In this document: positions 1 through 64,000 of the stretch, one piece after another
Layout: each line of letters starts with the position of its first letter
Position numbering within the stretch: the stretch's first letter is position 1
Origin: Actinomycetota bacterium
GTDB taxonomy: Bacteria; Actinomycetota; Acidimicrobiia; Spongiisociales; UBA5794
NCBI GenBank assembly: GCA_013151445.1
Contig: JAADIG010000052.1
Location: forward strand, 2 to 64,001
Length of the DNA: 64,000 nt
Direction: 5' to 3'
The notes under the pieces: generated by a model
Databases searched by the model: none
What the model saw: the letters and a program-made list of their open reading frames with translations, nothing else
What the model was told of the DNA's origin: nothing
Program-made: the position numbers and the translations under genes

Positions 1-1127
1 TCGGGCTCTCCCCCGACGGGTATCCGATAACTATCGAGTACGACCTGGAGACGATCGCCAGGCTCGACCGCGGAACCGGGACCGGCCTGTGGGCGCATCG
101 GAATCTGCTGCCGGTTTGGAATGTCCCGAACGATTACGCGGCGGATGTCGGACTGACTCCCACGATCCAATCGGCAGCTCTGAGCGACCGTTTCGGTGTC
201 GACCTTTGGATCAAGAACGAGAACACCAACCCCACGGGATCGTTCAAAGACAGAGGCCTTGCGGTGGGTGTCGCTCTCGGTGCTGCGCTCGGCGCCGAGG
301 GTTTCTTTCTACCGACCCAGGGCAATGCCGGCGTCGCCGGAGCATTCTTCTCGACCCGGTTGGGGCTCCTCCCCTGTGAGGTGACCATGCCCGATGGGTA
401 TCAGGGCGGCTTCTACCACCGTGCCGTTGAACACTACGGCGGGAACGTGACATTTGCGGGCGCAAATATTGCCGCGGCAGGAGCCCACGCTCGTCAACGT
501 ATGGCCGACGAGGTGAAGGCGGGTCGACGCGTGGACCTATCGACATTTTATGAGCCGGGCCGTCTTGAGGGTAAGAAGACCATGGGGCTGGAAATCGCAG
601 AGCAGTTCCCGGACGCATTGCCGGACTGGATCATCTACCCAACGGGAGGTGGCACCGGCCTCGTTGGCATCTGGAAGGCGTTCACAGAACTCGTGGCACT
701 CGGACACATCCCAATCGAAAGAAACCTTCCCCGCATGGTCGCGGTACAGTCGGAAGCTTGTGCTCCGGTAGTGGGCGCATTCGCCCGCGGTGACACCTCT
801 GTGTCAGCGATCACCTCCCAGGGAACTGTTGCTGACGGGCTCGATGTCCCCGGAGCAATCATGGGGCACTCGATTCTTGATGTCCTCAGCAAGTCGGAGG
901 GAACCGCAGTCGCTGTTTCGGAAACTTCGATCCGACGCGCCTTCAACGACCTCGGAGCGATTGGAATCCCCGCCGGTTATGAGGCTGCGGCGACCGTTGC
1001 CGCGCTTGGCTCTTTGACTGCGTCCGGCATCGTTGAGAGGGGACAGCGCGTGCTGCTCGTCAACACCGGTGGACCGGCCGTGGCGCTCGCGAAGTCGACG
1101 GTGGCGCCGGACAACAGTTTCCTATAG
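1..1127 (+). CDS. Threonine synthase-like PLP-dependent enzyme (Trp-synthase beta superfamily), 5' end outside window
   Basis: Frame 3 is open from position 3 with no upstream stop. Translation contains the PLP-lysine motif NENTNPTGSFKDRG and a glycine-rich TGGGTGLVG loop. The listed ATG at 264 is internal. Confidence 0.7.
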   Translation, partial: GLSPDGYPITIEYDLETIARLDRGTGTGLWAHRNLLPVWNVPNDYAADVGLTPTIQSAALSDRFGVDLWIKNENTNPTGSFKDRGLAVGVALGAALGAEGFFLPTQGNAGVAGAFFSTRLGLLPCEVTMPDGYQGGFYHRAVEHYGGNVTFAGANIAAAGAHARQRMADEVKAGRRVDLSTFYEPGRLEGKKTMGLEIAEQFPDALPDWIIYPTGGGTGLVGIWKAFTELVALGHIPIERNLPRMVAVQSEACAPVVGAFARGDTSVSAITSQGTVADGLDVPGAIMGHSILDVLSKSEGTAVAVSETSIRRAFNDLGAIGIPAGYEAAATVAALGSLTASGIVERGQRVLLVNTGGPAVALAKSTVAPDNSFL

Positions 1128-1169
1128 TTACCTGTAGATATTCGGGGTGGACCTGCCGACAGACATACC

Positions 1170-1562
1170 ATGGAGCAAGCCCTACCCCTGCACAAGAGCT
1201 TCGTGGATCTGCTTAGACAAGCATGGATCCAGCGCGACGCGTCCATCGTTGACAGATTCGTGGCTGATGATGTCGTCACGTCTCTCCAATCCGGAACCGA
1301 ACCCTTCATGGACAAAAAGGCGGTCATGCACCGTCTCGGCAACCTGTGGGTAGTCCAACGGGACATCTGGACTGACTGGACCGTCGTTTCTGACACCGCG
1401 GACACCTGCCGAATAATTGGCAGCGCCGGTTACACAAACGCTGCCTACATGACACGGGTGACGTTCGAGGGAACAACCTCGGTAACGTTCAGGGATGGCC
1501 TCGTGAGCCGTGTCAAGGTCGACGTCCAGGCAACCGTCGCACAAGGCGTCGACGCGGGTTAG
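1170..1562 (+). CDS. NTF2/SnoaL-like small protein (hypothetical)
   Basis: 130-aa ORF with the hydrophobic/aromatic pattern typical of the SnoaL-like fold. Preferred over the antisense ORF 1182..1586. Confidence 0.4.
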   Translation: MEQALPLHKSFVDLLRQAWIQRDASIVDRFVADDVVTSLQSGTEPFMDKKAVMHRLGNLWVVQRDIWTDWTVVSDTADTCRIIGSAGYTNAAYMTRVTFEGTTSVTFRDGLVSRVKVDVQATVAQGVDAG

Positions 1563-2143
1563 ATCGTGAGGTCCGCGTGCGTCCATGCCCTGGCAAACGC
1601 ATGCAGTGCCTTCGCCCGATGCGACATGACTGCCTTTTCCGATTCGGTTCGCTCGGCCAACGTTCGGCCATCGACGACGAATACGGGGTCATAGCCGAAC
1701 CCATTCACACCACGGCGTTGCATCGCGATAGTTCCCTCAAGCCGCCCCTCGACGGTCAACTCTATTCCTCCGGGCGCTGCGAACGCGATCGCGGTGACGA
1801 ATCGAGCGCTGCGGTGCTCGACACCCACGAGCTCGTTCAACAGCTTTGAAACGTTGTCCTCATCCGACGCGTCCGGTCCGGCATACCGGGCGCTGTGCAC
1901 ACCGGGCGCGCCCCCGAGTGCATCAACGAACAGGCCGGTGTCATCCCCAATTGCGGGTAGTCCGGTAGCAGCGACCACCGAACGTGCCTTCAGCAACGCG
2001 TTACCCACGAGCGTCGTTTCATACTCGTCCACGTCCGGCCAATCGAGCCCGCGCACAATTTCAACACCGAGTCCGCCGTCGCCGAGGATACGTTCAACCT
2101 CGGTGATTTTGTGCTCGTTCTTGGAGGCAATAACGATTCGCAT
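1559..2143 (-). CDS. rdgB: Non-canonical purine NTP pyrophosphatase RdgB (Ham1 family)
   Basis: MRIVIASKNEHKITEV N-terminus and FGYDPVF motif. Adjacent to rph, the classic rph-rdgB pair. Confidence 0.9.
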   Translation of the reverse strand: MRIVIASKNEHKITEVERILGDGGLGVEIVRGLDWPDVDEYETTLVGNALLKARSVVAATGLPAIGDDTGLFVDALGGAPGVHSARYAGPDASDEDNVSKLLNELVGVEHRSARFVTAIAFAAPGGIELTVEGRLEGTIAMQRRGVNGFGYDPVFVVDGRTLAERTESEKAVMSHRAKALHAFARAWTHADLTI

Positions 2144-2158
2144 AGTGCTATGAATTAT

Positions 2159-2866
2159 TCACGCATCTCGGGCGGCAGCTTGGGCAACAACCAGGTCCTT
2201 GATACCTGCGTGAGCAACGTCAAGCATCGCATCCAGCTCGGCCCGGCTGAACGGATCACCCTCGGCAGTGCCCTGAACCTCAACAAGCTTTCCCGACCCT
2301 GTCATGACGACATTGCAGTCAACATCGACCGCAACATCCTCGACATACTCAAGATCGAGGAGCGCCTCACCCTCGTAGAGACCAACGCTAATCGCGGCGA
2401 TATGATCAGAAATCGGTGACTCCTTGAGCCGCCCCTCGGAGACCCATGCATCGAACGCGTCGGCAAGAGCGATCCACGCACCGGTGATCGATGCGGTTCG
2501 AGTGCCTCCATCAGCCTGGAGGACGTCACAGTCAACCGTTGCAGTGATACCTGTCATCTTTGATAGATCCACCCCGGCACGCAATGATCGTCCGATCAGC
2601 CGTTGGATCTCCTTCGTACGTCCACCGCTGATCGACTTGCGATTGATGCGTGTAGTGCCGGAACCTGGGAGCATCGAATACTCGGCCGTTACCCACCCCT
2701 CGGGAGAGTCGCGCATCCACGGCGGTACCTTGTCCGAGAGCGACACGGTGCACAGCACACGAGTCTTCCCCATCGAGATCAGCACCGACCCGGGGGTCAT
2801 CTCGGTGAACCCTCGGACAATCTCCAAGGTTCGAAGTTCGTCGGCGGTGCGTCCAGTTCTCAACAT
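2159..2866 (-). CDS. rph: Ribonuclease PH
   Basis: Full-length 235 aa with RNase PH motifs (RTGRTADELR, ADGGTRTASITGA). Confidence 0.9.
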   Translation of the reverse strand: MLRTGRTADELRTLEIVRGFTEMTPGSVLISMGKTRVLCTVSLSDKVPPWMRDSPEGWVTAEYSMLPGSGTTRINRKSISGGRTKEIQRLIGRSLRAGVDLSKMTGITATVDCDVLQADGGTRTASITGAWIALADAFDAWVSEGRLKESPISDHIAAISVGLYEGEALLDLEYVEDVAVDVDCNVVMTGSGKLVEVQGTAEGDPFSRAELDAMLDVAHAGIKDLVVAQAAARDA

Positions 2867-2867
2867 A

Positions 2868-3647
2868 TCAGAAGGTCTCCTCTTCCAGGGTTATGGTCAA
2901 TCCGGGAGCCGCAAGCTGCACCTCACCAGGGTATTTAGCGGCCGCGACTGCAGCGACGACGTCGTCAACCGTCGCATCCAAATGAAGGTGTGTCAGCAAC
3001 AGTTGACCGGCAGCCGAGCGTGACGCCATCGTTACGGCCCCCGCCACCGTCAAGTGAAACGGATATGGTGTCGACTGGTCTCGATCGTTGCCGGCCTCGG
3101 CAATGAGCAGATCGGTTGCCGCGGCGAGTTCTTCCACCTTCGAACTCGGACCCGTATCCCCGGTGTAGGTGAGTGAACGGCGCAGATGGCTCACACGCAC
3201 CGCGATCGCCGGGACCGAGTGGTTGGCTTCAGCGAATGCACACTCCAACACACCCACAGTGATCACCTCGCCAGGCGTCGGTTCCTCAAACGTGACGATG
3301 TCCCGATAACCATGCGTTGGACCAGCCTGGAGCGCACCAGCAAAGGCCTCCTCAACCCCGGCAGGTGCAATCACCCGCAGCGCGGAACGCGTCCTCCCAG
3401 CCCGCCGCTCCGCGGCGATGTATCCGTAGAGTCCGAAGAGGTCCGCCAGGTGATCGACGTGCCGGTGGGTAACAACCACCGCATCCGGTACGTCTGGTAG
3501 AACACCGAAAAGAGGCTGCAAAGTACCGGAACCCATGTCGAGAACAAGCGAAGTTGTGTCGGCTGTGACAAGGTACCCGGATGCTCCGACCCCGCGTGTC
3601 GGACCGCCCGAGTTGCATCCCAGCACAGTCATCGTGAGATCACTCAT
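2868..3647 (-). CDS. MBL-fold metallo-hydrolase (Rv1339-like atypical phosphodiesterase)
   Basis: HRHVDHLADL metal-binding motif. The start chosen is MSDLTMTVLGCNSGGP, which gives an ATGA overlap with the upstream small membrane ORF. The longer listed ORF start (3788) is Arg-rich and overlaps that ORF. Confidence 0.75.
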   Translation of the reverse strand: MSDLTMTVLGCNSGGPTRGVGASGYLVTADTTSLVLDMGSGTLQPLFGVLPDVPDAVVVTHRHVDHLADLFGLYGYIAAERRAGRTRSALRVIAPAGVEEAFAGALQAGPTHGYRDIVTFEEPTPGEVITVGVLECAFAEANHSVPAIAVRVSHLRRSLTYTGDTGPSSKVEELAAATDLLIAEAGNDRDQSTPYPFHLTVAGAVTMASRSAAGQLLLTHLHLDATVDDVVAAVAAAKYPGEVQLAAPGLTITLEEETF

Positions 3648-3904
3648 CGAAACGTCAGGGCCAGAATCCATGCCACCGAAACACCCATGGCCACGACGAG
3701 GGGGCGACTTACCTTCTCGCGCCATACCCCGATCGAGTGCAGAGCTCCGATTAACCACAGCAACCCGAGCCCCGCTACGGCGGGCCATGGCATAACGAGC
3801 AGCGACACAACGATGAAAAACCCTGCCACAAGATGCATACCAAGTCCGATGTACGCAAACATCAGATGGTGGGGCGATATTTCCTCGGCGGGTTCAGCAG
3901 GCAT
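3644..3904 (-). CDS. Small two-TM membrane protein (hypothetical)
   Basis: 86 aa with two strongly hydrophobic segments. Its stop overlaps the MBL gene start (ATGA). Confidence 0.45.
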   Translation of the reverse strand: MPAEPAEEISPHHLMFAYIGLGMHLVAGFFIVVSLLVMPWPAVAGLGLLWLIGALHSIGVWREKVSRPLVVAMGVSVAWILALTFR

Positions 3905-3979
3905 ACGTGACGATGCTAGTGGAGTGGCACTGGCGTCAAGCTGCCCGCATCCCCGTGAGAGCGAGCCGGGGAAGCGCCT

Positions 3980-4402
3980 TCAAATGTCACCCAAACGGTG
4001 GCCGCCCGCGATTTCGACGGGGAACACGGACGTCTCGGTGAGTCGAAAAGCTCGCAACGTCGGCACAATTCCACCGAGGTCGACGATGACGTGGACCCAG
4101 TCGCGCTCAACGTCGGTCGCCCTGTCGGCGATAGACGGGTAGGCGGGACCACCAGGATGGGAATGGTAGATGGCTCCGATGGGTTCCCCCGACTGCTCCG
4201 CACCGCGCAGCGCACGCACAAGGGTTGCCGGGTCCATGGTGTATCGGTCCGGTGCGGCATCGATGTTCGGTATGGGATACACGCTTGTGACGGCTCCATT
4301 CAAAACACCCAACACGCCACACCCCTCGTTTGGCAGAACTGCGGCGACCGCGTCGACGATCAGACCCCGGATCGTTGCGGAGATGCGTATCGTCGCGATC
4401 AC
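3980..4402 (-). CDS. JAMM/MPN+ metalloprotease (Mec-like)
   Basis: Complete JAMM motif HSHPGGPAYPSIAD (H-x-H-x7-S-x2-D) and an upstream E-x-C-G (NEGCGVLG). A GTG start at 4402 overlaps the arcA stop by 2 nt (GTGA coupling). The alternative ATG at 4441 would overlap arcA by 43 nt. Confidence 0.75.
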   Translation of the reverse strand: MIATIRISATIRGLIVDAVAAVLPNEGCGVLGVLNGAVTSVYPIPNIDAAPDRYTMDPATLVRALRGAEQSGEPIGAIYHSHPGGPAYPSIADRATDVERDWVHVIVDLGGIVPTLRAFRLTETSVFPVEIAGGHRLGDI

Positions 4403-5628
4403 TGGCCGAGGGGTGCGCGCACGATGGGCTGGGTCATACATCGGCTACCACCACGCCCCCGACAGAGCTCGGAACTATCTAGCTCGAGTACCTCGACGCC
4501 GTGTTCACGGAGCCTGGCGTTGGTTTCGACGTTGCGGGAGTACGCCACGACCACACCGGGTGCCAGAGCGAGCGTGTTGTTGCCGTCGTCCCACTGCTCA
4601 CGAAGCCTTCCGATGGCATCTCCACCGGTCGGCAAGAGCGTCACGGACGACAGCCCTAACGCATCCAACAAGGCAGCTTCGAGCGATGGTGCAGCAACGA
4701 CCGACAGCCCACCCTCACCGTTAGCCCGGACAACGTGTACTGCCGTGCCGGTCAACAATCCCGGGAAAACGTTGAACGTCGATCGGTCAACCATCGTGAG
4801 CGCGGTGTCAAGGTGCATGAGTGCCCGAGCATGGGGCAGGTGCACAGCGATTACCTGCTCGACATCGGTTTCGTCGAACAGACGTCTGGCAAGAATCTCC
4901 ACGGCCGCCGGCGTGGTCCGTTCGCCGATGCCGAGGCAGACCGTCAGATCGTTCAATACCAACACATCACCCCCCTCGAGGGACGCTGGATACATATCTC
5001 CACGACTCGCACCGAACACCGACGTCGTAGGTTGGCCCGAGAACAGCGGGTGATGATCGTAGATCGCCGCGACATAGACCGACTCTCGGTGGCGTGCCGG
5101 GGTGGCCAACACGTTGCGCGACAGGTTTGATCCGATCCACGACGCGTTGTCGCGCATGAACAGCAGGTTCGGGAGCGGACTCAGCACATGATGGAAGCGG
5201 TCCGCCACCAGGTCAGCGAACACAGGATCGATGCCCCAAGCCCCAAGTTCGCGCTCCATGATCCCCCCGACGAGTACGTCAACGACGTGGCGCGCCGGGG
5301 CCTCCATCAACGCCGCCACTAGGGCTTCGGATACTGCGGGACCGCACTGTGTGCGTGTCAGCACCGACTCAAGTACACCGAGACGAACATCGAGTTGCCC
5401 CATAACGTCGTAAAGCAACTGGTCGAAGTACAGCACCTCGGTGCCTCGATCCGTCATGAGCCCAACGAATTCATCGTGTTCGTCTTGCGCGCGGTCAAGC
5501 CACAACAGATCATCAAACAGCAGAGCTTCCTTGTTATCCGGAGTGATACGGCCGATCTCGATACCGGGCCGATGGACCAACACGGTTTTCAGCACACCGA
5601 TCTCGGAGTTGATTGCCGGTTTCATCAC
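4399..5628 (-). CDS. arcA: Arginine deiminase
   Basis: 409 aa with the N-terminal SEIGVLKTVLVHRPG hallmark and the C-terminal catalytic Cys context GGSRCMTQPI. Confidence 0.9.
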   Translation of the reverse strand: MMKPAINSEIGVLKTVLVHRPGIEIGRITPDNKEALLFDDLLWLDRAQDEHDEFVGLMTDRGTEVLYFDQLLYDVMGQLDVRLGVLESVLTRTQCGPAVSEALVAALMEAPARHVVDVLVGGIMERELGAWGIDPVFADLVADRFHHVLSPLPNLLFMRDNASWIGSNLSRNVLATPARHRESVYVAAIYDHHPLFSGQPTTSVFGASRGDMYPASLEGGDVLVLNDLTVCLGIGERTTPAAVEILARRLFDETDVEQVIAVHLPHARALMHLDTALTMVDRSTFNVFPGLLTGTAVHVVRANGEGGLSVVAAPSLEAALLDALGLSSVTLLPTGGDAIGRLREQWDDGNNTLALAPGVVVAYSRNVETNARLREHGVEVLELDSSELCRGRGGSRCMTQPIVRAPLGQ

Positions 5629-6398
5629 GTTGCGTCGGCCGCCGCACTGCGAAACAGCATTGCGACCGCGAGGTCGCCATCGATATCGAGTGTGGCCAAC
5701 GATCCTCTCCCCCAGATCCAGCTGGCAAGCGAATGCGCTGGTCCGGTGATTGCGACATCTGGATCGTCAACACCCGTGACGAACTCCATGCCAGGCAACT
5801 CCTCGTAGTGCCTTCCCGACGTGGGCGAGGTGCCCTCAAAGGCACCAAGTTCCAGCATCCATGATGCCTCGACATCGGTGCACGCCAGGTACACGACCTT
5901 GTCGAACGGTATCCAGGTACCCCAGGGTGGACACCCTGTGAGGAGAACTTCGAGAACTTCGGCCGCACAATCAGCGGCGAACTCGCGTTCGAAGGGGACA
6001 ATGTCGCCCACCGCGATCTCCGCGTCGAGCCGATGTATCGCAGTCTCATGTGCCATGCGCCGCATCCAGAATCCGGCGGTCTGGTTCGAGGTGTGCCATG
6101 TGTACAGAGGCGTGGTCGGATCGATGCCGGCCAGTGCGCTCACCATGTCTCGTGCGGCCGCGCCGGCCCAGGCCACGACATCTCGCTCGGGGGCATCAAC
6201 CGGATCGGGGAAACGATCCGTGAGTCCCTCGTTAACCAGATCAAGTGTGCGTCGGTGGATTCGACCCAGATGAGCAACGACGTCTGTCACAGTCCACCCT
6301 GGACAGGTCTCGAGATCGAGATCAGGGTTCGACAGAGCGATGTCATGAAGCCGTTTCGCATCGGCAGTAATCGCATCGAGATAGGTGTTCCAATCCAT
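5625..6398 (-). CDS. Mycothiol-dependent maleylpyruvate-isomerase family (DinB/TIGR03083-like) protein
   Basis: [10 protein letters not shown] and H-rich N-terminal-domain signature. Its stop overlaps the arcA start (ATGA). Confidence 0.75.
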
Positions 6399-6468
6399 GT
6401 GGCAAGCCTACTCAGGTCCCAGACGCCGACGTGGACTACCCTCTCCCATCGAGCGACACTGGAGTGGC

Positions 6469-7587
6469 ATGGCGAAGACGATCGGCATCTTGACGGCGGG
6501 TGGCGACTCGCCGGGGCTCAACGCGGCAATCCGCGCCATCGGCAAGGCAGCGATCAGGTCTCACGGCATGCAGGTGATCGGCTTTCGTGACGGCTTTCGG
6601 GGTCTCATGCAAAACCAAACCATCAGACTCGACGGTGCGGCGCTCAGCGGCATTCTCACCCACGGTGGCACGATCCTCGGCACCAGCCGCGACAAACCAC
6701 ACAAGATGAAGGTGGGCGACCGCGTCCTGGACATGACCGATCTCATGATCGAGAACTGCGAACAGAACGGCATCGACACACTCATCTGCCTCGGCGGTGG
6801 CGGTACCCAAAAGAACGCCCTGCGACTCGCCAACGCGGGTCTTCGAATTATCACGCTCCCAAAGACGATCGACAACGACGTTTGGGGCACCGACCGGACG
6901 TTTGGGTTCGACACGGCGCTCGGCATCGCTACCGAAGCCATCGACAGGCTGCATTCGACCGCACACTCACACCATCGCATAATGGTGGTCGAAGTGATGG
7001 GACACAACACCGGCTGGTTGGCTCTCGGATCGGGCCTCGCTGGCGGCGGCGACGTTGTTGCCATCCCGGAAATCCCGTACAACCTGGATGCGCTTGCGGA
7101 AACTATCTCCCATCGCCGTGCAACGGGATCGACCTTCTCGATCGTCGTCGTCTCCGAAGGAGCCGTGAGCGCAGACCACCAGGCAAAGGTCGATATCGTC
7201 AACAGCGATCTTGCATCAGCGACCGGGGACTCCCGTGCAGGATTGAAGGCACAACTCAGGGCTCTTGAATCCGACGAAGGGCAGACCACCGCAGTGCTGG
7301 CAAGAGAGCTGGCTGACCGCACTGGTCTCGAGGCCAGGGTCACCATCCTCGGACACGTACAGCGCGGCGGCACCCCCTCGACGGTTGACAGAATTCTCGC
7401 CACGACGCTCGGCACGGAAGCAGCGCACGCTGCCGCCGAGGGTCTCTCCGGGATCATGATCGCCGCGCGCGGAGCCAACGTCGAGCATGTCGCTCTTGAG
7501 CAAGTGGCGGGACGACGCAAGACGGTTCCACTCGACCACCCGTGGGTTCGCTCCGCCAAGCGGCTCGGGGTCGGGTTCGGAATCTGA
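6469..7587 (+). CDS. pfkA: 6-phosphofructokinase
   Basis: [23 protein letters not shown] and ICLGGGGT motifs. Start chosen at the Met preceding the GGD motif. Confidence 0.9.
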
Positions 7588-8090
7588 TGATTCGGACACC
7601 GCTCGAAGCGGCGGTAATCGCAGCTGCACGCGCAACCGGCTTCCCCGTGGACTGTGTCGAATGTGATCCAAACCTCGCCGATACGGCAGCCTTCTGTGAG
7701 ACCTATGGGTACACGCCGAACCAGTCCGCCAATACGATCGTCGTGGCTTCACGCAGACCCGAGGGACTCATCGCTGCTTGTGTCGTCCTCGCAACCCACC
7801 GGCTCGACGTCAACGGAACCGTGCGAAAAAGGCTTGGTGCCCGCAAGGTGTCATTCGCACCCGCCGAGCTCACGACCGAGATCACCGGGATGGTGCTGGG
7901 AGGGGTGACCCCATTCGGTCTCCCCCCGGACGTTCCGGTATGGATCGATGCCGATGTCATGGCCGAACCGTATGTGATAGTTGGCGGGGGAAGCCGATCG
8001 CTCAAGCTGGGGGTTCCACCACAGGCACTCGCCGATCTCGCCCCCGCACAAGTCGTCGTTGGCCTGGCAAATGCGGTCCAAGAAACCTAG
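7587..8090 (+). CDS. YbaK/ProX-type aminoacyl-tRNA deacylase domain protein
   Basis: ~167-aa ORF with an ATGA start/stop overlap with pfkA. Translation compared by eye with the YbaK/ProX-type deacylase fold. Confidence 0.7.
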   Translation: MIRTPLEAAVIAAARATGFPVDCVECDPNLADTAAFCETYGYTPNQSANTIVVASRRPEGLIAACVVLATHRLDVNGTVRKRLGARKVSFAPAELTTEITGMVLGGVTPFGLPPDVPVWIDADVMAEPYVIVGGGSRSLKLGVPPQALADLAPAQVVVGLANAVQET

Positions 8091-8097
8091 ACGCACC

Positions 8098-8129
8098 GGA
8101 GCCCACCGGTTTCGATCCCGGTGGGCTCC
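8098..8129. terminator. GC-rich hairpin between convergent genes (putative bidirectional terminator)
   Basis: Perfect 12-bp inverted repeat ggagcccaccgg / ccggtgggctcc with an 8-nt loop. No U-tract. Confidence 0.45.
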
Positions 8130-8148
8130 CATGTCACGTCGGGAACAG

Positions 8149-8961
8149 TTACTCGTCGTACGACACAGCCTCATCAGGTGACGAGTTGAGCGTGAGCACA
8201 AACGCTGCGCACCGAGTGTCCCGGACTACTTCGACGGTGATCTGTCCGTTTCGTGCGCTGTAGACATCGCCGGTGGCCTCGTCGGCAACGAGATCAAAGG
8301 TCTGCGTCCCACCCGAGAACAACCACTCCGTCGCGAACGCGCCGGAGGTATCAGCAAGAACACGAGACGTGCCCATTTCAGCTTCACCGTTCGCCACAAT
8401 GCGCAAGGTCGCCGTCTCGCCAACGTCGAGGTTGGTGACGTACCCGGATGCGCGTACGAGAATATCTGCCCGCGGGGTTGTCCCAAGCGGACATCCCACA
8501 ACCGAACTCGTCACCACGGTACCGCTCGCGATGGTGAACGTGGTGTCACTATTCACCGTTACCAACGAGTCCGTGTCGAACGCGTAGAGCGCCGGCTGAA
8601 AGTCGGTCGGACTCATACCTCCCAATAGTTCCGCGTTGTCCGCGTTCGCCACCGTGGCGTCCTCGGCTCCGAGGTACTCCGCGAAACGACGCATGAATGC
8701 AGCCATCTGCCCACGGGTCACGTTGTCTTCGGGGCAGAAGTTGGTGTTCGCCGGCGGGTTGCAACCAGCGGTCACACCGGCTCCGGCCAACCACTCAATA
8801 TCCGTCTCAAAGATAGATCCGTCGTCGTCGGTGAAGGTGTCGCTCGCCGCGAATACCGCCACCGGGACCACCGAGACGACCATCATTGTCGCCACCGCAA
8901 CAAGTAGCTTGCGGGACCCCTTCTCTCTCAGTTTCTTGAAACTCACGTTCTCTTCTCTCAT
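8149..8961 (-). CDS. Secreted protein with one cysteine-containing SLH-like repeat
   Basis: Signal peptide, then FTDDDGSIFETDIEWLAGAGVTAGCNPPANTNFCPEDNVTRGQMAAFMRR, which fits the SLH consensus (F-D...I..L...GI.G...F.P...VTR.E.A.FL.RAL). Confidence 0.7.
   Translation of the reverse strand: MREENVSFKKLREKGSRKLLVAVATMMVVSVVPVAVFAASDTFTDDDGSIFETDIEWLAGAGVTAGCNPPANTNFCPEDNVTRGQMAAFMRRFAEYLGAEDATVANADNAELLGGMSPTDFQPALYAFDTDSLVTVNSDTTFTIASGTVVTSSVVGCPLGTTPRADILVRASGYVTNLDVGETATLRIVANGEAEMGTSRVLADTSGAFATEWLFSGGTQTFDLVADEATGDVYSARNGQITVEVVRDTRCAAFVLTLNSSPDEAVSYDE
8676..8838 (-). repeat. SLH-like repeat module (1 copy)
   Basis: Protein-level repeat shared with the genes at 9140, 13916 and 28523. Confidence 0.6.
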
Positions 8962-9139
8962 GTCCGTAGCTGACCTCTTGCCAGCATTACCGGTAGAGAC
9001 ACCCGCAGTCGTGGGTTCTTACACAGATGGGTACGATTTCTCGTTTGTCATTCCTTGCGCCACCTTGATGGGGTGTTGTTGCGTTGATAACTACTGACTG
9101 TGGTAATTTGCCCACTGTGTGTTCGACTAACAGGGGAAC

Positions 9140-11305
9140 ATGATGCCGTTTATACGACAGATGCTACGCACCGCGCTCACCGTTACGCTGGCCGCCAGCC
9201 TGCTTGTAGCAATACCAGGCCTTGCGTCCGCGGGTCAGGGTTTTCGGGACGACGATGGGAATATCCACGAGAACTCGATTGAGGCGCTCTCCAACGCGGG
9301 GATCACTCAGGGCTGCGGCACCGAGGAGTTCTGTCCCGACGAGGCGGTAACCCGCGGGCAAATGGCCGCATTCCTCGACCGAGCCCTTTCCCTGCCCCCG
9401 GCGAGCGGTGTCGAGTTCGACGACGACGACGGATCGATCTTCGAGGGATCCATTGAGAGGATCGCGGCCGTCGGGATTACCAAGGGGTGTAACCCGCCGG
9501 CGAACACCAACTTCTGCCCCGATAGTTTCGTAACCCGCGGGCAGATGGCAGCGTTCCTGGTCCGGGCACTCAACCTGACCGACACGGGATCTGCCTCGTT
9601 TGTGGATGACGACGGGTCGATTTTCGAAACAGATATCGAGAAGCTCGCCCAGGCTGGTATCACCCAGGGCTGCAACCCGCCGGCGAACGATCAGTTCTGT
9701 CCCTACTCTCGTGTGACGCGAGCACAGATGGCAACGTTCCTCACCAGAGCCCTCGACCTTCCGACCCAGCCGCCACCCGGATTCACCCTCGGGAACGAGG
9801 ACACGGCCCTCGTAACCCGATACGAGTCACGTCGCGATACCAGCGAGGGTCAGATACCCGATACCTACAACGCGCGGTACTCCCCACGTTCGTTCACCAC
9901 AGGTCTGGACGTCCTGCCCGATCCCGACGACGTCGACCTCGTCAATAGCCCGGGCCGCTACGACGGCTGGGATGTCCTCTCTCCGTCTACTCGCTGGGAG
10001 CACCTCAACCGCGGACCCGACCCGGATTGGTTCCGTTTCACCCTCAGTCGTGATGCCCGTGTCGGTGTCGTGTGGCGGAGCGACGAGACACCACCCGGGT
10101 GGTTATCCGGGTGGACGAAGGGCGGAACAGTCATCATCGACGACCGCATCCACGATGTCTACGAGAAGGACTTCGCGGCGGGTGAAATCAAACTCGGCAG
10201 CGTGGAGGGTCAGAACGGTTGGCGCAGAATGTATCTCGTGCTGCTCGCCGAGACCGATGGCACACCTACACCGACGCCACCGGCCCCCGAGGGTTGGTCC
10301 ACCCCATTGCCGAATCGACCGTGTTCTGCATGGGTACATGATCTCAACACAACCGTCGCCCCGGACGGCGAGTCCTATGTGAACTGGCACCCACAGATCG
10401 ATCCCGTCTACTGGTGTTCCTACGGGCACGATCACGGCTCCGACCCGGCAATCATCCCCGGCAACCCACTTGTCGGGTACGGATACGTAGCCGCCGCGGT
10501 GCCCCAGGTCGAACCTCATGGTGGGTTCAAGGAATTCATCATGGAGTCGCCCGATGGTGACTACTGGCTTAGATTCATCATCCATGCGGGGACAGCCTTC
10601 GAAAGACGAATCTGCGCCCGCTTCCACACGCTCTTCATCATGGTGTACGACAAAGCGGGAAACGAAAAGTTCTCGGTCGGATACAAGAACGACTACGGAA
10701 CAGCCACCGACAGTGACGGCAACGTATTAACACCGACAGATTGTGGATACTCAATGCCAGCGCTCGCCAACGAGGTTTCCGATCGGCAGAAACGCACCAT
10801 CAACGTCGGTGCTGCCAGCGATAACTACGAGCGTTGGGACTCAAGGTTCGAGACTGACGCGGTCCGCAACCTCGGCATGGTCGTGTTTGAGCACGAGTTC
10901 GATGTCATCAACCCGATATCAGCCTGTACGAACCGCACATGCAACGATGTTGTCGTGCGCGACCTTGAGCGGTTCGACGCGACACGAAGACAGATCTTCC
11001 TCGCCAGTTGGCGAGGAGACTTCGAGTTCGATGCCGATCACGCCCTCGGCCAGGGTGAGTATTTCACCGACCCCTTCGCCCAGGGCCTCGTGGACGCCTC
11101 GGCCTCGAACGCCCTGCGCCAATACGTCGAACCCGGTTTCAAGCTCACGATTGCAAAGAACGCGACCGCAAACCGAATCGGCTGTGTCTCGTGGGATCCG
11201 TGGAGCCAGGAATTCATCTGCTACCAAACCGGAGGCTCCGGGAACCGCGAGAATATCCCGTTCCCACCCCGCAAGAACCTCGAGTACGGCATCTGGCGCG
11301 ACTAA
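9140..11305 (+). CDS. Secreted protein, 3 x SLH-like repeats + ~500-aa domain of unknown function
   Basis: Signal peptide and three tandem ~55-aa repeats, each with GC(N)PP..FCP and VTRGQMAAFL.RAL. Divergent from the gene at 8149..8961. Confidence 0.75.
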   Translation: MMPFIRQMLRTALTVTLAASLLVAIPGLASAGQGFRDDDGNIHENSIEALSNAGITQGCGTEEFCPDEAVTRGQMAAFLDRALSLPPASGVEFDDDDGSIFEGSIERIAAVGITKGCNPPANTNFCPDSFVTRGQMAAFLVRALNLTDTGSASFVDDDGSIFETDIEKLAQAGITQGCNPPANDQFCPYSRVTRAQMATFLTRALDLPTQPPPGFTLGNEDTALVTRYESRRDTSEGQIPDTYNARYSPRSFTTGLDVLPDPDDVDLVNSPGRYDGWDVLSPSTRWEHLNRGPDPDWFRFTLSRDARVGVVWRSDETPPGWLSGWTKGGTVIIDDRIHDVYEKDFAAGEIKLGSVEGQNGWRRMYLVLLAETDGTPTPTPPAPEGWSTPLPNRPCSAWVHDLNTTVAPDGESYVNWHPQIDPVYWCSYGHDHGSDPAIIPGNPLVGYGYVAAAVPQVEPHGGFKEFIMESPDGDYWLRFIIHAGTAFERRICARFHTLFIMVYDKAGNEKFSVGYKNDYGTATDSDGNVLTPTDCGYSMPALANEVSDRQKRTINVGAASDNYERWDSRFETDAVRNLGMVVFEHEFDVINPISACTNRTCNDVVVRDLERFDATRRQIFLASWRGDFEFDADHALGQGEYFTDPFAQGLVDASASNALRQYVEPGFKLTIAKNATANRIGCVSWDPWSQEFICYQTGGSGNRENIPFPPRKNLEYGIWRD
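9236..9750 (+). repeat. Three tandem SLH-like repeat modules
   Basis: Repeated motif at both DNA and protein level. The antisense ORF 9307..9675 is its mirror image. Confidence 0.65.
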
Positions 11306-11356
11306 CTCCGCTGGCAGCGGAGGGACGCAGGTTACTCGTTCATATCGGCGATATGA

Positions 11357-12178
11357 TTGCGGGTGATGACATCCACGCATCTCGTAGTCTCGCCATGGGA
11401 GCGACTTGCGGCGCGCATCAGGATGCCCCTGACCGCCGTCACTGTCGTGTCGCTAGCGGTCGACGTGTTCCTACCAGTCCCGCGATGGTGGCCGTGGATA
11501 TACATCGCGACGGCGATCCCGGCGACCGCACTGTACTTCAGGCTGGCCACGCCGCACGCAGATCCCGTTGATGTCACGGCACCCGTGCAAGGTCGATGGC
11601 AAGCGGTGAACAGTCCCACGTCGCGGGTTCCCAGCCACTACGTTCACGCATGGGCCCAAACGTACGCGATCGATCTGGTTTTCGATCCAGCCGACGGGTC
11701 GCGCCCAGAAATGTCGTGGTGGCCGCTGGTGCGGCACCCGACAACATACCCGGGATTCGGACAGCCGATTGTGGCTCCGATCGATGGCACGGTCGTCCGC
11801 GTCCGTTCCTTCATGCGGGACCATCTGAGCCGATCCTCACCCCCGGCACTGCTCTACTTGTTAGTTGAGAGCGTCCGGGAGTTCTTCGGTCCCATCGGCA
11901 TCCTCGGTAACCACATCGTCATCCGCAGAGACGATGGGACGCACCTACTACTCGCCCACCTCCGGCAGGGCTCCTTGCTCGTCAAACGCGGCGATCGAGT
12001 GGCCCGGGGAACCAAGATCGCGGAATGCGGAAACTCCGGCAACTCCAGCGAACCACATGTGCACATCCAAGCGATGGACCGGGCCAGCGTGTGGATTGCC
12101 GCTGGTCTTCCAATCCGATTCGACCATGGGGAACCCCCGGCGAACGGTGATCTCCTACCGACCGATGCGACGCTGTAG
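11357..12178 (+). CDS. M23 family metallopeptidase (LytM domain), membrane-anchored
   Basis: GNHIVIRRDDGTHLLLAHL...CGNSGNSSEPHVHIQ matches the M23 HxxxD / HxH motifs. N-terminal hydrophobic segments. Start uncertain. Confidence 0.75.
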   Translation: MRVMTSTHLVVSPWERLAARIRMPLTAVTVVSLAVDVFLPVPRWWPWIYIATAIPATALYFRLATPHADPVDVTAPVQGRWQAVNSPTSRVPSHYVHAWAQTYAIDLVFDPADGSRPEMSWWPLVRHPTTYPGFGQPIVAPIDGTVVRVRSFMRDHLSRSSPPALLYLLVESVREFFGPIGILGNHIVIRRDDGTHLLLAHLRQGSLLVKRGDRVARGTKIAECGNSGNSSEPHVHIQAMDRASVWIAAGLPIRFDHGEPPANGDLLPTDATL

Positions 12179-12220
12179 CGAATCTGACGACCGATCGGAG
12201 CCGTGTGCCCGACGCACGAC

Positions 12221-13084
12221 CTACGGCTCGGTGCCGGGTGGTGGTTGTGGCAGGGTCGTCCGAGTCACCTGGTCATAACCAAGGTGTTGCTCTCGTGGGC
12301 GTGTGTCCGCCCCGGGGATCCGCGCCAGGAGGTCCGAAAACTCGGGAGCATCCGCATACTGCATCGCATCCAGTGCCGCCTCCGACAGCGCCCCCCTCGA
12401 AGCCAACGTGCGCCGATCCGAGTACGCCGTCCACAACCGGACCCCATGGGCCTGACCGCCAGAGGCCGACGGCAGCTCAACGTATGTGGACCGAGGACTC
12501 GCCAGCACAATCTTTCTCGCAACTCCATTCTCGAATCCCACGACCCGGTATTTGCCGACAATCAGGATGCGCAAACCGACGGTGTCAATGGAACCGATGG
12601 TTTCGGGCACGAACGCCGAGTCCGCCCGCTTGGAAAATGCGACTGCAACAACATCTCCCGAAACCAGGGTTCCGGCATCGGTACCGTCAGCCAAGAGAAT
12701 TTCGACCACCTTGACTGTCAACACTTGAAAGTCGTATGGCCCGTTCACGCCACGACCTTCGGAGTTCATGGAGGCCGGGGGTTCCGGGGTCCGGTACTCT
12801 TCAATGGCGGCCCCTCCAACCGAAACTATCTCGCCGACCATCACCAGCGGCGAACGTTTAACCGCCTGCTCGAAAGTCAGCTGCACCACAGAGGTAGCGT
12901 TGTATGAGCGGGACGGGTCAGAATCTTCGGTGACTGTGGGCGTAGCGAAGCCAACGTTCGCCTCGCCACCTGCAAGAGGCGGCTGAGCCTCGACGGTGAC
13001 TGCCGCACCGCTAGCGGCACATGCAGAAACGGCGAGAGTGACAACCAGGACGACGCAGAGCGTGCCGTGACGCTTCCGCCTCAT
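12221..13084 (-). CDS. Lipoprotein (hypothetical)
   Basis: MRRKRHGTLCVVLVVTLAVSAC, a signal peptide plus lipobox. Confidence 0.6.
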   Translation of the reverse strand: MRRKRHGTLCVVLVVTLAVSACAASGAAVTVEAQPPLAGGEANVGFATPTVTEDSDPSRSYNATSVVQLTFEQAVKRSPLVMVGEIVSVGGAAIEEYRTPEPPASMNSEGRGVNGPYDFQVLTVKVVEILLADGTDAGTLVSGDVVAVAFSKRADSAFVPETIGSIDTVGLRILIVGKYRVVGFENGVARKIVLASPRSTYVELPSASGGQAHGVRLWTAYSDRRTLASRGALSEAALDAMQYADAPEFSDLLARIPGADTRPREQHLGYDQVTRTTLPQPPPGTEP

Positions 13085-13449
13085 GTTGAGCATTGCTCGT
13101 AGCTCCTTTCAATCCACCACTCGTACAGGCGTCGGTTGCCGAACCGCGCGGGACCGGACTCGGCGGCCGCCGACATCACCCACAGACACCATCGTGTGTC
13201 GACTCCAACTGTTTTGACGGACTAACCCGGTTCCGTGGTTCCCGTGAACGTGTTCAAGTTTCCGGCGGCCCCGGCGACGCAACGGCCGGTTGGCTCCTAC
13301 CGGCCGATCGGCGCTGGCGGACAACCTCTTTACGACAGTGATCTCGCGGCCGAATTCCTGACCCGCCGCTGGGTCAGTCGGTTTCGCGAGGAGATATCCG
13401 AGACGTATGTAGAACCCTGCTGCGGGACGTTGTGTTCGTAATAACAGAG

Positions 13450-13904
13450 TCACATCCGCTCGAGACCGGTATTCATACCCCACGTTTCGAGCGCTCCAAC
13501 GAGGGCATCCGCGATGCCCGAACCGCGCAGCTCCGTGCGACCCACATGCCGGACGTCTCGTCCTCGCGAACATACGCACCGGCCATGGCCTCGACTGTTC
13601 CGTTGGCCTCGGCGACGAAGACGACCCGCTCTCCCCCGGCCGATGCGGTGGTCGCTCGCTCGGCCCACGGGTCGTCACCATAGGTTGGTGCGATATCCAG
13701 AGTCGTGGCGAACGCCGCGGAATCCTCGGCCAATCCCCGCAGACGGATTGCCCGCAGGGTTGCACCGTCACCGTCCCATATCCGCCGCACGGAGAGTTGC
13801 GTCGTTATCTCGCCACTGTATCGAAACCGTCTCCGAAGGACAGGAACGGCCTCTGCACCACAAGGCGCATGTTTCCTAAACTTTGGTAGGGTTGAAAGCG
13901 ACAC
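13450..13904 (-). pseudogene. GNAT family N-acetyltransferase, apparent frameshift
   Basis: The N-terminal two-thirds are in ORF 13473..13904. GNAT motif A (RGSGIADALVGALETWG) is in a different frame (ORF 13450..13668). The frames switch near 13560-13600. Confidence 0.4.
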
Positions 13905-13915
13905 ATTTGCGAGAC

Positions 13916-15001
13916 ATGGAAGTGGGACACATGCAACCTCGACGATTTGTTCTTCTCGGCCTGGCCGTGGTCACGGCGCTGTCCGTAGCCGTACCGGCAA
14001 CCGCAACCGATGCGTTCACCGATGTGCCGGACACCAACGTATTCTCGGCTGATATTCAATGGTTGGAGGATGCCGGCATCACCCAGGGATGCAACCCGCC
14101 AGCCAACGACCGCTTCTGCCCAACGGAGAACGTCACCCGCGAGCAAATGGCCGCATTTCTCGTCCGCTCACTCGGCCTCACCGACAACGGCGGCGGAAAC
14201 ACCTTCACCGACGACGATGGCTCCGTGTTCGAGAACGACATCGCCAAACTCGCCGCCGCAGGAATCACCCAGGGATGCAACCCACCGACCAACGACCGCT
14301 TCTGCCCAACAGAGAACGTCACCCGCGAGCAAATGGCCGCATTCCTCCATCGCTCCCTTGATCCGGCACCAAACCAGGTGCAGGATCTCATCGTCACCCT
14401 GAGCGGAGGCAGCAATGAGATAGACGTCTCGTGGGAGCCAAACCCCGAAGCGGACATTGCCAGCTACAACGTGTGGTTCAGCGAACTGCCGGGTGGAGCG
14501 AAGGCAATCGTCCCCGAGCCGTACACGTTCGGTCCTGCGACGAGGACGTCGGGACGTTGGTACATCATCGACTGGCCACGGGCGCAAACGTCGGGAGAGA
14601 CCTGTTATCAGGTCAGCGCCGTCGATGCCTCTGGTCAAGAAAGCCCCCGATCGGTAGAGGAGTGTTTTGACTCCACACCTGGCGCACCAACTCAGGTCAT
14701 GGGCGTGACCGTCGGGTTGGGCGGCGGCAGCGGAGAAGTGTTTGTGTCGTGGGACCCGAATCCTGAGGGCGACATTGCTTCCTACAACGCCTATTTCAGC
14801 GAGTTTCCCGGGGGACCGTACACGTACGTCCCGGAACCGTACTTCTTCGGACCGGACACACTCATGTCGGGTCGGGTCTACTTCATCGATCAGCCACGGG
14901 AAGACACAGTCGGCAAGACGTGTTATATCATCACCGCCGTCGACCTGAATGAAAAAGAGGGACCTGCCTCGGTGGAAGGATGCTTCGACCCTGACGCGTA
15001 G
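13916..15001 (+). CDS. Secreted protein, 2 x SLH-like repeats + 2 x FN3-like repeats
   Basis: Signal peptide (start at 13916 or 13931). Two SLH-like repeats nearly identical at DNA level, then two ~100-aa Ig/FN3-like modules. Confidence 0.75.
   Translation: MEVGHMQPRRFVLLGLAVVTALSVAVPATATDAFTDVPDTNVFSADIQWLEDAGITQGCNPPANDRFCPTENVTREQMAAFLVRSLGLTDNGGGNTFTDDDGSVFENDIAKLAAAGITQGCNPPTNDRFCPTENVTREQMAAFLHRSLDPAPNQVQDLIVTLSGGSNEIDVSWEPNPEADIASYNVWFSELPGGAKAIVPEPYTFGPATRTSGRWYIIDWPRAQTSGETCYQVSAVDASGQESPRSVEECFDSTPGAPTQVMGVTVGLGGGSGEVFVSWDPNPEGDIASYNAYFSEFPGGPYTYVPEPYFFGPDTLMSGRVYFIDQPREDTVGKTCYIITAVDLNEKEGPASVEGCFDPDA
14012..14333 (+). repeat. Two tandem SLH-like repeat modules (near-identical at DNA level)
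   Basis: 14081-14160 versus 14262-14345 are almost identical (atcacccagggatgcaaccc...cgcgagcaaatggccgcattc). Confidence 0.7.
14371..14998 (+). repeat. Intragenic tandem duplication (~310 nt x 2) encoding FN3-like modules
   Basis: Protein repeats ...VSWEPNPEADIASYNVWFSELPGG... and ...VSWDPNPEGDIASYNAYFSEFPGG... Confidence 0.65.
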
Positions 15002-15042
15002 ACCACGGCATCCAGTAACCGCACAACGCATTGGCCACTCCC

Positions 15043-15219
15043 ATGATCGACATCTTCCTACCGTCCACCGACAGCGGTGTGCTGTTTCAGCTTGTTCTCT
15101 GGACGGCCCTGACCGGGATCGCCGTGCGCCGTACCCGACAGAACAAGGACTACCGAATTCTTGCGATCGGTGTGAGTCTGCTGGTGTACTCGTTGATGGG
15201 CGTCCGTGCCCTCCACTGA
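15043..15219 (+). CDS. Small two-TM membrane protein, paralog of 15803..15985
   Basis: LVLWTALTGIAVRRTRQNKDYRILAIGVSLLVYSLMGVRALH aligns with the second copy. Confidence 0.45.
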   Translation: MIDIFLPSTDSGVLFQLVLWTALTGIAVRRTRQNKDYRILAIGVSLLVYSLMGVRALH

Positions 15220-15292
15220 CGATCCCCCTACCGATTCGGCACGCCGGAACCGGCCCTGGGAATAGAGCCGTGCGACTACTGTTGCCATCACT

Positions 15293-15802
15293 ATGAACAC
15301 TGCTGACCTCCTCAAGTTCCGTGCCGACAAGGACCGTTTCTTCAAGCTCTCCGAGCAGTCCCCCTTACGTCATGAGACCCAGCACGACTTCAATGGGCTT
15401 TCATACTTCGAGCCCAACGAAGATCTGGTCTTTGATGTCACGCTTGATGCCGTGGAGCCGACTGAAGTCACCATCGCAACCACCGCAGGCGAGGAGCGGA
15501 CATACTCGCGTGTGGCGACCGCAACCGTGTCGGTCGATGGAGAAGACACAGCCGTCGCGTTGTACTCGACCGGCCATGAAGGCCTCTTCTTACCCTTCCG
15601 GGATGCGACGTCCGGATCCGAAACCTACGGCGCCGGTAGATATATCGACGTTCATCCCCATGGTGACGGTACTGCCGTTATCGACTTCAACTATGCGTAC
15701 GCACCCTTTTGCGCATACAACGACAACTATTCCTGTGCCCTGCCACCGCATGAGAACTGGCTGTCAGTACCAATCCGAGCGGGCGAACGGAGCCCCGAGT
15801 AA
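15293..15802 (+). CDS. DUF1684 family protein
   Basis: FRADKDRFFK, ETYGAGRY and DFNYAYAPFCAYNDNYSCALPPHENWL are signature motifs of DUF1684. Confidence 0.75.
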   Translation: MNTADLLKFRADKDRFFKLSEQSPLRHETQHDFNGLSYFEPNEDLVFDVTLDAVEPTEVTIATTAGEERTYSRVATATVSVDGEDTAVALYSTGHEGLFLPFRDATSGSETYGAGRYIDVHPHGDGTAVIDFNYAYAPFCAYNDNYSCALPPHENWLSVPIRAGERSPE

Positions 15803-15985
15803 GTGAACGACTCCCTGGTATTGCTGGCTTCGACCAGTGGCAGCGCACCCGCACAACTCGTTGCCTGGGCAATTATCTCGCTCGTCGGCATCGGGATCGT
15901 GCGCAACAACAAGGACCTCCGGCTCCTCGTGATCGGTGTTAGTTTCTCCGCGTTCGGTGTGCTCCTCATCCGTGCGATCCACTAG
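15803..15985 (+). CDS. Small two-TM membrane protein, paralog of 15043..15219
   Basis: LVAWAIISLVGIGIVRNNKDLRLLVIGVSFSAFGVLLIRAIH. Starts immediately after the DUF1684 stop. Confidence 0.45.
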   Translation: MNDSLVLLASTSGSAPAQLVAWAIISLVGIGIVRNNKDLRLLVIGVSFSAFGVLLIRAIH

Positions 15986-16008
15986 CCCGTCGGCCTAAGA
16001 TTCGCTCC

Positions 16009-16995
16009 ATGTTCGATTTCGCTCGCTCCCCGGTTCCGGTTCGCGACAACCTCAAGCGTGCCTACCGCAACATCTGGGCCCATCTCGCCCAGCCCGGACC
16101 CGTACTCGACGCCTCCCACCGAAAAGTTCTTCTCGACGCCGCCCGCACTGGGCGCTCCGATGAGACACCCCCCACCGGTATCGCCCCACCGGCGCTCGAG
16201 CTACTCGCAACCACCTTGTACACAAACCCCGCCGCTGTCTCCGAGACGACAGTGCGCGACGCCGCAGACGAGGCCAGTGATGCCGCGGTGGCAGAAACGG
16301 TGGGCCTGGTGGCGATGCTCAGCGCAGTGGACGGTGCCCATCGGGTGTTGGGCGTCGAACTTGAAGCGCTCCCCAACCCCGCCCCGGGGTCACCTACCGG
16401 CCGAATCGCGCAAGGACTCAAACGACGGCGTACCCATATACCGATGCCCTCGGGTGCGATTCCCCGCGCTCTCGATCTGGTTCCCGAGGTCGCAACCGTA
16501 TGGCGCAACTCGTTCGGAGCGCAATACATGACCGAGAGCGAAATGGCGCTCCACGACTTCCGGCGGGTACCGGGACTCGATCGCGCTCAAATGGAACTCG
16601 TCTCCTCGCGCACTTCTCTGATTAACGAATGTTTCTACTGAACCATCAGCCATGTGCGGATGCTCCGTGAGAGCGCCATCAGCTTCGGATACGACCTCGA
16701 CCTCGCCACCGTCGGTGACCCGGCAATCCCCACCGCGATACCTGGCGGCAACGCCTTGCTCGACCTTGTTGATGTTGCCCTCGGCAAGTCGGACAAACCG
16801 CTTCTCGATGCGCAGCAGGCGATCATCAACACCCTGGGGCCCGAAGCCCTCGTCGACGCAGCCGCGGTCCTCGGCAACTTCGAAATGATGAACCGTGTCG
16901 CCGAGGGCACCGGGATCCCGATACCGCAGCAATCCATCGATCGCGAAAGCGAAATCGTTGCGGCGCTCGGGCTACTCGACCTCATCAAGGGTTAA
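16009..16995 (+). CDS. AhpD/carboxymuconolactone-decarboxylase (CMD) family protein with in-frame TGA (candidate selenocysteine, CxxU)
   Basis: ORFs 16009..16641 and 16654..16995 are in the same frame, separated only by TGA at 16639-16641. The sequence LINECFY-[TGA]-TISH fits the CMD motif N-G-C-x-Y-C-x-x-x-H, with TGA at the second Cys position. If the TGA is a true stop, the gene is 16009..16641. Confidence 0.5.
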
Positions 16996-17001
16996 CGCGA
17001 A

Positions 17002-17041
17002 CGGAGCCATCCTCTCCCTCGTCGGTGACAGGATGGCTCCG
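17002..17041. terminator. Hairpin between convergent genes
   Basis: 12-bp inverted repeat cggagccatcct / aggatggctccg with a 16-nt loop. Confidence 0.4.
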
Positions 17042-17062
17042 CTCGGATCGGGGCGAGTTGGC

Positions 17063-18211
17063 CTACTCGCCGCTTGGCTTGAGCTCGACAGTGATCGGCG
17101 TCCAGCCCGATCCGTTCACATCAACCCCAGCGGCCTTCAAGTTGTCGAGGGCTTCCTGGGCGATGTCGGTTCGGAATGCCCCGTCCGTCGGGGGTGCGGT
17201 GAGGATGCTCTCGGTGGTCGCGACTGAGACTGTCTGATCCCACAGACTCTTGTCGAGGAGACCGATACCGTTCGACGACGGCCAAATGAGACCGTTGATC
17301 TCGTTCATCTGCCACTTCTGATGCGACTCGCCGAGTGTTGGACCGGCTGCGAGCACGATGTCCACGCACTTGTCGACGTTGTCCCTACAGAATATCCAAC
17401 CCCGCATCGATGCTTCGACGAACTTCACCGCGTTAGCTCGATACTCGGGATCGGATTCGAGTTTGTCCGCATCCGCCCAGATGGCATCCTGGAGCATCGC
17501 GGTGCCGACGTCGTTCCAATTGATGACATTGAGATCATCGGCGGTGAACAGTTCACCAGTCTCCGGATTGGTTGTTTCGAGGACCTGTGCGTACTCGTTG
17601 TAGATCATTGCCTGGGCGGCATCGATTTCACCCGAGATGAGGGCCAGCATGTCGAACTGTTGCTGGACCAGCGTGACATCGGTGTCGGGATCGAGTCCTG
17701 CACTGCGCAATCCGGCGAGGAGCTCGAACTCGTTACCGAATCCCCAGTTACCGACCGTCTTACCGGCAAGATCGGCGACCGACGTTATGCCCTTGTCCTT
17801 GAATGAGACCTGGAGAGTCGCCGACCTCTCGAAGATCTGCGCGATGTTGGTGATGTTCAGGCCCTCTTCGCGAGGCACCAGGCCACGCGGAACCCACGAA
17901 ATCGCAAAGTCGGCGGCACCCGAATCCAAAACGGTTGCAGGCAGGATATCGATGCCACCCTGGGTGATCGTTACGTCGAGACCGAGATCCTTGTAAAACC
18001 CTTGGTCGACAGCGGCGTAATAGCCGGCGAACTGCGCCTGTGTGAACCACTGCAACTGCAACGTGATCGGTGTTAGTTCCTTCGCATCGCCACCACCATC
18101 AGCACCAGTCGTGGCCGTATCATCGGCACCACCACCGCACGCGGCGGCGATAAGCGCCATGGCAAGCACGAAACCGAACAGCCTCGCGTTGCCTTTCTTC
18201 CTCTTCGTCAT
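17063..18211 (-). CDS. ABC transporter substrate-binding lipoprotein (NMT1/THI5-like, NitT/TauT family)
   Basis: Lipobox LIAAAC and a NitT/TauT-type SBP fold. Confidence 0.85.
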   Translation of the reverse strand: MTKRKKGNARLFGFVLAMALIAAACGGGADDTATTGADGGGDAKELTPITLQLQWFTQAQFAGYYAAVDQGFYKDLGLDVTITQGGIDILPATVLDSGAADFAISWVPRGLVPREEGLNITNIAQIFERSATLQVSFKDKGITSVADLAGKTVGNWGFGNEFELLAGLRSAGLDPDTDVTLVQQQFDMLALISGEIDAAQAMIYNEYAQVLETTNPETGELFTADDLNVINWNDVGTAMLQDAIWADADKLESDPEYRANAVKFVEASMRGWIFCRDNVDKCVDIVLAAGPTLGESHQKWQMNEINGLIWPSSNGIGLLDKSLWDQTVSVATTESILTAPPTDGAFRTDIAQEALDNLKAAGVDVNGSGWTPITVELKPSGE

Positions 18212-18248
18212 AGACCCTCTCCTTGTCTAGTTTCCCTGGTCGGAACCC

Positions 18249-19034
18249 TTAACTGCCAGACCGCTCAATCTCCGTGACTCTCCATGGCATGAACCATCGT
18301 TCAAGACCAACCACGACGAGGTAAAGCGCCATCCCCATCAGCGTACCCGCGAGGACCCCGGCCCACGCAGATGAATAGCGTGACAGGGCGGCCTGCTGGA
18401 CAATCAGCTGGCCAAGCGCGGCCTGATCGCCACCGAAGTACTCGGCAACAATTGCTGCAATCACCGCAAGCGATGACGCGATCTTGAGTGAAGTAAAGAG
18501 GTATGGGAGTGCGTTGGGAATCCTGACCTCTTTGAGTGTCTCCCAGGTGCTCGCGGCGAACGATTCCATCAGATCGAGCTGGCCACGATGGACCTCCGTC
18601 AGTCCCCGCACTGAGTTCACAAACACCGGGAAGAACACCAAGAGGACAACGATGCCCTGGTTCGATCGTGGCGAACGAAGACCGAACCAGAAGTTAAAGA
18701 TTGGGGCGAGAGCGATTATGGGAATTGCGTTCACGGCCACTGCGAGCGGCGTCACCGCTTCGCTCACGATCTGGAACCGCGAGACAAGTATGGCAACCAT
18801 GATCCCGAGCAGCGCCCCCGCGATCAGACCAGTCACGGCAATGAACCCAGTGTTGGTGGTGGCCGTGATAATCGTGCTCCACTGCTCAACCACCTTGCCC
18901 GCAATAACGGAGGGACGCGGAAGAACGAAGGCCTTGGGGTTCAGCACGGTCAGCACCAACTCCCACAGGGCAAGACCGCCGACACCGACTACCAGTGGTG
19001 GGGCGATTGCGCGCAGCCTGGCATGGTTCGTCAT
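18249..19034 (-). CDS. ABC transporter permease (NitT/TauT family)
   Basis: Six-TM BPD-transporter pattern with an EAA-like loop. Stop/start overlaps with neighbours. Confidence 0.85.
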   Translation of the reverse strand: MTNHARLRAIAPPLVVGVGGLALWELVLTVLNPKAFVLPRPSVIAGKVVEQWSTIITATTNTGFIAVTGLIAGALLGIMVAILVSRFQIVSEAVTPLAVAVNAIPIIALAPIFNFWFGLRSPRSNQGIVVLLVFFPVFVNSVRGLTEVHRGQLDLMESFAASTWETLKEVRIPNALPYLFTSLKIASSLAVIAAIVAEYFGGDQAALGQLIVQQAALSRYSSAWAGVLAGTLMGMALYLVVVGLERWFMPWRVTEIERSGS

Positions 19035-19822
19035 GGCACCTCGACCGCTCGGAGAGCTTCGCGGACCTCGGTGATCTTGTTAAAGAACTCGGGGTCTTCG
19101 CGGGTACCGAACCCACGGGGTCCCAAATCCACATCGATGTCGGCGACTATACGGCCGGGTCGAGGCGACATCACGATCACACGTTGGGCGAGGAACACGG
19201 CTTCGGGGATTGAGTGTGTCACGAACACCACTGACGTTTGTGTGTCCTCCCATATCCGGAGGAGCTCGGCCTGCATATGCTCGCGGGTCATCTCGTCCAG
19301 CGCCCCAAAGGGTTCGTCCATCAGCAGAATCGAGGGCTTGAACGACAGGGCTCGCGCAATCGCGACTCGTTGCTGCATGCCGCCCGAGAGCTGGTTCGGA
19401 TAGTGATCGCCAAAGTCGCTGAGCTGGACAAGATCCAGCATCTCCGCACTACGTTTTGATCGTTGATCCTTGGACCAGCCGAGCAGTTCGAGTGGCAGTT
19501 CGATGTTCCTCGTTACGGTCCGCCAATCGAACAGGCTCGCACTCTGGAAGGCCATCCCGTAGTCCCGGTCGCGGCGAGCCTGATCGGCCGCCTTCCCATT
19601 CACAAATATCTCACCTTCTGTGGCGGGGACCAATCCGGCCATCAGACGGAGCAGGGTCGACTTGCCACAACCCGAGGGTCCGATCAGAGCAACAAACCCA
19701 CCCTGGCGGACCGACAGGTTGATACTTTCGAGAGCTACGACCTGATTCGGTTTGCCACGGCTGAAGATCTTGCTCGCTGCCCTTGCTTCGACGGCCACCG
19801 ATACGGGTGCGGAAGTGCTCAT
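19031..19822 (-). CDS. ABC transporter ATP-binding protein
   Basis: Walker A GPSGCGKST, LSGGMQQRVAIARAL signature and Walker B LLMDEPF. Confidence 0.9.
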   Translation of the reverse strand: MSTSAPVSVAVEARAASKIFSRGKPNQVVALESINLSVRQGGFVALIGPSGCGKSTLLRLMAGLVPATEGEIFVNGKAADQARRDRDYGMAFQSASLFDWRTVTRNIELPLELLGWSKDQRSKRSAEMLDLVQLSDFGDHYPNQLSGGMQQRVAIARALSFKPSILLMDEPFGALDEMTREHMQAELLRIWEDTQTSVVFVTHSIPEAVFLAQRVIVMSPRPGRIVADIDVDLGPRGFGTREDPEFFNKITEVREALRAVEVP

Positions 19823-20784
19823 ACGACTGGGTTCTCCTGCGCTCTTCCCCTAAGGGCGTAACGTTCGGCGATCGAGATGAGACCGAAAACGACAATGCCG
19901 AGCACAGCTGCACCGGCGACCGAGGCATAGAGACGTTCGGGACCCGTTGTGTACCGGGATGCGAAGTCGAGGATGAGACGACCGATGCCCCCACCGACAC
20001 CGGAAGAGATCTCGCCGACAATGGCACCGACAATGCTCGCTGATGCGGCGAGCTTCAATGCGGCAAAAAGGTACGGCACCGATGCGGGAAACCGCAGCTT
20101 AAGCAAGGTCTGCGTACGGCTCGCCGCATAGGAGTCCATGAGTTCGATCGATTCGGCGGACGGTGACTGAAGCCCCTTGAGCCCATTCACCGCGACTGGG
20201 AAAAAGGTGAGATAGGTCGCAATGATCGAAACCGACATCCACGCGTTCCACGTAAACGGCAGCCAGCCAAAGTTTGTTTGGCCCCAAATGACGATGATCG
20301 GCGCAATCGCGACCAGTGGGACTGTCTGAGACACTACGACATAGGGCATCAGTCCCCGCTCGATCGTCCGTGAACGCAACATAAGGATGGCCAGCGAGAG
20401 TCCGAGCACTATCCCGGCGACGAAACCAAAAAAGGCCTCACGTGCGGTGAACAGCGATGCCTCGAAGATGAACTGACCAAGCGTCTTGGCGTTTCGGCGC
20501 TGCGGTGGATCATCGAACTCGGATAGGATCGCCGAGATCGGCGGCATGATCAGATCATTGGTTGCTGGCATGACCGACCCAATCACCGGCCAGTCGCGTT
20601 GGGCATCATCGATCGACTGTCCCACGGCCTTGTACCCGCTGTACAGCAGACTCAGAGCGATAACGAAGGCCGCAAAAACCACGACCCTTCGTACGACGTT
20701 TCTCAGGCGAGCGCGGCGTTCGTAACGACGGATCTCGGCGCGCACTACAGCCGCGTCGACCCCTTCGTCCAGACTGTCCACCAC
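19819..20784 (-). CDS. ABC transporter permease (NitT/TauT family, second subunit)
   Basis: Polytopic membrane protein paralogous to 18249..19034. Confidence 0.85.
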   Translation of the reverse strand: MVDSLDEGVDAAVVRAEIRRYERRARLRNVVRRVVVFAAFVIALSLLYSGYKAVGQSIDDAQRDWPVIGSVMPATNDLIMPPISAILSEFDDPPQRRNAKTLGQFIFEASLFTAREAFFGFVAGIVLGLSLAILMLRSRTIERGLMPYVVVSQTVPLVAIAPIIVIWGQTNFGWLPFTWNAWMSVSIIATYLTFFPVAVNGLKGLQSPSAESIELMDSYAASRTQTLLKLRFPASVPYLFAALKLAASASIVGAIVGEISSGVGGGIGRLILDFASRYTTGPERLYASVAGAAVLGIVVFGLISIAERYALRGRAQENPVV

Positions 20785-20805
20785 TCGGTCCCTCCCTAGC
20801 GCCGA

Positions 20806-21807
20806 CTAACCATTGATTGCCGGGATGATCTCATCACCATAGGCGCGGAGAGTCTCCTCTTTGCCGTCGTGCTGGAGGTAGATCGAGAACTGGTCGACTC
20901 CCATATCCCGCAGCTCCCGGAGCCGAGCGATATGGTTTTCCACCGGGCCGAGAAGACAGAACCTGTCGATAAGGTCATCGCTCACGAAATCGACATGAGT
21001 GCTCTCGGAGCGACCGTGTTCCTGGTAGTCGTAACCCTTGCGCCCTTCAATGTAGGACGTGAGCTCGGCGGGGATGAGTGCAGTGTCGGTGCCGTATCGA
21101 CCGACGAGGTCCGCAACATGGTTACCGACCATGCCACCGAACCAGCGAACCTGGTCCCTCTGGTGTGCAATGTCATCGCCGACATAGGCGGGTGCCGCAA
21201 CGCACATGTAGAGGTCATCGGGGTTGCGTCCCGCGGATTCGGCAGCATCGCGCACCGCCTGAATCATGTACTTCGTCAGGTACGGATCGGCGAGCTGCAG
21301 GATGAATCCGTCTGCCTTCTGTCCGGTGAGAGCAAGCGTTTTCGGTCCGTACGCCGCCACGAGCATCGGGACTCGAGTTTTCTTCGCCCATGGGAACTGC
21401 ACCGTGACGCCGTTGTACTCGACTTCTTCACCCTGGGCCAGGGCCCTGATGATGTCGATTGACTCACCGAGCTCGGCAAGACGACAGGGTTTCTTGCCAA
21501 TCACCCGCAGCGCTGAGTCACCGCGACCCATGCCAATGACGGTCCGTTCTCCATACATCTCATTGAGCGTCGCAAAGAGGCTCGCGGTGACCGTGATGTC
21601 ACGTGTCCCCGGATTCGTAACCATCGGCCCAACGGTCATGTTTTGTGTTTTGGCGAGCATCTGTGAATAGATGACGAACGGCTCCTGCCAAAGGACGTGA
21701 CTGTCAAACGTCCATGCATAGTTGAAGCCCCTCTTCTCGGCCTCAACCGTCAGGTCGATGACGGCCTGCGCCGGTGGGTCGGTTTGAAAAACTACGCCAA
21801 AATCCAT
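20806..21807 (-). CDS. LLM-class (luciferase-like) flavin/F420-dependent oxidoreductase
   Basis: MDFGVVFQTD start and TIM-barrel LLM pattern. The start is chosen to avoid overlap with mmsA. Confidence 0.8.
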   Translation of the reverse strand: MDFGVVFQTDPPAQAVIDLTVEAEKRGFNYAWTFDSHVLWQEPFVIYSQMLAKTQNMTVGPMVTNPGTRDITVTASLFATLNEMYGERTVIGMGRGDSALRVIGKKPCRLAELGESIDIIRALAQGEEVEYNGVTVQFPWAKKTRVPMLVAAYGPKTLALTGQKADGFILQLADPYLTKYMIQAVRDAAESAGRNPDDLYMCVAAPAYVGDDIAHQRDQVRWFGGMVGNHVADLVGRYGTDTALIPAELTSYIEGRKGYDYQEHGRSESTHVDFVSDDLIDRFCLLGPVENHIARLRELRDMGVDQFSIYLQHDGKEETLRAYGDEIIPAING

Positions 21808-21818
21808 GCACTTGTCTC

Positions 21819-23306
21819 CTATTCGCTCTGTGGGAAACCGAGATCGATGGTGCTTGATGCAGGGTCGGGCCACCGACTCGTGATGACCTTCGCCTTGGTG
21901 TAGAAGTGGATCCCCTCCGGGCCGTACATGTGAGTGTCACCAAAGAGCGACTCCCCCCATCCGCCGAACGAGAATGATGCAACAGGCACCGGGATGGGAA
22001 CGTTGATGCCAACCATGCCAGCATCAACGTCAATCTGGAACTTGCGAGCAGCACCACCGTCACGGGTAAAGATCGCGGTGCCATTGCCCCAGGCATTCGT
22101 GTTGATCATCTCAAGCGCTTCGTCATAGGAGTCGACACGCACAACACCGAGCACGGGACCGAAGATCTCTTCGTCGTAACATTTCATGCCGGGTTTCACG
22201 TTGTCCAGCAGCGAAGGCGCCAGGAAGAAACCATCACCTTGGACTGGACTGTCACGGCCATCGACGAGCACGGTGGCACCCTCACCGGCGGCCTCAGCAA
22301 CATACGCCTCGACACGATCTCGATGTTCCCGGGTGATAAGCGGACCCATGCCCGACTCGGGGTCCGTTCCGGGACCAACCTTCACCTGCGGGATTCGCCT
22401 CTCGATGGCTTCAACCAGCGGGTCAGCGGCGGAACCGACAGCGACGACCACCGAGATTGCCATGCAACGCTCCCCCGCGGATCCATAACCTGCCGAAACT
22501 GCGGCGTCTGCCGCCACGTCAATATCGGCATCGGGCAGCACCACCATGTGGTTCTTCGCACCACCGAGCGCCTGAACACGTTTTCCACGGGCGGTGCCGG
22601 TCTCGTACACATATCGGGCGATCGGGGTTGAGCCGACAAAGCTGATTGCCTTCACCGTCGGATGCTCAAGCAGCCGATCGACTGCCACCTTGTCACCGTG
22701 GACGACGTTGAACACTCCCTCGGGAAGCCCGGCCTCATGAATCATCTCCGCAAGCAGCATCGTCACCGACGGGTCTTTCTCCGACGGTTTCAACACGAAG
22801 GTGTTCCCCGCCGCAATGGCGTTCGGGAACATCCACAGCGGGACCATGGCTGGGAAGTTAAACGGGGTGATACCAGCGACAACACCAAGGGGCTGGCGGA
22901 CCGTGTACACATCAACACCACGTGACGCCTGTTGCGTGAACTGACCCTGTAGCAGTTGGGCCGCGCCGCATGCGAACTCGATGTTCTCAAGTCCACGGGT
23001 GACCTCGCCCATCGCATCCGAGAGCACCTTGCCGTGTTCTGCGGTGAGCGCTGCGGCGATATCCGCCCGGTTCCGATGCGCTATCTCGCGAAACGCGAAC
23101 AGGACTGCGGTACGTTGGGCAAGTGACGTGTGCCGCCACGACTCGAAGGCCTTCGCAGCGGTGGAAACGGTGCGGTCTATTTCGTCAACCGTTGCGAGAG
23201 GCGTTGCCGCGGTCTGCTCTCCGGTGGCCGGGTTGTAGACCGGACTCGTGCGGTCCGATACCGACTCGACCATCTTCCCGCCAATGAAATGGGTAATTGT
23301 CTTCAC
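21819..23306 (-). CDS. mmsA: CoA-acylating methylmalonate-semialdehyde dehydrogenase
   Basis: VYNPATGE, GITPFNFPAMVPLWMFP and catalytic C in GSAGERCMA. GTG start with GAAAGGA upstream. The longer ORF N-terminus is out-of-frame shadow. Confidence 0.85.
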   Translation of the reverse strand: MKTITHFIGGKMVESVSDRTSPVYNPATGEQTAATPLATVDEIDRTVSTAAKAFESWRHTSLAQRTAVLFAFREIAHRNRADIAAALTAEHGKVLSDAMGEVTRGLENIEFACGAAQLLQGQFTQQASRGVDVYTVRQPLGVVAGITPFNFPAMVPLWMFPNAIAAGNTFVLKPSEKDPSVTMLLAEMIHEAGLPEGVFNVVHGDKVAVDRLLEHPTVKAISFVGSTPIARYVYETGTARGKRVQALGGAKNHMVVLPDADIDVAADAAVSAGYGSAGERCMAISVVVAVGSAADPLVEAIERRIPQVKVGPGTDPESGMGPLITREHRDRVEAYVAEAAGEGATVLVDGRDSPVQGDGFFLAPSLLDNVKPGMKCYDEEIFGPVLGVVRVDSYDEALEMINTNAWGNGTAIFTRDGGAARKFQIDVDAGMVGINVPIPVPVASFSFGGWGESLFGDTHMYGPEGIHFYTKAKVITSRWPDPASSTIDLGFPQSE

Positions 23307-23352
23307 CGAACTGTCCTTTCGAGGGTCACAGGCGTGTTCATCTGCACCGGTG

Positions 23353-24777
23353 TTAGTGAAGTCGAGCGGCGTTGCCGCGACGCAGATAGTTGCCGTCACC
23401 CTTGGCGCCAACGTACTCACCCGACACAACAATCGTCGCACCGCGTAACAACACCTGCTCAACCTTGCCCTGGACATCGAGCCCCTCATACGCTGAGTAG
23501 TCGACATTCATGTGATGTTGGGCGACGGACTTCGTCCAGGTTGCGCCCGGGTCGAAGATGACAATGTCAGCGTCGGAACCGACCGCAATGGTGCCCTTCT
23601 GCGGGTACAGACCGAACAGCTTTGCGGGTGTCGTGCAACACAATTCGATCCACCGATTCAGGTCAAGCCGCCCGTCGACGACCGCACCGTGGTACATCAG
23701 CTGGAATCGGTCCTCAACGCCGGGAAGTCCGTTCGGGATCGCGGTGAAGTCGCCCTCACCAAGACGCTTCTGGGTGCCAAGACTCGGATGATCCTCCATA
23801 CAGAACGGGCAATGGTCAGTTGAGACGACCTGGAGATCGTTGGTCGCCAAACCGGTCCATAGGGCATCCTGGTGACCATCGGCCTGGGCGCGAATCGGGG
23901 TTGAGCACACATATTTGGCCCCCTCGAAACCGGGCTTCGAGAGATGCTCCTCAAGACTGAGCCACAGATACTGTGGACAGGTCTCCGCAAAGACGGGTAG
24001 GCCGCGGTCACGGGCGGCAGCGACCTCAGCCAGCGCTTCTTTGGCCGACAGGTGCACGATGTACAGAGCGGCCCCCGCGAGTTCCGCAAGCGCGATCGCA
24101 CGGTGTGTCGCCTCTGCCTCGGTGATCGCTGGTCGGGTGATGCCGTGATACTTCGGGTCGGTCTCGCCACGCTCGATTGCCTGTTCGCGCAGGACGTCAA
24201 TAGCTATGCCGTTCTCGGCGTGCATCATGATCATGGCACCCGACTCGGCAGCCTTCTGCATGGCCCGCAGTATCTGCCCGTCGTCGGAGTACAAGACACC
24301 CGGATAGGCCATGAACAGCTTGAAACTTGTCACGCCTCGCTCGACGAGCGTGTCCATTTCCCCAAGCGTGTCGGCGTTGATATCACCTGCGATCATGTGG
24401 AACCCGTAGTCAATGGCGCAGTTCCCTGCGGCCTTCGCCATCCAACTGTCGAATCCCGCGATCATCGACTCGCCCTTCACCTGGACCGCAAAATCTACGA
24501 TGGTGGTCGTGCCACCCCATGCGGCGGCGCGGGTCCCCGTCTCGAAGTTGTCCGATGCCACCGTGCCCCCGAACGGAAGCTCCATGTGTGTGTGAACGTC
24601 GATCGAACCTGGTGTTACTAGCTTGCCAGTTGCGTCGATAACCGAATCCACACTCGATTCGAAGTCATGCGACCCTGGCGCAAGGACGGCAACAATCTTT
24701 TCTCCGTCAATGAGCACATCGGCCTTAACCGTGTCAATGGCGGTGACCACAGTCCCGCCTTTGATGAGTGTTTTCAT
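23353..24777 (-). CDS. Dihydropyrimidinase / D-hydantoinase
   Basis: MKTLIKGGTVV...DVHTHMELPF cyclic amidohydrolase signature. Strong SD GGAGGAAAAC before the ATG. Confidence 0.85.
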   Translation of the reverse strand: MKTLIKGGTVVTAIDTVKADVLIDGEKIVAVLAPGSHDFESSVDSVIDATGKLVTPGSIDVHTHMELPFGGTVASDNFETGTRAAAWGGTTTIVDFAVQVKGESMIAGFDSWMAKAAGNCAIDYGFHMIAGDINADTLGEMDTLVERGVTSFKLFMAYPGVLYSDDGQILRAMQKAAESGAMIMMHAENGIAIDVLREQAIERGETDPKYHGITRPAITEAEATHRAIALAELAGAALYIVHLSAKEALAEVAAARDRGLPVFAETCPQYLWLSLEEHLSKPGFEGAKYVCSTPIRAQADGHQDALWTGLATNDLQVVSTDHCPFCMEDHPSLGTQKRLGEGDFTAIPNGLPGVEDRFQLMYHGAVVDGRLDLNRWIELCCTTPAKLFGLYPQKGTIAVGSDADIVIFDPGATWTKSVAQHHMNVDYSAYEGLDVQGKVEQVLLRGATIVVSGEYVGAKGDGNYLRRGNAARLH

Positions 24778-24799
24778 GTTTTCCTCCAGGTCGTACAGG

Positions 24800-26095
24800 T
24801 TAAGTCTGGTCCACTTCTCGAATAGCGTCGACAAGCGTGGACGCACCAACGTCCATCTCGTCATCGGTGATGCTGAGCGGTGGGGCGATACGGAGTACAT
24901 TGCCGTACAACCCCCCTTTGCCGATGAGCATGCCACGATCCTTGCATGCCTCGAGCAGCGCTGCGGACTTTCCGGGATCCGGTCGGTTCGAATCGACCTC
25001 TACAGTCTCGATGGCGAGCATCAGTCCCTTGCCTCGCAGTTCGGCGATCCATTCGGTCTCGTTTACGACCGGTTCGAGAACTCGACGCAGCCGTTCCCCC
25101 TGCTTGAGACTATTGCCCTGGAGATCGTTGTCTATCAGGTAGTCAAGGTTCGCCAGCGCTCCAGCCGATACGAGGGGGTTGCCGCCGAACGTCGAGATCG
25201 AATTTGCACCCATGGAATCCATGATCTCCGCGGTCGTGACGACGCCGCCAAGGGCGAGTCCGTTTCCGACACCCTTTGCGAACGTCATGATGTCGGGGGT
25301 CATGTTGTGCGCCTGGTAGCCCCACATGTGCTCACCCGTGCGACCCCAGCCAGTCTGAACCTCGTCGGAAATGAATAGGATTCCGTAGCGGTCGAGCACC
25401 TTTTTGAACTCGCCGAAAAAGCCGTCGGGGGGTGTGGCGAATCCACCGACACCCTGGATCGGTTCGGCAATCATGCATGCCACCGTACCCGAGGTCATCA
25501 TGTCGATCACCTGCTCAAGGTCCTCGACACACGCCGCGGTGTAGGCGGCGTCATCAAAATCACGGAAGGGACTCCGCAGCCGATACGGGCCCTGCACAAA
25601 ATTGACCTTCAAGCCGGAGTAGCTGGTCGGTGACCAGGACCGGTGGCTCGTAAGCGACACCGCCGTGAACGATCGGCCGTGATAGCTGTTCCGAATAGCT
25701 AGAACCTCGTTGGAGCCGCGAAACGATGTTGCCAAAAGAATCGCGGCATCATTCGCTTCGGTACCCGACGGCGTAAAGAACACTCGAGCGTCGGGGATAC
25801 CGGACATCTCGGCAATCCGCTCGGCGAGCGTCACCATCTCGTCGGAGAGATAGAGGGTCGACGTATGAAGCATCTTCCCGGCCTGCTCTCTGATCGCCGC
25901 GACGACCTCGGGCACGTTGTAGCCGGTCATCGTGGTGAGGATGCCGCCGAAGAAATCCAGATACTTGTTCCCCTCCAGGTCCCAGACATGGCGCCCTTCA
26001 CCGTGGGAGATCCCGATCGGCTCGTCGTAGTAGAGAGCGAGCCACGATGGCATGACCGCCTTGTGTCGAGCAAGCAACTCGGCGTGTGTCGTCAT
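24800..26095 (-). CDS. Class-III (omega) aminotransferase, probable beta-alanine/aminoisobutyrate transaminase
   Basis: PLP AT-III fold (…SGTEANDAA…DEVQTGWGRTG…). Confidence 0.85.
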   Translation of the reverse strand: MTTHAELLARHKAVMPSWLALYYDEPIGISHGEGRHVWDLEGNKYLDFFGGILTTMTGYNVPEVVAAIREQAGKMLHTSTLYLSDEMVTLAERIAEMSGIPDARVFFTPSGTEANDAAILLATSFRGSNEVLAIRNSYHGRSFTAVSLTSHRSWSPTSYSGLKVNFVQGPYRLRSPFRDFDDAAYTAACVEDLEQVIDMMTSGTVACMIAEPIQGVGGFATPPDGFFGEFKKVLDRYGILFISDEVQTGWGRTGEHMWGYQAHNMTPDIMTFAKGVGNGLALGGVVTTAEIMDSMGANSISTFGGNPLVSAGALANLDYLIDNDLQGNSLKQGERLRRVLEPVVNETEWIAELRGKGLMLAIETVEVDSNRPDPGKSAALLEACKDRGMLIGKGGLYGNVLRIAPPLSITDDEMDVGASTLVDAIREVDQT

Positions 26096-26097
26096 GG

Positions 26098-26940
26098 TTA
26101 CCCCTCGGTGAGTGACCCGTAGGCGTCGGGGCGCCGGTCACGATAGAACGCCCACTGGTTGCGGGTCTCCTCGATCAGGTCCATATCGAGGTCCCGCACC
26201 ACGAGCTCGGCCGCCTGATCGGAAGCCGTGCCTTCCACGAACTGTCCACGGGGGTTCGCAAAATACGATGTCCCGTAGAAATCGTTGTCCCCGAGCGGTT
26301 CGATGCCTACCCGATTGATTGCACCCACGTAGTACATGTTCGCCGCGGCCGATGCTGTCTGCTCAAGTTGCCAGAGGTACGAGGACAGGCCGCGGCTCGT
26401 CGCCGATGGGTTGAACACGATCTCTGCGCCCGCAAGCCCAAGGGCTCGCCATCCTTCCGGGAAATGGCGGTCGTAACAAATGTAGACACCGACCTTGCCA
26501 ACGGCGGTTTCGAAGATGGGATAACCGAGGTTCCCAGGACGGAAGTAGAACTTTTCCCAGAATCCCTTGACCTGGGGAATGTGCGTCTTGCGATACTTGC
26601 CGAGGTAGGTGCCATCGGCGTCGATCACGGCGGCGGTGTTGTAGAGAAACCCCGGCTTTTCGAGCTCGTACATTGGCAACACGAGCACCATGTTGAGCTC
26701 CTTGGCGAGAGCCTGGAATCGTTTTGTAATCGGACCATCCGGGATCGCTTCGGCGTACCCGTAGTACTCGGTGTCCTGCACCTGGCAGAAGTATGGACCG
26801 TAAAACAGCTCCTGAAAACACATTACCTGGGCGCCGTCAGCAGCGGCATCGCGGGCGTACTGTTCGTGAAGATCGATCATGGACTCTTTGTCACCGGTCC
26901 ACTCGGTTTGCAGGATTGCTGCGCGTACGACTCTGCTCAT
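26098..26940 (-). CDS. Carbon-nitrogen hydrolase (beta-ureidopropionase / N-carbamoyl-amino-acid amidohydrolase-like)
   Basis: Nitrilase-superfamily E-K-C context (…CFQELF…YRKTH…VYICYDRHFPE). Confidence 0.8.
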   Translation of the reverse strand: MSRVVRAAILQTEWTGDKESMIDLHEQYARDAAADGAQVMCFQELFYGPYFCQVQDTEYYGYAEAIPDGPITKRFQALAKELNMVLVLPMYELEKPGFLYNTAAVIDADGTYLGKYRKTHIPQVKGFWEKFYFRPGNLGYPIFETAVGKVGVYICYDRHFPEGWRALGLAGAEIVFNPSATSRGLSSYLWQLEQTASAAANMYYVGAINRVGIEPLGDNDFYGTSYFANPRGQFVEGTASDQAAELVVRDLDMDLIEETRNQWAFYRDRRPDAYGSLTEG

Positions 26941-27059
26941 TTGCTCCATCCCATTCCGTGAGACACACATCGGCGACCGACCACCCGTCGGCTTGCACCG
27001 ACTATATGCACCAGACTACGTTGACACAACTAACTCTTTGTTACACACAAAAGACCTTC
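26941..27059. promoter_or_regulatory. Divergent promoter/operator region between catabolic operon and MocR regulator
   Basis: Three ACACA-core motifs (gtgagACACACatc, gttgACACAActa, tgttACACACaaa). Confidence 0.3.
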
Positions 27060-28391
27060 ATGATCGTACATCTGGCAGCCTCCACCACCGACCGCACCGC
27101 TCACGGTATCGCCCAGGCGATAGGATCCCTCGTCGCCGACGGAACCGTGAGTGTTGGTGAGCGGCTCCCGACCGTTCGCGAGGTGGCCAGGGTCATGGGA
27201 GTGAGCCCGACCACTGTGTCCGAAGCATGGCAGACCCTGCAACGCCATGGGATTATCGAGACTCAACGCCGACGCGGGACGTTTGTGTCGGAAAGGTCGG
27301 GGGCGATGGCGTCGCGTTTCTGGCAGGTACCGGTCGCCCGCGGTCGTTACGAGATTGACCTTTCCACCGGTACACCCGATCCGGACCTCCTCCCCGACCC
27401 GGCGGCTTTCTTTGGCGCGATGGGTCGTGCCCCTCGTATGACCTCGTACCTGGATCGCCCGGTTCTCGTCGGTCTCGAGGAACAGCTTCGCAGTACGTGG
27501 CCGTTCGATCCCGAATACATCACGGTTGTAAACGGGGCACTTGATGCTCTCGATAGGGTCATCGCGACCGCGATCCCGTTTGCCAGCAAGGTGATCGTTT
27601 CGGATCCGACATTCCCCCCGATCCTCGACATGCTGGACCTCGTCGGGGCGACGGCGATCGGCGTGGCGATCGACGAGGAAGGCCTCGACCCTGGCGCCGT
27701 TGCAGAGGCTCTCCACAGGAACGATGTTGCGGCAATCATTGTTCAACCCCGGGCGCATAACCCAACCGGCGCTTCATGGTCACGTACTCGCACGGCCGAA
27801 CTCGCCAGCGTCCTGGGGCCAACGTCACTCGTTATCGTCGAAGACGACCATTCGGGCCCCGTGTCTGGTGCCGAACTCCACAGCCTGGGAACATACCTCC
27901 CCGGTCGTGTCACCCACATTCGAAGTTTTTCCAAGTCACATGGGCCCGACTTCCGTCTCGCCGCCATCGGTGGCCCCGCAGACCCGGTCATGAGTCTCAT
28001 CCGGCGCCGCCGTCTCGGCCCTTCCTGGACGAGTCGGTTGCTCCAGCAGCTGTTGCTCGACATGCTCCGATCTCCCAAGGTCGGCGCGGAGGTGGAACAT
28101 GCAGCTCAGATTTATCGGCAGCGGTGGGTCACAATGTATGACTCGCTCTCGGAACGTGGCGTGTCGGTACGAACCGGGAGCGGGCTCAATATGTGGGTGC
28201 CGGTACGCGACGAGACCGTCGCAACAGTTTCGCTCGCTGCCAACGGGATCGGCGTTGCACCGGGTCGCCCGTTTTGTATCGCGGCCGGCGGCGCCCCCCA
28301 CGTGCGGATCACGACAAGCGTGATCGCAACCGAGCCTTCGGTCGTTGCGAACAAGATTGCTGACGCTGCGCTGCTCGATCCGCGGGCATGA
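27060..28391 (+). CDS. MocR-type GntR regulator (HTH + PLP aminotransferase-like domain)
   Basis: N-terminal HTH (LPTVREVARVMGVSPTTVSEAWQTLQRHGII) followed by a fold-type-I aminotransferase-like domain. Confidence 0.8.
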   Translation: MIVHLAASTTDRTAHGIAQAIGSLVADGTVSVGERLPTVREVARVMGVSPTTVSEAWQTLQRHGIIETQRRRGTFVSERSGAMASRFWQVPVARGRYEIDLSTGTPDPDLLPDPAAFFGAMGRAPRMTSYLDRPVLVGLEEQLRSTWPFDPEYITVVNGALDALDRVIATAIPFASKVIVSDPTFPPILDMLDLVGATAIGVAIDEEGLDPGAVAEALHRNDVAAIIVQPRAHNPTGASWSRTRTAELASVLGPTSLVIVEDDHSGPVSGAELHSLGTYLPGRVTHIRSFSKSHGPDFRLAAIGGPADPVMSLIRRRRLGPSWTSRLLQQLLLDMLRSPKVGAEVEHAAQIYRQRWVTMYDSLSERGVSVRTGSGLNMWVPVRDETVATVSLAANGIGVAPGRPFCIAAGGAPHVRITTSVIATEPSVVANKIADAALLDPRA

Positions 28392-28522
28392 CCGGACGAT
28401 CCCCGGCTGCTCGCTTCAGGTAAGAATCCATTTGGCCGATACTGATGCCAGGCCACGGATCGGTAACTCCCCGCCGGATCCGGGCTGCACACGAGACCGC
28501 CGACGCAGGACATCACGACCCC

Positions 28523-31048
28523 ATGACTACACGCCTCCGGACGTGGAGCGCCGCAGCCGCTTTCCTCACGTTCGCCGCGCTAGTGCCGCTCACTGCCACT
28601 CCGGCAACGGCCGCTACCGACACGACCTACCTTGACGAGGGGTACGAGTCGACTCCCGCAACATGGAGCGCGGGCTGGTTTGATGCCGACATCGGTGCCC
28701 GCAACCGTATTACCTCGATCGCGGACGGTATCGACGGACAGGGCATCAAGGTAACCATTCCTCGCGATGAGCATTTCGGGTCCGCAATGCGGTGGGAGTT
28801 CGAGGCGAACGGAAAGACCGAACCGGACGAGCTCTACTACAGGTACTGGCTCCGATTCCCCATCGGTTTCGCAAACTACGGCCAGGGCAAACTTCCCGGA
28901 CCGTCGGGCCTTTACTCAAGCTCCGGCCGGAACAAGATCAAACCAAGCGACGCCAACCCGGGTTGGTCGGCGCGAATGATGTTCACATCACCCGACCCGG
29001 GACGAACCGCAACTAACACCCAGATCGGCTACTACGTGTACCACCGTGGGCAGCCCGGGTCGTCCGGAGAGACCGAGCCATGGCAGGACTCCCCTGGGGT
29101 TCTTGAGCACGGTCAGTGGTACTGCATCGAAGGCCGGGTGGCGATGAACACACCCGGTGTTGCAAACGGTGTTCTTGAAGGGTGGGTTGACGAGAAACTT
29201 GCCTACTACGAGAACGATTTCACGTTCCGAGGCGCATCGGATGCAGGCATCAACGTCCGCGAATTCTGGTTTGACACTTACTACGGCGGCGATGCGACCG
29301 CACCCGGTTCACTCTCATTCGACTTCGACGAACTAGTGCTCTCGGACCAACGCGTCGGGTGTGGCGAACGAGGATCCGGGTTCCGCGACACGAGTGGCAA
29401 CGTTCATGAGTCCAACGTCGACAAGCTGGCATTCGCCGGTATCACGAAGGGCTGTAACCCGCCGAACAATTCACGCTTCTGCCCCGATGACAACGTGAGT
29501 CGGGGCCAAATGGCGGCGTTCCTCGACCGTGCGTTAGACCTGGCGCCCACGACCACGGATTTCTTCGATGATGATGCCGGTTCGGTGTTCGAGGCGAACA
29601 TCAACCGTCTCGCCGCGTCCGGAATCACTCTCGGATGCGGGGTGAGGACATACTGCCCGAATGATCGTGTCACTCGTGGTCAGATGGCCGCCTTCCTCAC
29701 AAGGGGGCTTTCCCTCCCGACCGGAGGGTCCGACCTGTTTGTCGACGACAACGGGTCTCCGTTCGAGAACGCTATCGACAGAATGGCATCGGCCGGTATC
29801 ACGGCCGGGTGCAATCCCCCGGCCAATGACCGTTTCTGTCCGTATAACAACGTCACCCGTGGACAAATGGCGTCGTTCCTGAGTCGGGCGCTTAAGCTCC
29901 CGACCCCGCCGCCGCCGCCGCCCGGGTACGTTGCTCCGACGATCCCAGACGGTTACGACGCGGTTGTACCTCTTGGGTGGTCGATCCAGGATGTGATCGA
30001 ACAACAGCCCGCAGGAGCGAAGATTCTGGTGCGTGCCGGCACCTACGAACGCCAGGAGATCCGTCCCAAGGCCGGCCAGACGATCGTCGGAGAACCGGGA
30101 ACCAAGCTCGATGGGTTGTGGGCCTACAGCTATGCGTTCACGGACATCAACAACCCGGTAGATGGAGTGACAATCAGCGGATTCGAGGTGACGCGCTACA
30201 ACTCCGTGGCAGGGACGGGTGCGATTCACGGTGCCGGCAACAACTGGACGGTGTCGAACTGCGTCGTGCACGACAACAAATACAACGGTGTCACCGTGTC
30301 CGACGGAGGCACCATCACCGGATGCAGAATCTATGACCACAACTACGAGGCGATCATTCTCACCAATGTGAAGAACGTCACCATCTCGAACAATGAGATC
30401 GACAACAACGGTGACCCTTCCAATTATCAGGCGGGCGTCGATGCGAAGTACCAGGCCGGTATCAAGCTCGTCAACACCGCCAATGTGGTGATTTCGGGGA
30501 ACAACATCCGCGACAACGCCGGTTACGGCATCTGGGGATACACCGACAACATCAATACCGTGTATTCGAACAACACGATCACCAATAACTGGCGGGGTGG
30601 CATCAACCACGAGCTGTCCTACAGCGTGTCGATAGCAGACAACGTTATCAAGAGCAACGGTGTTGCGCCGACATCACCGAAGCCGGACAACCTCTACGAC
30701 GCCGGCATTGTTGTACGAGGACCCGATGCCACGATCACCGGGAACACACTCGACGGGAACCACAACGGCATCGGCATCATCGGCTACGACCTCGACGGGC
30801 AGACCGGTCGTTACGGGTCGCTCAAGGCGTCCGGAGCGCTTGTGAGCAACAACACCATCACCAACTCGGGACAAACCGGGGTCGTCACCAATGGTGCGAA
30901 CATTGCAACCGGCGTGTTTACCGACAACCGCTACTTCTATCCGAATGTCTCCTCCTACTGGTTCCGTGACGGCACCGGTGGTGGACGTACATGGTCTCAG
31001 TGGCAGACCAGCGGCCAGGATCCGAACGGTACGTTCACGATCAACTAA
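28523..31048 (+). CDS. Secreted enzyme: lectin/lyase-like N-domain + 3 x SLH-like repeats + right-handed beta-helix (pectate-lyase-fold) domain
   Basis: Signal peptide MTTRLRTWSAAAAFLTFAALVPLTATPATA. Three SLH-like repeats at 29381-29900. PbH1-type repeats (NNWTVSNCVVHDNKYNGVTV...ISNNEIDNNGD...ISGNNIRDNAGYGIWG). Confidence 0.8.
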   Translation: MTTRLRTWSAAAAFLTFAALVPLTATPATAATDTTYLDEGYESTPATWSAGWFDADIGARNRITSIADGIDGQGIKVTIPRDEHFGSAMRWEFEANGKTEPDELYYRYWLRFPIGFANYGQGKLPGPSGLYSSSGRNKIKPSDANPGWSARMMFTSPDPGRTATNTQIGYYVYHRGQPGSSGETEPWQDSPGVLEHGQWYCIEGRVAMNTPGVANGVLEGWVDEKLAYYENDFTFRGASDAGINVREFWFDTYYGGDATAPGSLSFDFDELVLSDQRVGCGERGSGFRDTSGNVHESNVDKLAFAGITKGCNPPNNSRFCPDDNVSRGQMAAFLDRALDLAPTTTDFFDDDAGSVFEANINRLAASGITLGCGVRTYCPNDRVTRGQMAAFLTRGLSLPTGGSDLFVDDNGSPFENAIDRMASAGITAGCNPPANDRFCPYNNVTRGQMASFLSRALKLPTPPPPPPGYVAPTIPDGYDAVVPLGWSIQDVIEQQPAGAKILVRAGTYERQEIRPKAGQTIVGEPGTKLDGLWAYSYAFTDINNPVDGVTISGFEVTRYNSVAGTGAIHGAGNNWTVSNCVVHDNKYNGVTVSDGGTITGCRIYDHNYEAIILTNVKNVTISNNEIDNNGDPSNYQAGVDAKYQAGIKLVNTANVVISGNNIRDNAGYGIWGYTDNINTVYSNNTITNNWRGGINHELSYSVSIADNVIKSNGVAPTSPKPDNLYDAGIVVRGPDATITGNTLDGNHNGIGIIGYDLDGQTGRYGSLKASGALVSNNTITNSGQTGVVTNGANIATGVFTDNRYFYPNVSSYWFRDGTGGGRTWSQWQTSGQDPNGTFTIN
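29381..29900 (+). repeat. Three tandem SLH-like repeat modules
   Basis: FRDTSGNVHESNVDKLAFAGITKGCNPPNNSRFCPDDNVSRGQMAAFLDRAL and two further copies. Confidence 0.65.
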
Positions 31049-31097
31049 AGATGTGTTCGGAAAGGGGCGACACAAGAGGGCGGAACAGGAGAACAAC

Positions 31098-31811
31098 ATG
31101 TCCCTAGCGAATCACAAGCGGCAGGCCTCGGTCAGCCTGAACCCACAAGCCATCATGGTCACGATCGGTGTGATCGTCATCGCCCTGGCTGGTGCGAACG
31201 TCGTCGTCGCACTGATCCGCCAACTCGCCGAGCAACCGGCTGCCGGCCTCGATGTATTCGACTTGAACGCCGAGCAGAGTATTTCTTCCTGGTTCTCGTC
31301 CGCCCTCCTCCTTATCGCATCGGGCCTTGCGGCTGCGATCGCAGTGAAAACAACGACCATGACATGGCGATGGGCGGGACTTGCCGCGATGTTGCTGCTC
31401 GCATCGATCGATGAAACCATCGCCGTACACGAACGACTCTCGGAACCAGTCGGGAATCTGCTGAACATCTCGGACTCGTTTCCGTTTGCTTGGGTGTTGC
31501 CGTTCATTGTGATCGGTGCCGCCCTCTTTCCCACCTATCTCGGTCTGCTCCGTTCGCTTGAACGTCAATATCAGATCCTGTTTGTTCTGTCGGCGGTGAT
31601 CTATCTCGGTGGCGCCGTGGGCCTTGAGATCATCGGTGGATTCTTGCTCAACATCTTCGGATCCGGCGTTGCGACCGAGCTTGAGGTGATCGTCGAGGAA
31701 TCAGCAGAAATGCTGGGTATGGGACTCTTCATAAGCTCCCTGTTCCAGTTGTTCAGCGTGCCAGACCTGCAAAGCGAACCAGCGCTGCAAAAAGAAGAGA
31801 CTCTCCGCTAG
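31098..31811 (+). CDS. Polytopic membrane protein (hypothetical)
   Basis: AGGAG SD 8 nt before the ATG. At least five hydrophobic helices. Confidence 0.6.
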   Translation: MSLANHKRQASVSLNPQAIMVTIGVIVIALAGANVVVALIRQLAEQPAAGLDVFDLNAEQSISSWFSSALLLIASGLAAAIAVKTTTMTWRWAGLAAMLLLASIDETIAVHERLSEPVGNLLNISDSFPFAWVLPFIVIGAALFPTYLGLLRSLERQYQILFVLSAVIYLGGAVGLEIIGGFLLNIFGSGVATELEVIVEESAEMLGMGLFISSLFQLFSVPDLQSEPALQKEETLR

Positions 31812-31822
31812 GGAGAGTCTCT
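31796..31822. terminator. Bidirectional intrinsic terminator
   Basis: 11-bp stem agagactctcc / ggagagtctct with a 5-nt loop. On the minus strand it is followed by TTCTTTTTG, directly after the tmRNA 3' end. Confidence 0.55.
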
Positions 31823-31829
31823 TTCGGTG

Positions 31830-32183
31830 TGGAGGTGGGGGGAGTCGAACCCCCGTCCTATGAGGTTTTAGCGCCGGCATCTCCGAGCGCAGCCAACAGC
31901 GAGCATTTCGGAAACATGGGACCGCCGTCGGCAAAGTTTCCCTCGTTCCTAGTCGGAATTAATCTTGAGCTCTCAGTCCCGACCCCTGAGAGCAGCATCC
32001 CGTATTGCGTTACCCGGGACCGGCGAGACGGGAACCCTCCGGGCGGATAGACCGCTTAGTTAGGCGGCCAGTGCCATGTTTTCATCGGCACGTATTTGTT
32101 TACCGGCTTTTAACGAGGACTCCGGTGTACCTCGGCTCGCTTCCGGACACTTCAACCCTCACAGTCGAAACCATGTCACCCCC
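31830..32183 (-). ncRNA. ssrA: tmRNA (SsrA)
   Basis: 5' GGGGGUGACAUGGUUUCGAC... and 3' ...GGACGGGGGUUCGACUCCCCCCACCUCCA tRNA-like ends. An internal tag ORF is present. smpB is adjacent. Confidence 0.8.
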
Positions 32184-32250
32184 AAATCTGTGGGTACGAC
32201 ACCGTTAGTGTGCAGTTGCATTGTATCAGCTCACCACGACAGTGGGGCCG

Positions 32251-32721
32251 TTACCGCCGCTCCTCGCGCAGCGCACGATCCATCTCGCGACCCTGCTCTC
32301 GGGCACGAATCGCCTGGCGTTTGTCATAACTTCGCCGGCCGCGGACCAAGGCAATTTCGATCTTTGCCCTGCCGTCACGAAAGTAGATCTTGAGCGGGAC
32401 GAGCGTGAGACCCTCTTCGTTGATACGACCCTCCAGCCGATCGATCTCCCGACGGTGCATCAACAGTTTGCGTCGACGTTCAGGGTCGTGACCACCGTCG
32501 CGAGCAAACACGTACGGTGCAATGTGCATACTCTCCAGCCAGACCTCGCCAGCGCGGATTTCCGCATAGGCATCCTTTATGACCACCTGCGAGTCCCGCA
32601 GTGACTTGACTTCCGATCCGGTGAGCACCATGCCACATTCCCAGGTGTCGAGGATGTCATAGTCATATCGGGCCCGCCGATTGGTGGCGACGGTCTTGTC
32701 GGAGTCGGTGCTCTTGGTCAC
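32251..32721 (-). CDS. smpB: SsrA-binding protein SmpB
   Basis: 156 aa with a basic C-terminal tail (…GRRSYDKRQAIRAREQGREMDRA…). Adjacent to ssrA. Confidence 0.9.
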   Translation of the reverse strand: MTKSTDSDKTVATNRRARYDYDILDTWECGMVLTGSEVKSLRDSQVVIKDAYAEIRAGEVWLESMHIAPYVFARDGGHDPERRRKLLMHRREIDRLEGRINEEGLTLVPLKIYFRDGRAKIEIALVRGRRSYDKRQAIRAREQGREMDRALREERR

Positions 32722-32726
32722 GAGGG

Positions 32727-33911
32727 CTAGAAGTACGGTACCGGGTTAACCGGTGTGCCATTAACCCTCACCTCGAAGTGAAGGTGCGGACCGGTCGAGA
32801 GACCCGATGATCCCACAAAACCGATGATGTCGCCCGCCGCGACCTGTTGACCAACCGAGACATTCACTGCCTTTTGGTGGGCGTAGAGCGTCGTCATCCC
32901 ACCGGGATGCACGATCAGTACGCTGTAGCCGTATCCACCGTTCCACCCCGCGAGCACAACCTTGCCACTTGCCGCTGCCCTGATATTTGTGCCGCGAGCA
33001 CCCGCCATGTCCAACCCGGTGTGCATGCGGGAGGTTCCAAGGATCGGGTGAATACGGGGACCGAATGGTGAGGTAATCCGGCCGGGAACGGGACGGAGAA
33101 GAACCCCGGGGGTTGTCCCGCTGGGGTTGTTGTTCTCGCGGATCAAGGCCTCGATGCGCTCACGATCCTCGACGAGGGAATCGCGGGCATTCTCATAGTG
33201 GGCGATCTGGTCTTCGATCTCGGCGAGCAGGGAAGCCTGGCGATCGAGTTCGGCGGCTTGCGCCTCCTGACGTTCGGTGACGCGGTCGCGAACGGCCGCG
33301 AGGCGTGCTTCGGTACTCGCAAGCTTTGTCACCAGCTCCGCCTGTTTCGCCTCTTCGTCATCGATGAGCTCTTGCTGACGGTCCTCTTGCTGCTCCAGAG
33401 TTTCGAGCCGAACGAACAGCTGGTCATTGCGAGCCGAAGCACGATCCAGGTACTCACCACGGACAAGCACCTCGGTGACATCCGATGCATCGAGAAGAAA
33501 CACCCGGGTGTCGGTGGCACCGTTGACGTACTCGCGCCGGGCAAGACCCACTGCGGTATCACGATTCAGATTGATCTCAGAGCTCACGGCCTCAAGCCGG
33601 GCGTAGGAGACATCGAGCCTTTGGCGCAGTGAATCAAGTGTGTCCAGGCCGCGCTCAAGATCGAGCGTAGCCCCGAGTAGTTCCGTTTCTGCTTCGCTCA
33701 GCGTGGCGTTGATTTCGTCGAGGACGCCTTCCGTTGCGAGGATCTCGTCACCGATGGCGGTCCGGTCCCCTTCCGACGCCTTGATCTCGGTCGCCATGTC
33801 ACTCAGACGTTTCTGAACTTCGTCGAGATCACCCTCAAGATCGGCACCCGCGGACACCGGTATTGCCAGTACCAGCAGAATGCTCAGAACGAGGGAAAGA
33901 CGTTTCATCAC
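32727..33911 (-). CDS. Coiled-coil M23 metallopeptidase (EnvC-like, FtsEX-associated)
   Basis: Signal peptide, ~250 aa of coiled coil, then C-terminal M23 motifs (HTGLDMAG…GSSGLSTGPHLHFEV). Confidence 0.8.
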   Translation of the reverse strand: MMKRLSLVLSILLVLAIPVSAGADLEGDLDEVQKRLSDMATEIKASEGDRTAIGDEILATEGVLDEINATLSEAETELLGATLDLERGLDTLDSLRQRLDVSYARLEAVSSEINLNRDTAVGLARREYVNGATDTRVFLLDASDVTEVLVRGEYLDRASARNDQLFVRLETLEQQEDRQQELIDDEEAKQAELVTKLASTEARLAAVRDRVTERQEAQAAELDRQASLLAEIEDQIAHYENARDSLVEDRERIEALIRENNNPSGTTPGVLLRPVPGRITSPFGPRIHPILGTSRMHTGLDMAGARGTNIRAAASGKVVLAGWNGGYGYSVLIVHPGGMTTLYAHQKAVNVSVGQQVAAGDIIGFVGSSGLSTGPHLHFEVRVNGTPVNPVPYF

Positions 33912-33914
33912 GAC

Positions 33915-34793
33915 CTACAACTTGATGCCGCGATGCAGCGTGAGACTGAGGGCACTACCAACAAACCCGACGAGCGCCCCGAAGGCGACGATCAGGATCG
34001 ACCACTGGGACAGGAAGCCGCTTCCCACGTCAATCGAAATAAGGTTGGGAAGGTCGGCCTGGAGAGCCATCCGGTACAGCATGACAATGAATCCGACCGC
34101 AAAGAGTCCGCCGAGAGTCCCCTCGACCACACCCTCAATGACGAACGGTGTCCGCACAAACCATCGGCTTGCCCCAACGAGCTGCATGATTTCTATTTCC
34201 TCGCGGCGCGCATAGATCGCCATATGAATCGTATTCGCAATGAGTGCGATTGCAGCGAATCCGAGCGCGGTGGCGAGGACCAGGGAGAATGTTTGCAGCG
34301 AGGTACGTAACGAGATCAGGCGTTTCACTGCATCGTCGGCTGAGCGCACCTGGTCGACACCGGGGAGCCCCTGGAGTTGCGCCTGAATGCGTTCGACCTC
34401 TTCCAGATCCGAGGGGGCGACCCTCAGCGATGTCGGAATGAACGAAGGATCGTCCTCCAGCAACCGCAGTTGTGATGGGTCGTTGGCGAACAATCGACGG
34501 GCCTCATCGATGGCCTGCAGCTTCGAGAAAAACACTACCGAGTCGACACCGTCCCACGCCGCAACCGCCTCGACGAGGGCGGCGGGATCCGGAACGTCAT
34601 CGCGCAAATAGGCGATGACGCGAACATCGTTGGACCACTCTTCGAGCGTGACTTCGGCGATCTGACCGAAAATCACCGATCCGAACGTGAGGAACAGCGA
34701 GATAAAGACGGCAAGGACTGCTCCGAGCACAACGACAAGGTTGCGGGAGATGTTTCGAAACGCCTCCGAGAGCATGTAGGACACACGCCTCAT
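33915..34793 (-). CDS. ftsX: Cell-division ABC permease FtsX
   Basis: Four-TM FtsX topology. ATGA overlap with ftsE. Confidence 0.85.
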
Positions 34794-35869
34794 ACGGTCT
34801 CCTCCTCGGTGCCTGGGGTTTCCACATCGTCGGACTCACCGATCTCGGAAGACTCTACCGAGTCGTCGGTCGGCGGTACAGTCGTGGTGTCCCCCGAAAC
34901 AGTCGCGTCGGTCACCGCAGTGTCGGTCACCGCAGTATCGGTCACCGCAGTATCGGTCACCGCAGTATCGGTCACCGCAGCGTCGGTCACCGCAGCGTCG
35001 GTCACGGCAGCATCAGCTACCGCAGCTTCGGCTGTGACTGCTTCGGCGGCGCCGTCCTCGGTCTTGCTTGGTTTGGAGGTGTCACCGGAGATCGCGGTGT
35101 CGGGAATTGTGGTCAGTTCCGTTTCGTCACCAGGTGTGACCACAACCGGAGTCTCCTCGGTCGGTCCGATAGACACCTTGCGGCGCCTCACCGTTTGATA
35201 ACCGCCTGCATCCTGGTCACGTACGATACGGCCCCGCTCGAGTTGAACAACGCGGCGCCGCATCGCGTCGACGATGGCATGGTCGTGTGTCGCCATCACC
35301 ACGGTGGTCCCCGTCCGGTTGATTCTGTCGAGGATGCGCATAATGCCAACCGAGGTTGCTGGATCAAGGTTCCCGGTCGGTTCGTCAGCGAGGAGGATCA
35401 ACGGGCGATTCACGAACGCTCGCGCCACCGAGACCCGCTGTTGCTCGCCGCCCGATAGCTGCTTGGGATATCTGTCCGATTTCGCCGAGAGACCAACAAG
35501 TTTCAGCACCTGCGGTACCTGGGTATTGATGACGTGGCGCGGCTTGCCGGTCGCCTCAAGGGCGAATGCGACATTCTCATACACCGTCTTGTTCGGGAGT
35601 AGTTTGAAATCCTGGAACACGGTGCCGATGGATCGCCGCAACATCGGGATCTTCCAGTTGGGAAGTTTTGAGGCGTGTTTCCCGGCAACCCAGATATCAC
35701 CGTTGGTGGGTTTTTCCTCGCGCATCATCAGACGCAACATCGTTGACTTTCCAGACCCTGATGCTCCCACGAGAAACACGAAATCGCCCTTGTCAACCTC
35801 TAACGAAGCATCCTTGAGGGCAACGACGCCACCGTCATACATCTTGGTGACGTTTTGGACGCGAATCAT
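34790..35869 (-). CDS. ftsE: Cell-division ABC ATPase FtsE with ~130-aa low-complexity C-terminal extension
   Basis: Walker [24 protein letters not shown], and a tail of (AVTD[AT]) x8. Confidence 0.85.
34901..35040. repeat. 15-bp tandem repeat (~9 copies) inside ftsE tail
   Basis: Repeat unit gtcggtcaccgcagt with variants. Frame-preserving unit length. Confidence 0.7.
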
Positions 35870-35993
35870 GTAGTTCCTATTTCATCTCGGAGACCCGCAG
35901 CGCACGCGGTCGCACTTTGTGTTGGTGTCCCCTCCGCCACAGAAGGGAATGCTACCGACGAGACGGGTTTAGGCCAACTGTAGTCCGGGTAGG

Positions 35994-37125
35994 TCATTCG
36001 GCTCCCTCCGAATCCGAGGTCTCGTGTTGCTCTCTGCGCCACTGCAAATACCCCTCGACGAAGGCGTCAATGTCCCCATCGAGAACGCCCTGCACGTTGC
36101 CGACCTCAACATTGGTCCGGAGATCTTTCACCATCTGATAGGGCTGCATGACATACGAACGAATCTGCCGACCCCACCCAGCTTCGGACTTGTCACCACG
36201 CACGGCGTCGATTTCCGCGATTTGAAGTTGGCGAGAATGCTCAGCCAGGCGAGAGGCAAGGATCTGCATTGCACGATTCTTGTTCTGAAGCTGCGACCGC
36301 TCGTTCTGGCAGGCGACAACGATCCCGGTAGGCAGATGCGTGATCCGGACCGCAGAATCCGAGGTGTTGACATGCTGCCCCCCGGCCCCCTGCGAGCGAA
36401 ATGTGTCGATCCGAAGATCGTCCTGGTTGATCTCGATCTCATTCGCCCCGATTTCAGGAACCACATCGACACCCGCAAAGCTTGTGTGTCGTCGAGCCTG
36501 GGAGTCGAACGGTGAGATGCGTACCAACCGATGGGTTCCGCGCTCGCTCTCGAAGATGCCATACGCATGGTCACCGCTGATCGTTACCGTCGCCGACTTG
36601 ATCCCCGCCTCATCGCCCGCCTGAATCTCGTCGATAACAAACTGCAGGGGGCTGCGCTCCAGGTAGCGCACATACATTCGCAGCAGAATCTCCGCCCAGT
36701 CCTGAGCATCGACTCCACCAGCGCCAGCGTGCACGCTCAGGATGGCAGTTCGGTCGTCGTACTCGCCGAAATACAGTGTCTCTCTTTCGAGCTCCGCAAC
36801 CGTCACTCCAAGCGTTGCGAGCTCGGCAACCAGTTCGGCCTCGGAGTCGGTGTCACCCTCTTCGATCGCGAGTTCGAGCAGCGTCTCGGTATCGTCCAGA
36901 GTTTCGGCGAGACCGCCGACCCGCTCGATGATGCCCTCGAACCGAGAGAGCCTTCGAGTGACGGTGCGGGCGCGCTGGGGGTCTTCCCACAGATCCGGCT
37001 GTGCTGCGATCTCCCGCAACGTTTCGAGCTCAACTTCCTTGCCCGGGATGTCAAAGGAACCTCCGGGCATCGTCAAGACGGGCACGCAGTTCGTTGATCT
37101 GGGCATGGGGATCAGAAACATTCAT
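35994..37125 (-). CDS. prfB: Peptide chain release factor 2, with programmed +1 frameshift
   Basis: Frame 0 reads MNVSDPHAQINELRARLDDARRFL and ends at the minus-strand motif GGAGG-TTC-CTT-TGA-C (37051-37056). The +1 frame continues DIPGKEVELETL...SPFDSQARRHTSFAGV...GGQHVNT. Confidence 0.85.
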
Positions 37126-37170
37126 AACAGGCGCGATGGTAACCACATGACACGAGGCCGCGATGTCGCG

Positions 37171-39804
37171 TTACGCCACCGCCCCGGGTTTTCCATGACA
37201 GTGTTTATATTTCTTGCCCGATCCACAATGACATGGTTCGTTGCGCCCGATTTTGTCCTTGACACGAACTGTCGGGCGTTTCGTCGTCGGTCCAGATGTC
37301 TGGACATTCTTGGGGCGCTGGGGCTGCGTCCGCTGCTCAACCTTGACGTGATACACATAGCGAATTCCGTCGCGCTTGACGGAGTCCACAAGGGATGCGA
37401 ACGCGTCATACGCCTCATGTTGATATTCGACCAGGGGGTCTCGTTGCGCGAGGGCACGGAGTCCGATCCCCGACCGCAAGTAGTCCATCGCAGCTAGATG
37501 GTCACGCCACTTGTTGTCAATCACGGTGAGGATCACTGACCGCTCCAACTGGTGCAGCAAGTCCGTACCGAGTTCCTCCTCGCGAGCCTTGTACGCGTTC
37601 GCCGAGTCGGCGAGATACGCTTCGACGACATCATCCTCGGTCAGCACCTCCGGGTCGCCGAACGATTCCCTTGTCAATGACGCCGGGTAAAGCTGCGCCA
37701 TGTTGTTCTGGAGCTCTTCCCAGTCCCAATCGAACGGCTCAACACCCTGAATGATGAAGAGCACCTCTTCCTCGATGACCTCCTGCCTCCAGGTATCGAC
37801 GAGCGTCTTAGTATCGTCGTCCTGCAGAACCTGGTTTCGCCACTCATAGATGATCTTGCGCTGAGTGTTCATCACTTCGTCGTACTTCAGCACGTTTTTG
37901 CGAATCTCGAAGTTCTGTGACTCGACCTGAGTTTGTGCCCGCTCGATGGCCTTGGAGACCATGCTGGCTTCGATAGGGACATCGGGTGGGATCTTGAGCC
38001 GGGCCATGATCGACGCAACGCGCTCGTTGGCGAACCGACGCATCAGATCGTCGGTCAAAGAGAGATAGAAGCGGGACTCCCCCACGTCACCCTGGCGTCC
38101 GGAACGACCTCGCAGCTGGTTGTCGATACGGCGCGAGTCATGACGTTCGGTGCCCAGGACATAGAGTCCGCCGGCGTCAAGCACGATCTGTTTCTTGTCT
38201 GCGGTTTCCTTGGTAAACCTGTCGATTGCGGTCGCAAGAAGTGCCGGGTAATCCTCGGAGTCCGTCTCGACCCCCTGACGCCGTAGCTCCTGCTCGGCGA
38301 GCGCTTCGGGGTTACCACCGAGCTGGATGTCAACACCACGTCCCGCCATGTTGGTTGCGACCGTGACCGAACCCGGCTGACCGGCCTGGGCAACGATTAC
38401 ACCCTCATTGGCGTGCTGTTTGGCGTTGAGAACTTGATGTTTCACGCCGTTGCGATCGAGGTAGCTCGACAGCAGTTCGGATTTTTCGATGGAGATCGTG
38501 CCAACCAGAATCGGCTGCTGGGCGGCGTGCCGTGCAACAATATCTGCCACCAACGCGTCGAACTTCGCGTCCTCGTTGACGTACACAAGGTCCGGTTGGT
38601 CGGCGCGCGCAATCTCACGATTCGTTGGCACGACAACGACGTCAAGATCGTAGATCTCCTTGAACTCACCCTGTTCGGTGATCGCCGTACCCGTCATCCC
38701 CGCAAGCTTTTCGTACATGCGGAAGTAGTTCTGCAGGGTGATCGTCGCAAGCGTCTGGTTCTCTTCCTTGACCCGGACGCCTTCTTTGGCTTCGATCGCC
38801 TGATGTTGTCCTTCCGAGTACCGCCGGCCCTCAAGGACACGTCCGGTGAATTCGTCGACGATCATCACCTCACCGTCCTTGATGAGGTAGTCAACGTCCA
38901 GCTCGTAGAGTTCCTTTGCCTTCAGCGCGACATCGAGATGCTGAATCATGTCGACGTTGGCGAAGTCATACATGTTTTCGATGCCGAGGATTTCCTCGAC
39001 TCGATGGACACCCTCTTCTGTGGTGATTACCTGACGCTTCTTCTCGTCGACTTCATAGTGAACGTCACGTCTCAGGGTCTTGGCGATACGGGCAAACTCC
39101 TTGTACCACTTACCCGACTCGCCGACGATGCCGGAAATAATGAGCGGAGTTCGTGCTTCGTCGATGAGGATCGAGTCAACCTCATCGATAATCGCGTAGG
39201 CGTGCCCGCGCTGGACCATGTTCTCGGGCCGCATTGCCATGTTGTCGCGGAGATAATCGAAACCAAATTCGTTGTTCGTGCCATGCGTAATATCTGCTTC
39301 GTACGCTGGACGACGCTCCTGGGGAGTCATCGATCCCTGGATGAGGCCAACCTTGATCCCAAGGAACTCGTGGACACGACCCATCCATTGGGCATCGCGC
39401 GCGGCAAGGTAATCGTTCACGGTCACGATATGGACCCCGCGCCCGGTGAGGGCGTTCGCGTAGGCTGGCATTGTTCCAGCAAGGGTCTTTCCCTCTCCCG
39501 TACGCATCTCGGCGATCATGCCCCGGTTTAGGGCACCAGCACCGACTATCTGGACGTCGTAGTGACGCTGCCCGAGGACACGTTTTGCGGCCTCACGAAC
39601 GACGGCGAACGCCTCGACCTCAATGTCGGCGACCGTGGCGCCGTTGGCGATACGGTCACGGAATTCCGTGGTCTTGGCACGCAGTTCGTCGTCGGTGAGG
39701 TCAACGACACCAGGCTCGGCGGCATTGACGGCGTTGACAAGAACTTGAAGTTGCTTAAGCGGCTTGCCTTCACCAAAACTCAAGACTCTGTTGAAAATTG
39801 ACAT
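37171..39804 (-). CDS. secA: Preprotein translocase ATPase SecA
   Basis: MSIFNRVLSFGEGK start, DEAD-motor motifs and the C-terminal zinc finger CHCGSGKKYKHCHG. The upstream part of the 1082-aa ORF is Arg-rich shadow overlapping the next gene. Confidence 0.9.
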   Translation of the reverse strand: MSIFNRVLSFGEGKPLKQLQVLVNAVNAAEPGVVDLTDDELRAKTTEFRDRIANGATVADIEVEAFAVVREAAKRVLGQRHYDVQIVGAGALNRGMIAEMRTGEGKTLAGTMPAYANALTGRGVHIVTVNDYLAARDAQWMGRVHEFLGIKVGLIQGSMTPQERRPAYEADITHGTNNEFGFDYLRDNMAMRPENMVQRGHAYAIIDEVDSILIDEARTPLIISGIVGESGKWYKEFARIAKTLRRDVHYEVDEKKRQVITTEEGVHRVEEILGIENMYDFANVDMIQHLDVALKAKELYELDVDYLIKDGEVMIVDEFTGRVLEGRRYSEGQHQAIEAKEGVRVKEENQTLATITLQNYFRMYEKLAGMTGTAITEQGEFKEIYDLDVVVVPTNREIARADQPDLVYVNEDAKFDALVADIVARHAAQQPILVGTISIEKSELLSSYLDRNGVKHQVLNAKQHANEGVIVAQAGQPGSVTVATNMAGRGVDIQLGGNPEALAEQELRRQGVETDSEDYPALLATAIDRFTKETADKKQIVLDAGGLYVLGTERHDSRRIDNQLRGRSGRQGDVGESRFYLSLTDDLMRRFANERVASIMARLKIPPDVPIEASMVSKAIERAQTQVESQNFEIRKNVLKYDEVMNTQRKIIYEWRNQVLQDDDTKTLVDTWRQEVIEEEVLFIIQGVEPFDWDWEELQNNMAQLYPASLTRESFGDPEVLTEDDVVEAYLADSANAYKAREEELGTDLLHQLERSVILTVIDNKWRDHLAAMDYLRSGIGLRALAQRDPLVEYQHEAYDAFASLVDSVKRDGIRYVYHVKVEQRTQPQRPKNVQTSGPTTKRPTVRVKDKIGRNEPCHCGSGKKYKHCHGKPGAVA

Positions 39805-39845
39805 GAGGTAGCAATTGTAGAGCGCTCCGAGGCTATCGGAGCGCC

Positions 39846-41189
39846 TTAACTCTGTGCCGGCGAGTTTGACCGCGCAATCGTCTCCAACAACGTCGCCGGG
39901 TCGAAGTCGGCCTGCTGTGGCAGCAGCTGAACAGCGACGTCGCTCACGTTGATAACCAAAGGTTCGGGGCTGATCTCGGCACCCTTGGTATCGCGTACGA
40001 TGAACGTGGCGAGCGGTGCGTCGGGCTCCGTGGGGCGCTCTGCAACCACCACCGTCTCGCCGGTCTTCAGCCGGAGGATTGAACCGGGAGGGAACACACC
40101 CATCATGGAAATGAACGCCTTGACGACGTCGGGATCGTACGAGGAACCGGCGGCACCGAGCACAACGTCGAGAGCGCGAGCTGGCGTCTCTGCCCTTCGA
40201 TATGACCGGCGTGTCGTTATTGCATCGTAGGTGTCGACCACAGATACGATTCGAGAAAATATGTGGGGCCGGCGAGTTCTGCGATAGCTGGGGTAACCCT
40301 GACCATCGAAACGGGCGTGGTGCTCCAATGCGACCGTCGCGGCGATTTCGTTGCCCTCTCCCCCGGCCGCAAGAATCGCAAGAGCACCCTCTTGGGGATG
40401 GAGCTGGATCTCCTTCCATTGACCATCGTCAAGACGCCCAGGCCAGTTGAGGGTGGCTGCCGAGACCGCTACTTTCCCGATGTCATGGAGCACGGCACCG
40501 ACGCCGACCGGTACCAAACTCTCCTTGTCGACACCGATCATCCGACCCGTTGCGAGAGCGAGAATGCACGTGTTCACGGAATGAAAGAACGTGTACTCGT
40601 CGTGACTCTTCACGGTCGACAACAACAAAGACGCACTGGAATGGGATACGGCGTGTTCAAACAATCCCTCGACTGCATCAACAACCGCGGACAGCTCGAT
40701 CGCCCCCTGGCTTGCCATTGAGCTCGTGACGCCGCGTAGAGCGTCGATGCCGTCGGTATATGACCGGCGCACCGCTGACATCGATGATTCCTCGGGTTCC
40801 AAACCGGACAGGGAGTAGTCATTGAGTCGGACGGTGCCATCCGCCGGTAGGTCGTCAGAGGAACCGCCAATAAACGCGGCGAGATCTTCAAGGTCGTCGT
40901 GCGATAGGGGCGCTTCGAGGGTTATCGAGTCAATGCCCCGTGCCTGCATGTCACGCAGAAGCACGTGATACTCCAACGAGGTATGCGGCAGCACAATACG
41001 ATCGAGATAAAACGCCGAGTCAAAAATCGCAATATCGGTCCGACCGACACCGGATAGGAGCTCTGCGGCCGCAGTTTCGGCGGTGATGGCCGCCTCCACA
41101 GTCAACGGATGGGCGACCGGGTACAGGCTCAGCTGGCGCATCAACCGGCGCAACGCCCGTAGAAAATGGCTGACCTCACGTTCCTTCAT
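39846..41189 (-). CDS. HD-GYP domain protein (predicted c-di-GMP phosphodiesterase) with N-terminal domain of unknown function
   Basis: HDIGK … HHARFDGQGYP motifs. Confidence 0.8.
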   Translation of the reverse strand: MKEREVSHFLRALRRLMRQLSLYPVAHPLTVEAAITAETAAAELLSGVGRTDIAIFDSAFYLDRIVLPHTSLEYHVLLRDMQARGIDSITLEAPLSHDDLEDLAAFIGGSSDDLPADGTVRLNDYSLSGLEPEESSMSAVRRSYTDGIDALRGVTSSMASQGAIELSAVVDAVEGLFEHAVSHSSASLLLSTVKSHDEYTFFHSVNTCILALATGRMIGVDKESLVPVGVGAVLHDIGKVAVSAATLNWPGRLDDGQWKEIQLHPQEGALAILAAGGEGNEIAATVALEHHARFDGQGYPSYRRTRRPHIFSRIVSVVDTYDAITTRRSYRRAETPARALDVVLGAAGSSYDPDVVKAFISMMGVFPPGSILRLKTGETVVVAERPTEPDAPLATFIVRDTKGAEISPEPLVINVSDVAVQLLPQQADFDPATLLETIARSNSPAQS

Positions 41190-43150
41190 AACTGTCCCAA
41201 ACTCTCACGAGCCGCATCGCGGAACGCTCGCGTCTGGCTACTGAGGGTGAACCGTTTCGATGCGAAACCCTTCAGGGTCTCGCGGCCGAGCTCCGTGTTG
41301 CGGCTCCCGAGAATCTTGATGACCTGAATTGCGACTTCCGGACGTAGACGTTCCTTGGCAAGCTCATCAGTAAGCAACTGGTCAAGGTCGTCCGCCTCGT
41401 TTGACCGCAGGAGGGATGCTCCCGTCTGACGAACCCGCTCGTTTTCGTCACCGAGGCTACGAATCAGGATCGGAGCCGCGTTCTGGCGCATGAGTCTCAC
41501 CAGGCTACGCAGCACCTCGACGCGGACACGGTACTCCTCGTGGGATAACAGGCGCCGCAGACCTGGGACAGCAGCGTCGCGGTCCGTCTTCCCGAGGACA
41601 ATCGCGAGGTTGCGAATCACGTACCAGGGTTGATGGTTCAAGTAGTCGTCGAGTACACGTGGGTTGCGGTTTGCGGACGCCGCGAGCAACTCCGTGATGG
41701 CGCGGCGCACCTGGCCGTCTTCTTCCATGGCAAGGTGCTGGACAAGGGGGTCAACGGCCGCGATACCAAAGTCAGCGAACAGGTCGAGTGCACCCTGATC
41801 CGGGTTGGACCCACCACTCACCTCGATCACCGTACGAACGGTTTCTGGCGTCAAGATTCGGGCAACACCCTCGTGGACAATGCCGGTTCGGTCGTGGGAG
41901 TACGACGGGTCCGAAAGAACTGCCGCGACAAAAACCCGGGCGCTCGAGAGATCGGAGGCACGAAGCAGACGCACGACCCGCCCACCCCAGACACGGACGA
42001 CTCTGTAGAACCGATCATCGCGGTACTCGCATTCGAGCAGCGCCCGCAGAGTCGCCCGCGCAAGTACGTCGTAGTCGATGGGAACCTGCATCTCGTCACG
42101 CAACGCAACAAGGGTGTCTCCCATCTCCTGTTGAGAAACATCCGTCACGACCGCGGATACGCGGGCCGCGACAGCCATGCGTTTGGCTTCGACATCTCGC
42201 GAAGATTCCAGGCCCTCGAGCAGATCGGCCGGCGATGCAGATGAGTCAAACGAAGCCAGCTCGGCGTATTCCAGGAGAAGTTTGCGACCTCGCTCACTCA
42301 GGTCGGGGAGGAATGCAGACAATTCGGCACCGGTGAACTGGTCGAGGAACACTTGATGCCGTTCGTCTTTGAGCCGTTCCAGAGACCGCTCCATAACCTC
42401 AAGTTGCACGTTGTGGGGAAGATAGAAGAAGGACTCGATGAACGTACGAAACCCCTTCCATACATCAACCTCTCCCTGGCGGAGCGTCGCAATCATTGCC
42501 TTGGGGCGCGCCGCCAACGGCCATGCCGTTGTGTGGAGTTCTTCGATCCCACCCATGAACTCGTCGGCAGGATCCGCCTCGCCTGCGAGTACGACTGTGG
42601 CAATGTCGACGGGGTCTTCACCACGTTGCGCGGCGGCCGCAGCCGCGATCGTCATGTTTGCGTAGTCGCCTTCTTCGTCGTCCCCATTTTCCTCATCGAG
42701 CTCACCCCCGCCCTCGACAAACGAAAGCAGGCCCCGCTCGAAAACCTCGACCCCACCCAGACCCAGCGCACGCACCACCGCATGGGCGCCCCCTTCTGTG
42801 CGTACCTCGTCATCACTGGTGGCGATAACAGCAAAGAATTCGATCAGGGCCTGGGCCGAGATCGATGCGTTGAAACGAAGAAACTCGATGTCATGCACGA
42901 ACAATTCGCGAGCAAGACGTTCGGCACCCTCGCGAGTCTCCACTTCGTCGCCGGAATCGTCGAGAAAGATCCCCGGACCGACACTAACTGTGACCGGAGA
43001 TTCGAGATCGCGCAACACGTCGAGTGCACGCGTGAATGCCGGTTGACTCCCGGGGTCTGGGTACAACGAGAAGGTCGTCCACGCCGTCCCGACCGCATCG
43101 AGAACGGCCTTGAGCTCACCCGCGGATGATTCCGGCTCTACGGCCCACAT
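41186..43150 (-). CDS. HEAT/PBS-lyase repeat protein (hypothetical)
   Basis: 654 aa with an acidic patch and C-terminal HEAT-like repeats (…VIRNLAIVLGKTDRDAAVPGLRRLLSHEEYRVRVEVLRSL…). Overlaps HD-GYP start by 4 nt. Confidence 0.6.
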   Translation of the reverse strand: MWAVEPESSAGELKAVLDAVGTAWTTFSLYPDPGSQPAFTRALDVLRDLESPVTVSVGPGIFLDDSGDEVETREGAERLARELFVHDIEFLRFNASISAQALIEFFAVIATSDDEVRTEGGAHAVVRALGLGGVEVFERGLLSFVEGGGELDEENGDDEEGDYANMTIAAAAAAQRGEDPVDIATVVLAGEADPADEFMGGIEELHTTAWPLAARPKAMIATLRQGEVDVWKGFRTFIESFFYLPHNVQLEVMERSLERLKDERHQVFLDQFTGAELSAFLPDLSERGRKLLLEYAELASFDSSASPADLLEGLESSRDVEAKRMAVAARVSAVVTDVSQQEMGDTLVALRDEMQVPIDYDVLARATLRALLECEYRDDRFYRVVRVWGGRVVRLLRASDLSSARVFVAAVLSDPSYSHDRTGIVHEGVARILTPETVRTVIEVSGGSNPDQGALDLFADFGIAAVDPLVQHLAMEEDGQVRRAITELLAASANRNPRVLDDYLNHQPWYVIRNLAIVLGKTDRDAAVPGLRRLLSHEEYRVRVEVLRSLVRLMRQNAAPILIRSLGDENERVRQTGASLLRSNEADDLDQLLTDELAKERLRPEVAIQVIKILGSRNTELGRETLKGFASKRFTLSSQTRAFRDAARESLGQL

Positions 43151-43156
43151 AGCCGA

Positions 43157-43807
43157 CTACCCGATTGAAATGAGATTCTCGCGCACTGCATAGAGCACCG
43201 CTTCGTTGCGCGAGTGCAAACCCAGCTTGTCGAGAATGTTCCGGATATGGTTCTTGACTGTGTTCTCCGAGATAAACAATGATTCCCCTATCGACCGTGA
43301 GGTCATCCCCTTTGCAACTAACTGCAATACCTCGATCTCACGTCCGGTCAAGGTGGGTTTCCGAGCCTGCAGAAGCTCCTGATGACGCAGCAGCACACGA
43401 CAGACGTCGAATAACTTTCCGGCCATCTGCGACGAGATCACCGCACCCCCATCGACAACTGCGCCAATCGACTCGACCAGCTTGTCGAACGGTGTGTCTT
43501 TGACGATGTAACCTCGAGCGCCGCTCTTGAGTGCGGACAGCATGTCTTCTTCGCTCTCCGATCCGGTGAGCAGAACAACCTGGCAACCCGGGGCCACCGC
43601 AGTGATTTTCTCGACAACTTCGAGCCCAGAAATACCCGGCATCAACACATCGAGCAGGACGATGTCGGGTTGAAACTGCTCGGCGCTCGCGACCGACCCC
43701 TCCGCGGTGTCGGCTTCGCCGACCACGTCAAAACCGGCACCTCGCAATGCGGAGGTCAGTCCGGCTCGGAAAAGGGGTACGTCATCAACGACGAGCAGTC
43801 TGGTCAT
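43157..43807 (-). CDS. NarL/FixJ-family response regulator (REC + LuxR HTH)
   Basis: LLVVDDVP…D(55)VLMPG receiver domain and a C-terminal LuxR HTH (LTGREIEVLQLVAKGMTSRSIGESLFISENTVKNH). Confidence 0.85.
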   Translation of the reverse strand: MTRLLVVDDVPLFRAGLTSALRGAGFDVVGEADTAEGSVASAEQFQPDIVLLDVLMPGISGLEVVEKITAVAPGCQVVLLTGSESEEDMLSALKSGARGYIVKDTPFDKLVESIGAVVDGGAVISSQMAGKLFDVCRVLLRHQELLQARKPTLTGREIEVLQLVAKGMTSRSIGESLFISENTVKNHIRNILDKLGLHSRNEAVLYAVRENLISIG

Positions 43808-44352
43808 GTTGGTTCAATCAGTCCTAGAGATCCGTCACGACGGTGGTACAGCACACAATGTTTGCCGGTATCGGCGTCCAGAAAGAAGAAAAAAGCGTGA
43901 CCTAACATCTCCATCTGAAGCACAGCCTCCTCAACTAACATTGGCCTCATTTCGAACCGTTTGGTCCTTACGACCGCTGGCCCTCCGTCATGATCATCAT
44001 CGGGAAGCTGGTCGACGGCATTGAGATGTTTCTTTTCGGCATTTCGCGAACGTTGGTAGAGGCGTTCCTTGAGCCGGCGAAGCTGACGCTCGAACTTTTC
44101 GAGCGCAATGTCAAGAGCGGCGACATCGTCCGGCGCACTCGACTCCACACGAACCGTATGACCAGCCTGGTGGGTCGTGATTTCCACCTTGAACTTTTCA
44201 TTCACGAGACGAGGATTGTGCTCCTGGGTGAACTCGACATCCGTTGACCCCCCGGTATTGAAGATCCGGCCCGCGTGCCTCACCTTCTCCTCGGCGATCT
44301 CACGAACATGGTCCCGTACCTGCATATTGCTGCCGTGCACTCGAACGTTCAC
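43804..44352 (-). CDS. hpf: Ribosome hibernation promoting factor (long HPF)
   Basis: RaiA/HPF N-domain (…EVTPALRE-like, KFERQLRRLKER) plus C-terminal dimerisation domain. Probable GTG start. Stop overlaps RR start (ATGA). Confidence 0.75.
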   Translation of the reverse strand: MNVRVHGSNMQVRDHVREIAEEKVRHAGRIFNTGGSTDVEFTQEHNPRLVNEKFKVEITTHQAGHTVRVESSAPDDVAALDIALEKFERQLRRLKERLYQRSRNAEKKHLNAVDQLPDDDHDGGPAVVRTKRFEMRPMLVEEAVLQMEMLGHAFFFFLDADTGKHCVLYHRRDGSLGLIEPT

Positions 44353-44491
44353 TGGGTCTCCTTTCGGGAGCGAAAACCCGCGCCACACAACCGCGCGGGC
44401 ACTGGGAGAATGCGATCAAACGAGGCGCTGCTAGACGCAGGGCGGGCCCTTGGCCTCAACACGCTCGGCTTCTCAGCCACGCCGCCTCCTT

Positions 44492-45088
44492 TTAATGATC
44501 GTCGCTGTGACGATCTCTCGCGCTTCCTATTTTAGCGGATGCGGTGGCTAATAGCGCACCGACGACGTGGCCTGTGATCGACTGGACAGCACTGTCGATC
44601 GTGAGTCCAGTCGTCACGACATCATCGACCAGCAAGGCGCCATCAGGTACGGTTCGGATCGGTGTAAAACGAACGGTCGCACGATGGCCTGTACCGGCGT
44701 GGCTCGGCCACCACACGGAGGCAGCGAACGCGTGTATGACCGGTAGCCCGACGATGCGCCCCACGGAGTGAGCGAGTTCGACCGCAGGATCGACGCCGTA
44801 TCGAACACGACGCAGCACCGACCGTGGCAGCGGTACCAGGACCCGAGCCTCTCCCGGGACTAGGGCTGCCATCGGGTTCGCCAGGAGCGTCGCATTGCGC
44901 ACCGCAGCGCGGTACTTCAACTCGTGTACTAACAATCGTGCGGTGCCCTCGTGCCTGAATGCCGCCCGGGCAAGCACCCCGGCGGGTGTTATCCGTTCTG
45001 GTGCCAACTGCAACGACTGCCGACACGACTCACACAGCGGCCCCGCACCCCATGCCCCACAGGCTGCGCACATCGGAATACTCACCAT
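44492..45088 (-). CDS. ComF-family phosphoribosyltransferase-domain protein
   Basis: N-terminal Cys-x2-Cys pairs and a C-terminal PRTase motif LLVDDVVTTGLT. Confidence 0.75.
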   Translation of the reverse strand: MVSIPMCAACGAWGAGPLCESCRQSLQLAPERITPAGVLARAAFRHEGTARLLVHELKYRAAVRNATLLANPMAALVPGEARVLVPLPRSVLRRVRYGVDPAVELAHSVGRIVGLPVIHAFAASVWWPSHAGTGHRATVRFTPIRTVPDGALLVDDVVTTGLTIDSAVQSITGHVVGALLATASAKIGSARDRHSDDH

Positions 45089-45219
45089 ACCGACACCCTA
45101 TCGGTGGTTCGGGGTGGTAACTAGTGCCCCGACGAATCTGGAAACCACTACGTCGAACGGTTGGGAAACTACTCAGCGTGGTCTATTGTGACTTTGGGTA
45201 GTTGAAAGGAAGGCATAGA

Positions 45220-47097
45220 GTGACCTTTGACGTCGCAGCAACACGCGAGAAGAACAGACAACGACGCCTCGCACGACTTCTCGTCGTTCTTGCGCCATTG
45301 GCAGCATGGGTTTGGACCCGGCACATCATGCAGCGCAACCCGATCAGTCCCGGTTTCCCCAATCTGGGGCCGGACGCCATTCTCTGGGTCCCCGGACTCG
45401 GGATCGTTCTGGTGCTCGCCCTGGTATTGATTCTTCCGATGAAGGGCAACAGCAAATCGCCGCACACGATCTACCTGCCGGAACAGATCGATGTCAGCTT
45501 TTCTGATGTCAAGGGTCTGGGCAACGTGAGCCGCGAGGTCCAACACACACTTGAGGTTTTCCTCAACCACAAACGCTTCCGCGAAGAGATGGGGGGAAAT
45601 CCTCGCCGCGGTGTGCTTTTCGAGGGCCCTCCCGGGACGGGCAAAACCCACGTCGCCAAGGCGCTCGCGGCGGAGGCTGGCGTGCCATTTCTCTATGTGT
45701 CATCGACCGCGTTTCAGTCCATGTGGTACGGCGCCACGGCACGCAAGATTCGCAGTTACTTCCGCGATCTCCGCAAGATTGCCCGCGAGCACGGTGGTGC
45801 AATCGGATTCATTGAAGAGATCGATGCCATTGCCCTCAAGCGGGGTGCCATGTCAGGTTTCACACCACGGACAGAATCCGCCGGTTCAGTGGTCAACCGC
45901 AACGCCATGTCATCGGGGACGGGTGGCGTGGTCAACGAGCTTCTGATTCAAATGCAGTCGTTTGATGAGCCAACACGGCGCATCAGATTCAAGAACTGGT
46001 TCATTCGCCTGGCGAACGGCTACCTGCCAGCCCACCGTCAGATCAAGACCGCAGTACCGGGCTTTGCGAACGTTCTCTTGATCGGGGCAACCAACCGTGC
46101 CGATGCGCTCGATCCGGCGCTACTGCGACCCGGACGTTTTGATCGGATCCTTCATTTCGGACTCCCCAACCAGGTGGACCGCATGGAACTCGTCGAGTAC
46201 TTCATGGCTTCGCGATCACACGTTGCCGGTCTCGCCGCACCGAATCGCATCAAAGCAACCGCTGCCCGCACGATGGGCTACAGCCCGGCATCGCTTGAGA
46301 GGCTCTTCGACGAGGCACTCCTCGTCGCGTTGCGCGATGGTCGCAAGGAATTCACGGAGAATGATCTCCATCAGGCCCAAATGGAAGTCGAGATCGGTCT
46401 TCCCAACCCAACGGTGTACACCCCCGAGGATCGCGAAACCGTAGCAACACATGAGGCGGGGCATGCCGCGGTCGCGTACCTTGTTGGCAAGAATCGCCGT
46501 CTTGAGGTGCTCTCGATCGTCAAACGCAAGGACAGCCTGGGACTTTTGAGCCATCGAGACGTCGACGAACGCCACGGCAATACACATTCAGAAATGGTCG
46601 CCAGCCTGCAAATATCTCTTGGCGGCATGGTGGCTGAAGAAGAATTCTTCCACGAGTCCGGTACCGGTCCATCGGGAGATCTCAAGGCAGCAACCACGAC
46701 TGCGTGCATGATGGTCGGGGTCTACGGACTCGGCGATTCTCTCGCTTCCTTCCTCGCCGTTCCGGACTCCCCGCTCGCCTCCTCCCTCGTCGGGCGGGTA
46801 CTCGACAACCCGGGCGCAAAGGCCGAAGTCGAGACGATCCTGGCATCCGCCAAGACGCAGACATCGGATCTCATCCGCGACCACCGCTACCTTGTCGAGG
46901 CACTGCGCGACGCCTTGCTGGAGCGTGAGGAGCTGATCGGTGACGAAATCCTTGAAGTCCTCAGACTCGCCGAGACCCAGGCCCTGAAGTCGGGAAGGGT
47001 CGTCGTGCAGTTATCGGACGACGGAGCCGACATCGTCGAACCTGCCAAGGACATCAACCTGTTCAAGGCGCAAGCTCCGCGAGAGCAACCGAACTAG
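45220..47097 (+). CDS. FtsH-like AAA+/M41 zinc metalloprotease paralog
   Basis: SD AAGGAAGG before a GTG start. Two TMs without a periplasmic domain. Walker A GPPGTGKT, second-region-of-homology LLRPGRFDR and the M41 motif HEAGHA. Confidence 0.8.
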   Translation: MTFDVAATREKNRQRRLARLLVVLAPLAAWVWTRHIMQRNPISPGFPNLGPDAILWVPGLGIVLVLALVLILPMKGNSKSPHTIYLPEQIDVSFSDVKGLGNVSREVQHTLEVFLNHKRFREEMGGNPRRGVLFEGPPGTGKTHVAKALAAEAGVPFLYVSSTAFQSMWYGATARKIRSYFRDLRKIAREHGGAIGFIEEIDAIALKRGAMSGFTPRTESAGSVVNRNAMSSGTGGVVNELLIQMQSFDEPTRRIRFKNWFIRLANGYLPAHRQIKTAVPGFANVLLIGATNRADALDPALLRPGRFDRILHFGLPNQVDRMELVEYFMASRSHVAGLAAPNRIKATAARTMGYSPASLERLFDEALLVALRDGRKEFTENDLHQAQMEVEIGLPNPTVYTPEDRETVATHEAGHAAVAYLVGKNRRLEVLSIVKRKDSLGLLSHRDVDERHGNTHSEMVASLQISLGGMVAEEEFFHESGTGPSGDLKAATTTACMMVGVYGLGDSLASFLAVPDSPLASSLVGRVLDNPGAKAEVETILASAKTQTSDLIRDHRYLVEALRDALLEREELIGDEILEVLRLAETQALKSGRVVVQLSDDGADIVEPAKDINLFKAQAPREQPN

Positions 47098-47139
47098 GCA
47101 GCTAGCGATACCGCTGGGTCTACGTGCGGCGGTCGGTGG

Positions 47140-47283
47140 TTACGACTCGCGCGGCGTTGCCTCGTCAACAAGCATCACGGGTATCCCGTCGCGTACCGGA
47201 TATGCAAGGCCGCATGACGCACAGACGAGGGCAGCGCGCTCGGCGTTCTCACCGAGGTCGCCGTGACAGGCTGGGCATTGCAT
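47140..47283 (-). CDS. Trm112/YcaR-like small zinc-ribbon protein (not in ORF track, 47 aa)
   Basis: Minus-strand translation MQCPACHGDLGENAERAALVCASCGLAYPVRDGIPVMLVDEATPRES*, the classic Trm112-like pattern. Confidence 0.55.
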   Translation of the reverse strand: MQCPACHGDLGENAERAALVCASCGLAYPVRDGIPVMLVDEATPRES

Positions 47284-47319
47284 GATCGCTAATAGTTCGG
47301 GGGTAATAAGTGGCATCGT

Positions 47320-48657
47320 TTACATCTCCTTGGCAAGGATCGTGCTCACTCGTGTGACGAGTTCGTCAACCTCGGTAGCCGTTGGGGCTTCCACGTTTAG
47401 CCGGAGCACGGGTTCGGTATTCGAAGGACGTACGTTAAACCACCGATCGCCAAGGTCGACGGTAAGGCCGTCGAGACGATCCTGGTCGGCGTCGGCGAAC
47501 GAGTCCGCCAGTGCTTCGATAGCGCCACTCTTGTCCGGCACGTCGAAGTTGATCTCACCCGATGCAGCATACGGTTCAAAGTCTTTGCGGAGTTCGGAGA
47601 GCGGCACCCCGGCCTCGGACACGACTTGGAGCAGTACGAGCATCGCCAACATACCGGAGTCGGCACGGAAGTTATCCCTGAAGTAGTAGTGCCCGGAATG
47701 TTCCCCACCAAAAACGGCGCCCGAATCTTTCATTACCTGTTTGATAAAGGAGTGACCGACCTTGGTGCGGACCGGTGTTCCACCCGCCGCGACGATTGCC
47801 TCGGGAACTGCCTTCGAGCAGATGAGGTTGTGCACGATCGATGCACCGGGGAACCGGTGCAGAAACCACGTCGCAATGATCGCGGTAGTCGTACTCCCTG
47901 GCAGCGGCACCCTTTGATCGTCGATAAAGAATGCCCGGTCGGCGTCACCATCGAAAGCAACGCCAATGTCGGGATTCTCACGGCCCATGAGAGCAATGAG
48001 ATCGACGAGGTTCTCCGGACGCAGTGGGTCCGCAGGGTGATTCGGAAACGTACCGTCCCGGTCCAGATAGAGGCCGATGAGATCAGCCTCGATCCGATCG
48101 AATACCGTGTGGAGCGCAACGCCGGCCATACCATTGCCGCCGTCGGCTGCGACCCGCAGCGGTTTGAAATGTCCAGCATCGACGACCGTGAAGAGATGGT
48201 CCACATACCCCGAGAGAATGTCGACGGACCGAACGCTGGCACGCGGCCGCTCGTCGGAGGGGGGATCGATCGCGATGCTCTTGACGTTCAACAGACCACT
48301 CTCGACACCGACGGGTGCGGCGCCAGCCAAACACATCTTGATGCCATTCCACTCGCTCGTATTGTGCGAGGCGGTGATCATCACACCGGGTATCGATTCG
48401 ACACCGGAGTAGTAGTACATCATGTCGGTCGCGATTTCGCCGAGATAGTCGACCTCGACACCTCGTGACGTGATCCCCTCAATCACCCCGTCACGAATAT
48501 CGGGAGATGAGACCCTGCAGTCATGTCCGACCGCAATGCGGTCAACTTCAGCGAACTCTGCGAATCCAATACCTATGCGACGTCCAACTTCGGTGTTGAT
48601 CTGGCTTGGCGCTACGCCGCGAACGTCATAAGCCTTGAAGATCGAGTCAAAATCCAT
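47320..48657 (-). CDS. manB: Phosphomannomutase/phosphoglucomutase
   Basis: Active-site TASHN and Mg loop DGDADR. Confidence 0.85.
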   Translation of the reverse strand: MDFDSIFKAYDVRGVAPSQINTEVGRRIGIGFAEFAEVDRIAVGHDCRVSSPDIRDGVIEGITSRGVEVDYLGEIATDMMYYYSGVESIPGVMITASHNTSEWNGIKMCLAGAAPVGVESGLLNVKSIAIDPPSDERPRASVRSVDILSGYVDHLFTVVDAGHFKPLRVAADGGNGMAGVALHTVFDRIEADLIGLYLDRDGTFPNHPADPLRPENLVDLIALMGRENPDIGVAFDGDADRAFFIDDQRVPLPGSTTTAIIATWFLHRFPGASIVHNLICSKAVPEAIVAAGGTPVRTKVGHSFIKQVMKDSGAVFGGEHSGHYYFRDNFRADSGMLAMLVLLQVVSEAGVPLSELRKDFEPYAASGEINFDVPDKSGAIEALADSFADADQDRLDGLTVDLGDRWFNVRPSNTEPVLRLNVEAPTATEVDELVTRVSTILAKEM

Positions 48658-48730
48658 GACCTAAGTCTAGAACTCTGCGCAGACAACCTCGGCCCGATCG
48701 TCACAACAGCAACCCGGGTAGAATCGACCC

Positions 48731-49447
48731 ATGCCCGAACCGCAATCTGTCTTTTCGATCGTCATCCCTATCCACAACGAGGCTGGCTTTCTGCCCCAGG
48801 CACTACCGGCCTTGCAGGCCGAGCTCGCCGATCTTGGGGTCCCATTCGACATCAATCTCGTCGAAAACGGATCGACCGACGGAACAGCACAAACGGCGCT
48901 CGCGGAGGCGGCCAACTTCCCCGAGGTACGGATCACCCAACAGCCGGTCGCCGACTACGGCACCGCCATGCTTGCAGGGTTCATGGAAGGTACCGGAACG
49001 TGGGTCGTCAACTTCGACATCGACTACACATCGGCGTCCTTCCTAAAGCAGGTGCTCGCTGACGGAACCGACGCCGATGTCATCCTCGCATCGAAACGAG
49101 CACCCGGGTCAGATGATCGCCGCGGGTATGTCCGAAGACTTGCGACGTTTGCGTTCAACACCGTGTTACGCATCCTGGTCAAGAGTTCAGTGTCCGACAC
49201 GCACGGCATCAAGGCTGTACGACGAGACGTGGTCCAGGATCTCGCTCCGAAGGTGGTGTCGCGCAAGGACCTATTCGACACCGAACTTGTGGTCCGAGCC
49301 GGTCACGCCGGCTACCGGATTGTCGAATTCCCCATCGTCGTGGAGGAACAGCGCGAAGCACGATCGAAGCTGTGGAAGAGGATTCCGCGTACCCTTCGGG
49401 GAATCTGGCGGATTCGCCGACAGCTCAAGACCGAAGGCGTTCTCTAG
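48731..49447 (+). CDS. GT2 polyprenyl-phosphate glycosyltransferase (Ppm1/GtrB-like catalytic domain)
   Basis: FSIVIPIHNE … DxD-type motifs. 238 aa. Confidence 0.8.
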   Translation: MPEPQSVFSIVIPIHNEAGFLPQALPALQAELADLGVPFDINLVENGSTDGTAQTALAEAANFPEVRITQQPVADYGTAMLAGFMEGTGTWVVNFDIDYTSASFLKQVLADGTDADVILASKRAPGSDDRRGYVRRLATFAFNTVLRILVKSSVSDTHGIKAVRRDVVQDLAPKVVSRKDLFDTELVVRAGHAGYRIVEFPIVVEEQREARSKLWKRIPRTLRGIWRIRRQLKTEGVL

Positions 49448-49488
49448 GGTTCGTCAGCGGGCAGGGACGGCGTCCCGCGTTGCCATAT

Positions 49489-49953
49489 CTAGGAGACGGC
49501 TTCCGTATCGACGTTGTCGGGGTTGTCGTTGAGATCCGACCCGAAAACCAGATCGCGATATGCGGCGAACTTCGGGAGAAGGATAATTCCGGAGGCTATG
49601 ACCAGGACAGCGTTCTCCCCGAGACGCGAGAGTTCAAACCGGCGAGCTGCGAACGCAATTATCTGGTCGGTGACCGCGAGCGCAACAACGTTGACTCCGA
49701 AGAACTTTGCTGTCTCTCGCAGTGACCCGGTGGCGTCATCGGCGTCGAACGTCCACTTTCGGTTGAGGATATATGCAAGCGCAGTACCGATAGCGAACGC
49801 GGCAACATTTGCGGGTCGCAGGTCCATACCGACGGTGCGAAGGACATTGAACACCAGGAAATAGAACAGCGTGTTGCCCACACCAATGATGCCCATTTTG
49901 ACGACCTGCCCCATCGCCTTCTTACTCACGAACGACGCCAGGTAACGTTTCAT
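49489..49953 (-). CDS. GtrA family membrane protein
   Basis: Four-TM GtrA pattern (…GVGNTLFYFLVFNVL…). Confidence 0.75.
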   Translation of the reverse strand: MKRYLASFVSKKAMGQVVKMGIIGVGNTLFYFLVFNVLRTVGMDLRPANVAAFAIGTALAYILNRKWTFDADDATGSLRETAKFFGVNVVALAVTDQIIAFAARRFELSRLGENAVLVIASGIILLPKFAAYRDLVFGSDLNDNPDNVDTEAVS

Positions 49954-52151
49954 GCGTCCACCAGCTCATGATCCTTACGGCGCCGGTACGTCCACACACC
50001 TAGTCCGAGGAATGTTATCGCGGTGATTCCCATTCCAACCTTTTCGGCAGGTGACCGAGAGAATCGAAGGATTACATTTTCCTGGGTCGGCACGACAATC
50101 ATGAGACTCGGCGACGCCCGATAGGGGCCGTCCGCACCTTCGACGGTCCAGTTCGGGAAGTACGAGGTTTTTACAAGAACGGGGACACCAATGCCATCGG
50201 TCTTGAAACTCACCGAGTTGTCATCCATCACAATGTCCGTAACCGTGACCTCCTGATCTACCGCGGTTGGAGGTGGCCAATCCCCCACCGTTGAGACTCG
50301 TTGCCACGACTCCGGGCCGTCCTTCACCATCCACCGGTCAATGAGCGAGAGATCGTCATACCACTCGAGGGAAGCATCGACGAAGTTCTCGGGACCGTCG
50401 TAAACAACTGGTTCGAATAGTGCGGGGATGACCAGTTCGTTCTCGGGCAGTTTGAAAATCGACCAGATCGGGGTCTCGGAAATCAGTTCCAAGTTGAACT
50501 TAACTGCCTCGTCTTTGGCGTCCTGGGTCATCGCGATGTAATAACTGACCCCATACAGTTCGAGATGTTTGATCCCCCGCTCAAAGTCGAAATTTCGATA
50601 ATTCAGGCCCCGGACTGGGTTCGACGGGTTACGCGAGACCTCTGCGGCGTTCAGGAAATGGAATGGTGTGGTGAGTGACGACTCGAAGAACAGACCTTCC
50701 ATGGACGTGTGCCCCGGCGAGAAGTACGGCAATAGCATGAGCGCCATCGGAGTTCCGTATTTGTTGAGCTCGTCGGAGTTGGCCTCCCACATGATGCGTC
50801 CCTCGGGAAGCTGGTCGACCTCATCGAGCAGGGCTTCCAATTCAGGCCACGCGGCCTTGCCCTCATACCCGGAATAGTTCCAACTTGCCCAGCCTGGTGT
50901 GTCGTGGATGCCCGCCACACTGATGTTGAATAACAGCAGAACGGCTACCGCACCGGCGACCAACTGGTTCTCTTCTCGCTCAGCAAACAGTCTCGAAACC
51001 CGCATGACAGCCAGACCGATAGCGATCCCAGCGAAGATAAAGAATCCGACGTACCAGAACGGCAACAACCTTGCGTTGTAGATTTTCGATAGACCCCAGT
51101 CGGGTAACCAGCGGTAGCCGACAACCGAGACTATGACCATTGTGATTGGTACCACGACGTTCTCGCGCCGGTAGATGGTCCATGCCATACCGAGAAGACC
51201 CAGGATGAATATTGGGAAGAACTCGTTGGGGAGGGGCGTCGCGATCTGTTCGTACCCGCCGTCACCGAGGAGTCCCCGCACAGGGCTCCAGTTCATGTCG
51301 GAGGTCATGCCGTTGGCGGTCAGCAGCAGCGGAAGGGCCCAGAACGCAGCAATGCCGAAACCAACCAACCACGACATCACCATCGCGCCGGCGGCCTTCT
51401 TTCGAAGGAGCACCGGGATCGAGACAATAATGACAACCATCGTCGGCACGATGTGGGACATCGCCAAAAGAGCAAGAACAATCCCCGCTTTCGGCGAGAA
51501 TCTGCGGCCCTCTGCCTGATCCCGAATGATGATCCCAAGGTAGACCAGGCTGAGCGACAGGGCCCACGAGAACGAGAACTCTCCAGCCAGGGTCGACTTA
51601 ATATTGCCGCCGAAAATCGAGAAGCTTTCCATGAACACGTACATGGAGCCGGTGAAACCGGCTATGCCGGCGACGATTCGATGAAAACCCATCGACCGGA
51701 CGAAGAAGTAGCTGGCGGCCGGCATCGTGACCAGACCCATGATGGTGGCCAACTTGAACGCCACCCCGTACGGCAGCACCGCGTTGAGGATGACGGTCAG
51801 GATTGCCGGCAGCGGGAAGTAGAAAAAGAGCGCCGGGAACCCGGCGTACCAATCCTGGGACCAACCTTGCACACGGAAGTTGCCGAGAAAGGAGTCCTGC
51901 AAGATCTGAGGCAGCAGAACGTGGGCCCCCATGTCGCCGCCGGTTGGTGTGTTGGCAACAAACAGGGCGGGAAACTGGAAGTCGATGCTGATCAGCGGGA
52001 ATCCATCGATGGCACGAACCGAACCAACGAACCCGGCCATGATGAAGAAGATCAGCAGTGTCGGGACGCCAACGGCGATGAGCACGAAGAGCCGATCGCG
52101 GTTGAGGCGGCGACGCGGCTGTTGTGCCGCTTTGTGAGGGGTTTGGTCCAC
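49950..52151 (-). CDS. Large polytopic membrane protein, putative GT-C-type glycosyltransferase (YfhO/GtrC-like)
   Basis: ~12 TM N-half plus a ~300-aa extracytoplasmic C-domain. Co-located with GT2 and GtrA. Confidence 0.55.
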   Translation of the reverse strand: MDQTPHKAAQQPRRRLNRDRLFVLIAVGVPTLLIFFIMAGFVGSVRAIDGFPLISIDFQFPALFVANTPTGGDMGAHVLLPQILQDSFLGNFRVQGWSQDWYAGFPALFFYFPLPAILTVILNAVLPYGVAFKLATIMGLVTMPAASYFFVRSMGFHRIVAGIAGFTGSMYVFMESFSIFGGNIKSTLAGEFSFSWALSLSLVYLGIIIRDQAEGRRFSPKAGIVLALLAMSHIVPTMVVIIVSIPVLLRKKAAGAMVMSWLVGFGIAAFWALPLLLTANGMTSDMNWSPVRGLLGDGGYEQIATPLPNEFFPIFILGLLGMAWTIYRRENVVVPITMVIVSVVGYRWLPDWGLSKIYNARLLPFWYVGFFIFAGIAIGLAVMRVSRLFAEREENQLVAGAVAVLLLFNISVAGIHDTPGWASWNYSGYEGKAAWPELEALLDEVDQLPEGRIMWEANSDELNKYGTPMALMLLPYFSPGHTSMEGLFFESSLTTPFHFLNAAEVSRNPSNPVRGLNYRNFDFERGIKHLELYGVSYYIAMTQDAKDEAVKFNLELISETPIWSIFKLPENELVIPALFEPVVYDGPENFVDASLEWYDDLSLIDRWMVKDGPESWQRVSTVGDWPPPTAVDQEVTVTDIVMDDNSVSFKTDGIGVPVLVKTSYFPNWTVEGADGPYRASPSLMIVVPTQENVILRFSRSPAEKVGMGITAITFLGLGVWTYRRRKDHELVDA

Positions 52152-52222
52152 AGTCAGAGAATAGTGCTTCGTTCAGTTACGTCTGCGAAGGACGCGAAGC
52201 GGTACCCGGGCTAGTACGCCGC

Positions 52223-52477
52223 TCATGCCTTCTTGGGGACATCGACCAGGGCATCGAGGTCGAGCACTTCGCCGTCGCGGTTGTACCAGCGCGACTCACA
52301 AACATGGCACGAGCAGAAGTCCACTTCGCCCCCATCCGGAAGCGTCAGCTGGATTTGGATGACGCTGTTGGCGCCACAAGTTTTACACGTGAGTGTCGAC
52401 GTCACGCCGTTCACTCCTCCATCGGGTCGCACCACTGTACTACGAACCGGTCGACCCGAGAGCAGGATTCTCGTCAT
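52223..52477 (-). CDS. Small zinc-ribbon protein (hypothetical)
   Basis: TCKTCGAN…CSCHVCES Cys clusters. Start at an internal Met, because the upstream part of the ORF is Arg-rich shadow. Confidence 0.35.
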   Translation of the reverse strand: MTRILLSGRPVRSTVVRPDGGVNGVTSTLTCKTCGANSVIQIQLTLPDGGEVDFCSCHVCESRWYNRDGEVLDLDALVDVPKKA

Positions 52478-52772
52478 TGCCAGCAATACCCTGGGCAACG
52501 TGTTCGGGCAGCTCGTCGAGCTTGCCGAGATACTTCGAGCGACGTTTCCCGTCTTCACTCCAATAGGCGTACCAGTACGGCCCGTGGGGACACCGCGAAC
52601 AGGTTGGTTTCCCACATCGGACAGACTGGCTGCGAACTTTGATCTCTGGCGCCGTCGCACCGAGCGCCACGCCATGGATCTGCAAACGTGCCTGGGCCAG
52701 CATGAGCAACCGGCGGAGTTCGGGTTCACCCATCTCTCTGACGGCTTCTAGGACATCGCGGTCAATCGGCAT
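52440..52772 (-). CDS. Small Cys-rich protein (hypothetical)
   Basis: CGKPTCSRCPHGPYWYAYWSEDGKRRSKYLGKL. Confidence 0.4.
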   Translation of the reverse strand: MPIDRDVLEAVREMGEPELRRLLMLAQARLQIHGVALGATAPEIKVRSQSVRCGKPTCSRCPHGPYWYAYWSEDGKRRSKYLGKLDELPEHVAQGIAGNDENPALGSTGS

Positions 52773-52784
52773 AGTTTTACCCGG

Positions 52785-53003
52785 CTATCGCTTTAGCCCG
52801 GTGACGGCGAACAACCGACGGCGATCGACTCGCCCCCACCCAACTGGAGGCATGATTCGATCGGCGTGGCGGGAACACATCAGGTAGCCGGAGCCCGGCG
52901 TCGGCAGATGGACCAACGGCTCCAACGACACCGAACGTGCGGCGTAGTTGTATCGCATAACGGCGACTGCGGGCTGTGAACAGCGGACACAAAGCGGGAC
53001 CAT
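52785..53003 (-). CDS. DUF3499-like protein
   Basis: MVPLCVRCSQPAVAVMRYNYAARSVSLEPL…GYLMCSRHADRIMPPVGW, compared from memory to mycobacterial DUF3499 (Rv3258c-like). Confidence 0.5.
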   Translation of the reverse strand: MVPLCVRCSQPAVAVMRYNYAARSVSLEPLVHLPTPGSGYLMCSRHADRIMPPVGWGRVDRRRLFAVTGLKR

Positions 53004-53078
53004 AGAAAGAAAGGTAGGCGTCTAGCGCGCCATCACCAAGGACCCGCGTCGCTCCCGTCGTCGAATCACAAAACCGTC

Positions 53079-53486
53079 TTACGCGTCATTCGGGCGCGTA
53101 AGACCGTGTAGCCGGGCCATTTGTGCGAGTTCCTTCAGCGACTTTGCGGACAACTTCCCTGCCCGCTGCCACAAGACCCGACGGTCTTCGGCGACCAGAA
53201 GCGTGAGTGGGACAGCGTCGACCCCTAGCTCCTCGAGAGTTGCTGATTCGAGTTCGTATGTGAACTCTCGCAATGGAACCGAGAGTTTGCGAAGGTCCGC
53301 GGCAACGATTTTGCACCGCGAACATCCCGTCGAGCTGAAGAGGACAACACCCGGCGGAACCGGCACGTCCCCGAATGAAATCGGGTCATGTTGTGGCTGG
53401 CTGAATCGATTGGCCGCAAAGGTCAGTCCCGCAACGGCCGCGGCGAGCACGACAACGACAAGGACTCGAACCGCCACGTCACCCAT
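53079..53486 (-). CDS. Membrane-anchored thioredoxin/glutaredoxin-like protein (CxxC)
   Basis: Signal anchor plus STGCSRC. Confidence 0.6.
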   Translation of the reverse strand: MGDVAVRVLVVVVLAAAVAGLTFAANRFSQPQHDPISFGDVPVPPGVVLFSSTGCSRCKIVAADLRKLSVPLREFTYELESATLEELGVDAVPLTLLVAEDRRVLWQRAGKLSAKSLKELAQMARLHGLTRPNDA

Positions 53487-54870
53487 CGATGGCTACACCG
53501 GCTATGAACGCAATGCCGTTCTCGGTCTGCTGTGACCATCCGACCGTGATTGGTTGTGTCGCCTCAACCAACCACCCCGCAACCGCAGAGTCATACGGCA
53601 CTGCGACTCGTTGCACCGTACCCGCCTGCAGCAAGATCTTGCGCTGATCACCGGTTCGAATGCCCATGGGAGTCAACAAAACAGTTGCCGACTGCGTACC
53701 GGAGTTCATCAACCAGATCGTCGAGAGACCGGTCTCCTCGCTTGCAGGACCCGGCACTAACCATGAAGTCGCTTCCTCCTGGGTGCCCGCTACGCCAGCC
53801 AGTGGGCCCTGTACGGCATCGATGGAAAGATCGGTTGATCCACCTTCGCCATCGAGTGCACTCACCTCCGGTATCGATTCCGCAACGACCGCAGCAGCAA
53901 TCTCACTATCACCCCGCACGACAATGCCGATCGCCTCACCGCTGAAATCTGCCAGGGATTCGCGGCGTGGATTGAGCGGATCAACGATGAACGCACGGAC
54001 ATCGGGACTGATGCCGTCGACCGTAAGGATCTCTACCGTGACCTCAACCGGACCGTCACCAGTAGCCGCGATAATGACCTCGGCCGTCAGGTTCTCTTGA
54101 GAAGCAACCGGGAAGAACCACTGTGTCGCCGCACCGGTCGCTGGCCAAACCGCCGCTCCGCCCTCGGCTGTCAGGATTGCCGAGGGAATGACGTTCCCCT
54201 CCGTTGCGACAATTTTCAACACGAGATCGTCGAGCCTCCCGGCGAGGTCGGTGAGATCGACATCGATCCAACTCCGACCGGCTACTGGCAGGGTATCGAG
54301 ATCGGGTAACTCAAACGTACCGAACTCACTGACAGCGGTAACCGAAACGAATGCCGTATCTGGGTACGGGTTGAACAGCCGCATCGAGAACTCGCGGCCC
54401 GCCCTCGTGGTTCCACCAACCAACCACCATTCCGCAGGTGTGGCGACAATGCATCGATCGGCCGCAAAAGAGGAGGCACCTTGCACGGTTGCCGACGCCG
54501 TAGCCGGTCCGGCTTGGAACTCAACCGAGGCCGGTGCTGGCCCCTGGAGAACGACATCGGCGAGCCGAAGAGTTCGCGCGCCCGCATCGGTGATGGACAC
54601 CGTCTTTTGAGCTGGCTCTTCGCCCGGCAGCGGACTCGGGACTGATAGCGCAGCACGGGCGGTAACAAGCGCCATCAACTGCACCGTCGACGAAGCTTGC
54701 GAGCCGGTTTCGCCCCATGGGCAGAACCACACCGTGGACCCGGCTGATGCCCCCAGATCGGGTGCCTGCGGCCCATCGAAGTCGGGCCCGGCGGGTGTGT
54801 TTGGAGCACGCAAGCCCATCGCTGCGGTTGCCAGCGTGGCGACTATCAGAAGTGCGACAAACCTACGCAT
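53479..54870 (-). CDS. Secreted protein of unknown function (DUF5719-like?)
   Basis: Signal peptide. Co-oriented with, and overlapping, the upstream GT2-membrane gene. Confidence 0.55.
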   Translation of the reverse strand: MRRFVALLIVATLATAAMGLRAPNTPAGPDFDGPQAPDLGASAGSTVWFCPWGETGSQASSTVQLMALVTARAALSVPSPLPGEEPAQKTVSITDAGARTLRLADVVLQGPAPASVEFQAGPATASATVQGASSFAADRCIVATPAEWWLVGGTTRAGREFSMRLFNPYPDTAFVSVTAVSEFGTFELPDLDTLPVAGRSWIDVDLTDLAGRLDDLVLKIVATEGNVIPSAILTAEGGAAVWPATGAATQWFFPVASQENLTAEVIIAATGDGPVEVTVEILTVDGISPDVRAFIVDPLNPRRESLADFSGEAIGIVVRGDSEIAAAVVAESIPEVSALDGEGGSTDLSIDAVQGPLAGVAGTQEEATSWLVPGPASEETGLSTIWLMNSGTQSATVLLTPMGIRTGDQRKILLQAGTVQRVAVPYDSAVAGWLVEATQPITVGWSQQTENGIAFIAGVAIDG

Positions 54871-57625
54871 ACTGCTCCCTACCCCATATCGCTAACCCGG
54901 CCAGGGCGGCCAATCCAAACAAGGCACCGAATGCCCGTTGCCGAATCAGGGGTCGCGGTGTGAACGAAATCTCACCGCTTCGTCCGTCGACGCTGTTTCC
55001 CCAAAGCTGCTGCTGCCACCCGTTGGGGTCCCAGAACGAATTTGGGTTGGTCCCAAGAAACACCGGGCCATCGGTCGCCGGACCCGTGTACACGGTGCCG
55101 TTGGTCACCCAGGGGGGATCCACTCCGGAGACAACCGCCCCCTGGGTCTCCGGCATGGTGAATGCAACACTGACGCCGGCACCCACCGAGACGATGTCCA
55201 ACTGACTCCGCAGGACCGCCTCGAGTGGGGAATCGTCCAACACGACCGCCCATCCGATCCCCATATCCGAGAGGCGCTCCCCTCCCCGAAATTCGTTGCC
55301 GTCGATCATGTCACGCAGGATGCGGTCAAGAGCGGAATCTGCGGTTGATGGAGCTCCCTGCCACAGATCCCACAGTTTCATGCCCGACGCCGGGACCACC
55401 CGATAGGTTGCACCTCTCACGTCCCGCACGTCACCGGGAATGGCATCGGAGGACCCGATGACGAGGATCCGAGCAGAGGTGTCCTCGGGTTGGCTCCGTG
55501 AGATGAACCCGATGCTGTCCGCTAGTTCCGATCCGGGCAGCCCCGCCCGCCCCCCGATGAGTGACGTCGCGACCGACCCGGCCAATGCGATCATCCCAAT
55601 GCCCACCACGACGACGCCGATTCGCACACCCCCGGCTTGTTCGGTGCCAATCGCATCAATGGCGACAGCGGCAACGATCGCAAGCCCCAAACCCGTCAGG
55701 GCAACCCCCGACACGCCGATCGCGGTACCGGCTTCAACTCGAGATGCGAAGACACCAGCGGCGGTGATGATTCCTGCCCATGCGGCGACATCGCGAAGGC
55801 GGTCGGTTGCTCCAACGATCCCGCCAACCACCACAGCGATCAACCCAAGCCCAACGATCGGCGATATGTCCCAGAAAAATGTCCCTTGCCGGAACCATTC
55901 ACGGGGATCATCGATCCCGAGGATCCACGGCAGCACCGCTATCGCTCCGGCGGCAACACCGACAACGGCCGGTACGGCACCTATGAGCGGAGTCCAACCC
56001 CGTGCGGCCACTACCAGCCAGACGGCAAGGGCACCGACTACCGCAAGCAACAACGCCGGTTCGGCAAACATCACGAGTCCCGAGGTGACACCCACCTGAG
56101 CTAACCAGCCGATACGACTTCTCAAGGCGCGGGGGAACGGGCGAAGTACAGCAAGAACCGCCCATGGCAACGCCCCCATCCCGATGATGCTGGCCACAAG
56201 CCCACGGTTCGCCAGCTCCGCTGCCGCCGGCCCCGCGATATATCCGAACCCTCCGAGCGCTCCGGCCACCGCACCGATGCCCCAGAGTTTTGCGAGACGA
56301 CCAACCCCCCAGACGGCGGCCGCGACGGCCCCCACCAGGACCACGGTGTAGGCGAATGCCGAAGAAAACGGGAGGACCCTGTCCACAATCCCAAAGAGGC
56401 CGGCAATCGGGGGAAGTGGATCGCCGGACCCAAACCCGGCCGGGTTCCACCCACCAGCGTACGCACCGAAGAGGTCTCCCGTCGGTGGTAGCGGTGCGTT
56501 GTATCCCACGGCACTCGTCACTCCCCCAATGATTGCGCGGGTCAGCAGTGCGACAAAACCGACACCGAGACCTGCCGCGACGAACGCTGGCTGTTTCAGT
56601 TCGCTCGTGAGGGTATCAATATCGAACCCACCGCGATCGACGATGCGGCTTCTCAAACGGTCCATCAACCGCGACCCAATACCGCGAAACGCGATCGAAC
56701 CCCCGACCTGGAAGCGGAACAGTTCGGTATCTCCAAGCCCCGCCGAACGTACCGCCATGGTCGTCCGCCGCTGCCGCAAGGTCTCGACGATATGAGCGGC
56801 ATTCCAAAGCCACGCCTTCACCGTTGCGGGTCCCGTCCATGGACGGGCAAACAATGTTGTGATCCCCTCCAACAAACCGACGAGGAGTCGCATAGGAAGA
56901 GTCCATGCCAGGGTGACCAGGGAATATGACGTGATCATCGATTGGATGCGGTCGGCCTCGACGCGCCACGGTTCGCTCTGGGGAGTGTCGAGCGGAACTG
57001 CAACAATCGACGATGGCGCCACCACGATGCGAGCTCCGGCAAGACGTGCTCGGTTACAGAACCCGAGAGACGTCCCCTCGTTGGCGATAGCCCCTTCACC
57101 AACACCGATGCCCTTGGCCAGGTCGCGGCGCACAAGAGCGGAAACCAACCTCACGGCCGCAACATCACGCACGACGTCGTACTGACCCTGATCAAGCTCG
57201 GTATCGACGAAGGTTGTGGCATCGACACCAAAAACGTCTGTCGTCATCCCAACCGAGATGAGAGTGCGATCCTCAGAAGCAGCGATCAATTTCGAACCGA
57301 CGACACTTGCATCGTTGCGTTCGGCCTCCCCGACGAGGGCATCGAGTGCGAGTGGCTCCGGGATCAGCCCGGCCTGCAGGAACCACAGGAAGTGGACCTC
57401 CGCACCGACGCTCGCAAGGAAAATAGCGAACGACGCATGCCACGGGACACCAAGTGTCCGTGTCGCCTCGCGGACAGTCTTGTCACCGCCGACGATTACC
57501 GGCGTCACCGCCCCGTACACTTGGGCACTAACGGCATCGAGGGTTTCGGTGAGCGATACGCCGGACTCTGCGACGATAACGGCTACGACGCGACTCGCTG
57601 ATCGGGACTCAGAAGGAGATGACAT
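54863..57625 (-). CDS. GT2 glycosyltransferase fused to large polytopic membrane domain
   Basis: N-terminal GT2 domain (RVVAVIVAESG…), then >15 predicted TM helices. The start is chosen at M44 of the ORF (57625) to limit overlap with cofD. Confidence 0.7.
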   Translation of the reverse strand: MSSPSESRSASRVVAVIVAESGVSLTETLDAVSAQVYGAVTPVIVGGDKTVREATRTLGVPWHASFAIFLASVGAEVHFLWFLQAGLIPEPLALDALVGEAERNDASVVGSKLIAASEDRTLISVGMTTDVFGVDATTFVDTELDQGQYDVVRDVAAVRLVSALVRRDLAKGIGVGEGAIANEGTSLGFCNRARLAGARIVVAPSSIVAVPLDTPQSEPWRVEADRIQSMITSYSLVTLAWTLPMRLLVGLLEGITTLFARPWTGPATVKAWLWNAAHIVETLRQRRTTMAVRSAGLGDTELFRFQVGGSIAFRGIGSRLMDRLRSRIVDRGGFDIDTLTSELKQPAFVAAGLGVGFVALLTRAIIGGVTSAVGYNAPLPPTGDLFGAYAGGWNPAGFGSGDPLPPIAGLFGIVDRVLPFSSAFAYTVVLVGAVAAAVWGVGRLAKLWGIGAVAGALGGFGYIAGPAAAELANRGLVASIIGMGALPWAVLAVLRPFPRALRSRIGWLAQVGVTSGLVMFAEPALLLAVVGALAVWLVVAARGWTPLIGAVPAVVGVAAGAIAVLPWILGIDDPREWFRQGTFFWDISPIVGLGLIAVVVGGIVGATDRLRDVAAWAGIITAAGVFASRVEAGTAIGVSGVALTGLGLAIVAAVAIDAIGTEQAGGVRIGVVVVGIGMIALAGSVATSLIGGRAGLPGSELADSIGFISRSQPEDTSARILVIGSSDAIPGDVRDVRGATYRVVPASGMKLWDLWQGAPSTADSALDRILRDMIDGNEFRGGERLSDMGIGWAVVLDDSPLEAVLRSQLDIVSVGAGVSVAFTMPETQGAVVSGVDPPWVTNGTVYTGPATDGPVFLGTNPNSFWDPNGWQQQLWGNSVDGRSGEISFTPRPLIRQRAFGALFGLAALAGLAIWGREQYA

Positions 57626-57626
57626 A

Positions 57627-58598
57627 GTGACCATTCTGGAGCCGACGGCGAATAATCGCAATCTATCCCTAGTTGCACTCTGCGGAGGCGTCGGTGGTGC
57701 GCGCCTCGTGAGGGCCCTTGACAGGCTGCTCCCGACAGCCTCGATTACCGCCATTGTGAACGTCGGTGACGACGAGAAACGCTACGGAGTGCACGTCGCA
57801 GCCGATATCGACACCGTGCTCTACACGCTGTCTGACATCGTTGGACCCCAGGGCTGGGGCATCGACGGCGATACAACGACCATGATGACCACACTGAACA
57901 AACTCGGTGTAGATACGGCGTTTCACCTGGGCGATCGCGACTTCGCCCACTGCCTGTGGCGCACCAACCGACTCTCAGAAGGATCTTCTCTCTCTGCAAC
58001 AACAACGCATTTGGCCACCACGCTCGGAGTTCGGCCAAAGGTGCTCCCCGCTACTGATGACCCAGTCGCGACTGCAGTACAGATTGCTGATGGCTCCTGG
58101 CTTACGTTCCAGGAGTACTTTGTGGAACGAGGACATCGCGACGAGGTGCGAACACTCCGATACGACGGGGCTGACGTTGCCACCGCGGCACCGGGAGTCA
58201 TCGATGCAATCGCGAACGCCGACGCGGTCATCATCGCACCATCAAACCCTCCCCTCTCCATCTGGCCAATCTTGGCGATTCCTGGCATCAGACACTCCCT
58301 CGAAACCCACGACCGCGTCATCGCCGTGAGCCCACTGTTTTCGGGGACAGCGCTCAAGGGACCCGCCCGGCAGGTACTCGAATCGCTGGGCCTTGGAAGT
58401 GGAACCGCAAGCATCTTGGCTGCCTACGATGCCCTGATCGACTATCTCATCATCGACGCCGGTGACTCGGCCGACACACAGTTGTCCAATGCCAGAACCG
58501 TCGTGGAGGCAGTCGACACCCGGCTCACGCCCGTAGATCGGGCGCAGGACCTGGTGGCAACTATCACACGCCTGATAGGAGAAACCAATGCGAATTGA
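57627..58598 (+). CDS. cofD: 2-phospho-L-lactate transferase
   Basis: LCGGVGGARL motif. AAGGAG SD 8 nt before a GTG start. Confidence 0.8.
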   Translation: MTILEPTANNRNLSLVALCGGVGGARLVRALDRLLPTASITAIVNVGDDEKRYGVHVAADIDTVLYTLSDIVGPQGWGIDGDTTTMMTTLNKLGVDTAFHLGDRDFAHCLWRTNRLSEGSSLSATTTHLATTLGVRPKVLPATDDPVATAVQIADGSWLTFQEYFVERGHRDEVRTLRYDGADVATAAPGVIDAIANADAVIIAPSNPPLSIWPILAIPGIRHSLETHDRVIAVSPLFSGTALKGPARQVLESLGLGSGTASILAAYDALIDYLIIDAGDSADTQLSNARTVVEAVDTRLTPVDRAQDLVATITRLIGETNAN

Positions 58599-59283
58599 AG
58601 TGTGGAGCGTCTCAGGTATCGGAGAGGTTTATCCCACCGACGACGTCGCCCAACATATCATCGACGCTATTGCCGTTACCCCGGAAGGTCTCGTTGCCGG
58701 CGACATCGTCGTGGTGACCCACAAAATCGTCTCCAAGGCCGAGGGGGAGATCCGATCTGCCGCGACAGACGACGAGTATCGCCGGATCATCGAATCCGAG
58801 GCCGCAGAGATTATCCGCCGCCGTGGACCGCTAGTAATCACCCAGACGCACCATGGTTTTATCTGCGCCAATGCCGGGGTTGACCGGTCAAATGTCGAAG
58901 GCGACAACGTCGTTCTCCTTCCAAGACGGCCGGACAGGTCTGCCCATCTCATCCGCATGCGGCTCGAACAGGCTTTTGGCTGTGCGATTGGTGTATTGAT
59001 CACCGACACCTTCGGCCGACCGTGGCGTCGCGGACTGACCGACGTAGCCATCGGATGTTCGGGGGTGCTATCTGTCGTCGACCTCAAGGGCAGCCATGAC
59101 ATGCAGGGACGCGTCTTGGAGGTGTCCGAGGTGGCAGTAATCGACGAGATTGCCGCAGCCGCAGACCTTGTGATGGGCAAAGCAAGCGGCAACCCGGTTG
59201 CCGTCGTGCGAGGACTAGACCTGGCCGGAAACGGTCGCGCCAGCGACCTCGTCCGCCCCGCTGCGGAGGACATGTTTCGGTGA
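58588..59283 (+). CDS. cofE: Coenzyme F420-0:L-glutamate ligase (stand-alone CofE, no nitroreductase domain)
   Basis: 231 aa with a CANAGVDRSN-type motif. Stop is followed directly by fpg. Confidence 0.85.
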   Translation: MRIEVWSVSGIGEVYPTDDVAQHIIDAIAVTPEGLVAGDIVVVTHKIVSKAEGEIRSAATDDEYRRIIESEAAEIIRRRGPLVITQTHHGFICANAGVDRSNVEGDNVVLLPRRPDRSAHLIRMRLEQAFGCAIGVLITDTFGRPWRRGLTDVAIGCSGVLSVVDLKGSHDMQGRVLEVSEVAVIDEIAAAADLVMGKASGNPVAVVRGLDLAGNGRASDLVRPAAEDMFR

Positions 59284-59286
59284 ACG

Positions 59287-60171
59287 ATGCCTGAGCTCCC
59301 CGAGATTGAAGCCTATCTCCATGCACTTCGCCCACGGATCGTGGGAGCGACGCTCGAAAACTCCCGTATCCGATCATTCTCTGTGCTCAAGACCTACGAT
59401 CCGCCCATCGCGGCCGTCCATGGAGCTGTCGTCGCAAAACTCTCGCGTCTCGGCAAACGAGTCGTTATCGAGACGGACCGCAAGATTGCCCTCGTTATCC
59501 ACCTGATGGTGGCCGGACGTTTCCAATGGCACGAAACCCCCCAACCGATTCCGAAGAGGTTAGGACTCGCAGCGTTCGACTTCTCAACTGGTTCGCTCAT
59601 GCTCACCGAGGCAGGCTCGAAGCAGCGGACCCGTTTGCATGTGGTCTCCCACAAAACCCTCACCGACCTCGACCCGGGCGGTATCGAAATCGCCACAGCG
59701 ACGCGCGACGAGTTTGTGCAAGGCCTGCTCGCGGAGCGTCATACGCTGAAACGTGCGCTCACCGACGCCCGTCATCTCTCCGGAATCGGTGGTGCGTTCG
59801 CCGACGAAATCCTTTTCCGGGCCGCACTGTCACCACTCCAGATGAACACGAACCTCGAGCCTGACGAGCTTGACCGACTCCACCTTGCGGCCGTCGACAC
59901 CCTCAACGAATGGACACGGATTCGGATCGAGGAGACAGGTGACGACTTCCCGAAAAGAGTAACTGCGTTCCACCCCGCAATGGCAGTACACGGAAAATAC
60001 GGTAAACCCTGCCCGAAGTGCCAGACATCGATCCAGCGAATCTCCTATGCACATCGGGAAACCAACTATTGTCCGGTGTGTCAGACGGGGGGGAAAATCC
60101 TCGCCGACCGATCTCTCTCACGCCTCTTGAAGGAAGATTGGCCGTCGAATGTGGACGAACTTGAAGGATAA
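59287..60171 (+). CDS. Fpg/Nei family DNA glycosylase
   Basis: MPELPEIE N-terminus and a C-terminal zinc finger CPKCQ…CPVCQ. Confidence 0.85.
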   Translation: MPELPEIEAYLHALRPRIVGATLENSRIRSFSVLKTYDPPIAAVHGAVVAKLSRLGKRVVIETDRKIALVIHLMVAGRFQWHETPQPIPKRLGLAAFDFSTGSLMLTEAGSKQRTRLHVVSHKTLTDLDPGGIEIATATRDEFVQGLLAERHTLKRALTDARHLSGIGGAFADEILFRAALSPLQMNTNLEPDELDRLHLAAVDTLNEWTRIRIEETGDDFPKRVTAFHPAMAVHGKYGKPCPKCQTSIQRISYAHRETNYCPVCQTGGKILADRSLSRLLKEDWPSNVDELEG

Positions 60172-60304
60172 AACCGCATACTGTCTGAATCTGGGCGAAA
60201 GTGACTAAACACCAACGGCAGGTACGCCGAAGTAGAACCAGGAAGTTGAAGCCGACGGGCAACACGAGATGTGGACTCGTCGGAAGACAAAGGATGATCG
60301 ACGA

Positions 60305-61672
60305 ATGCAAGAGCGGCTGAAAATCGCAGCGGTGGGAAGCGGCTATGTCGGAACGGTTGTTTCCGCCTGTTTCTCCAAACTCGGTCACGAAGTTGTCGGA
60401 GTCGAGATCGACTCCGACAAGCTCGCCCAGCTGCAGGCGGGAATTCCCCCCTTCTGGGAGGGTGGACTCGATGATCTGCTCGCCGAGCAGGTCGGTTCCG
60501 GCAACCTCACCTTCACCGATGATATGGATGCTGCACTGGCGGGAACCGACGTAATCTTTCTCTGTGTCGGAACACCATCGGGTACCGACGGTCACCCCGA
60601 TATGTCCTATGTCATCAACGCCGCACGGGCGATCGGCAGATCCTTGCAGGGACACAACGTTATCGTCACAAAGTCAACGGTTCCCATCGGGTCGGGTATG
60701 TGGCTCAACGCAACAATCGATGATGCCCTCGCTGACGCCGCGTCAAGCGCAACGTTTTCGGTTGTATCGAACCCCGAGTTCCTTCGTGAGGGAACGGCCA
60801 TCGAGGACTTCTTGCATCCCGAGCGAATCGTTCTCGGGTCCGACGACCCTGCCGCTATTGACCTCGTCCATCGTGCATTCCAGCCGATCCTCGACCAAAC
60901 CTTTGACGGTGGACGTCCCGAAGTCCAGCCGGCCATGGTTCACACCGGTCTGGTGACAGCCGAGACCGTGAAATACGCGGCAAACGCTTTTCTCGCAGCC
61001 AAGATCTCGTTTATCAACGAGATCTCTCAAATCTGTGAACGGGTGGGGGCCGATATCACCGACGTGGCCACCGCAATCGGTCTCGACTCACGCATCGGAA
61101 ACAAGTTCCTCAACGCCGGTATCGGCTGGGGTGGATCCTGTTTTGGTAAGGACCTGGACGCTCTCGCTGCCATTGCACGGGACTATGGACTGCACCCCCG
61201 CATGCTCGATGCAGTTCGCGAGGTCAACAGATCTCAGCGTCATCTCATCGTTGAGAAATTGCAAGCCGAACTCAAGACCCTTCGGGGCCGTCGTGTCACA
61301 CTCCTCGGTCTATCGTTCAAGCCCGGTACCGATGATCTCCGCGATGCACCGGCCATAGATATCGCTTCACGATTGGTACAGCTCGGGGCAACTGTTTCTG
61401 CGTTCGATCCAGTCGTCAAAACATTTGACGAGGTTCCTGAGGTGTGGATCAAGGACGACGTATACGCCGCGGTCGATCGCGCGGATGCCGTCGTCCTGAT
61501 TACTGAGTGGCCGGAATTCAAAGATGTCGACTATGGACGCGTGGCCAACGTCATGCGTGGCGACTACTTCCTCGACGGACGTAACTTCCTCGACCCGCAA
61601 GAGATGATGAGCGCCGGTCTCCACTACGGGTCCATCGGCAGACTCTCCGCCAAAGTGACCCAACCGGTCTGA
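60305..61672 (+). CDS. ugd: UDP-glucose 6-dehydrogenase family
   Basis: IAAVGSGYVGT Rossmann motif and catalytic GWGGSCFGKD. SD AAGGATGA. Confidence 0.85.
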   Translation: MQERLKIAAVGSGYVGTVVSACFSKLGHEVVGVEIDSDKLAQLQAGIPPFWEGGLDDLLAEQVGSGNLTFTDDMDAALAGTDVIFLCVGTPSGTDGHPDMSYVINAARAIGRSLQGHNVIVTKSTVPIGSGMWLNATIDDALADAASSATFSVVSNPEFLREGTAIEDFLHPERIVLGSDDPAAIDLVHRAFQPILDQTFDGGRPEVQPAMVHTGLVTAETVKYAANAFLAAKISFINEISQICERVGADITDVATAIGLDSRIGNKFLNAGIGWGGSCFGKDLDALAAIARDYGLHPRMLDAVREVNRSQRHLIVEKLQAELKTLRGRRVTLLGLSFKPGTDDLRDAPAIDIASRLVQLGATVSAFDPVVKTFDEVPEVWIKDDVYAAVDRADAVVLITEWPEFKDVDYGRVANVMRGDYFLDGRNFLDPQEMMSAGLHYGSIGRLSAKVTQPV

Positions 61673-61742
61673 CACGGACCCAGCCTCTCGGACACGCTCT
61701 GTCGCTCCTGTGAGAGCACGATCTGGTGGATCCAAAAGACCT

Positions 61743-61773
61743 CGAGGGTCCGCATATGCAGTGCGGACCCTCG
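61743..61773. terminator. Bidirectional hairpin between convergent ugd and sugar-transferase genes
   Basis: Perfect 12-bp stem cgagggtccgca / tgcggaccctcg with a 7-nt loop. Confidence 0.5.
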
Positions 61774-61803
61774 TAGAGGTAACTTGGAAATCTTCGGTTG
61801 TGT

Positions 61804-62493
61804 CTAGAAGCCGGTCCTCTTGCCCATTGCGGCCGGGATCGTACGGATCAGTATCGCCAGGTCCTTACCGAACGAGAGATTCTTCAGATACGCAAGGTCG
61901 ACATCGGTCGCCTCGTGAAGAGGAATCTCGCCTCGTTCGGAAACCTGCCACAACCCGGTAACCCCAGGCCTCACAATGTGACGCTGGTGCTGCCACGGTT
62001 CATAGTTGTTCACGATATCGACAAGCTCCGGACGAGGTCCCACCAGGCTCATACTGCCCAACAGTACGTTCCAGAACTGGGGCAACTCGTCGAGGCTGTA
62101 CTTGCGCAGGAACCCGCCGAGGGGCGTAACCCTTGGATCGTGCTCCGACTTGTGGGTGATCCTTCGGTCTGGACCCACATAGTGCATGGGGATCGCCCGC
62201 CGGTCGGAGTTCATGGTGCGCAGTTTGAACACCTTGAACGTGTCACCGTCTTTGCCTACCCGCTCCTGCACAAACAACGGGTGTTTCCCCATCGTTAAAC
62301 GGATCGCGAGCAATATTGGAATGATAAGCGGCAACGTGAGAACGCTGAGAACGAGTCCACCAACTCGGTCAAATACGGGTTTCACGAACCGCACATAAAG
62401 TGGTGATGCCACACGGACATCGACTGGTTGAACTACCGTGGCTGGTACGTCCACCGTACCAATCAAACGATTGTTAAATTCCCCCGACAACAT
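61804..62493 (-). CDS. Polyprenyl-phosphate sugar-1-phosphate transferase (bacterial sugar transferase family, WbaP C-domain-like)
   Basis: LDELPQFWNVLLGSMSLVGPRP signature. Confidence 0.85.
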   Translation of the reverse strand: MLSGEFNNRLIGTVDVPATVVQPVDVRVASPLYVRFVKPVFDRVGGLVLSVLTLPLIIPILLAIRLTMGKHPLFVQERVGKDGDTFKVFKLRTMNSDRRAIPMHYVGPDRRITHKSEHDPRVTPLGGFLRKYSLDELPQFWNVLLGSMSLVGPRPELVDIVNNYEPWQHQRHIVRPGVTGLWQVSERGEIPLHEATDVDLAYLKNLSFGKDLAILIRTIPAAMGKRTGF

Positions 62494-62754
62494 GCCTAAC
62501 CCCTATCCTGAGCCCTTGAGTTGTGCTTCGTCATCGATTCCTCGGTGACGATGCCCTTCCTTTTCCCAACAATCGTCCTCAAGCCCTGAAAACGACTACA
62601 CAGCGTGGTAACGCTGTCACCACTTTGTGTGGTATTACGAATACTACGAGGAGCTAGGCCCTTTCGTCAATGGGGCCAGCGCCTCATTTGCTGAAACACA
62701 AAGTGACTACGCGTAGCATCATCACCTATATATCAACTCGTTAAAGAAGAGTCA

Positions 62755-63921
62755 ATGAACGTTCTCCAGATACATACGAGATATCAACAAAGTGGCGGCG
62801 AGGATACCGTCGTTGCGGCCGAGGCCAACCTACTGGAACAGGCGGGCCATACGGTGCGTCTGTTCGAAGCCAAGAATGCTGGCGGATTGGCCGGTGCGAG
62901 CCAGCTCGTCGCTTCGCCGTGGAACCCACGATCAGCGCATCGACTGGCGTCAAGCATCCAGGGTGAGCGACCCGATGTGGCCCACATCCACAACACCTGG
63001 TTTGCGATGTCACCCTCTGTCGTGCGCCGGTTACGAGCGGCGGGAGTACCGACCGTGATGACGTTGCACAACTACCGGCTCGTGTGTGCCAACGCCCTGC
63101 TGTTGCGCGACGGCCGACCCTGCGAGTTGTGCGTGACAGGCTCCCCGAGCCAGGCAATCCGGTATGGGTGTTACCGGTCGCGACCCGAATCCGTCGTTGC
63201 CGCTGGTGCAATCGCTCTTGCGGCGAAGACCGACGTGTGGGGAAAAAACGTCGATGTGTTCCTCGCCCTCACGGACTTTATGAAAACCATCATGGTGCGA
63301 GCCGGCCTCCCCGCTGAGAAGATCGTTGTAAAACCAAACTTCACTGTCGACCCCGGACCGCGCATCCGGCCTGCCGACCAATCCGATACGGTGATCTTCG
63401 TTGGTCGACTATCGGAGGAAAAGGGAGCACACCGGCTACTCGAAGCGTGGCGCGCGGCTCCGCCAAGCAATCTCCGACTCAAGATTGTCGGTGACGGGCC
63501 GCTGCGATCGATCCTGGAAGCCAAGGCGCCATCGTCGGTCGAGTTTCTCGGGTCTATTCCTCATGCCGAAGTTCCCGTCCTGCTCAGGTCGGCCAGAGCG
63601 ATGGTGTTCCCCTCCACCTGGTACGAGGGTCTGCCCATGACGATCATCGAGGCCTTCGCTTCGGGATTGCCGGTCCTGGCAAACAATCTCGGCGCAATGG
63701 CGTCGGTCGTCAAACCGCTCGGGGAACGCTGGTTGGTACCGGCCACCGATACGACAAATGTCGATCCGTGGATCGATGCCCTCACCCGTCTCTCGGATTC
63801 GTCGGCGATTGGAGCCGCCAGTGCGCAGGCCCGGGCAGCATATGAGGCGTCCTACACCCCCAAGGCGAACCTCACCGCTCTCACCGGTGCCTATCAACGA
63901 GCCCGTGAGACCGCAACGTGA
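62755..63921 (+). CDS. GT4 family glycosyltransferase
   Basis: E-x7-E retaining GT4 motif region (…FPSTWYEGLPMTIIEAFASGLPV…). Confidence 0.85.
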   Translation: MNVLQIHTRYQQSGGEDTVVAAEANLLEQAGHTVRLFEAKNAGGLAGASQLVASPWNPRSAHRLASSIQGERPDVAHIHNTWFAMSPSVVRRLRAAGVPTVMTLHNYRLVCANALLLRDGRPCELCVTGSPSQAIRYGCYRSRPESVVAAGAIALAAKTDVWGKNVDVFLALTDFMKTIMVRAGLPAEKIVVKPNFTVDPGPRIRPADQSDTVIFVGRLSEEKGAHRLLEAWRAAPPSNLRLKIVGDGPLRSILEAKAPSSVEFLGSIPHAEVPVLLRSARAMVFPSTWYEGLPMTIIEAFASGLPVLANNLGAMASVVKPLGERWLVPATDTTNVDPWIDALTRLSDSSAIGAASAQARAAYEASYTPKANLTALTGAYQRARETAT

Positions 63922-64000
63922 CCCGCGTGGAATTCGGCAAAGTTCCGTGGTGAACGGCCGATACAAAGACCGGTAGCCCATAGAGACACTGAGTCGGTAG

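Follow-up and report, generated by a model that had tools for sequence, protein, structure and literature searches.

The 64-kb stretch of DNA analysed here (the window) carries four genes whose products are likely, on the explanation as a whole, to be Sec-exported surface proteins anchored to the cell wall by SLH domains with a disulfide-stapled groove loop. The repeat that these proteins share is a true SLH domain, on the evidence of profile searches, a sequence match to Sap and the predicted fold. It represents a widespread, undescribed version of the domain, a modest departure from a familiar scheme rather than a new system. The computations establish membership of the SLH family, the predicted fold, the conserved Gly29 and Arg43, the strict co-occurrence of the cysteines, the export signals and the diversity of cargo; the disulfide, the binding to the wall, the nature of the ligand and the oligomerisation of the proteins that have one or two repeats are inferred.

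Nine copies of the module in four genes

Scanned in full, both with a six-frame regular expression and with an HMM, the window contains exactly nine copies of a ~52-aa module. These score 74-104 bits against the subfamily HMM, whereas the best remaining match in the window scores 7.6 bits, and so the count is far above chance. The copies lie in open reading frames at 8149..8961 on the minus strand and at 9140..11305, 13916..15001 and 28523..31048 on the plus strand (named here by their first coordinates), which carry one, three, two and three copies respectively, as the first-pass annotation had proposed. The residue pattern that it gave for the module also agrees with the consensus of relatives (77 and 93 of them). 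Its description of the genes as paralogous holds for the module but not outside it. Pairwise protein identity between copies is 52-73%.

Two of the nine copies, repeat 1 of the 9140 gene and repeat 2 of the 28523 gene, have a short loop, GCGxxxxCP, with no insertion, which indicates that the two cysteines of the module substitute for the residues at canonical SLH positions 30 and 36. The Cys pair had been thought to be carried on an inserted ‘GCNPP...FCP’ segment. This is overstated: in the long form of the loop just three residues (of NPP type) are inserted, and the cysteines themselves are substitutions. The acidic FxDDDGS stretch was considered as an EF-hand or DxDxDG calcium loop and set aside, its spacing being unsuitable. 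Elsewhere, the window genes include those for mycothiol-type MDMPI and for F420 CofD/CofE, which speak for an actinobacterial origin, as do the names of relatives. A glycan cluster begins at 60.2-63.9 kb.

The module is an SLH domain

The first-pass annotation had called the module divergent and SLH-like, and had suggested a profile search with PF00395 and structure prediction of a repeat trimer as checks. In the profile search all four proteins score above the gathering cut-off of 20.8 bits (21.5, 44.2, 39.7 and 37.3 bits). PF00395 also matches 90 of 93 relatives (E <= 1e-4), for which the NCBI name is ‘S-layer homology domain-containing protein’, and ‘divergent SLH-like’ is therefore too weak a term. 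The Pfam model typically picks up one or two of three repeats, and precomputed matches are often ‘faint’. The triplet aligns with all three repeats of Bacillus anthracis Sap (3PYW/6BT4; E = 5e-6).

The structural check gives the same answer. An AlphaFold2 model of residues 30-215 of the 9140 protein (pLDDT 94.6, pTM 0.89) has six helices arranged as three pairs, and the two-helix repeats are predicted to pack with pseudo-threefold symmetry into a three-pronged spindle. Every one of its best 15 Foldseek matches in the PDB is a Sap or SpaA SLH trimer (E 1e-9 to 1e-6, TM 0.64-0.84, rmsd 2.0-3.9 Å), and the model superposes on both, with TM 0.75-0.84 and rmsd 2.0-2.2 Å for Sap and TM 0.64-0.81 for SpaA. 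Profile, Sap alignment and predicted fold thus concur on the relation to SLH that had been claimed.

The cysteine pair

Cys30 directly follows Gly29 and is the counterpart of the SpaA pocket residue Lys110. The related loci, 0.7 Mb in total, yield 327 unique repeats, of which 312 have both Cys30 and Cys36 and 11 have neither; the remaining four appear to have a single Cys but are truncated fragments. Several apparent single-Cys repeats were discarded as regular-expression artefacts or truncated fragments, which leaves no genuine singletons. The pair is retained although the loop between the cysteines spans anything from 5 to 10 residues. Cys counts in the mature part are even in 105 of 120 relatives (p = 8e-18), and the window proteins have 4 (8149), 14 (9140), 8 (13916) and 10 (28523) cysteines in total. 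Exported proteins of aerobic Actinobacteria are biased towards even numbers of cysteines and are disulfide-bonded, while aerobic Firmicutes exclude Cys from exported proteins (PMC2823432).

The strict co-occurrence and the even parity strongly suggest the disulfide that had been put forward as plausible, and Cys30 and Cys36 most likely form an intra-repeat bond across the inter-helix loop. The cysteines could instead be free thiols, a metal site or an inter-chain cross-link, as might be argued from the Firmicute SLH endolysin LysBT1, where cysteines are stabilising without forming disulfides (PMC12285257). We regard this as very unlikely, since the co-occurrence without singletons, the persistence of both residues over the whole range of loop lengths and the even counts all fit a bonded pair better; the proteins are also extracytoplasmic, in a phylum that oxidises exported Cys pairs (PMC2823432). 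A metal site is further disfavoured by the lack of any other conserved His or Cys in the repeat. In open-access papers and preprints we found neither an SLH variant with a disulfide nor an Acidimicrobiia SLH domain described.

Groove residues and the wall ligand

The residues expected to line the ligand grooves are close to invariant. Among repeats from related loci, Gly29 is present in 336 of 336 and Arg43 in 335 of 336. In 77 triplets the three equivalents of each residue are invariant or at least 90% conserved, with G29, G87 and G148 invariant. The roles of Gly29 and Arg43 in ligand binding have been defined (PMC6081394). The GIIxG-type motif of SLH appears as GITxG in the subfamily and the TRAE-type motif most commonly as TRGQ (142 cases), followed by TRAQ, TREQ and SRGQ; TRAQ is likewise functional in SpaA (PMC6081394).

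Position 13 is different. Here the subfamily has V (146), I (93), T (35), L (20) or P (18) and never Trp, while F (259) or H (65) occupies position 14. The Sap alignment sets the register at position 13, as does numbering without gaps of a short-loop repeat, the first of the 9140 protein, which has no insertion relative to canonical SLH and gives G29, C30, C36 and R43. In SpaA, Trp13 stacks on ManNAc and the Gly29 loop must flip upon ligand binding. Trp13 is common but not universal among SLH domains, so that its absence lowers confidence in the ligand pose but leaves SLH membership untouched. Since Trp13 is replaced in all of these repeats, the ligand or its pose may differ from the SpaA case.

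A canonical ligand would call for a pyruvyl-transferase of the CsaB type and for ManNAc-polymer genes (TagA/TagO/MnaA). No PF04230 pyruvyl-transferase (csaB) was found in the window, either among reading frames of at least 200 aa or in searches seeded with E. coli WcaK and then with the enzyme of the related locus L084. The same seeded search over the window and 88 loci (~0.7 Mb of neighbourhoods) found a single pyruvyl-transferase, and routine linkage of csaB to SLH genes of this cysteine-containing kind was rejected. PF04230 pyruvyl-transferases do occur in Acidimicrobiia MAGs, and the PF04230 gene in L084 lies 6 kb from such an SLH gene. The CsaB-like enzymes on report are mostly those of Firmicutes and Cyanobacteria (PMC6801904).

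These observations bear on whether the proteins, though wall-anchored, might bind a non-classical ligand, either another anionic actinobacterial glycopolymer or peptidoglycan, in place of a 4,6-pyruvylated ManNAc polymer. The case for such a ligand draws on V, I or T replacing Trp13 with the aromatic residue moved to position 14, on TRGQ replacing TRAE, on a loop after Gly29 that is three residues longer and, by prediction, constrained by a disulfide, on the lack of csaB linkage across 0.7 Mb of neighbourhoods, and on the debate over whether some SLH domains bind peptidoglycan directly (PMC5817068). However, Arg43 and Gly29, which contact the pyruvate, are near-invariant, PF04230 is present in Acidimicrobiia MAGs and once adjoins a gene of this kind, and linkage of csaB to SLH genes is not required. 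A non-classical ligand is therefore a tentative proposal, with the odds somewhat against it. A bolder version is rather unlikely: that this Trp13-less, disulfide-containing SLH domain is more than a stabilised Firmicute domain, being adapted to a different wall glycopolymer of the Acidimicrobiia, and that the locked Gly29 loop makes surface display sensitive to extracellular redox state. If this held, a large actinobacterial class, most of it uncultured, would have a ligand and anchor of its own.

The four proteins and their cargo

Each of the four proteins has, on inspection by hand and by a heuristic, a basic n-region, an h-region and an AxA-type cleavage site, with 12-residue hydrophobic cores of mean Kyte-Doolittle value 2.3-2.8. 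A crude signal-peptide heuristic is passed by 86 of 120 relatives. The predicted Sec-type N-termini thus bear out the signal peptides of the first-pass annotation in all four cases. It had staked its proposal on two points, a profile link to SLH and export rather than a cytoplasmic location; profiles do make the link, and the proteins look exported.

The 8149 gene (8149..8961, minus strand) encodes 270 aa and is supported by its reading frame and by a Pfam SLH score of 21.5 bits against 20.8. A signal peptide of residues 1 to ~39 (...VAVFA/AS) is followed by one SLH repeat (8683..8835, minus strand; 99.0 bits with the subfamily HMM) with the long GCNPPANTNFCP loop. The ~170-aa C-terminal region has no family match in Pfam or the PDB.

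The 9140 gene (9140..11305, plus strand; 721 aa) is supported by its reading frame, Pfam SLH, N-terminus and relatives. Its product, which is identical to P0256 (JGI), has a signal peptide of residues 1-31 (...GLASA/GQ), an SLH triplet and a conserved cargo of ~500 aa. Repeat 1 (9242..9388, plus strand; 78.9 bits) has the short loop GCGTEEFCP and includes the best Pfam SLH stretch, residues 38-76. Repeat 2 (9416..9571, plus strand; 93.8 bits), with the long loop GCNPPANTNFCP, aligns with SLH2 of Sap, and repeat 3 (9599..9754, plus strand; 97.4 bits), with the long loop GCNPPANDQFCP and the motif TRAQ, aligns with SLH3. The cargo (9785..11302, plus strand) is a conserved family modelled by AlphaFold2 with pLDDT 91.9, and it has no Pfam model, in line with the unknown domain of the first-pass annotation. 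Its initial ~160 aa are predicted, from the model and a Foldseek search of the PDB, to form a beta-sandwich like the accessory domains of glycoside hydrolases. The remainder is a mainly-beta domain with invariant His, Asp, Glu and Cys residues (WHPQIDPVYWC..GHEHG), for which Foldseek found no fold match in the PDB. Relatives of the cargo occur in fusions with SLH, RTX or Ig-like domains.

The gene order PFK-YbaK-9140 is conserved in another genome. This synteny raises the idea that one or more of the four proteins are true S-layer lattice proteins, since such triplets are a typical feature of S-layer proteins and the gene for the 721-aa protein belongs to the conserved core of related genomes, where it keeps its synteny. 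However, an SLH domain alone is no proof of an S-layer protein (PMC5817068), the cargo domains look enzymatic or adhesive, and an Acidimicrobiia S-layer is unreported in the searchable (open-access or preprint) literature. A lattice role for any of them thus seems highly improbable, and display of cargo by a wall-anchored protein is preferred.

The 13916 gene (13916..15001, plus strand) encodes ~356-361 aa, its reading frame opening at 13883 with a start at 13916 or 13931. A signal peptide (...VPATA/TD) is followed by two SLH repeats (14015..14173 and 14204..14359, plus strand; 98.9 and 103.9 bits) and a tandem pair of FN3-like modules, both of which contain two cysteines. The fn3 match (E = 2.4e-5) scores 24.9 bits, slightly below the cut-off of 25, and agrees with the FN3-like cargo that had been proposed. 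The N-terminus has an RR-F-V-L stretch, a possible Tat signal, which is absent from the other three proteins.

The two repeats of this gene had been taken as near-identical in DNA and as a sign of ongoing duplication. The first description does not hold and the second is not supported. Their DNA identity is 74% over 156 nt with gaps and 89% over the best 101-nt stretch without gaps; the C-terminal half of repeat 2 is 87-89% identical in DNA to that of repeat 1, and the N-terminal halves are strongly diverged. Moreover, the ortholog in BMS3Bbin02, the closest genome, contains both repeats, told apart by the same residues, and the duplication is therefore older than the split. That the C-terminal halves alone stay similar (87-92%) fits selection or gene conversion.

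The 28523 gene (28523..31048, plus strand) encodes a secreted enzyme of ~841 aa; the reading frame opens at 28445 and the start is likely to be at 28523. A signal peptide (...TPATA/AT) precedes a polysaccharide lyase family 14 domain (28805..29296, plus strand; PF21294, 49.9-57 bits against a cut-off of 27), an internal SLH triplet and a C-terminal right-handed parallel beta-helix of pectate-lyase/NosD-like type (30224..30748, plus strand; PF13229 76-79 bits, PF05048 33-38 bits, and TIGR03804). The triplet comprises a long-loop repeat 1 (29381..29536, plus strand; 91.2 bits), a repeat 2 with the short loop GCGVRTYCP (29564..29707, plus strand; 74.3 bits) and a long-loop repeat 3 (29738..29893, plus strand; 94.5 bits). 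The PL14 and beta-helix matches uphold the suggestion of a beta-helix, polysaccharide-lyase-like cargo, while searches of PDB sequences with the two regions gave no useful match. The claim that cargo is C-terminal holds for the other genes but not for this one, in which the triplet lies between the N-terminal PL14 domain and the C-terminal beta-helix.

In relatives the triplet is at the N-terminus in 49 cases, at the C-terminus in 67 and internal in 14, and 67 distinct extracellular-type Pfam families are found as cargo. Such variety, which had been claimed on the four genes, is as expected for a module that displays proteins on the wall. The same fold could have another job, as a carbohydrate-binding module that aims enzymes at external polysaccharide or at other cells. 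The loss of Trp13, the several polysaccharide-active cargo domains (PL14, beta-helix and the GH-like beta-sandwich) and a window without csaB would all suit such a role. We nevertheless consider it improbable, as most cargo in relatives, such as trypsin, VanY, PKD, cadherin, cupredoxin and beta-propellers, has no activity on carbohydrates, the groove residues that contact the pyruvate of the wall polymer in SpaA and Sap, Gly29 and Arg43, are near-invariant, and every characterised SLH trimer binds its own cell wall (PMC6081394, PMC5817068).

A proposed wall-anchoring mechanism and its likeness to known systems

In the preferred explanation, Sec would export each of the four proteins, and outside the membrane the SLH repeats would fold as the usual two-helix units. 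Three units would pack as a three-pronged spindle, for which one chain should suffice in the two triplet proteins, while the one- and two-repeat proteins (8149 and 13916) would probably complete it by oligomerisation. The single-SLH protein LysBT1 trimerises through its SLH domain (PMC12285257). Between units, the Gly29 loop and Arg43 would line grooves that bind an anionic cell-wall glycopolymer non-covalently and so keep the cargo at the cell surface. This cargo consists of the enzyme with PL14 and beta-helix domains, the two FN3 modules, the His-rich domain that has a CBM-like beta-sandwich, and a small domain. The Cys30-Cys36 disulfide, usually around a three-residue ‘NPP’ insertion, would stiffen the loop that walls the ligand groove.

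The closest models are the SLH trimers of Firmicutes (PF00395, PROSITE PS51272), namely Sap (3PYW/6BT4) and Paenibacillus alvei SpaA (6CWC-6CWR, 7SV3-7SV6). Shared with these are a ~55-aa two-helix repeat in triplicate, a Gly29 loop and Arg43 in all three repeats, an extracytoplasmic location and fusion to diverse cargo. In contrast to the canonical domain, which typically has Tyr or Asn at position 30, Arg or Glu at position 36 and no Cys, the repeats described here have Cys at both positions and usually a three-residue NPP insertion between them. They also have an aliphatic residue or Thr for Trp13, Phe or His at position 14, TRGQ for TRAE and an acidic DDDG motif ahead of helix 1, and their host is a member of the Acidimicrobiia rather than the Firmicutes.

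Proteins with a single SLH domain that oligomerise include the OmpM/SlpA-type tethers of diderm Terrabacteria and the Brevibacillus endolysin LysBT1 (PMC12285257). Like LysBT1, the 8149 and 13916 proteins would need oligomerisation for a full three-pronged unit; unlike the single-SLH tethers, they have no evident coiled coil or beta-barrel. SLH proteins from a Rhabdothermincola MAG (loci L003 and L004), of the same class, also have three repeats and conserved Cys pairs, but their loop is the canonical GxxDGTFxP without Cys at 30 or 36, their motif is TRQA or TRMA, and of their Cys pair one residue lies in the inter-repeat linker and the other at the start of helix 1. The CWB2 domain (PF04122) of Clostridioides difficile is analogous in that its three repeats form a trimer with conserved Arg residues, and this trimer attaches non-covalently to an anionic polysaccharide of the wall (PMC5817068). 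It is unrelated in sequence family and fold, and the window proteins have no CWB2 Pfam match.

Implications

The subfamily comprises 6,388 clusters at 50% identity (E <= 1e-30), with hosts that are mostly Acidimicrobiia; the NCBI names on relatives are Acidimicrobiia or Actinomycetota. SLH anchoring has been studied almost wholly in Firmicutes, whose exported proteins avoid Cys. Here is a large and environmentally abundant SLH subfamily in which the groove loop has a Cys pair and the sugar-stacking Trp is lost. This raises the question of whether a disulfide between the pair stabilises the domain, pre-organises the groove or retunes its specificity. The Pfam SLH model is faint on many of these repeats, which leaves surface proteomes under-annotated in uncultured Actinomycetota.

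Copies of the module

Exactly nine copies of the module are found in the 64 kb, both by a six-frame regular-expression scan and by an HMM derived from the repeats and applied to all six-frame segments, where the nine score 74-104 bits against 7.6 bits for the next best match. The four ORFs named in the first-pass annotation are all present. One copy lies in the 8149 gene (8683-8835, minus strand) and, on the plus strand, three lie in the 9140 gene for the 721-aa protein (9242-9388, 9416-9571 and 9599-9754), two in the 13916 gene (14015-14173 and 14204-14359) and three in the 28445/28523 gene (29381-29536, 29564-29707 and 29738-29893). Compared in pairs, they are 52-73% identical as proteins and 57-76% as DNA. 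The consensus motif drawn up earlier is accurate: it is the one given by majority in 77 and in 93 database relatives. In two of the nine, a short loop (GCGTEEFCP, GCGVRTYCP) stands in place of GCNPPxNxxFCP.

The two repeats of the 13916 gene had been described as near-identical in DNA and as evidence of ongoing duplication, neither of which is borne out. With gaps allowed, their identity over 156 nt is 74%, and it reaches 89% in the best ungapped stretch, of 101 nt. The orthologue in Bacterium BMS3Bbin02, the nearest genome, carries both repeats and also the features that tell them apart (V versus H ahead of R-[SA]-L, and N-terminal halves that differ), so the duplication is older than the split of the two genomes. 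The C-terminal halves of repeats 1 and 2 are 87% identical in the window and 92% in BMS3Bbin02, and orthologous halves are 87-89% identical between the two genomes; this likeness would fit strong constraint or occasional gene conversion.

The module is an SLH domain

Three independent lines, profile, sequence and predicted fold, identify the module as SLH. Each of the four proteins scores above the curated PF00395 cut-off of 20.8 bits (21.5, 44.2, 39.7 and 37.3 bits), and plain phmmer aligns the 9140 triplet with all three SLH repeats of the Bacillus anthracis S-layer protein Sap (3PYW/6BT4; E = 5e-6). The AlphaFold2 model of residues 30-215 of the 9140 protein, made from a 77-sequence alignment (pLDDT 94.6, pTM 0.89), has three helix pairs; without exception, the best 15 PDB fold matches are Sap or SpaA SLH trimers (E 1e-9 to 1e-6, TM 0.64-0.84, rmsd 2.0-3.9 Å), and the first match beyond these has E = 0.05. 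NCBI already labels relatives 'S-layer homology domain-containing protein'. The earlier recognition of SLH was thus correct, and its wording, 'divergent SLH-like', is too weak given the agreement of profile, sequence, fold and NCBI name. The module belongs to the SLH family by every test but that of Trp13.

In the PROSITE numbering used in the structural paper on SpaA (PMC6081394), a short-loop repeat aligns without any indel, with GITQG at 25-29, Cys at 30 and 36, Pro at 37 and TRGQ at 42-45; both Cys are therefore substitutions at canonical SLH positions. The first-pass annotation had placed them in an inserted GCNPP…FCP segment. The insertion, found in the common long form, is of only three residues (NPP-type), which lie between the two Cys. 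The named ligand-binding hallmarks of SLH are Gly29, Arg43 and Trp13 (PMC6081394). Across the related loci, Gly29 is kept in 336 of 336 repeats and Arg43 in 335, and in triplets each of their three equivalents is either invariant or conserved in 90% or more. Trp occurs at position 13 in no repeat; the residue there is V, I, T, L or P, followed by F (259 repeats) or H (65). Cys30 is equivalent to SpaA Lys110, which is listed as a pocket-forming residue, and the backbone of the glycine just before it flips upon ligand binding (PMC6081394). Compared with the characterised Firmicute domains, this subfamily (SLH-Cys) is set apart by the C30/C36 pair, the NPP insertion, an aliphatic residue at 13 with an aromatic one at 14, TRGQ in most repeats instead of TRAE, and an acidic DDDG lead-in.

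The cysteine pair

The proposal of an invariant Cys pair forming a plausible disulfide gains strong statistical support, from both co-occurrence and even Cys counts. Once regular-expression artefacts are removed, both Cys are present in every repeat of the top 120 word-index relatives and of 135 further representatives, while the loop between them can be anything from 5 to 10 residues long (CGTEEFC, CATNPARYC, CQQGTNPRYC and CNPPxNxxFC are examples). By HMM columns, the ~0.7 Mb of fetched loci yield 327 unique repeats, 312 with both Cys and 11 with neither; the four with an apparent single Cys are fragments cut at contig or ORF ends. The window proteins contain 4, 14, 8 and 10 Cys, and the mature part has an even number in 105 of 120 complete-looking relatives (binomial p = 8e-18). 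In aerobic Actinobacteria, exported proteins are biased towards even numbers of Cys and are disulfide-bonded, whereas aerobic Firmicutes, the source of the characterised SLH domains, exclude Cys from theirs (PMC2823432). The Cys statistics of SLH-Cys proteins match the published actinobacterial pattern.

A second Acidimicrobiia SLH flavour occurs in a Rhabdothermincola MAG (L003:10001-10600 and L004:889-1450). Its loop is canonical and Cys-free (GxxDGTFxP) and its motif is TRQA/TRMA; repeats 2 and 3 have another conserved Cys pair, in the linker (PQCSEAPF) and at the start of helix 1 (FCGEIAWM). Because this pair sits elsewhere in the repeat, disulfide stapling of SLH domains seems to have arisen more than once in Acidimicrobiia.

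Export and cargo

All four proteins have a predicted signal peptide, as had been proposed. Each starts with a basic n-region, has a hydrophobic core whose 12 residues average 2.3-2.8 on the Kyte-Doolittle scale, and ends in an AxA-type site close to the first repeat or domain. The N-terminus of the 13916 protein (13931-13990, plus strand), MQPRRFVLLGLAVV…, is twin-arginine-like, a feature absent from the other three. Its RR-F-V-L is a possible Tat motif; should the signal be genuine, the protein would be folded before export, which bears on where the disulfides form.

The cargo types listed earlier (a ~500-aa domain, FN3-like modules and a beta-helix polysaccharide-lyase-like enzyme) are all present. 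The cargo is not always C-terminal: in the 28445/28523 protein, the PL14 lyase (57 bits) is followed by an internal SLH triplet and then the right-handed beta-helix (79 bits). Two FN3-like modules follow the repeats in the 13916 protein (E = 2.4e-5; at 24.9 bits they narrowly miss the cut-off of 25). These are tandem duplicates (14375-15001, plus strand) with one conserved Cys pair each (…TCY…C-F-D), so that the Cys count is again even. The 8149 protein consists of one repeat and a ~170-aa tail that has no match in Pfam or a PDB sequence search.

The ~500-aa domain of the 721-aa protein (9785-11302, plus strand) is a conserved family that lacks a Pfam model. It is joined to SLH in Acidimicrobiia, RTX repeats in other bacteria and Ig-like domains in Deinococcota. 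In its AlphaFold2 model (pLDDT 91.9), the first ~160 residues form a beta-sandwich like GH2/GH138 accessory domains (E = 3e-5, Foldseek against PDB), and for residues ~170-506 Foldseek retrieves no similar fold from PDB. This remainder contains invariant His, Asp, Glu and Cys residues (WHPQIDPVYWC..GHEHG), and the domain may be a metal-dependent extracellular enzyme.

The domains fused to the module in 93 representative relatives belong to 67 Pfam families of extracellular type, among them PKD, fn3, trypsin, VanY, beta-propellers, cadherin and cupredoxin. Counted separately over relatives, the module lies at the N-terminus in 49 cases, at the C-terminus in 67 and internally in 14. Such cargo variety and variable placement are, at the level of sequence, the signature of a promiscuous surface-display anchor.

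Ligand and oligomeric state

The classical SLH ligand is a wall polymer with 4,6-pyruvylated ManNAc, in whose synthesis CsaB takes part (PMC6081394, PMC6801904, PMC6030368). The neighbourhood was searched for csaB, as the first-pass annotation had suggested, and no PF04230 pyruvyl-transferase turned up in the 64-kb window, either among ORFs of at least 200 aa or in searches seeded with E. coli WcaK and with the L084 enzyme described next. Among 80 metagenomic and other loci (~0.7 Mb), a single PF04230 gene lies near an SLH-Cys gene, ~6 kb upstream of it on a 31-kb metagenomic contig. This ~840-aa open frame (L084:1464-3992, minus strand) has a weak GT2-like region and a PF04230 pyruvyl-transferase (70 bits). 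Its relatives include five proteins from MAGs labelled Acidimicrobiia by NCBI, so the class can pyruvylate glycans. Since Arg43 and Gly29 are invariant, though Trp13 is lost, the ligand is most likely an anionic, possibly pyruvylated wall polymer; a different polymer is less likely but a serious alternative. A polysaccharide cluster at 60269-63921, continuing past the window end, encodes a UDP-glucose/GDP-mannose-dehydrogenase-family enzyme, a Bac_transf priming sugar transferase and a GT4 glycosyltransferase, and could make a wall polymer.

Three repeats are needed for a full SLH unit. Two are enough for wall interaction in B. anthracis (PMC5817068), and an endolysin with a single SLH domain trimerises through it (PMC12285257). 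By analogy, we infer that the 8149 and 13916 proteins oligomerise.

Neighbouring genes

Directly downstream of the 721-aa SLH gene are genes for a membrane-associated M23 peptidase (11357-12178, plus strand; 57 bits) and then a 290-aa protein with a lipoprotein-like N-terminus (…LAVSAC…) and no Pfam match (12221-13093, minus strand), which with the SLH genes make up a small group of cell-envelope genes. Cell-division and secretion genes lie together at 32727-40419 (minus strand) and encode another M23 peptidase (120 bits), FtsX, an FtsE-type ABC ATPase, a peptide chain release factor and SecA. The listed SecA ORF (1082 aa) overlaps the upstream HD-domain gene and its DEAD domain begins at residue 215; its start is probably placed too far upstream. 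From its translations, 17063-28391 looks like a block for reductive pyrimidine or hydantoin catabolism, with an ABC transporter (binding protein, two permeases, ATPase), a luciferase-like oxidoreductase, an aldehyde dehydrogenase, a dihydropyrimidinase/hydantoinase-like amidohydrolase, a class-III aminotransferase, a nitrilase-superfamily amidase and a divergently transcribed GntR/aminotransferase-type regulator. At 49950-58598, a DUF5719 protein lies between two large proteins, of 733 aa and 963 aa, neither of which matches Pfam; they adjoin the F420 genes CofD and CofE, an arrangement that resembles conserved actinobacterial synteny around fbiA/fbiB. The CofD/CofE genes and a mycothiol-type MDMPI fit an actinobacterium.

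Distribution and significance

The 721-aa protein is 91% identical to that of BMS3Bbin02, which is unclassified at NCBI. Its gene is a syntenic core gene: another genome has it, at 58% identity, in the order ADI-MDMPI...PFK-YbaK-SLH protein, with a second SLH protein next to it downstream. Named relatives are overwhelmingly from Acidimicrobiia or Actinomycetota MAGs. When 1.84 billion cluster representatives were searched exhaustively with HMMER, the subfamily profile matched 6,388 proteins at E <= 1e-30, 41,563 at E <= 1e-10 and 106,593 at E <= 1e-3, the last necessarily including ordinary SLH.

The Pfam SLH model is weak on this subfamily: precomputed matches are often 'faint' or absent (relatives P0014, P0040, P0055, P0120 and others), and usually one or two of the three repeats are reported. 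The SLH content of Actinomycetota MAGs is likely to be under-counted as a result. No description of a disulfide-bearing SLH domain, or of SLH proteins in Acidimicrobiia, was found in the open-access literature. SLH-Cys is real and abundant in nature, and for an actinobacterium its mechanism is no surprise.

Follow-up and report, generated by a model that had tools for sequence, protein, structure and literature searches.

Introduction

A survey of the Sargasso Sea selenoproteome reported a new family, "hypothetical protein 1", in which a CXXU motif is conserved and a SECIS element was predicted (Zhang, Fomenko & Gladyshev 2005; PMC1088965), and a 2026 AEM review has traced to it the 'AhpD-related protein' family, NF041238, which the review keeps apart from TIGR01926 'AhpD-like' and PF02627 'CMD-like' (PMC13188914). 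The family has a dedicated model in the NCBI pipeline, and the name of that model, 'AhpD_rel_CFYUT', comes from the motif C-F-Y-U-T; no biochemically characterised member was found in the literature on the family. Two other groups from marine metagenomes, AhpD-like 1 (COG2128) and AhpD-like 2/CMD (PF02627), also carry CxxU in an AhpD/CMD domain, are abundant in marine bacteria, and are routinely cut at the UGA by gene callers (Zhang & Gladyshev 2008; PMC2398784). In AhpD of M. tuberculosis, the exposed Cys133 is the nucleophile that attacks Cys61 of AhpC to give a mixed disulfide, and Cys130 is partly buried (PMC6626918). The proton relay consists of E118/C130/H132/C133/H137 in this enzyme and of E36/C48/Y50/C51/H55 in P. 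aeruginosa PA0269 (PMC3141380).

The present study examined one locus in a 64-kb stretch of DNA (the window, by which we mean the whole stretch that was analysed), for which a first-pass annotation made from the letters alone had proposed a CxxU selenoprotein of the AhpD/CMD superfamily. That proposal is upheld by a match to NF041238 above its cutoff, by a TGA at the same column in 61 of 61 homologous loci, by homologs with Cys at this column, and by the alignment of CxxC motifs from the PDB to it. The premise behind it, that AhpD-like and CMD proteins are recognised bacterial selenoprotein families, agrees with the listing of NF041238 as such in the 2026 review (PMC13188914). We conclude, with a probability of roughly 0.88, that 16009-16995 is a single 328-residue AhpD-related NF041238 selenoprotein gene whose UGA is read as selenocysteine.

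Results

Gene model and family membership

Two listed open reading frames, 16009..16641 and 16654..16995, lie in one common frame and are split only by a TGA at 16639-16641, a layout described in the first-pass annotation and reproduced here from the sequence. The frame opens on the + strand with ATG at 16009, meets the in-frame TGA in the context SLINECFY-TGA-TISHV, and continues past it for 117 further codons to a TAA at 16993-16995. The ATG at 16009 is supported as the start because the N-terminal MFDF is common to the homologs in an alignment of eight sequences. The predicted gene and its recoded codon are:

16009..16995, + strand: complete selenoprotein gene (predicted), NF041238 family; 328 codons including Sec211, with TAA at 16993-16995
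16639..16641, + strand: in-frame UGA predicted to encode Sec as residue 211, the second redox residue of the CxxU in C-F-Y-U

Profile searches were run on the protein with Sec written as Cys. The NCBIfam model NF041238 matched at 213.4 bits (E 5e-63; curated equivalog cutoff 175) over nearly its full length, residues 11-322 of 328 corresponding to profile positions 1-352 of 357, and the family signature C-F-Y-U-T is present as NECFY-TGA-TISH, the same motif being found at 61 homologous loci. The gene is a genuine member of a selenoprotein family that is already known and curated. Pfam CMD (PF02627) matched at 28.2 bits (gathering score 23) over residues 182-222, on both sides of the TGA. The model for true AhpD, the AhpC-reducing adaptor (TIGR00777), reached 16.2 bits against a cutoff of 191.95, TIGR01926 reached 27 bits against 82, and neither in the window nor at the homolog loci does an ahpC or peroxiredoxin gene adjoin the selenoprotein gene. 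Because both models remain far below their cutoffs and no ahpC is adjacent, the protein, judged by these scores and by its gene neighbourhood, is not an AhpD ortholog and is best described as an AhpD-type CxxC redox protein.

Conservation of the UGA and of the downstream coding sequence

DNA was compared at 11 metagenomic loci and at 50 loci from named MAGs; a scan of relatives with a single N-terminal sequence had returned none, and a second contig scan with an alignment returned the 50. The loci span at least six phyla or classes; the MAGs belong to Acidimicrobiia, Binatia, Myxococcota/"Deltaproteobacteria", Alphaproteobacteria (including Ca. Fonsibacter), Gammaproteobacteria (including Halieaceae and Pseudomonadales), and Spirochaetales, and one of them, BMS9Abin12, contains two TGA-containing paralogs (L013 and L015). 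At every one of the 61 loci, down to 30 % identity, the column holds TGA and never TAA, TAG, or a sense codon, within the motif N-x-C-[FA]-[YF]-U-[TVL]-x-x-H. In the window and the 11 metagenomic loci the downstream frame is open for 114-126 codons and its protein is conserved (for example, GNFEMMNRVAE-GIPIP), with the exception of L006, in which the frame ends at the contig edge; the 50 MAG loci were screened by a pattern that demanded about 10 sense codons past the TGA. Against six relatives, dN/dS was 0.11-0.39 downstream of the TGA and 0.13-0.29 upstream of it, and by this measure both halves are under the same purifying selection.

These comparisons bear directly on the reading in which the TGA arose from TGC or TGT by nonsense mutation or by a sequencing or assembly error, leaving a pseudogene or an artefact. 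TGA differs from either codon by one base and the family does have Cys forms, but the same stop is present in the independent, 99 %-identical P0001, the TGA persists at all of the loci across the full range of identity, and purifying selection downstream of it equals that upstream. The comparative data effectively refute a damaged or misread Cys codon, to which we assign next to no chance of being correct. Because P0001, which is from an independent assembly, ends at the same position, a local sequencing error is excluded, and on the strength of the alignments the TGA is neither such an error nor a product of chance.

Public gene calls break the gene at this codon. Searching 5.8 billion proteins yielded 66 homologs, all of 184-260 aa and covering at most the N-terminal 64 % of the query, and all 66 of these N-terminal matches stop at the TGA column. 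The 117-aa C-terminal query gave 553 matches among 1.84 billion cluster representatives, and among the best 150 of the 553, six are full-length and read through the column with a sense codon; roughly 140 of the same 150, a figure estimated from listed lengths and match positions and not from a tally of rows, appear to be C-terminal fragments of ~100-170 aa that begin with the Met of M-L-R or just past it. The same mis-annotation, a split at the UGA, would on our reading affect essentially every public copy of the family, and the appropriate correction in the window is to merge 16009..16641 and 16654..16995 into one selenoprotein gene.

The Cys/Sec column and the active site

The first-pass annotation had assigned the TGA to the second Cys of the AhpD/CMD CxxC motif, and homologs and structures alike place it there. 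Four full-length homologs (P0071, P0140, P0211, and P0216) read C-F-Y-C and so confirm the TGA column in the alignment with Cys homologs, as does the fragment P0181, and the family profile aligns to the same column the second CxxC Cys of AhpD-like proteins in the PDB (6k40, NRCVYCAVSH; 2pfx, INKCFYCLVAH; and 2oyo). Ser occupies the column in P0109 and P0183. Among the sampled sequences the family is overwhelmingly Sec-containing, and the Cys and Ser forms are rare. The surrounding segment and its relay codons are:

16594..16653, + strand: catalytic helix-turn-helix segment with the AhpD-type proton relay, assigned from the alignment and the relay spacing
16594-16596, + strand: relay codon E196
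16630-16632, + strand: relay codon C208
16636-16638, + strand: relay codon Y210
16639-16641, + strand: relay codon U211 (predicted)
16651-16653, + strand: relay codon H215

Residues E196, C208, F209, Y210, position 211, and H215 are invariant in the eight-sequence alignment, and the spacing of the relay, E-x11-C-x-[H/Y]-C-x3-H, is identical in the window protein, M. tuberculosis AhpD, and PA0269. One detail of the earlier description has to be changed: it had called the TGA position that of the resolving Cys, and in M. tuberculosis AhpD the second Cys, Cys133, is the attacking nucleophile (PMC6626918). Sec211 is accordingly assigned to the attacking position because its counterpart Cys133 is exposed and attacks AhpC Cys61.

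The conserved motif also helps to judge whether the TGA is a true stop, in which case the locus would encode a 210-aa N-terminal protein and a separate protein of ~110 aa restarted at GTG 16654 or ATG 16657. Every database protein is called in this manner, and nearly all homologs have a start codon, the Met of M-L-R, 18 nt past the TGA. Such an arrangement would, however, cut through the catalytic motif: the codon for H215 comes after the TGA but before any possible restart and so would be left untranslated, although the codons of T/V-x-x-H215 are conserved at the amino-acid level. All 61 loci, moreover, have TGA here, with neither TAA nor TAG as the stop, homologs with Cys or Ser consist of one fused chain, and AF2 models such a fused homolog as a single compact fold (pTM 0.92). 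We regard two separate products as extremely unlikely, and retain the single recoded gene.

A SECIS-like hairpin downstream of the UGA

Comparative alignment and the local fold identified the following candidate element within the coding sequence:

16658..16677, + strand: SECIS-like hairpin GGAUGCUC-CGUGA-GAGCGCC; 5' arm 16658-16665 (A16660 bulged or mismatched), loop 16666-16670 (CGUGA), 3' arm 16671-16677

Its stem begins 16 nt past the UGA, its 5-nt loop has G at the second position, and its local energy is -8.1 kcal/mol. In an ungapped alignment of 57 distinct sequences, which extended from the UGA to +54, the core AUGCUC-CGUGN-GAGC is nearly invariant, and 89 % of the cells of the 7-pair helix can pair, compared with 23-47 % when the partners are slid by 1-3 columns. 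The covariation score was reached by none of 500 shuffles, with covariation located at two basal pairs, of which 22:38 occurs as A-U (21 sequences), C-G (12), and G-C (1). The hairpin is short, its four core pairs are invariant and so give no evidence of covariation, and a conserved peptide, M-L-R-x-S, is encoded across it. Synonymous codon choice is frozen as well: Leu is encoded by CTC in 57/57 sequences, as opposed to 40 % of Leu codons in the rest of these genes, and Ser by AGY in 56/57, as opposed to 34 %. A small control points in the same direction: of three Cys-form genes, two no longer have the GCUC/GAGC core and one keeps it.

A different hairpin, 16655-16669, had been put forward in the first-pass annotation as part of a possible SECIS. 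It is present in the sequence, with 6 pairs (two of them G-U), a triloop, and an energy of -4.7 kcal/mol; as a SECIS it was rejected as the weaker candidate, since 59.8 % of its cells pair, under the shuffle mean of 61.5 %, and it is mutually exclusive with 16658-16677, which is the conserved and covarying hairpin. The same annotation had recommended folding the region past the TGA, and the outcome was divided: single-sequence folding was no better than shuffles (z = +1.55 and +0.44) and showed neither hairpin, and the comparative analysis recovered the hairpin at 16658-16677. Rfam at its gathering thresholds returned no match to a SECIS family, as expected for a database in which bacterial SECIS elements are poorly represented. 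From its position and pattern of conservation, the 16658-16677 hairpin fits a bacterial SECIS.

Selenocysteine machinery and UGA usage

ARAGORN and Rfam found no tRNA-Sec in the 64-kb window, where they returned only a tmRNA at 31827-32183, and none of the 24 ORFs of >=300 aa within the window was identified as selA, selB, or selD, in agreement with what had been noted from the letters alone. The search of ~350 kb of homolog flanks likewise found no selA, selB, selD, or tRNA-Sec, and no tRNA-Sec was found in 56 homolog loci. RF2 (prfB) is encoded in the window and many of its genes and long ORFs end in TGA, which together rule out a genome-wide reassignment of UGA; UGA is a normal stop in this genome, and its read-through at 16639-16641 must therefore be site-specific. 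In Actinomarinales, another order of Acidimicrobiia, selA/B/C/D are present in all 84 complete genomes (preprint; bioRxiv 10.64898/2026.04.03.716425). By implication from the gene itself, the Acidimicrobiia-like source organism would use selenocysteine.

Site-specific read-through might instead proceed without Sec, through a near-cognate Cys-tRNA or Trp-tRNA or through Cys carried on tRNA-Sec, in which case the hairpin would act only as a read-through stimulator; this presumes a lineage with a reduced selenium supply or reduced Sec machinery. It would suit the finding that no Sec machinery was seen in the 64 kb of the window, and Cys does work at the position in some homologs. Curation, however, places the family among selenoproteins, with a Sec/Cys pair and a SECIS, and the hairpin has the hallmarks of a bSECIS, namely a small G-containing loop and a fixed distance from the UGA, kept across phyla that use Sec. 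RF2 is present, so that unassisted read-through would be inefficient, and relatives within Acidimicrobiia have complete selABCD (bioRxiv 10.64898/2026.04.03.716425). Insertion of an amino acid other than Sec is, in our assessment, very unlikely, and decoding of the UGA as selenocysteine is preferred.

Architecture of a Cys homolog

A structural model was produced with AF2 for the Cys homolog P0071, which is 37 % identical to the window protein, from a 119-row alignment of homolog fragments. The model (pLDDT 90.8, pTM 0.92) is all-helical and forms one compact fold, as in AhpD, and helices H193-206 and H210-227 carry the relay region. Structure comparison of the P0071 model gave the following (score, then size of the match):

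human Sestrin2 (5cuf_A): 17.0; 229 (2.9 A)
2pfx: 14.5; 155
Bmp8 debrominase (6ohi): 14.5; 160
2gmy: 14.3; 140
M. tuberculosis AhpD (1gu9): 11.9; 132

Agreement between the model and Sestrin2 was weak in Foldseek (TM 0.46-0.49), and an hhalign profile comparison of the N-terminal with the C-terminal half gave no significant internal repeat. The homolog model is best read as two AhpD-like subdomains in tandem, of which only the C-terminal one would keep the redox site.

Proposed decoding and mechanism

The attacking position is the usual site of Sec in selenoenzymes. We propose that SelB and Sec-tRNA(Sec), recruited by the mRNA hairpin at 16658-16677 that lies within the coding sequence 16 nt past the UGA, would decode UGA 16639-16641 as selenocysteine in this organism. 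By analogy with M. tuberculosis AhpD, the selenolate of Sec211, in the place of Cys133, may then attack an oxidised substrate; candidates are the disulfide or sulfenate of a peroxiredoxin, a hydroperoxide, and other electrophiles. Cys208 would resolve the adduct to form an intramolecular selenenylsulfide, which a cellular thiol reductant could recycle. For the family as a whole, AhpD-like chemistry of this kind is likewise proposed by analogy.

Genomic context and other candidates

The window has the character of ordinary chromosome with ~60 % GC and carries, among others, rph-rdgB, arcA, pfk, an NMT1/THI5-type ABC transporter, an F420-dependent LLM oxidoreductase, mmsA, ftsE, prfB, secA, the tmRNA, an FtsH-like protease, fpg, and three SLH-domain proteins. 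The features that flank the selenoprotein gene are:

15293..15985, + strand: conserved neighbours on the upstream side, DUF1684 (15293-15802) and then a putative membrane protein of 60 aa (15803-15985)
17003..17040, no strand assigned: 11-bp perfect inverted repeat after the TAA, arms 17003-17013 and 17030-17040, between convergent genes

The DUF1684 assignment comes from PF07920 (E 2e-44), and the order of DUF1684, a 58-aa ORF, and the TGA-containing gene recurs in three of the metagenomic loci (L001, L002, and L011), which we report as context only. On the downstream side, the segment 16993-17062 folds with an MFE of -34.5 kcal/mol (z = -3.5), and 0/200 shuffles fold as well. A simple terminator scan left the 17003-17040 repeat uncalled because a T-run is absent, and the repeat is likely a transcript-end hairpin that lacks a U-tract.

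Same-frame ORF pairs split by one TGA were also inspected throughout the window and yielded no second selenoprotein candidate. The pair at 41549-43129 (+) is an antisense artefact of a HEAT-repeat gene and that at 46216-47010 (-) an antisense artefact of the FtsH-like gene; at 1559-2866 (-) rph precedes rdgB, at 12221-13771 (-) a junk ORF precedes a lipoprotein gene, and the last part of 58588-60171 (+) is fpg, with a start codon of its own.

Discussion

Since the 2005 survey had already described this family together with its CxxU motif and SECIS, what this study adds is a corrected gene model and a precise location for the predicted SECIS. Of modest interest beyond this is the biochemical function of a widespread, almost always Sec-containing two-domain relative of AhpD.

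Among known systems, the protein was compared with eukaryotic Sestrin2 (5cuf, 5dj4). The likeness is architectural only, was obtained through the model of a 37 %-identical homolog, and is not evidence of membership; sequence identity is 11 %, and a relationship at the level of sequence is undetectable. The redox motif of Sestrin2 sits in the N-terminal subdomain. In the NF041238 protein, unlike Sestrin2, the motif is placed in the C-terminal subdomain.

It was also compared with M. tuberculosis AhpD (Rv2429; 1knc/1gu9) and the AhpD-like 'peroxidase-related' proteins, for which the comparison set comprised COG2128/TIGR01926 and PDB entries 2pfx, 2oyo, 2prr, 6k40, 2gmy, and 2o4d (PA0269). Relative to these, the window protein would have Sec in place of the nucleophilic Cys, and its chain is twice as long, with what the homolog model suggests is an extra, degenerate N-terminal AhpD-like subdomain. 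The AhpD-like 1 and 2 selenoproteins of marine metagenomes share the CxxU and form separate, shorter families of ~150-190 aa (PMC2398784). With NF041238 itself the correspondence is complete in the full-length match, the C-F-Y-U-T signature, the single predicted Sec, the CxxU, and the SECIS-like stem-loop directly after the UGA. It differs in nothing substantive, and the window contributes another member of this family, from an Acidimicrobiia-like genome of ~60 % GC.

Sec, Cys and Ser forms of the family

In the public protein databases, the in-frame UGA splits essentially every gene call of the selenoprotein family (NF041238) to which the Sec-AhpD gene belongs: all 66 N-terminal protein matches to the selenoprotein were fragments, as were, by rough estimate, 140 of the best 150 among 553 cluster-representative matches to its C-terminal 117 aa. 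Full-length forms bearing a sense codon at the Sec column were rare, comprising four with Cys and two with Ser, and the family is therefore nearly always Sec-containing. The metagenome-assembled genome of Acidimicrobiia bacterium BMS9Abin12 (GCA_036985855.1) holds two paralogs of the gene (loci L013 and L015), which share 69% and 59% identity, respectively, with the protein encoded in the window, and both of which have TGA at the Sec column.

Among the Cys forms whose DNA was compared, the locus L063 (protein P0140, codon TGC) keeps an intact hairpin, CUGCUC-CGGGC-GAGCGC, at the positions equivalent to the SECIS-like element, and this hairpin could be a fossil SECIS left by a recent Sec-to-Cys conversion; the hairpin has been lost from the other two, L062 and L064.

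Gene neighborhood

Two small ORFs lie upstream of the selenoprotein gene and an inverted repeat lies downstream:

15031-15219, +, small ORF, putative two-helix membrane protein (60-62 aa range)
15803-15985, +, small ORF, putative two-helix membrane protein (60-62 aa range)
17003-17013 / 17030-17040, perfect 11-bp inverted repeat directly past the TAA of the selenoprotein gene, with convergent genes on either side

The small ORFs bracket a DUF1684 gene (15293-15802), and their products are paralogs (36% identity, E 1e-12) for which neither Pfam nor NCBIfam returned a family match. The order DUF1684, small ORF, Sec-AhpD gene was found again in three Acidimicrobiia loci (L001, L002, and L011). 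The region around the inverted repeat (16993-17062) folds with an MFE of -34.5 kcal/mol (z = -3.5), and the consensus terminator scan made no call there because the repeat is devoid of a U-tract.

Other genes in the window

The remaining features are as follows:

35994-37121, -, prfB (RF2)
49950-52151, -, large ORF, 733 aa
54863-57754, -, large ORF, 963 aa
41186-43150, -, large ORF, 654 aa, HEAT repeats only
53479-54870, DUF5719 ORF neighboring the large ORFs
9140-11305, +, SLH-domain protein
13883-15001, +, SLH-domain protein
28445-31048, +, SLH-domain protein

The prfB gene appears to be encoded in one uninterrupted 375-codon reading frame, and a programmed +1 frameshift site was not evident from the ORF layout. 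None of the three large ORFs had a match in NCBIfam, nor did the 733- and 963-aa ORFs in Pfam. S-layer homology (SLH) domains occur in three large secreted or cell-surface proteins, one of which also carries an fn3-like repeat whose translation shows an internal duplication.

What the first reader, a model, noticed from the sequence alone, without database searches (positions are those of the whole stretch)
17063..26940. Ten-gene reductive pyrimidine/beta-alanine catabolic operon lacking dihydropyrimidine dehydrogenase but containing an LLM-family oxidoreductase
- Gene order on the minus strand is as follows.
  - Beta-ureidopropionase-like CN-hydrolase.
  - Omega-aminotransferase.
  - Dihydropyrimidinase.
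  - mmsA.
  - LLM (luciferase-like, probably F420/FMN-dependent) oxidoreductase.
  - A complete NitT/TauT ABC importer: two permeases, ATPase and lipoprotein SBP.
- Start/stop overlaps indicate one transcript, and a MocR regulator is divergent.
- All steps from dihydrouracil or dihydrothymine to (methyl)malonyl-CoA derivatives are present.
- There is no PydA/PreT-PreA-type dihydropyrimidine dehydrogenase.
- The embedded LLM enzyme is a candidate for an alternative pyrimidine-ring reductase. RutA, the pyrimidine monooxygenase of the Rut pathway, is also LLM-family. cofD and cofE in the window show the organism makes F420.
Basis: inference. Interest (0 to 1): 0.55.

Follow-up and report, generated by a model that had tools for sequence, protein, structure and literature searches.

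The report
Pyrimidine-breakdown operon with F420 reductase
This is a nine-gene operon for importing and breaking down uracil and thymine in which the usual first enzyme is missing and a conserved, uncharacterised F420-type enzyme sits in its place, so that enzyme is probably an unrecognised kind of uracil reductase, although no assay has shown it.

Summary
On the minus strand, 26940 to 17063, lie a carbamoyl-amidase-type CN-hydrolase, a class-III aminotransferase, dihydropyrimidinase, CoA-acylating (methyl)malonate-semialdehyde dehydrogenase, an LLM oxidoreductase and a four-gene ABC importer. A MocR regulator is divergent.

The LLM is a full-length member of TIGR03842. Its closest solved relative is the F420-dependent reductase Mer, not RutA.

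The genome (98% complete) has no PreA/PydA-type dihydropyrimidine dehydrogenase. Its only extra DHODH-like gene lies in a separate orotate-type cluster.

In 401 sampled genomes of the phylum:
- 82 carry the LLM.
- 81 of these carry dihydropyrimidinase, 70 within 10 kb of the LLM.
- 79 carry cofD.
- PreA is found in only 2.

Gene order is shuffled between lineages, and some clusters are reduced to LLM, dihydropyrimidinase and carbamoylase.

Best reading (about 0.6): the LLM reduces uracil and thymine with F420H2, as a non-homologous replacement for PydA. This rests on comparative genomics only; no biochemistry exists.

No paper in the searchable library describes this. The scan itself has already reported the same pairing on other DNA (101 notes in at least 96 genomes), so this window is one more member of a recurrent, still untested candidate.

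The parts
27060..28391 (+). MocR-family regulator (GntR HTH plus class I/II aminotransferase fold), divergent from the operon
   Evidence: Pfam GntR plus Aminotran_1_2. The best NCBIfam models are MocR-like, all below their cut-offs. The start ATG at 27060 was read from the sequence.
26971..27059 (.). Divergent control region. It holds GACACAA-N9-TTGTTAC at 27023-27045, a variant of a motif conserved upstream of orthologous MocR/CN-hydrolase pairs.
   Evidence: Sequence. A GACAAT-N8/9-(T)TGTTAC-like element is seen by eye in about 10 of 13 orthologous intergenic regions. It has not been tested statistically.
26098..26940 (-). CN-hydrolase, probable N-carbamoyl-beta-alanine amidohydrolase (the PydC role). 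An alternative start lies at 26970.
   Evidence: Pfam CN_hydrolase, 216 bits. Nearest solved structures are N-carbamoylputrescine amidase (2e-57), Drosophila beta-alanine synthase (5e-53) and human beta-ureidopropionase (6e-50). It scores below the AguB cut-off. The substrate is inferred from context.
24800..26095 (-). Class-III (omega) aminotransferase, probable beta-alanine / beta-aminoisobutyrate aminotransferase (the PydD role)
   Evidence: Pfam Aminotran_3, 300 bits. NCBIfam hits are GabT/ArgD-like and below their cut-offs. PDB hits include PuuE, 7e-61. The substrate is inferred from context.
23353..24777 (-). Dihydropyrimidinase (PydB)
   Evidence: TIGR02033 equivalog, 566 bits against a cut-off of 393. 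PDB 3sfw dihydropyrimidinase, 3e-149.
21819..23306 (-). CoA-acylating malonate/methylmalonate-semialdehyde dehydrogenase (MSDH/MmsA)
   Evidence: TIGR01722, 712 bits against a cut-off of 448. Start GTG at 23306 with an AAAGGA ribosome-binding site.
20806..21807 (-). TIGR03842-family LLM oxidoreductase, candidate F420H2-dependent uracil/thymine reductase
   Evidence: TIGR03842, 558 bits against a cut-off of 295, covering model positions 1-329. Start ATG at 21807 with an AGGAGA site. AF2 model pLDDT 92. Nearest structures are Mer, TM about 0.8.
19819..20784 (-). ABC permease 1 (BPD_transp_1, NitT/TauT-like)
   Evidence: Pfam. Weak NCBIfam hits to SaoP, NtrB, TauC and SsuC.
19031..19822 (-). ABC ATPase. 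Its ends overlap both permease genes by 4 bp.
   Evidence: Pfam ABC_tran. The best NCBIfam hits are TauB/SaoA-like. Coordinates.
18249..19034 (-). ABC permease 2 (BPD_transp_1)
   Evidence: Pfam.
17063..18211 (-). NMT1/THI5-type lipoprotein substrate-binding protein, probable pyrimidine-binding component
   Evidence: Pfam NMT1, 126 bits. Nearest solved structures are 4nmy (9e-16) and the formylaminopyrimidine-binding ThiY 3ix1 (4.5e-12). The N-terminus has a signal peptide with Cys. The ligand is inferred.
57673..59283 (+). cofD and cofE, F420 biosynthesis genes. They are context for the cofactor, not part of the operon.
   Evidence: TIGR01819, 253 bits, just under its cut-off of 257. Pfam CofD and F420_ligase. 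cofH lies elsewhere in the genome, 487 bits.

Best explanation
The region is a MocR-controlled operon for uptake and reductive catabolism of uracil and thymine.

Proposed steps:
1. A NitT/TauT-type ABC importer with a ThiY-like binding protein brings in the base.
2. The TIGR03842 LLM enzyme transfers a hydride from F420H2 to the C5=C6 bond, giving dihydrouracil or dihydrothymine. This step is inferred.
3. Dihydropyrimidinase opens the ring.
4. The CN-hydrolase releases beta-alanine or beta-aminoisobutyrate, plus CO2 and NH3.
5. The class-III aminotransferase makes malonate or methylmalonate semialdehyde.
6. The CoA-acylating dehydrogenase gives acetyl-CoA or propionyl-CoA.

On this reading the LLM is a non-homologous, F420-dependent stand-in for dihydropyrimidine dehydrogenase (PydA). 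What is shown: the family assignments, the gene order, the missing PydA and the conserved linkage. What is inferred: the substrates of the LLM, the CN-hydrolase, the aminotransferase and the transporter, and the use of F420.
For: 1. Pathway hole. In the own genome (98% complete), the DHO_dh domain that all known PydA variants carry occurs only twice. One copy is the carB-pyrD-pyrF gene. The other is a PyrK/PyrD pair that sits with a type II dihydroorotase, an OPRTase-like gene and an M20 amidase.

2. Phylum sample of 401 genomes.
- TIGR03842 is in 82.
- 81 of these also have TIGR02033 dihydropyrimidinase, and 70 have it within 10 kb on the same contig (my tabulation).
- PreA is in only 2 of 401, and in none of the LLM-positive genomes.

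3. Gene neighbourhoods.
- Of 20 LLM loci from 14 families, 17 hold dihydropyrimidinase within 10 kb of the LLM and 16 of those also hold a carbamoylase. Gene orders differ and include bare trios. In some lineages an M20 amidase replaces the CN-hydrolase while the LLM stays.
- Of 80 named loci (Acidimicrobiia, Streptomyces, Kribbella, Rhodococcus, Actinoplanes and others), 74 have dihydropyrimidinase and 71 have the CN-hydrolase within 8 kb.
- A homologue only 42% identical still overlaps a CN-hydrolase gene by 4 bp.

4. Converse. In 20 dihydropyrimidinase loci from genomes without the LLM, none has a carbamoylase, MMSDH or this transporter beside it. Recurring neighbours are purine-pathway families.

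5. Other DHO_dh genes. 8 of 10 diverse LLM-positive genomes have a single strong DHO_dh hit, far from the cluster.

6. Cofactor.
- 79 of 82 LLM-positive genomes have cofD, against 168 of 319 others.
- The own genome has cofD, cofE and cofH.
- Every PDB sequence hit is an F420 enzyme, and Mer is best at 8e-32.
- The AF2 model (pLDDT 92) matches Mer at TM about 0.8.

7. Active site, mapped through the alignment onto jMer residues described in bioRxiv 10.1101/2023.09.18.558202.
- The cis-peptide loop under F420 is kept, within an invariant VTNP.
- Asp96, which contacts the pyrimidine ring of the pterin in Mer, is the invariant Asp97 here.
- The position-178 carboxamide is Gln171 here.
- The catalytic Glu6 is Val here, and is never acidic in the alignment.

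8. Chemical precedent. A putative F420/FMN oxidoreductase reduces C5-C6 of the uracil moiety in mureidomycin, shown by genetics and NMR but not in vitro (PMC10714638).
Against: - There is no biochemical or genetic test of any TIGR03842 member. All support is guilt by association, and related genomes are not independent samples.
- 12 of 82 LLM genes are not within 10 kb of dihydropyrimidinase. Several of these are on fragmented assemblies. Three are 12 to 17 kb away and two are 50 to 57 kb away.
- Three LLM-positive genomes gave no cofD at E<=1e-40 (G127, G193, G351).
- The own genome has no Fno or Fgd above cut-off, so the source of F420H2 is open.
- F420 use itself is inferred from homology and phyletic pattern.
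- A PyrK/PyrD pair exists elsewhere in this genome.
Confidence: 0.6

Rival explanations
1. The operon is a pyrimidine or beta-alanine catabolic operon, but the LLM does a different redox job. Examples are interconverting malonate semialdehyde and 3-hydroxypropionate like PydE, acting on another intermediate, or recycling F420. Ring reduction would then be done by an unidentified enzyme elsewhere, or the cell would take up already reduced dihydropyrimidines.
For: The LLM's substrate is unknown. F420-dependent LLMs include alcohol and sugar dehydrogenases (Adf, Fgd, fHMAD). In this window the LLM sits right after the semialdehyde dehydrogenase gene.
Against: The LLM's tightest partners are dihydropyrimidinase and the carbamoylase. 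Trios without an aminotransferase or MMSDH exist (L039, L044, and 4 of the 80 named loci), and in those no semialdehyde is formed by the cluster. MMSDH already covers the semialdehyde step here. No alternative reductase recurs in the clusters.
Confidence: 0.18
2. The cluster degrades some other cyclic ureide, not uracil or thymine. Candidates are a substituted or modified pyrimidine, or a hydantoin-like compound. The LLM would reduce that other ring, and the dihydropyrimidinase and CN-hydrolase would act as hydantoinase and carbamoylase.
For: TIGR02033 enzymes are also D-hydantoinases (PDB hits 1yny, 4kqn). The CN-hydrolase scores below every NCBIfam cut-off, and its best structural relative is N-carbamoylputrescine amidase. 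The transporter's ligand is unknown.
Against: The CN-hydrolase is much closer to beta-ureidopropionases (5e-53, 6e-50) than to D-carbamoylases (about 1e-27). The omega-aminotransferase and CoA-acylating MMSDH fit beta-alanine and beta-aminoisobutyrate. Hydantoin hydrolysis needs no reductase. The binding protein is related to a pyrimidine-binding protein.
Confidence: 0.12
3. In this genome the first step is done by the second PyrK/PyrD (class 1B DHODH-like) pair on contig C43, acting as a PydA-like uracil reductase. The LLM would be unrelated to ring reduction.
For: The uracil-reducing domain of PydA is DHO_dh-type (PMC7332683). The genome has an extra PyrK/PyrD pair in a catabolic-looking cluster with an M20 amidase, an ABC transporter and an IclR regulator.
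Against: That pair scores above the cut-off of the dihydroorotate dehydrogenase model (327 against 269 bits) and far below PreA (129 against 335). It sits with a type II dihydroorotase (TIGR00856, 349 against 293 bits) and an OPRTase-like gene, which points to an orotate/dihydroorotate/carbamoyl-aspartate route. It is on another contig. 8 of 10 other LLM-positive genomes lack a second strong DHO_dh gene.
Confidence: 0.05

Closest known systems
Reductive pyrimidine degradation (Pyd) gene clusters: PydA, PydB, PydC, PydD and PydE or MSDH, as summarised in PMC7332683
   Same: The pathway logic and gene content match from dihydropyrimidinase onward: PydB, a carbamoyl-beta-alanine amidase, a beta-alanine aminotransferase and MSDH. 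The clusters are also operon-like.
   Different: No PydA of any known type is present (NADPH-type, PreT/PreA, or ferredoxin-type PydAc). All of those reduce uracil at an FMN site in a DHO_dh-type domain. Here an LLM (TIM-barrel, F420-type) gene takes the place, and a dedicated NitT/TauT ABC importer and a MocR regulator are attached.
F420-dependent methylene-tetrahydromethanopterin reductase Mer (PDB 8qpl, 1z69, 1f07)
   Same: It is the closest solved relative (E 8e-32, 24-27% identity, TM about 0.8). It shares the LLM barrel, the VTNP loop under F420, the Asp that contacts a pyrimidine ring, and the carboxamide at position C.
   Different: The catalytic Glu6 of Mer is Val here. The Mer models score far below their cut-offs (137 against 276 bits; 123 against 349). 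The genomic context is pyrimidine catabolism in aerobic Actinomycetota, not C1 metabolism.
SSGG-03002 / NpsU, a putative F420/FMN oxidoreductase that reduces the uracil ring of mureidomycins and napsamycins (PMC10714638)
   Same: The proposed chemistry is the same: reduction of C5=C6 of a uracil ring by a putative deazaflavin/flavin oxidoreductase in Actinomycetota.
   Different: It acts on a uridyl-peptide antibiotic in a biosynthetic cluster. Its sequence relationship to TIGR03842 was not tested here. It too lacks an in vitro assay.
Putative F420-dependent luciferase-family 'yanthine reductase' in Chloroflexota uricolytic clusters (PMC12507026)
   Same: This is the same kind of inference: an LLM/F420 gene standing where a DHO_dh-type or YgfK-type ring reductase is found in other lineages, next to a cyclic amidohydrolase.
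   Different: It belongs to the purine (uric acid) reductive pathway, not the Pyd pathway. It is bioinformatic only, and its relationship to TIGR03842 was not tested here.
RutA, the FMN-dependent pyrimidine monooxygenase of the Rut pathway
   Same: It belongs to the same broad LLM superfamily and has a pyrimidine substrate.
   Different: RutA is an oxygenase that cleaves the ring with FMNH2 and O2. No RutA model appears among the NCBIfam hits, no Rut partners are present, and every close structure is an F420 enzyme.

Membership tests
TIGR03842 (F420_CPS_4043) LLM class F420-dependent oxidoreductase | Whole-protein score above NCBIfam's curated cut-off, over the full model length | tested here: met
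   558.2 bits against a cut-off of 295.45, covering model positions 1-329 of 329. The same result came from the genome search.
F420-dependent branch of the luciferase-like (LLM) superfamily | LLM TIM-barrel fold whose nearest relatives are F420 enzymes, with the loop after beta3 that backs the deazaflavin | tested here: met
   Pfam Bac_luciferase. AF2 model pLDDT 92. The top 17 Foldseek hits are all F420 enzymes. V63-T64-N65-P66 is invariant and aligns with the G61-V62-T63-N64-P65 loop of jMer.
F420-dependent branch of the luciferase-like (LLM) superfamily | Actual binding and use of F420 | not testable with these tools
   The evidence is indirect only. cofD is present in 79 of 82 LLM-positive genomes against 168 of 319 others. 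The own genome has cofD, cofE and cofH.
Mer (5,10-methylene-H4MPT reductase) | Score above the Mer model cut-offs, and the catalytic Glu at the end of beta1 (Glu6 in jMer) | tested here: not met
   NF002619 scores 137 bits (cut-off 276) and TIGR03555 scores 123 (cut-off 349). Position 6 is Val, and no sequence in alignment A2 has an acidic residue there.
PydA / PreT-PreA / PydAc dihydropyrimidine dehydrogenase | FMN-binding DHO_dh-type catalytic domain with flanking Fe-S ferredoxin domains | tested here: not met
   The LLM has only a Bac_luciferase domain. The genome has no PreA-level hit. If the LLM reduces uracil, it works like PydA but is not a member.
Pyd pathway cluster | PydB dihydropyrimidinase | tested here: met
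   TIGR02033, 566 bits against a cut-off of 393. PDB 3sfw, 3e-149.
Pyd pathway cluster | PydC beta-ureidopropionase | tested here: inconclusive
   The CN-hydrolase lies in the carbamoyl-amidase clade. It is closest to N-carbamoylputrescine amidase and next to beta-alanine synthases. It is below all NCBIfam cut-offs. Its substrate is inferred from conserved adjacency.
Pyd pathway cluster | PydD beta-alanine aminotransferase and MSDH | tested here: inconclusive
   MSDH is met (TIGR01722, 712 against 448 bits). The aminotransferase is class III and GabT/PuuE-like, but is below all equivalog cut-offs.
RutA pyrimidine monooxygenase | Match to the RutA model, and Rut operon partners (RutB-G) | tested here: not met
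   No RutA model appears among the 25 NCBIfam families hit at E<=0.001. The neighbouring genes are Pyd-type, not Rut-type.
MocR subfamily of GntR regulators | N-terminal GntR winged helix fused to a fold-type I aminotransferase-like domain | tested here: met
   Pfam GntR (residues 104-165 of the long ORF) plus Aminotran_1_2 (188-508). The best NCBIfam models are MocR-like, PtsJ and EhuR, below their cut-offs.

The most novel reading that the evidence does not exclude
TIGR03842 proteins are true F420H2:uracil/thymine oxidoreductases, a fourth and non-homologous type of dihydropyrimidine dehydrogenase. They would carry out the first step of pyrimidine catabolism in most Actinomycetota that have the pathway, including Streptomyces, Rhodococcus, Kribbella and Acidimicrobiia. 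That would give coenzyme F420 a role in central nucleobase catabolism.
Probability: 0.6. Interest if true: 0.7.

Novelty: new variant of a known kind. Interest (0 to 1): 0.6.

Why it matters
- All dihydropyrimidine dehydrogenases described so far reduce uracil at an FMN site in a DHO_dh-type domain (PMC7332683). An LLM/F420 enzyme doing the same job would be a clear case of non-orthologous replacement.
- It would fill a pathway hole that affects genome annotation of a whole phylum. In my sample, 117 of 401 genomes have a dihydropyrimidinase and only 2 have PreA.
- It would add a housekeeping function to coenzyme F420 in aerobic Actinomycetota, where most F420 enzymes are still orphans.
- It is directly testable with one enzyme assay and one knockout in a model actinomycete.
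- For this particular window the gain is modest. It is a complete, well-preserved example with importer, regulator and all downstream steps, from a vent-associated Acidimicrobiia-like genome, of a pairing that recurs widely.

Tried and rejected
- Literature. Nine full-text searches found no paper linking an F420/LLM enzyme to the Pyd pathway. Terms included F420 with dihydropyrimidinase, dihydropyrimidine dehydrogenase, dihydrouracil and reductive pyrimidine; TIGR03842; and luciferase-like with dihydropyrimidinase. Subscription journals are not covered. The TIGRFAMs/F420 paper I tried by PMC id is not held.
- Expression. No RNA holder was listed for the operon. The DNA holders are hydrothermal-vent metagenomes.
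- Promoters and terminators. The sigma-70 scan gave 0 sites, and terminator-like sites were at chance level. This is uninformative for this phylum.
- Repeats. The repeat finder found no significant repeat in the control region. The motif I report was seen only by comparing orthologous regions by eye.
- Distant homologues. P0125 lies on a 2-kb contig with no neighbours. P0140 (39% identity) lies in a different context, with a 446-aa LLM, an isochorismatase and an amidase, so the functional boundary of the family is near 40% identity.
- RutA analogy. Rejected as evidence, as set out in the membership test.
- C43 PyrK/PyrD as the missing dehydrogenase. Considered and judged unlikely, as set out under the rivals.
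- Pirellulaceae-labelled locus L106. It is not evidence for spread to another phylum. Its bin has no cofD, and its LLM nests inside Acidimicrobiia in the tree, so the contig is probably mis-binned.
- ORF calling. My crude ORF calling in GC-rich loci produced some spurious long ORFs. Only the Pfam tallies were used from it.

Full report
**What is there**

ORF listing and family scans confirm nine co-directional genes on the minus strand:
- CN-hydrolase, 26098-26940 (alternative start 26970).
- Class-III aminotransferase, 24800-26095.
- Dihydropyrimidinase, 23353-24777 (TIGR02033, 566 bits, cut-off 393).
- CoA-acylating (methyl)malonate-semialdehyde dehydrogenase, 21819-23306 (TIGR01722, 712 bits, cut-off 448).
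- LLM oxidoreductase, 20806-21807.
- ABC importer in the order permease, ATPase, permease, NMT1/THI5-type lipoprotein, 19819-20784, 19031-19822, 18249-19034 and 17063-18211.

A MocR regulator (27060-28391) is divergent. I fixed the likely starts from the sequence. The junctions are 2, 22, 46, 11, 21, -4, -4 and 37 bp. No terminator-like site above chance lies inside. One transcript is therefore plausible but not shown.

The transporter gene order differs. Only two junctions are true overlaps. The decarboxylating MMSDH yields acetyl-CoA and propionyl-CoA, not (methyl)malonyl-CoA.

**The LLM**

It is a full-length member of TIGR03842 (558 bits, cut-off 295). Homologues are abundant and highly conserved, at 67-70% identity between Acidimicrobiia and Actinomycetes. 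By sequence, every solved relative is an F420 enzyme, and Mer is best at 8e-32. A confident AlphaFold model (pLDDT 92) matches Mer at TM about 0.8, followed by Fgd, Adf and fHMAD.

I mapped residues through the HMMER alignment onto the jMer residues analysed in bioRxiv 10.1101/2023.09.18.558202:
- The loop that backs the deazaflavin is kept, within an invariant VTNP.
- The Asp that contacts the pyrimidine ring of the pterin in Mer is the invariant Asp97 here.
- The carboxamide at position C is Gln171.
- Mer's catalytic Glu6 is Val, and is never acidic in the family alignment.

The protein therefore looks like an F420 enzyme with different chemistry on a substrate that may still present a pyrimidine ring. 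That last point is inference. RutA is not a close relative.

**Is the first enzyme really missing?**

In the own genome (3.07 Mb, 98% complete) the DHO_dh domain occurs twice.
- One copy is the biosynthetic pyrD between carB and pyrF.
- The other is a PyrK/PyrD pair on contig C43. It sits with an OPRTase-like gene, an M20 amidase, a type II dihydroorotase (TIGR00856, 349 bits, cut-off 293), a Bmp-type ABC transporter and an IclR regulator.

The C43 cluster reads as an orotate, dihydroorotate and carbamoyl-aspartate route, not as a uracil reductase. No PreA-level match exists.

**Comparative genomics**

In 401 genomes sampled across the phylum:
- TIGR03842 is in 82.
- Dihydropyrimidinase is in 117.
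- PreA is in 2.
- cofD is in 247.

Of the 82 LLM-positive genomes, 81 have dihydropyrimidinase, and in 70 it lies within 10 kb on the same contig. 79 of the 82 have cofD, against 168 of 319 other genomes. Within families where the trait is patchy, the two genes come and go together. In family f27, 9 genomes have the LLM and 10 have dihydropyrimidinase, out of 22.

These tallies include genomes flagged as unpublished:
- G318 and G088 are positive for the LLM, dihydropyrimidinase and cofD.
- G120 has dihydropyrimidinase and cofD but no LLM.
- G001, G048 and G336 have cofD only.

Leaving them out changes each count by at most three. No fetched locus that I analysed comes from them.

I fetched 20 LLM loci from 14 families. 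Of these, 17 hold dihydropyrimidinase within 10 kb of the LLM, and 16 of those also hold a carbamoylase. Gene orders are rearranged and include bare trios. In some lineages an M20 amidase replaces the CN-hydrolase while the LLM remains. Among 80 named loci from a scan of species genomes, 74 have dihydropyrimidinase and 71 have the CN-hydrolase within 8 kb. The window's full architecture recurs.

The converse also holds. In 20 dihydropyrimidinase loci from genomes without the LLM, none has a carbamoylase, MMSDH or this transporter nearby. Their recurring neighbours are diaminopropionate-lyase-like, carbamoyltransferase, carbamate-kinase, YqeC and xanthine-dehydrogenase families. This matches the reductive purine pathway of PMC12507026.

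Eight of ten diverse LLM-positive genomes have only one strong DHO_dh gene, far from the cluster. A tree of the LLM sequences follows taxonomy and places the window's copy among Acidimicrobiia.

**Interpretation**

The simplest account is that TIGR03842 supplies the ring reduction, using F420H2 as hydride donor. F420H2 is an obligate hydride carrier. There is genetic precedent for a putative F420/FMN oxidoreductase reducing C5=C6 of a uracil moiety in mureidomycin biosynthesis (PMC10714638). The same authors who defined the PydA variants have proposed, on context alone, an F420 luciferase-family reductase in a purine pathway (PMC12507026).

The binding protein's nearest solved relatives include the pyrimidine-binding ThiY. 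The CN-hydrolase is closer to beta-alanine synthases than to D-carbamoylases. Both fit uracil and thymine as substrates, though only weakly.

Rivals remain open because nothing has been assayed:
- Another role for the LLM.
- Another heterocycle as the true substrate.
- The C43 PyrK/PyrD pair as the reductase in this genome.

Further caveats:
- 12 of 82 LLM genes are not closely linked to dihydropyrimidinase.
- Three LLM-positive genomes lack a strong cofD hit.
- This genome has no Fno or Fgd above cut-off, so the source of F420H2 is unknown.

**Novelty**

I found no paper in the searchable library that assigns this function. Known PydA types are all DHO_dh/FMN-based (PMC7332683). The scan itself has noted the same pairing 101 times in at least 96 genomes, and earlier follow-ups reached the same reading. 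Those notes are not independent evidence, and I re-derived the argument here on my own sample.

This window is a complete and typical member of that recurrent cluster. I rate it a new variant of a known kind of system, of moderate to good interest, and decidable by one enzyme assay and one knockout.

Noticed in passing
G000 contig C43, about 4000-14850 (locus L003): A second catabolic-looking cluster. Gene order: IclR regulator, OPRTase-like gene, PyrK-like, class 1B PyrD-like, M20 hydantoinase/carbamoylase-family amidase, type II dihydroorotase, two BPD_transp_2 permeases, Bmp-type binding protein, double ABC ATPase. It reads as an orotate to dihydroorotate to carbamoyl-aspartate to aspartate route with its own importer.
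   Followed up: partly
window 27023-27045, and orthologous MocR/CN-hydrolase intergenic regions in L078, L090, L111, L114, L135, L146, L148, L150, L155: A GACAAT-N8/9-(T)TGTTAC-like element recurs between the divergent MocR and CN-hydrolase genes in Acidimicrobiia and Micromonosporaceae. The window has GACACAA-N9-TTGTTAC. It is a candidate MocR operator. It was seen by eye only.
   Followed up: partly
loci L058-L077 (dihydropyrimidinase loci of genomes without the LLM): Some of the dihydropyrimidinase homologues in genomes without the LLM sit beside PALP, OTCase, carbamate kinase, YqeC, SsnA-like amidohydrolase and xanthine-dehydrogenase genes. That is the reductive uric acid pathway context, so TIGR02033 hits there are probably HyuA-type enzymes, not PydB.
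   Followed up: partly
whole genome G000: F420 biosynthesis genes are present: cofD and cofE in the window, and cofH with a cofG-like neighbour on C136. No Fno (npdG) and no Fgd reach their cut-offs. Twelve other LLM-like matches exist. How F420 is reduced in this organism is open.
   Followed up: partly
window 57216-60171: The longest cofD ORF is 460 aa, but the CofD domain starts at residue 153, so the true start is probably further downstream. cofE is a stand-alone 231-aa ligase without an FbiB-type C-terminal domain and is followed directly by an Fpg/Nei DNA glycosylase gene.
   Followed up: no
L106 (contig labelled Pirellulaceae MAG): This is the only hit outside Actinomycetota among the best 80 loci. 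Its LLM nests inside Acidimicrobiia in the tree, and the bin has no cofD. The contig is probably mis-binned rather than a transfer.
   Followed up: partly
contig of P0140 (no DNA held), genes at 1646-6759: A homologue at 39% identity lies next to a 446-aa LLM, an isochorismatase-family gene and an amidase. This is a different, Rut-like nitrogen-heterocycle context, and it marks the edge of the Pyd-linked family.
   Followed up: no
window 13883-15001 and 28445-31048: SLH-domain proteins flank the operon. One carries polysaccharide-lyase-14 and beta-helix domains. SLH anchoring is notable for an Acidimicrobiia-like genome.
   Followed up: no
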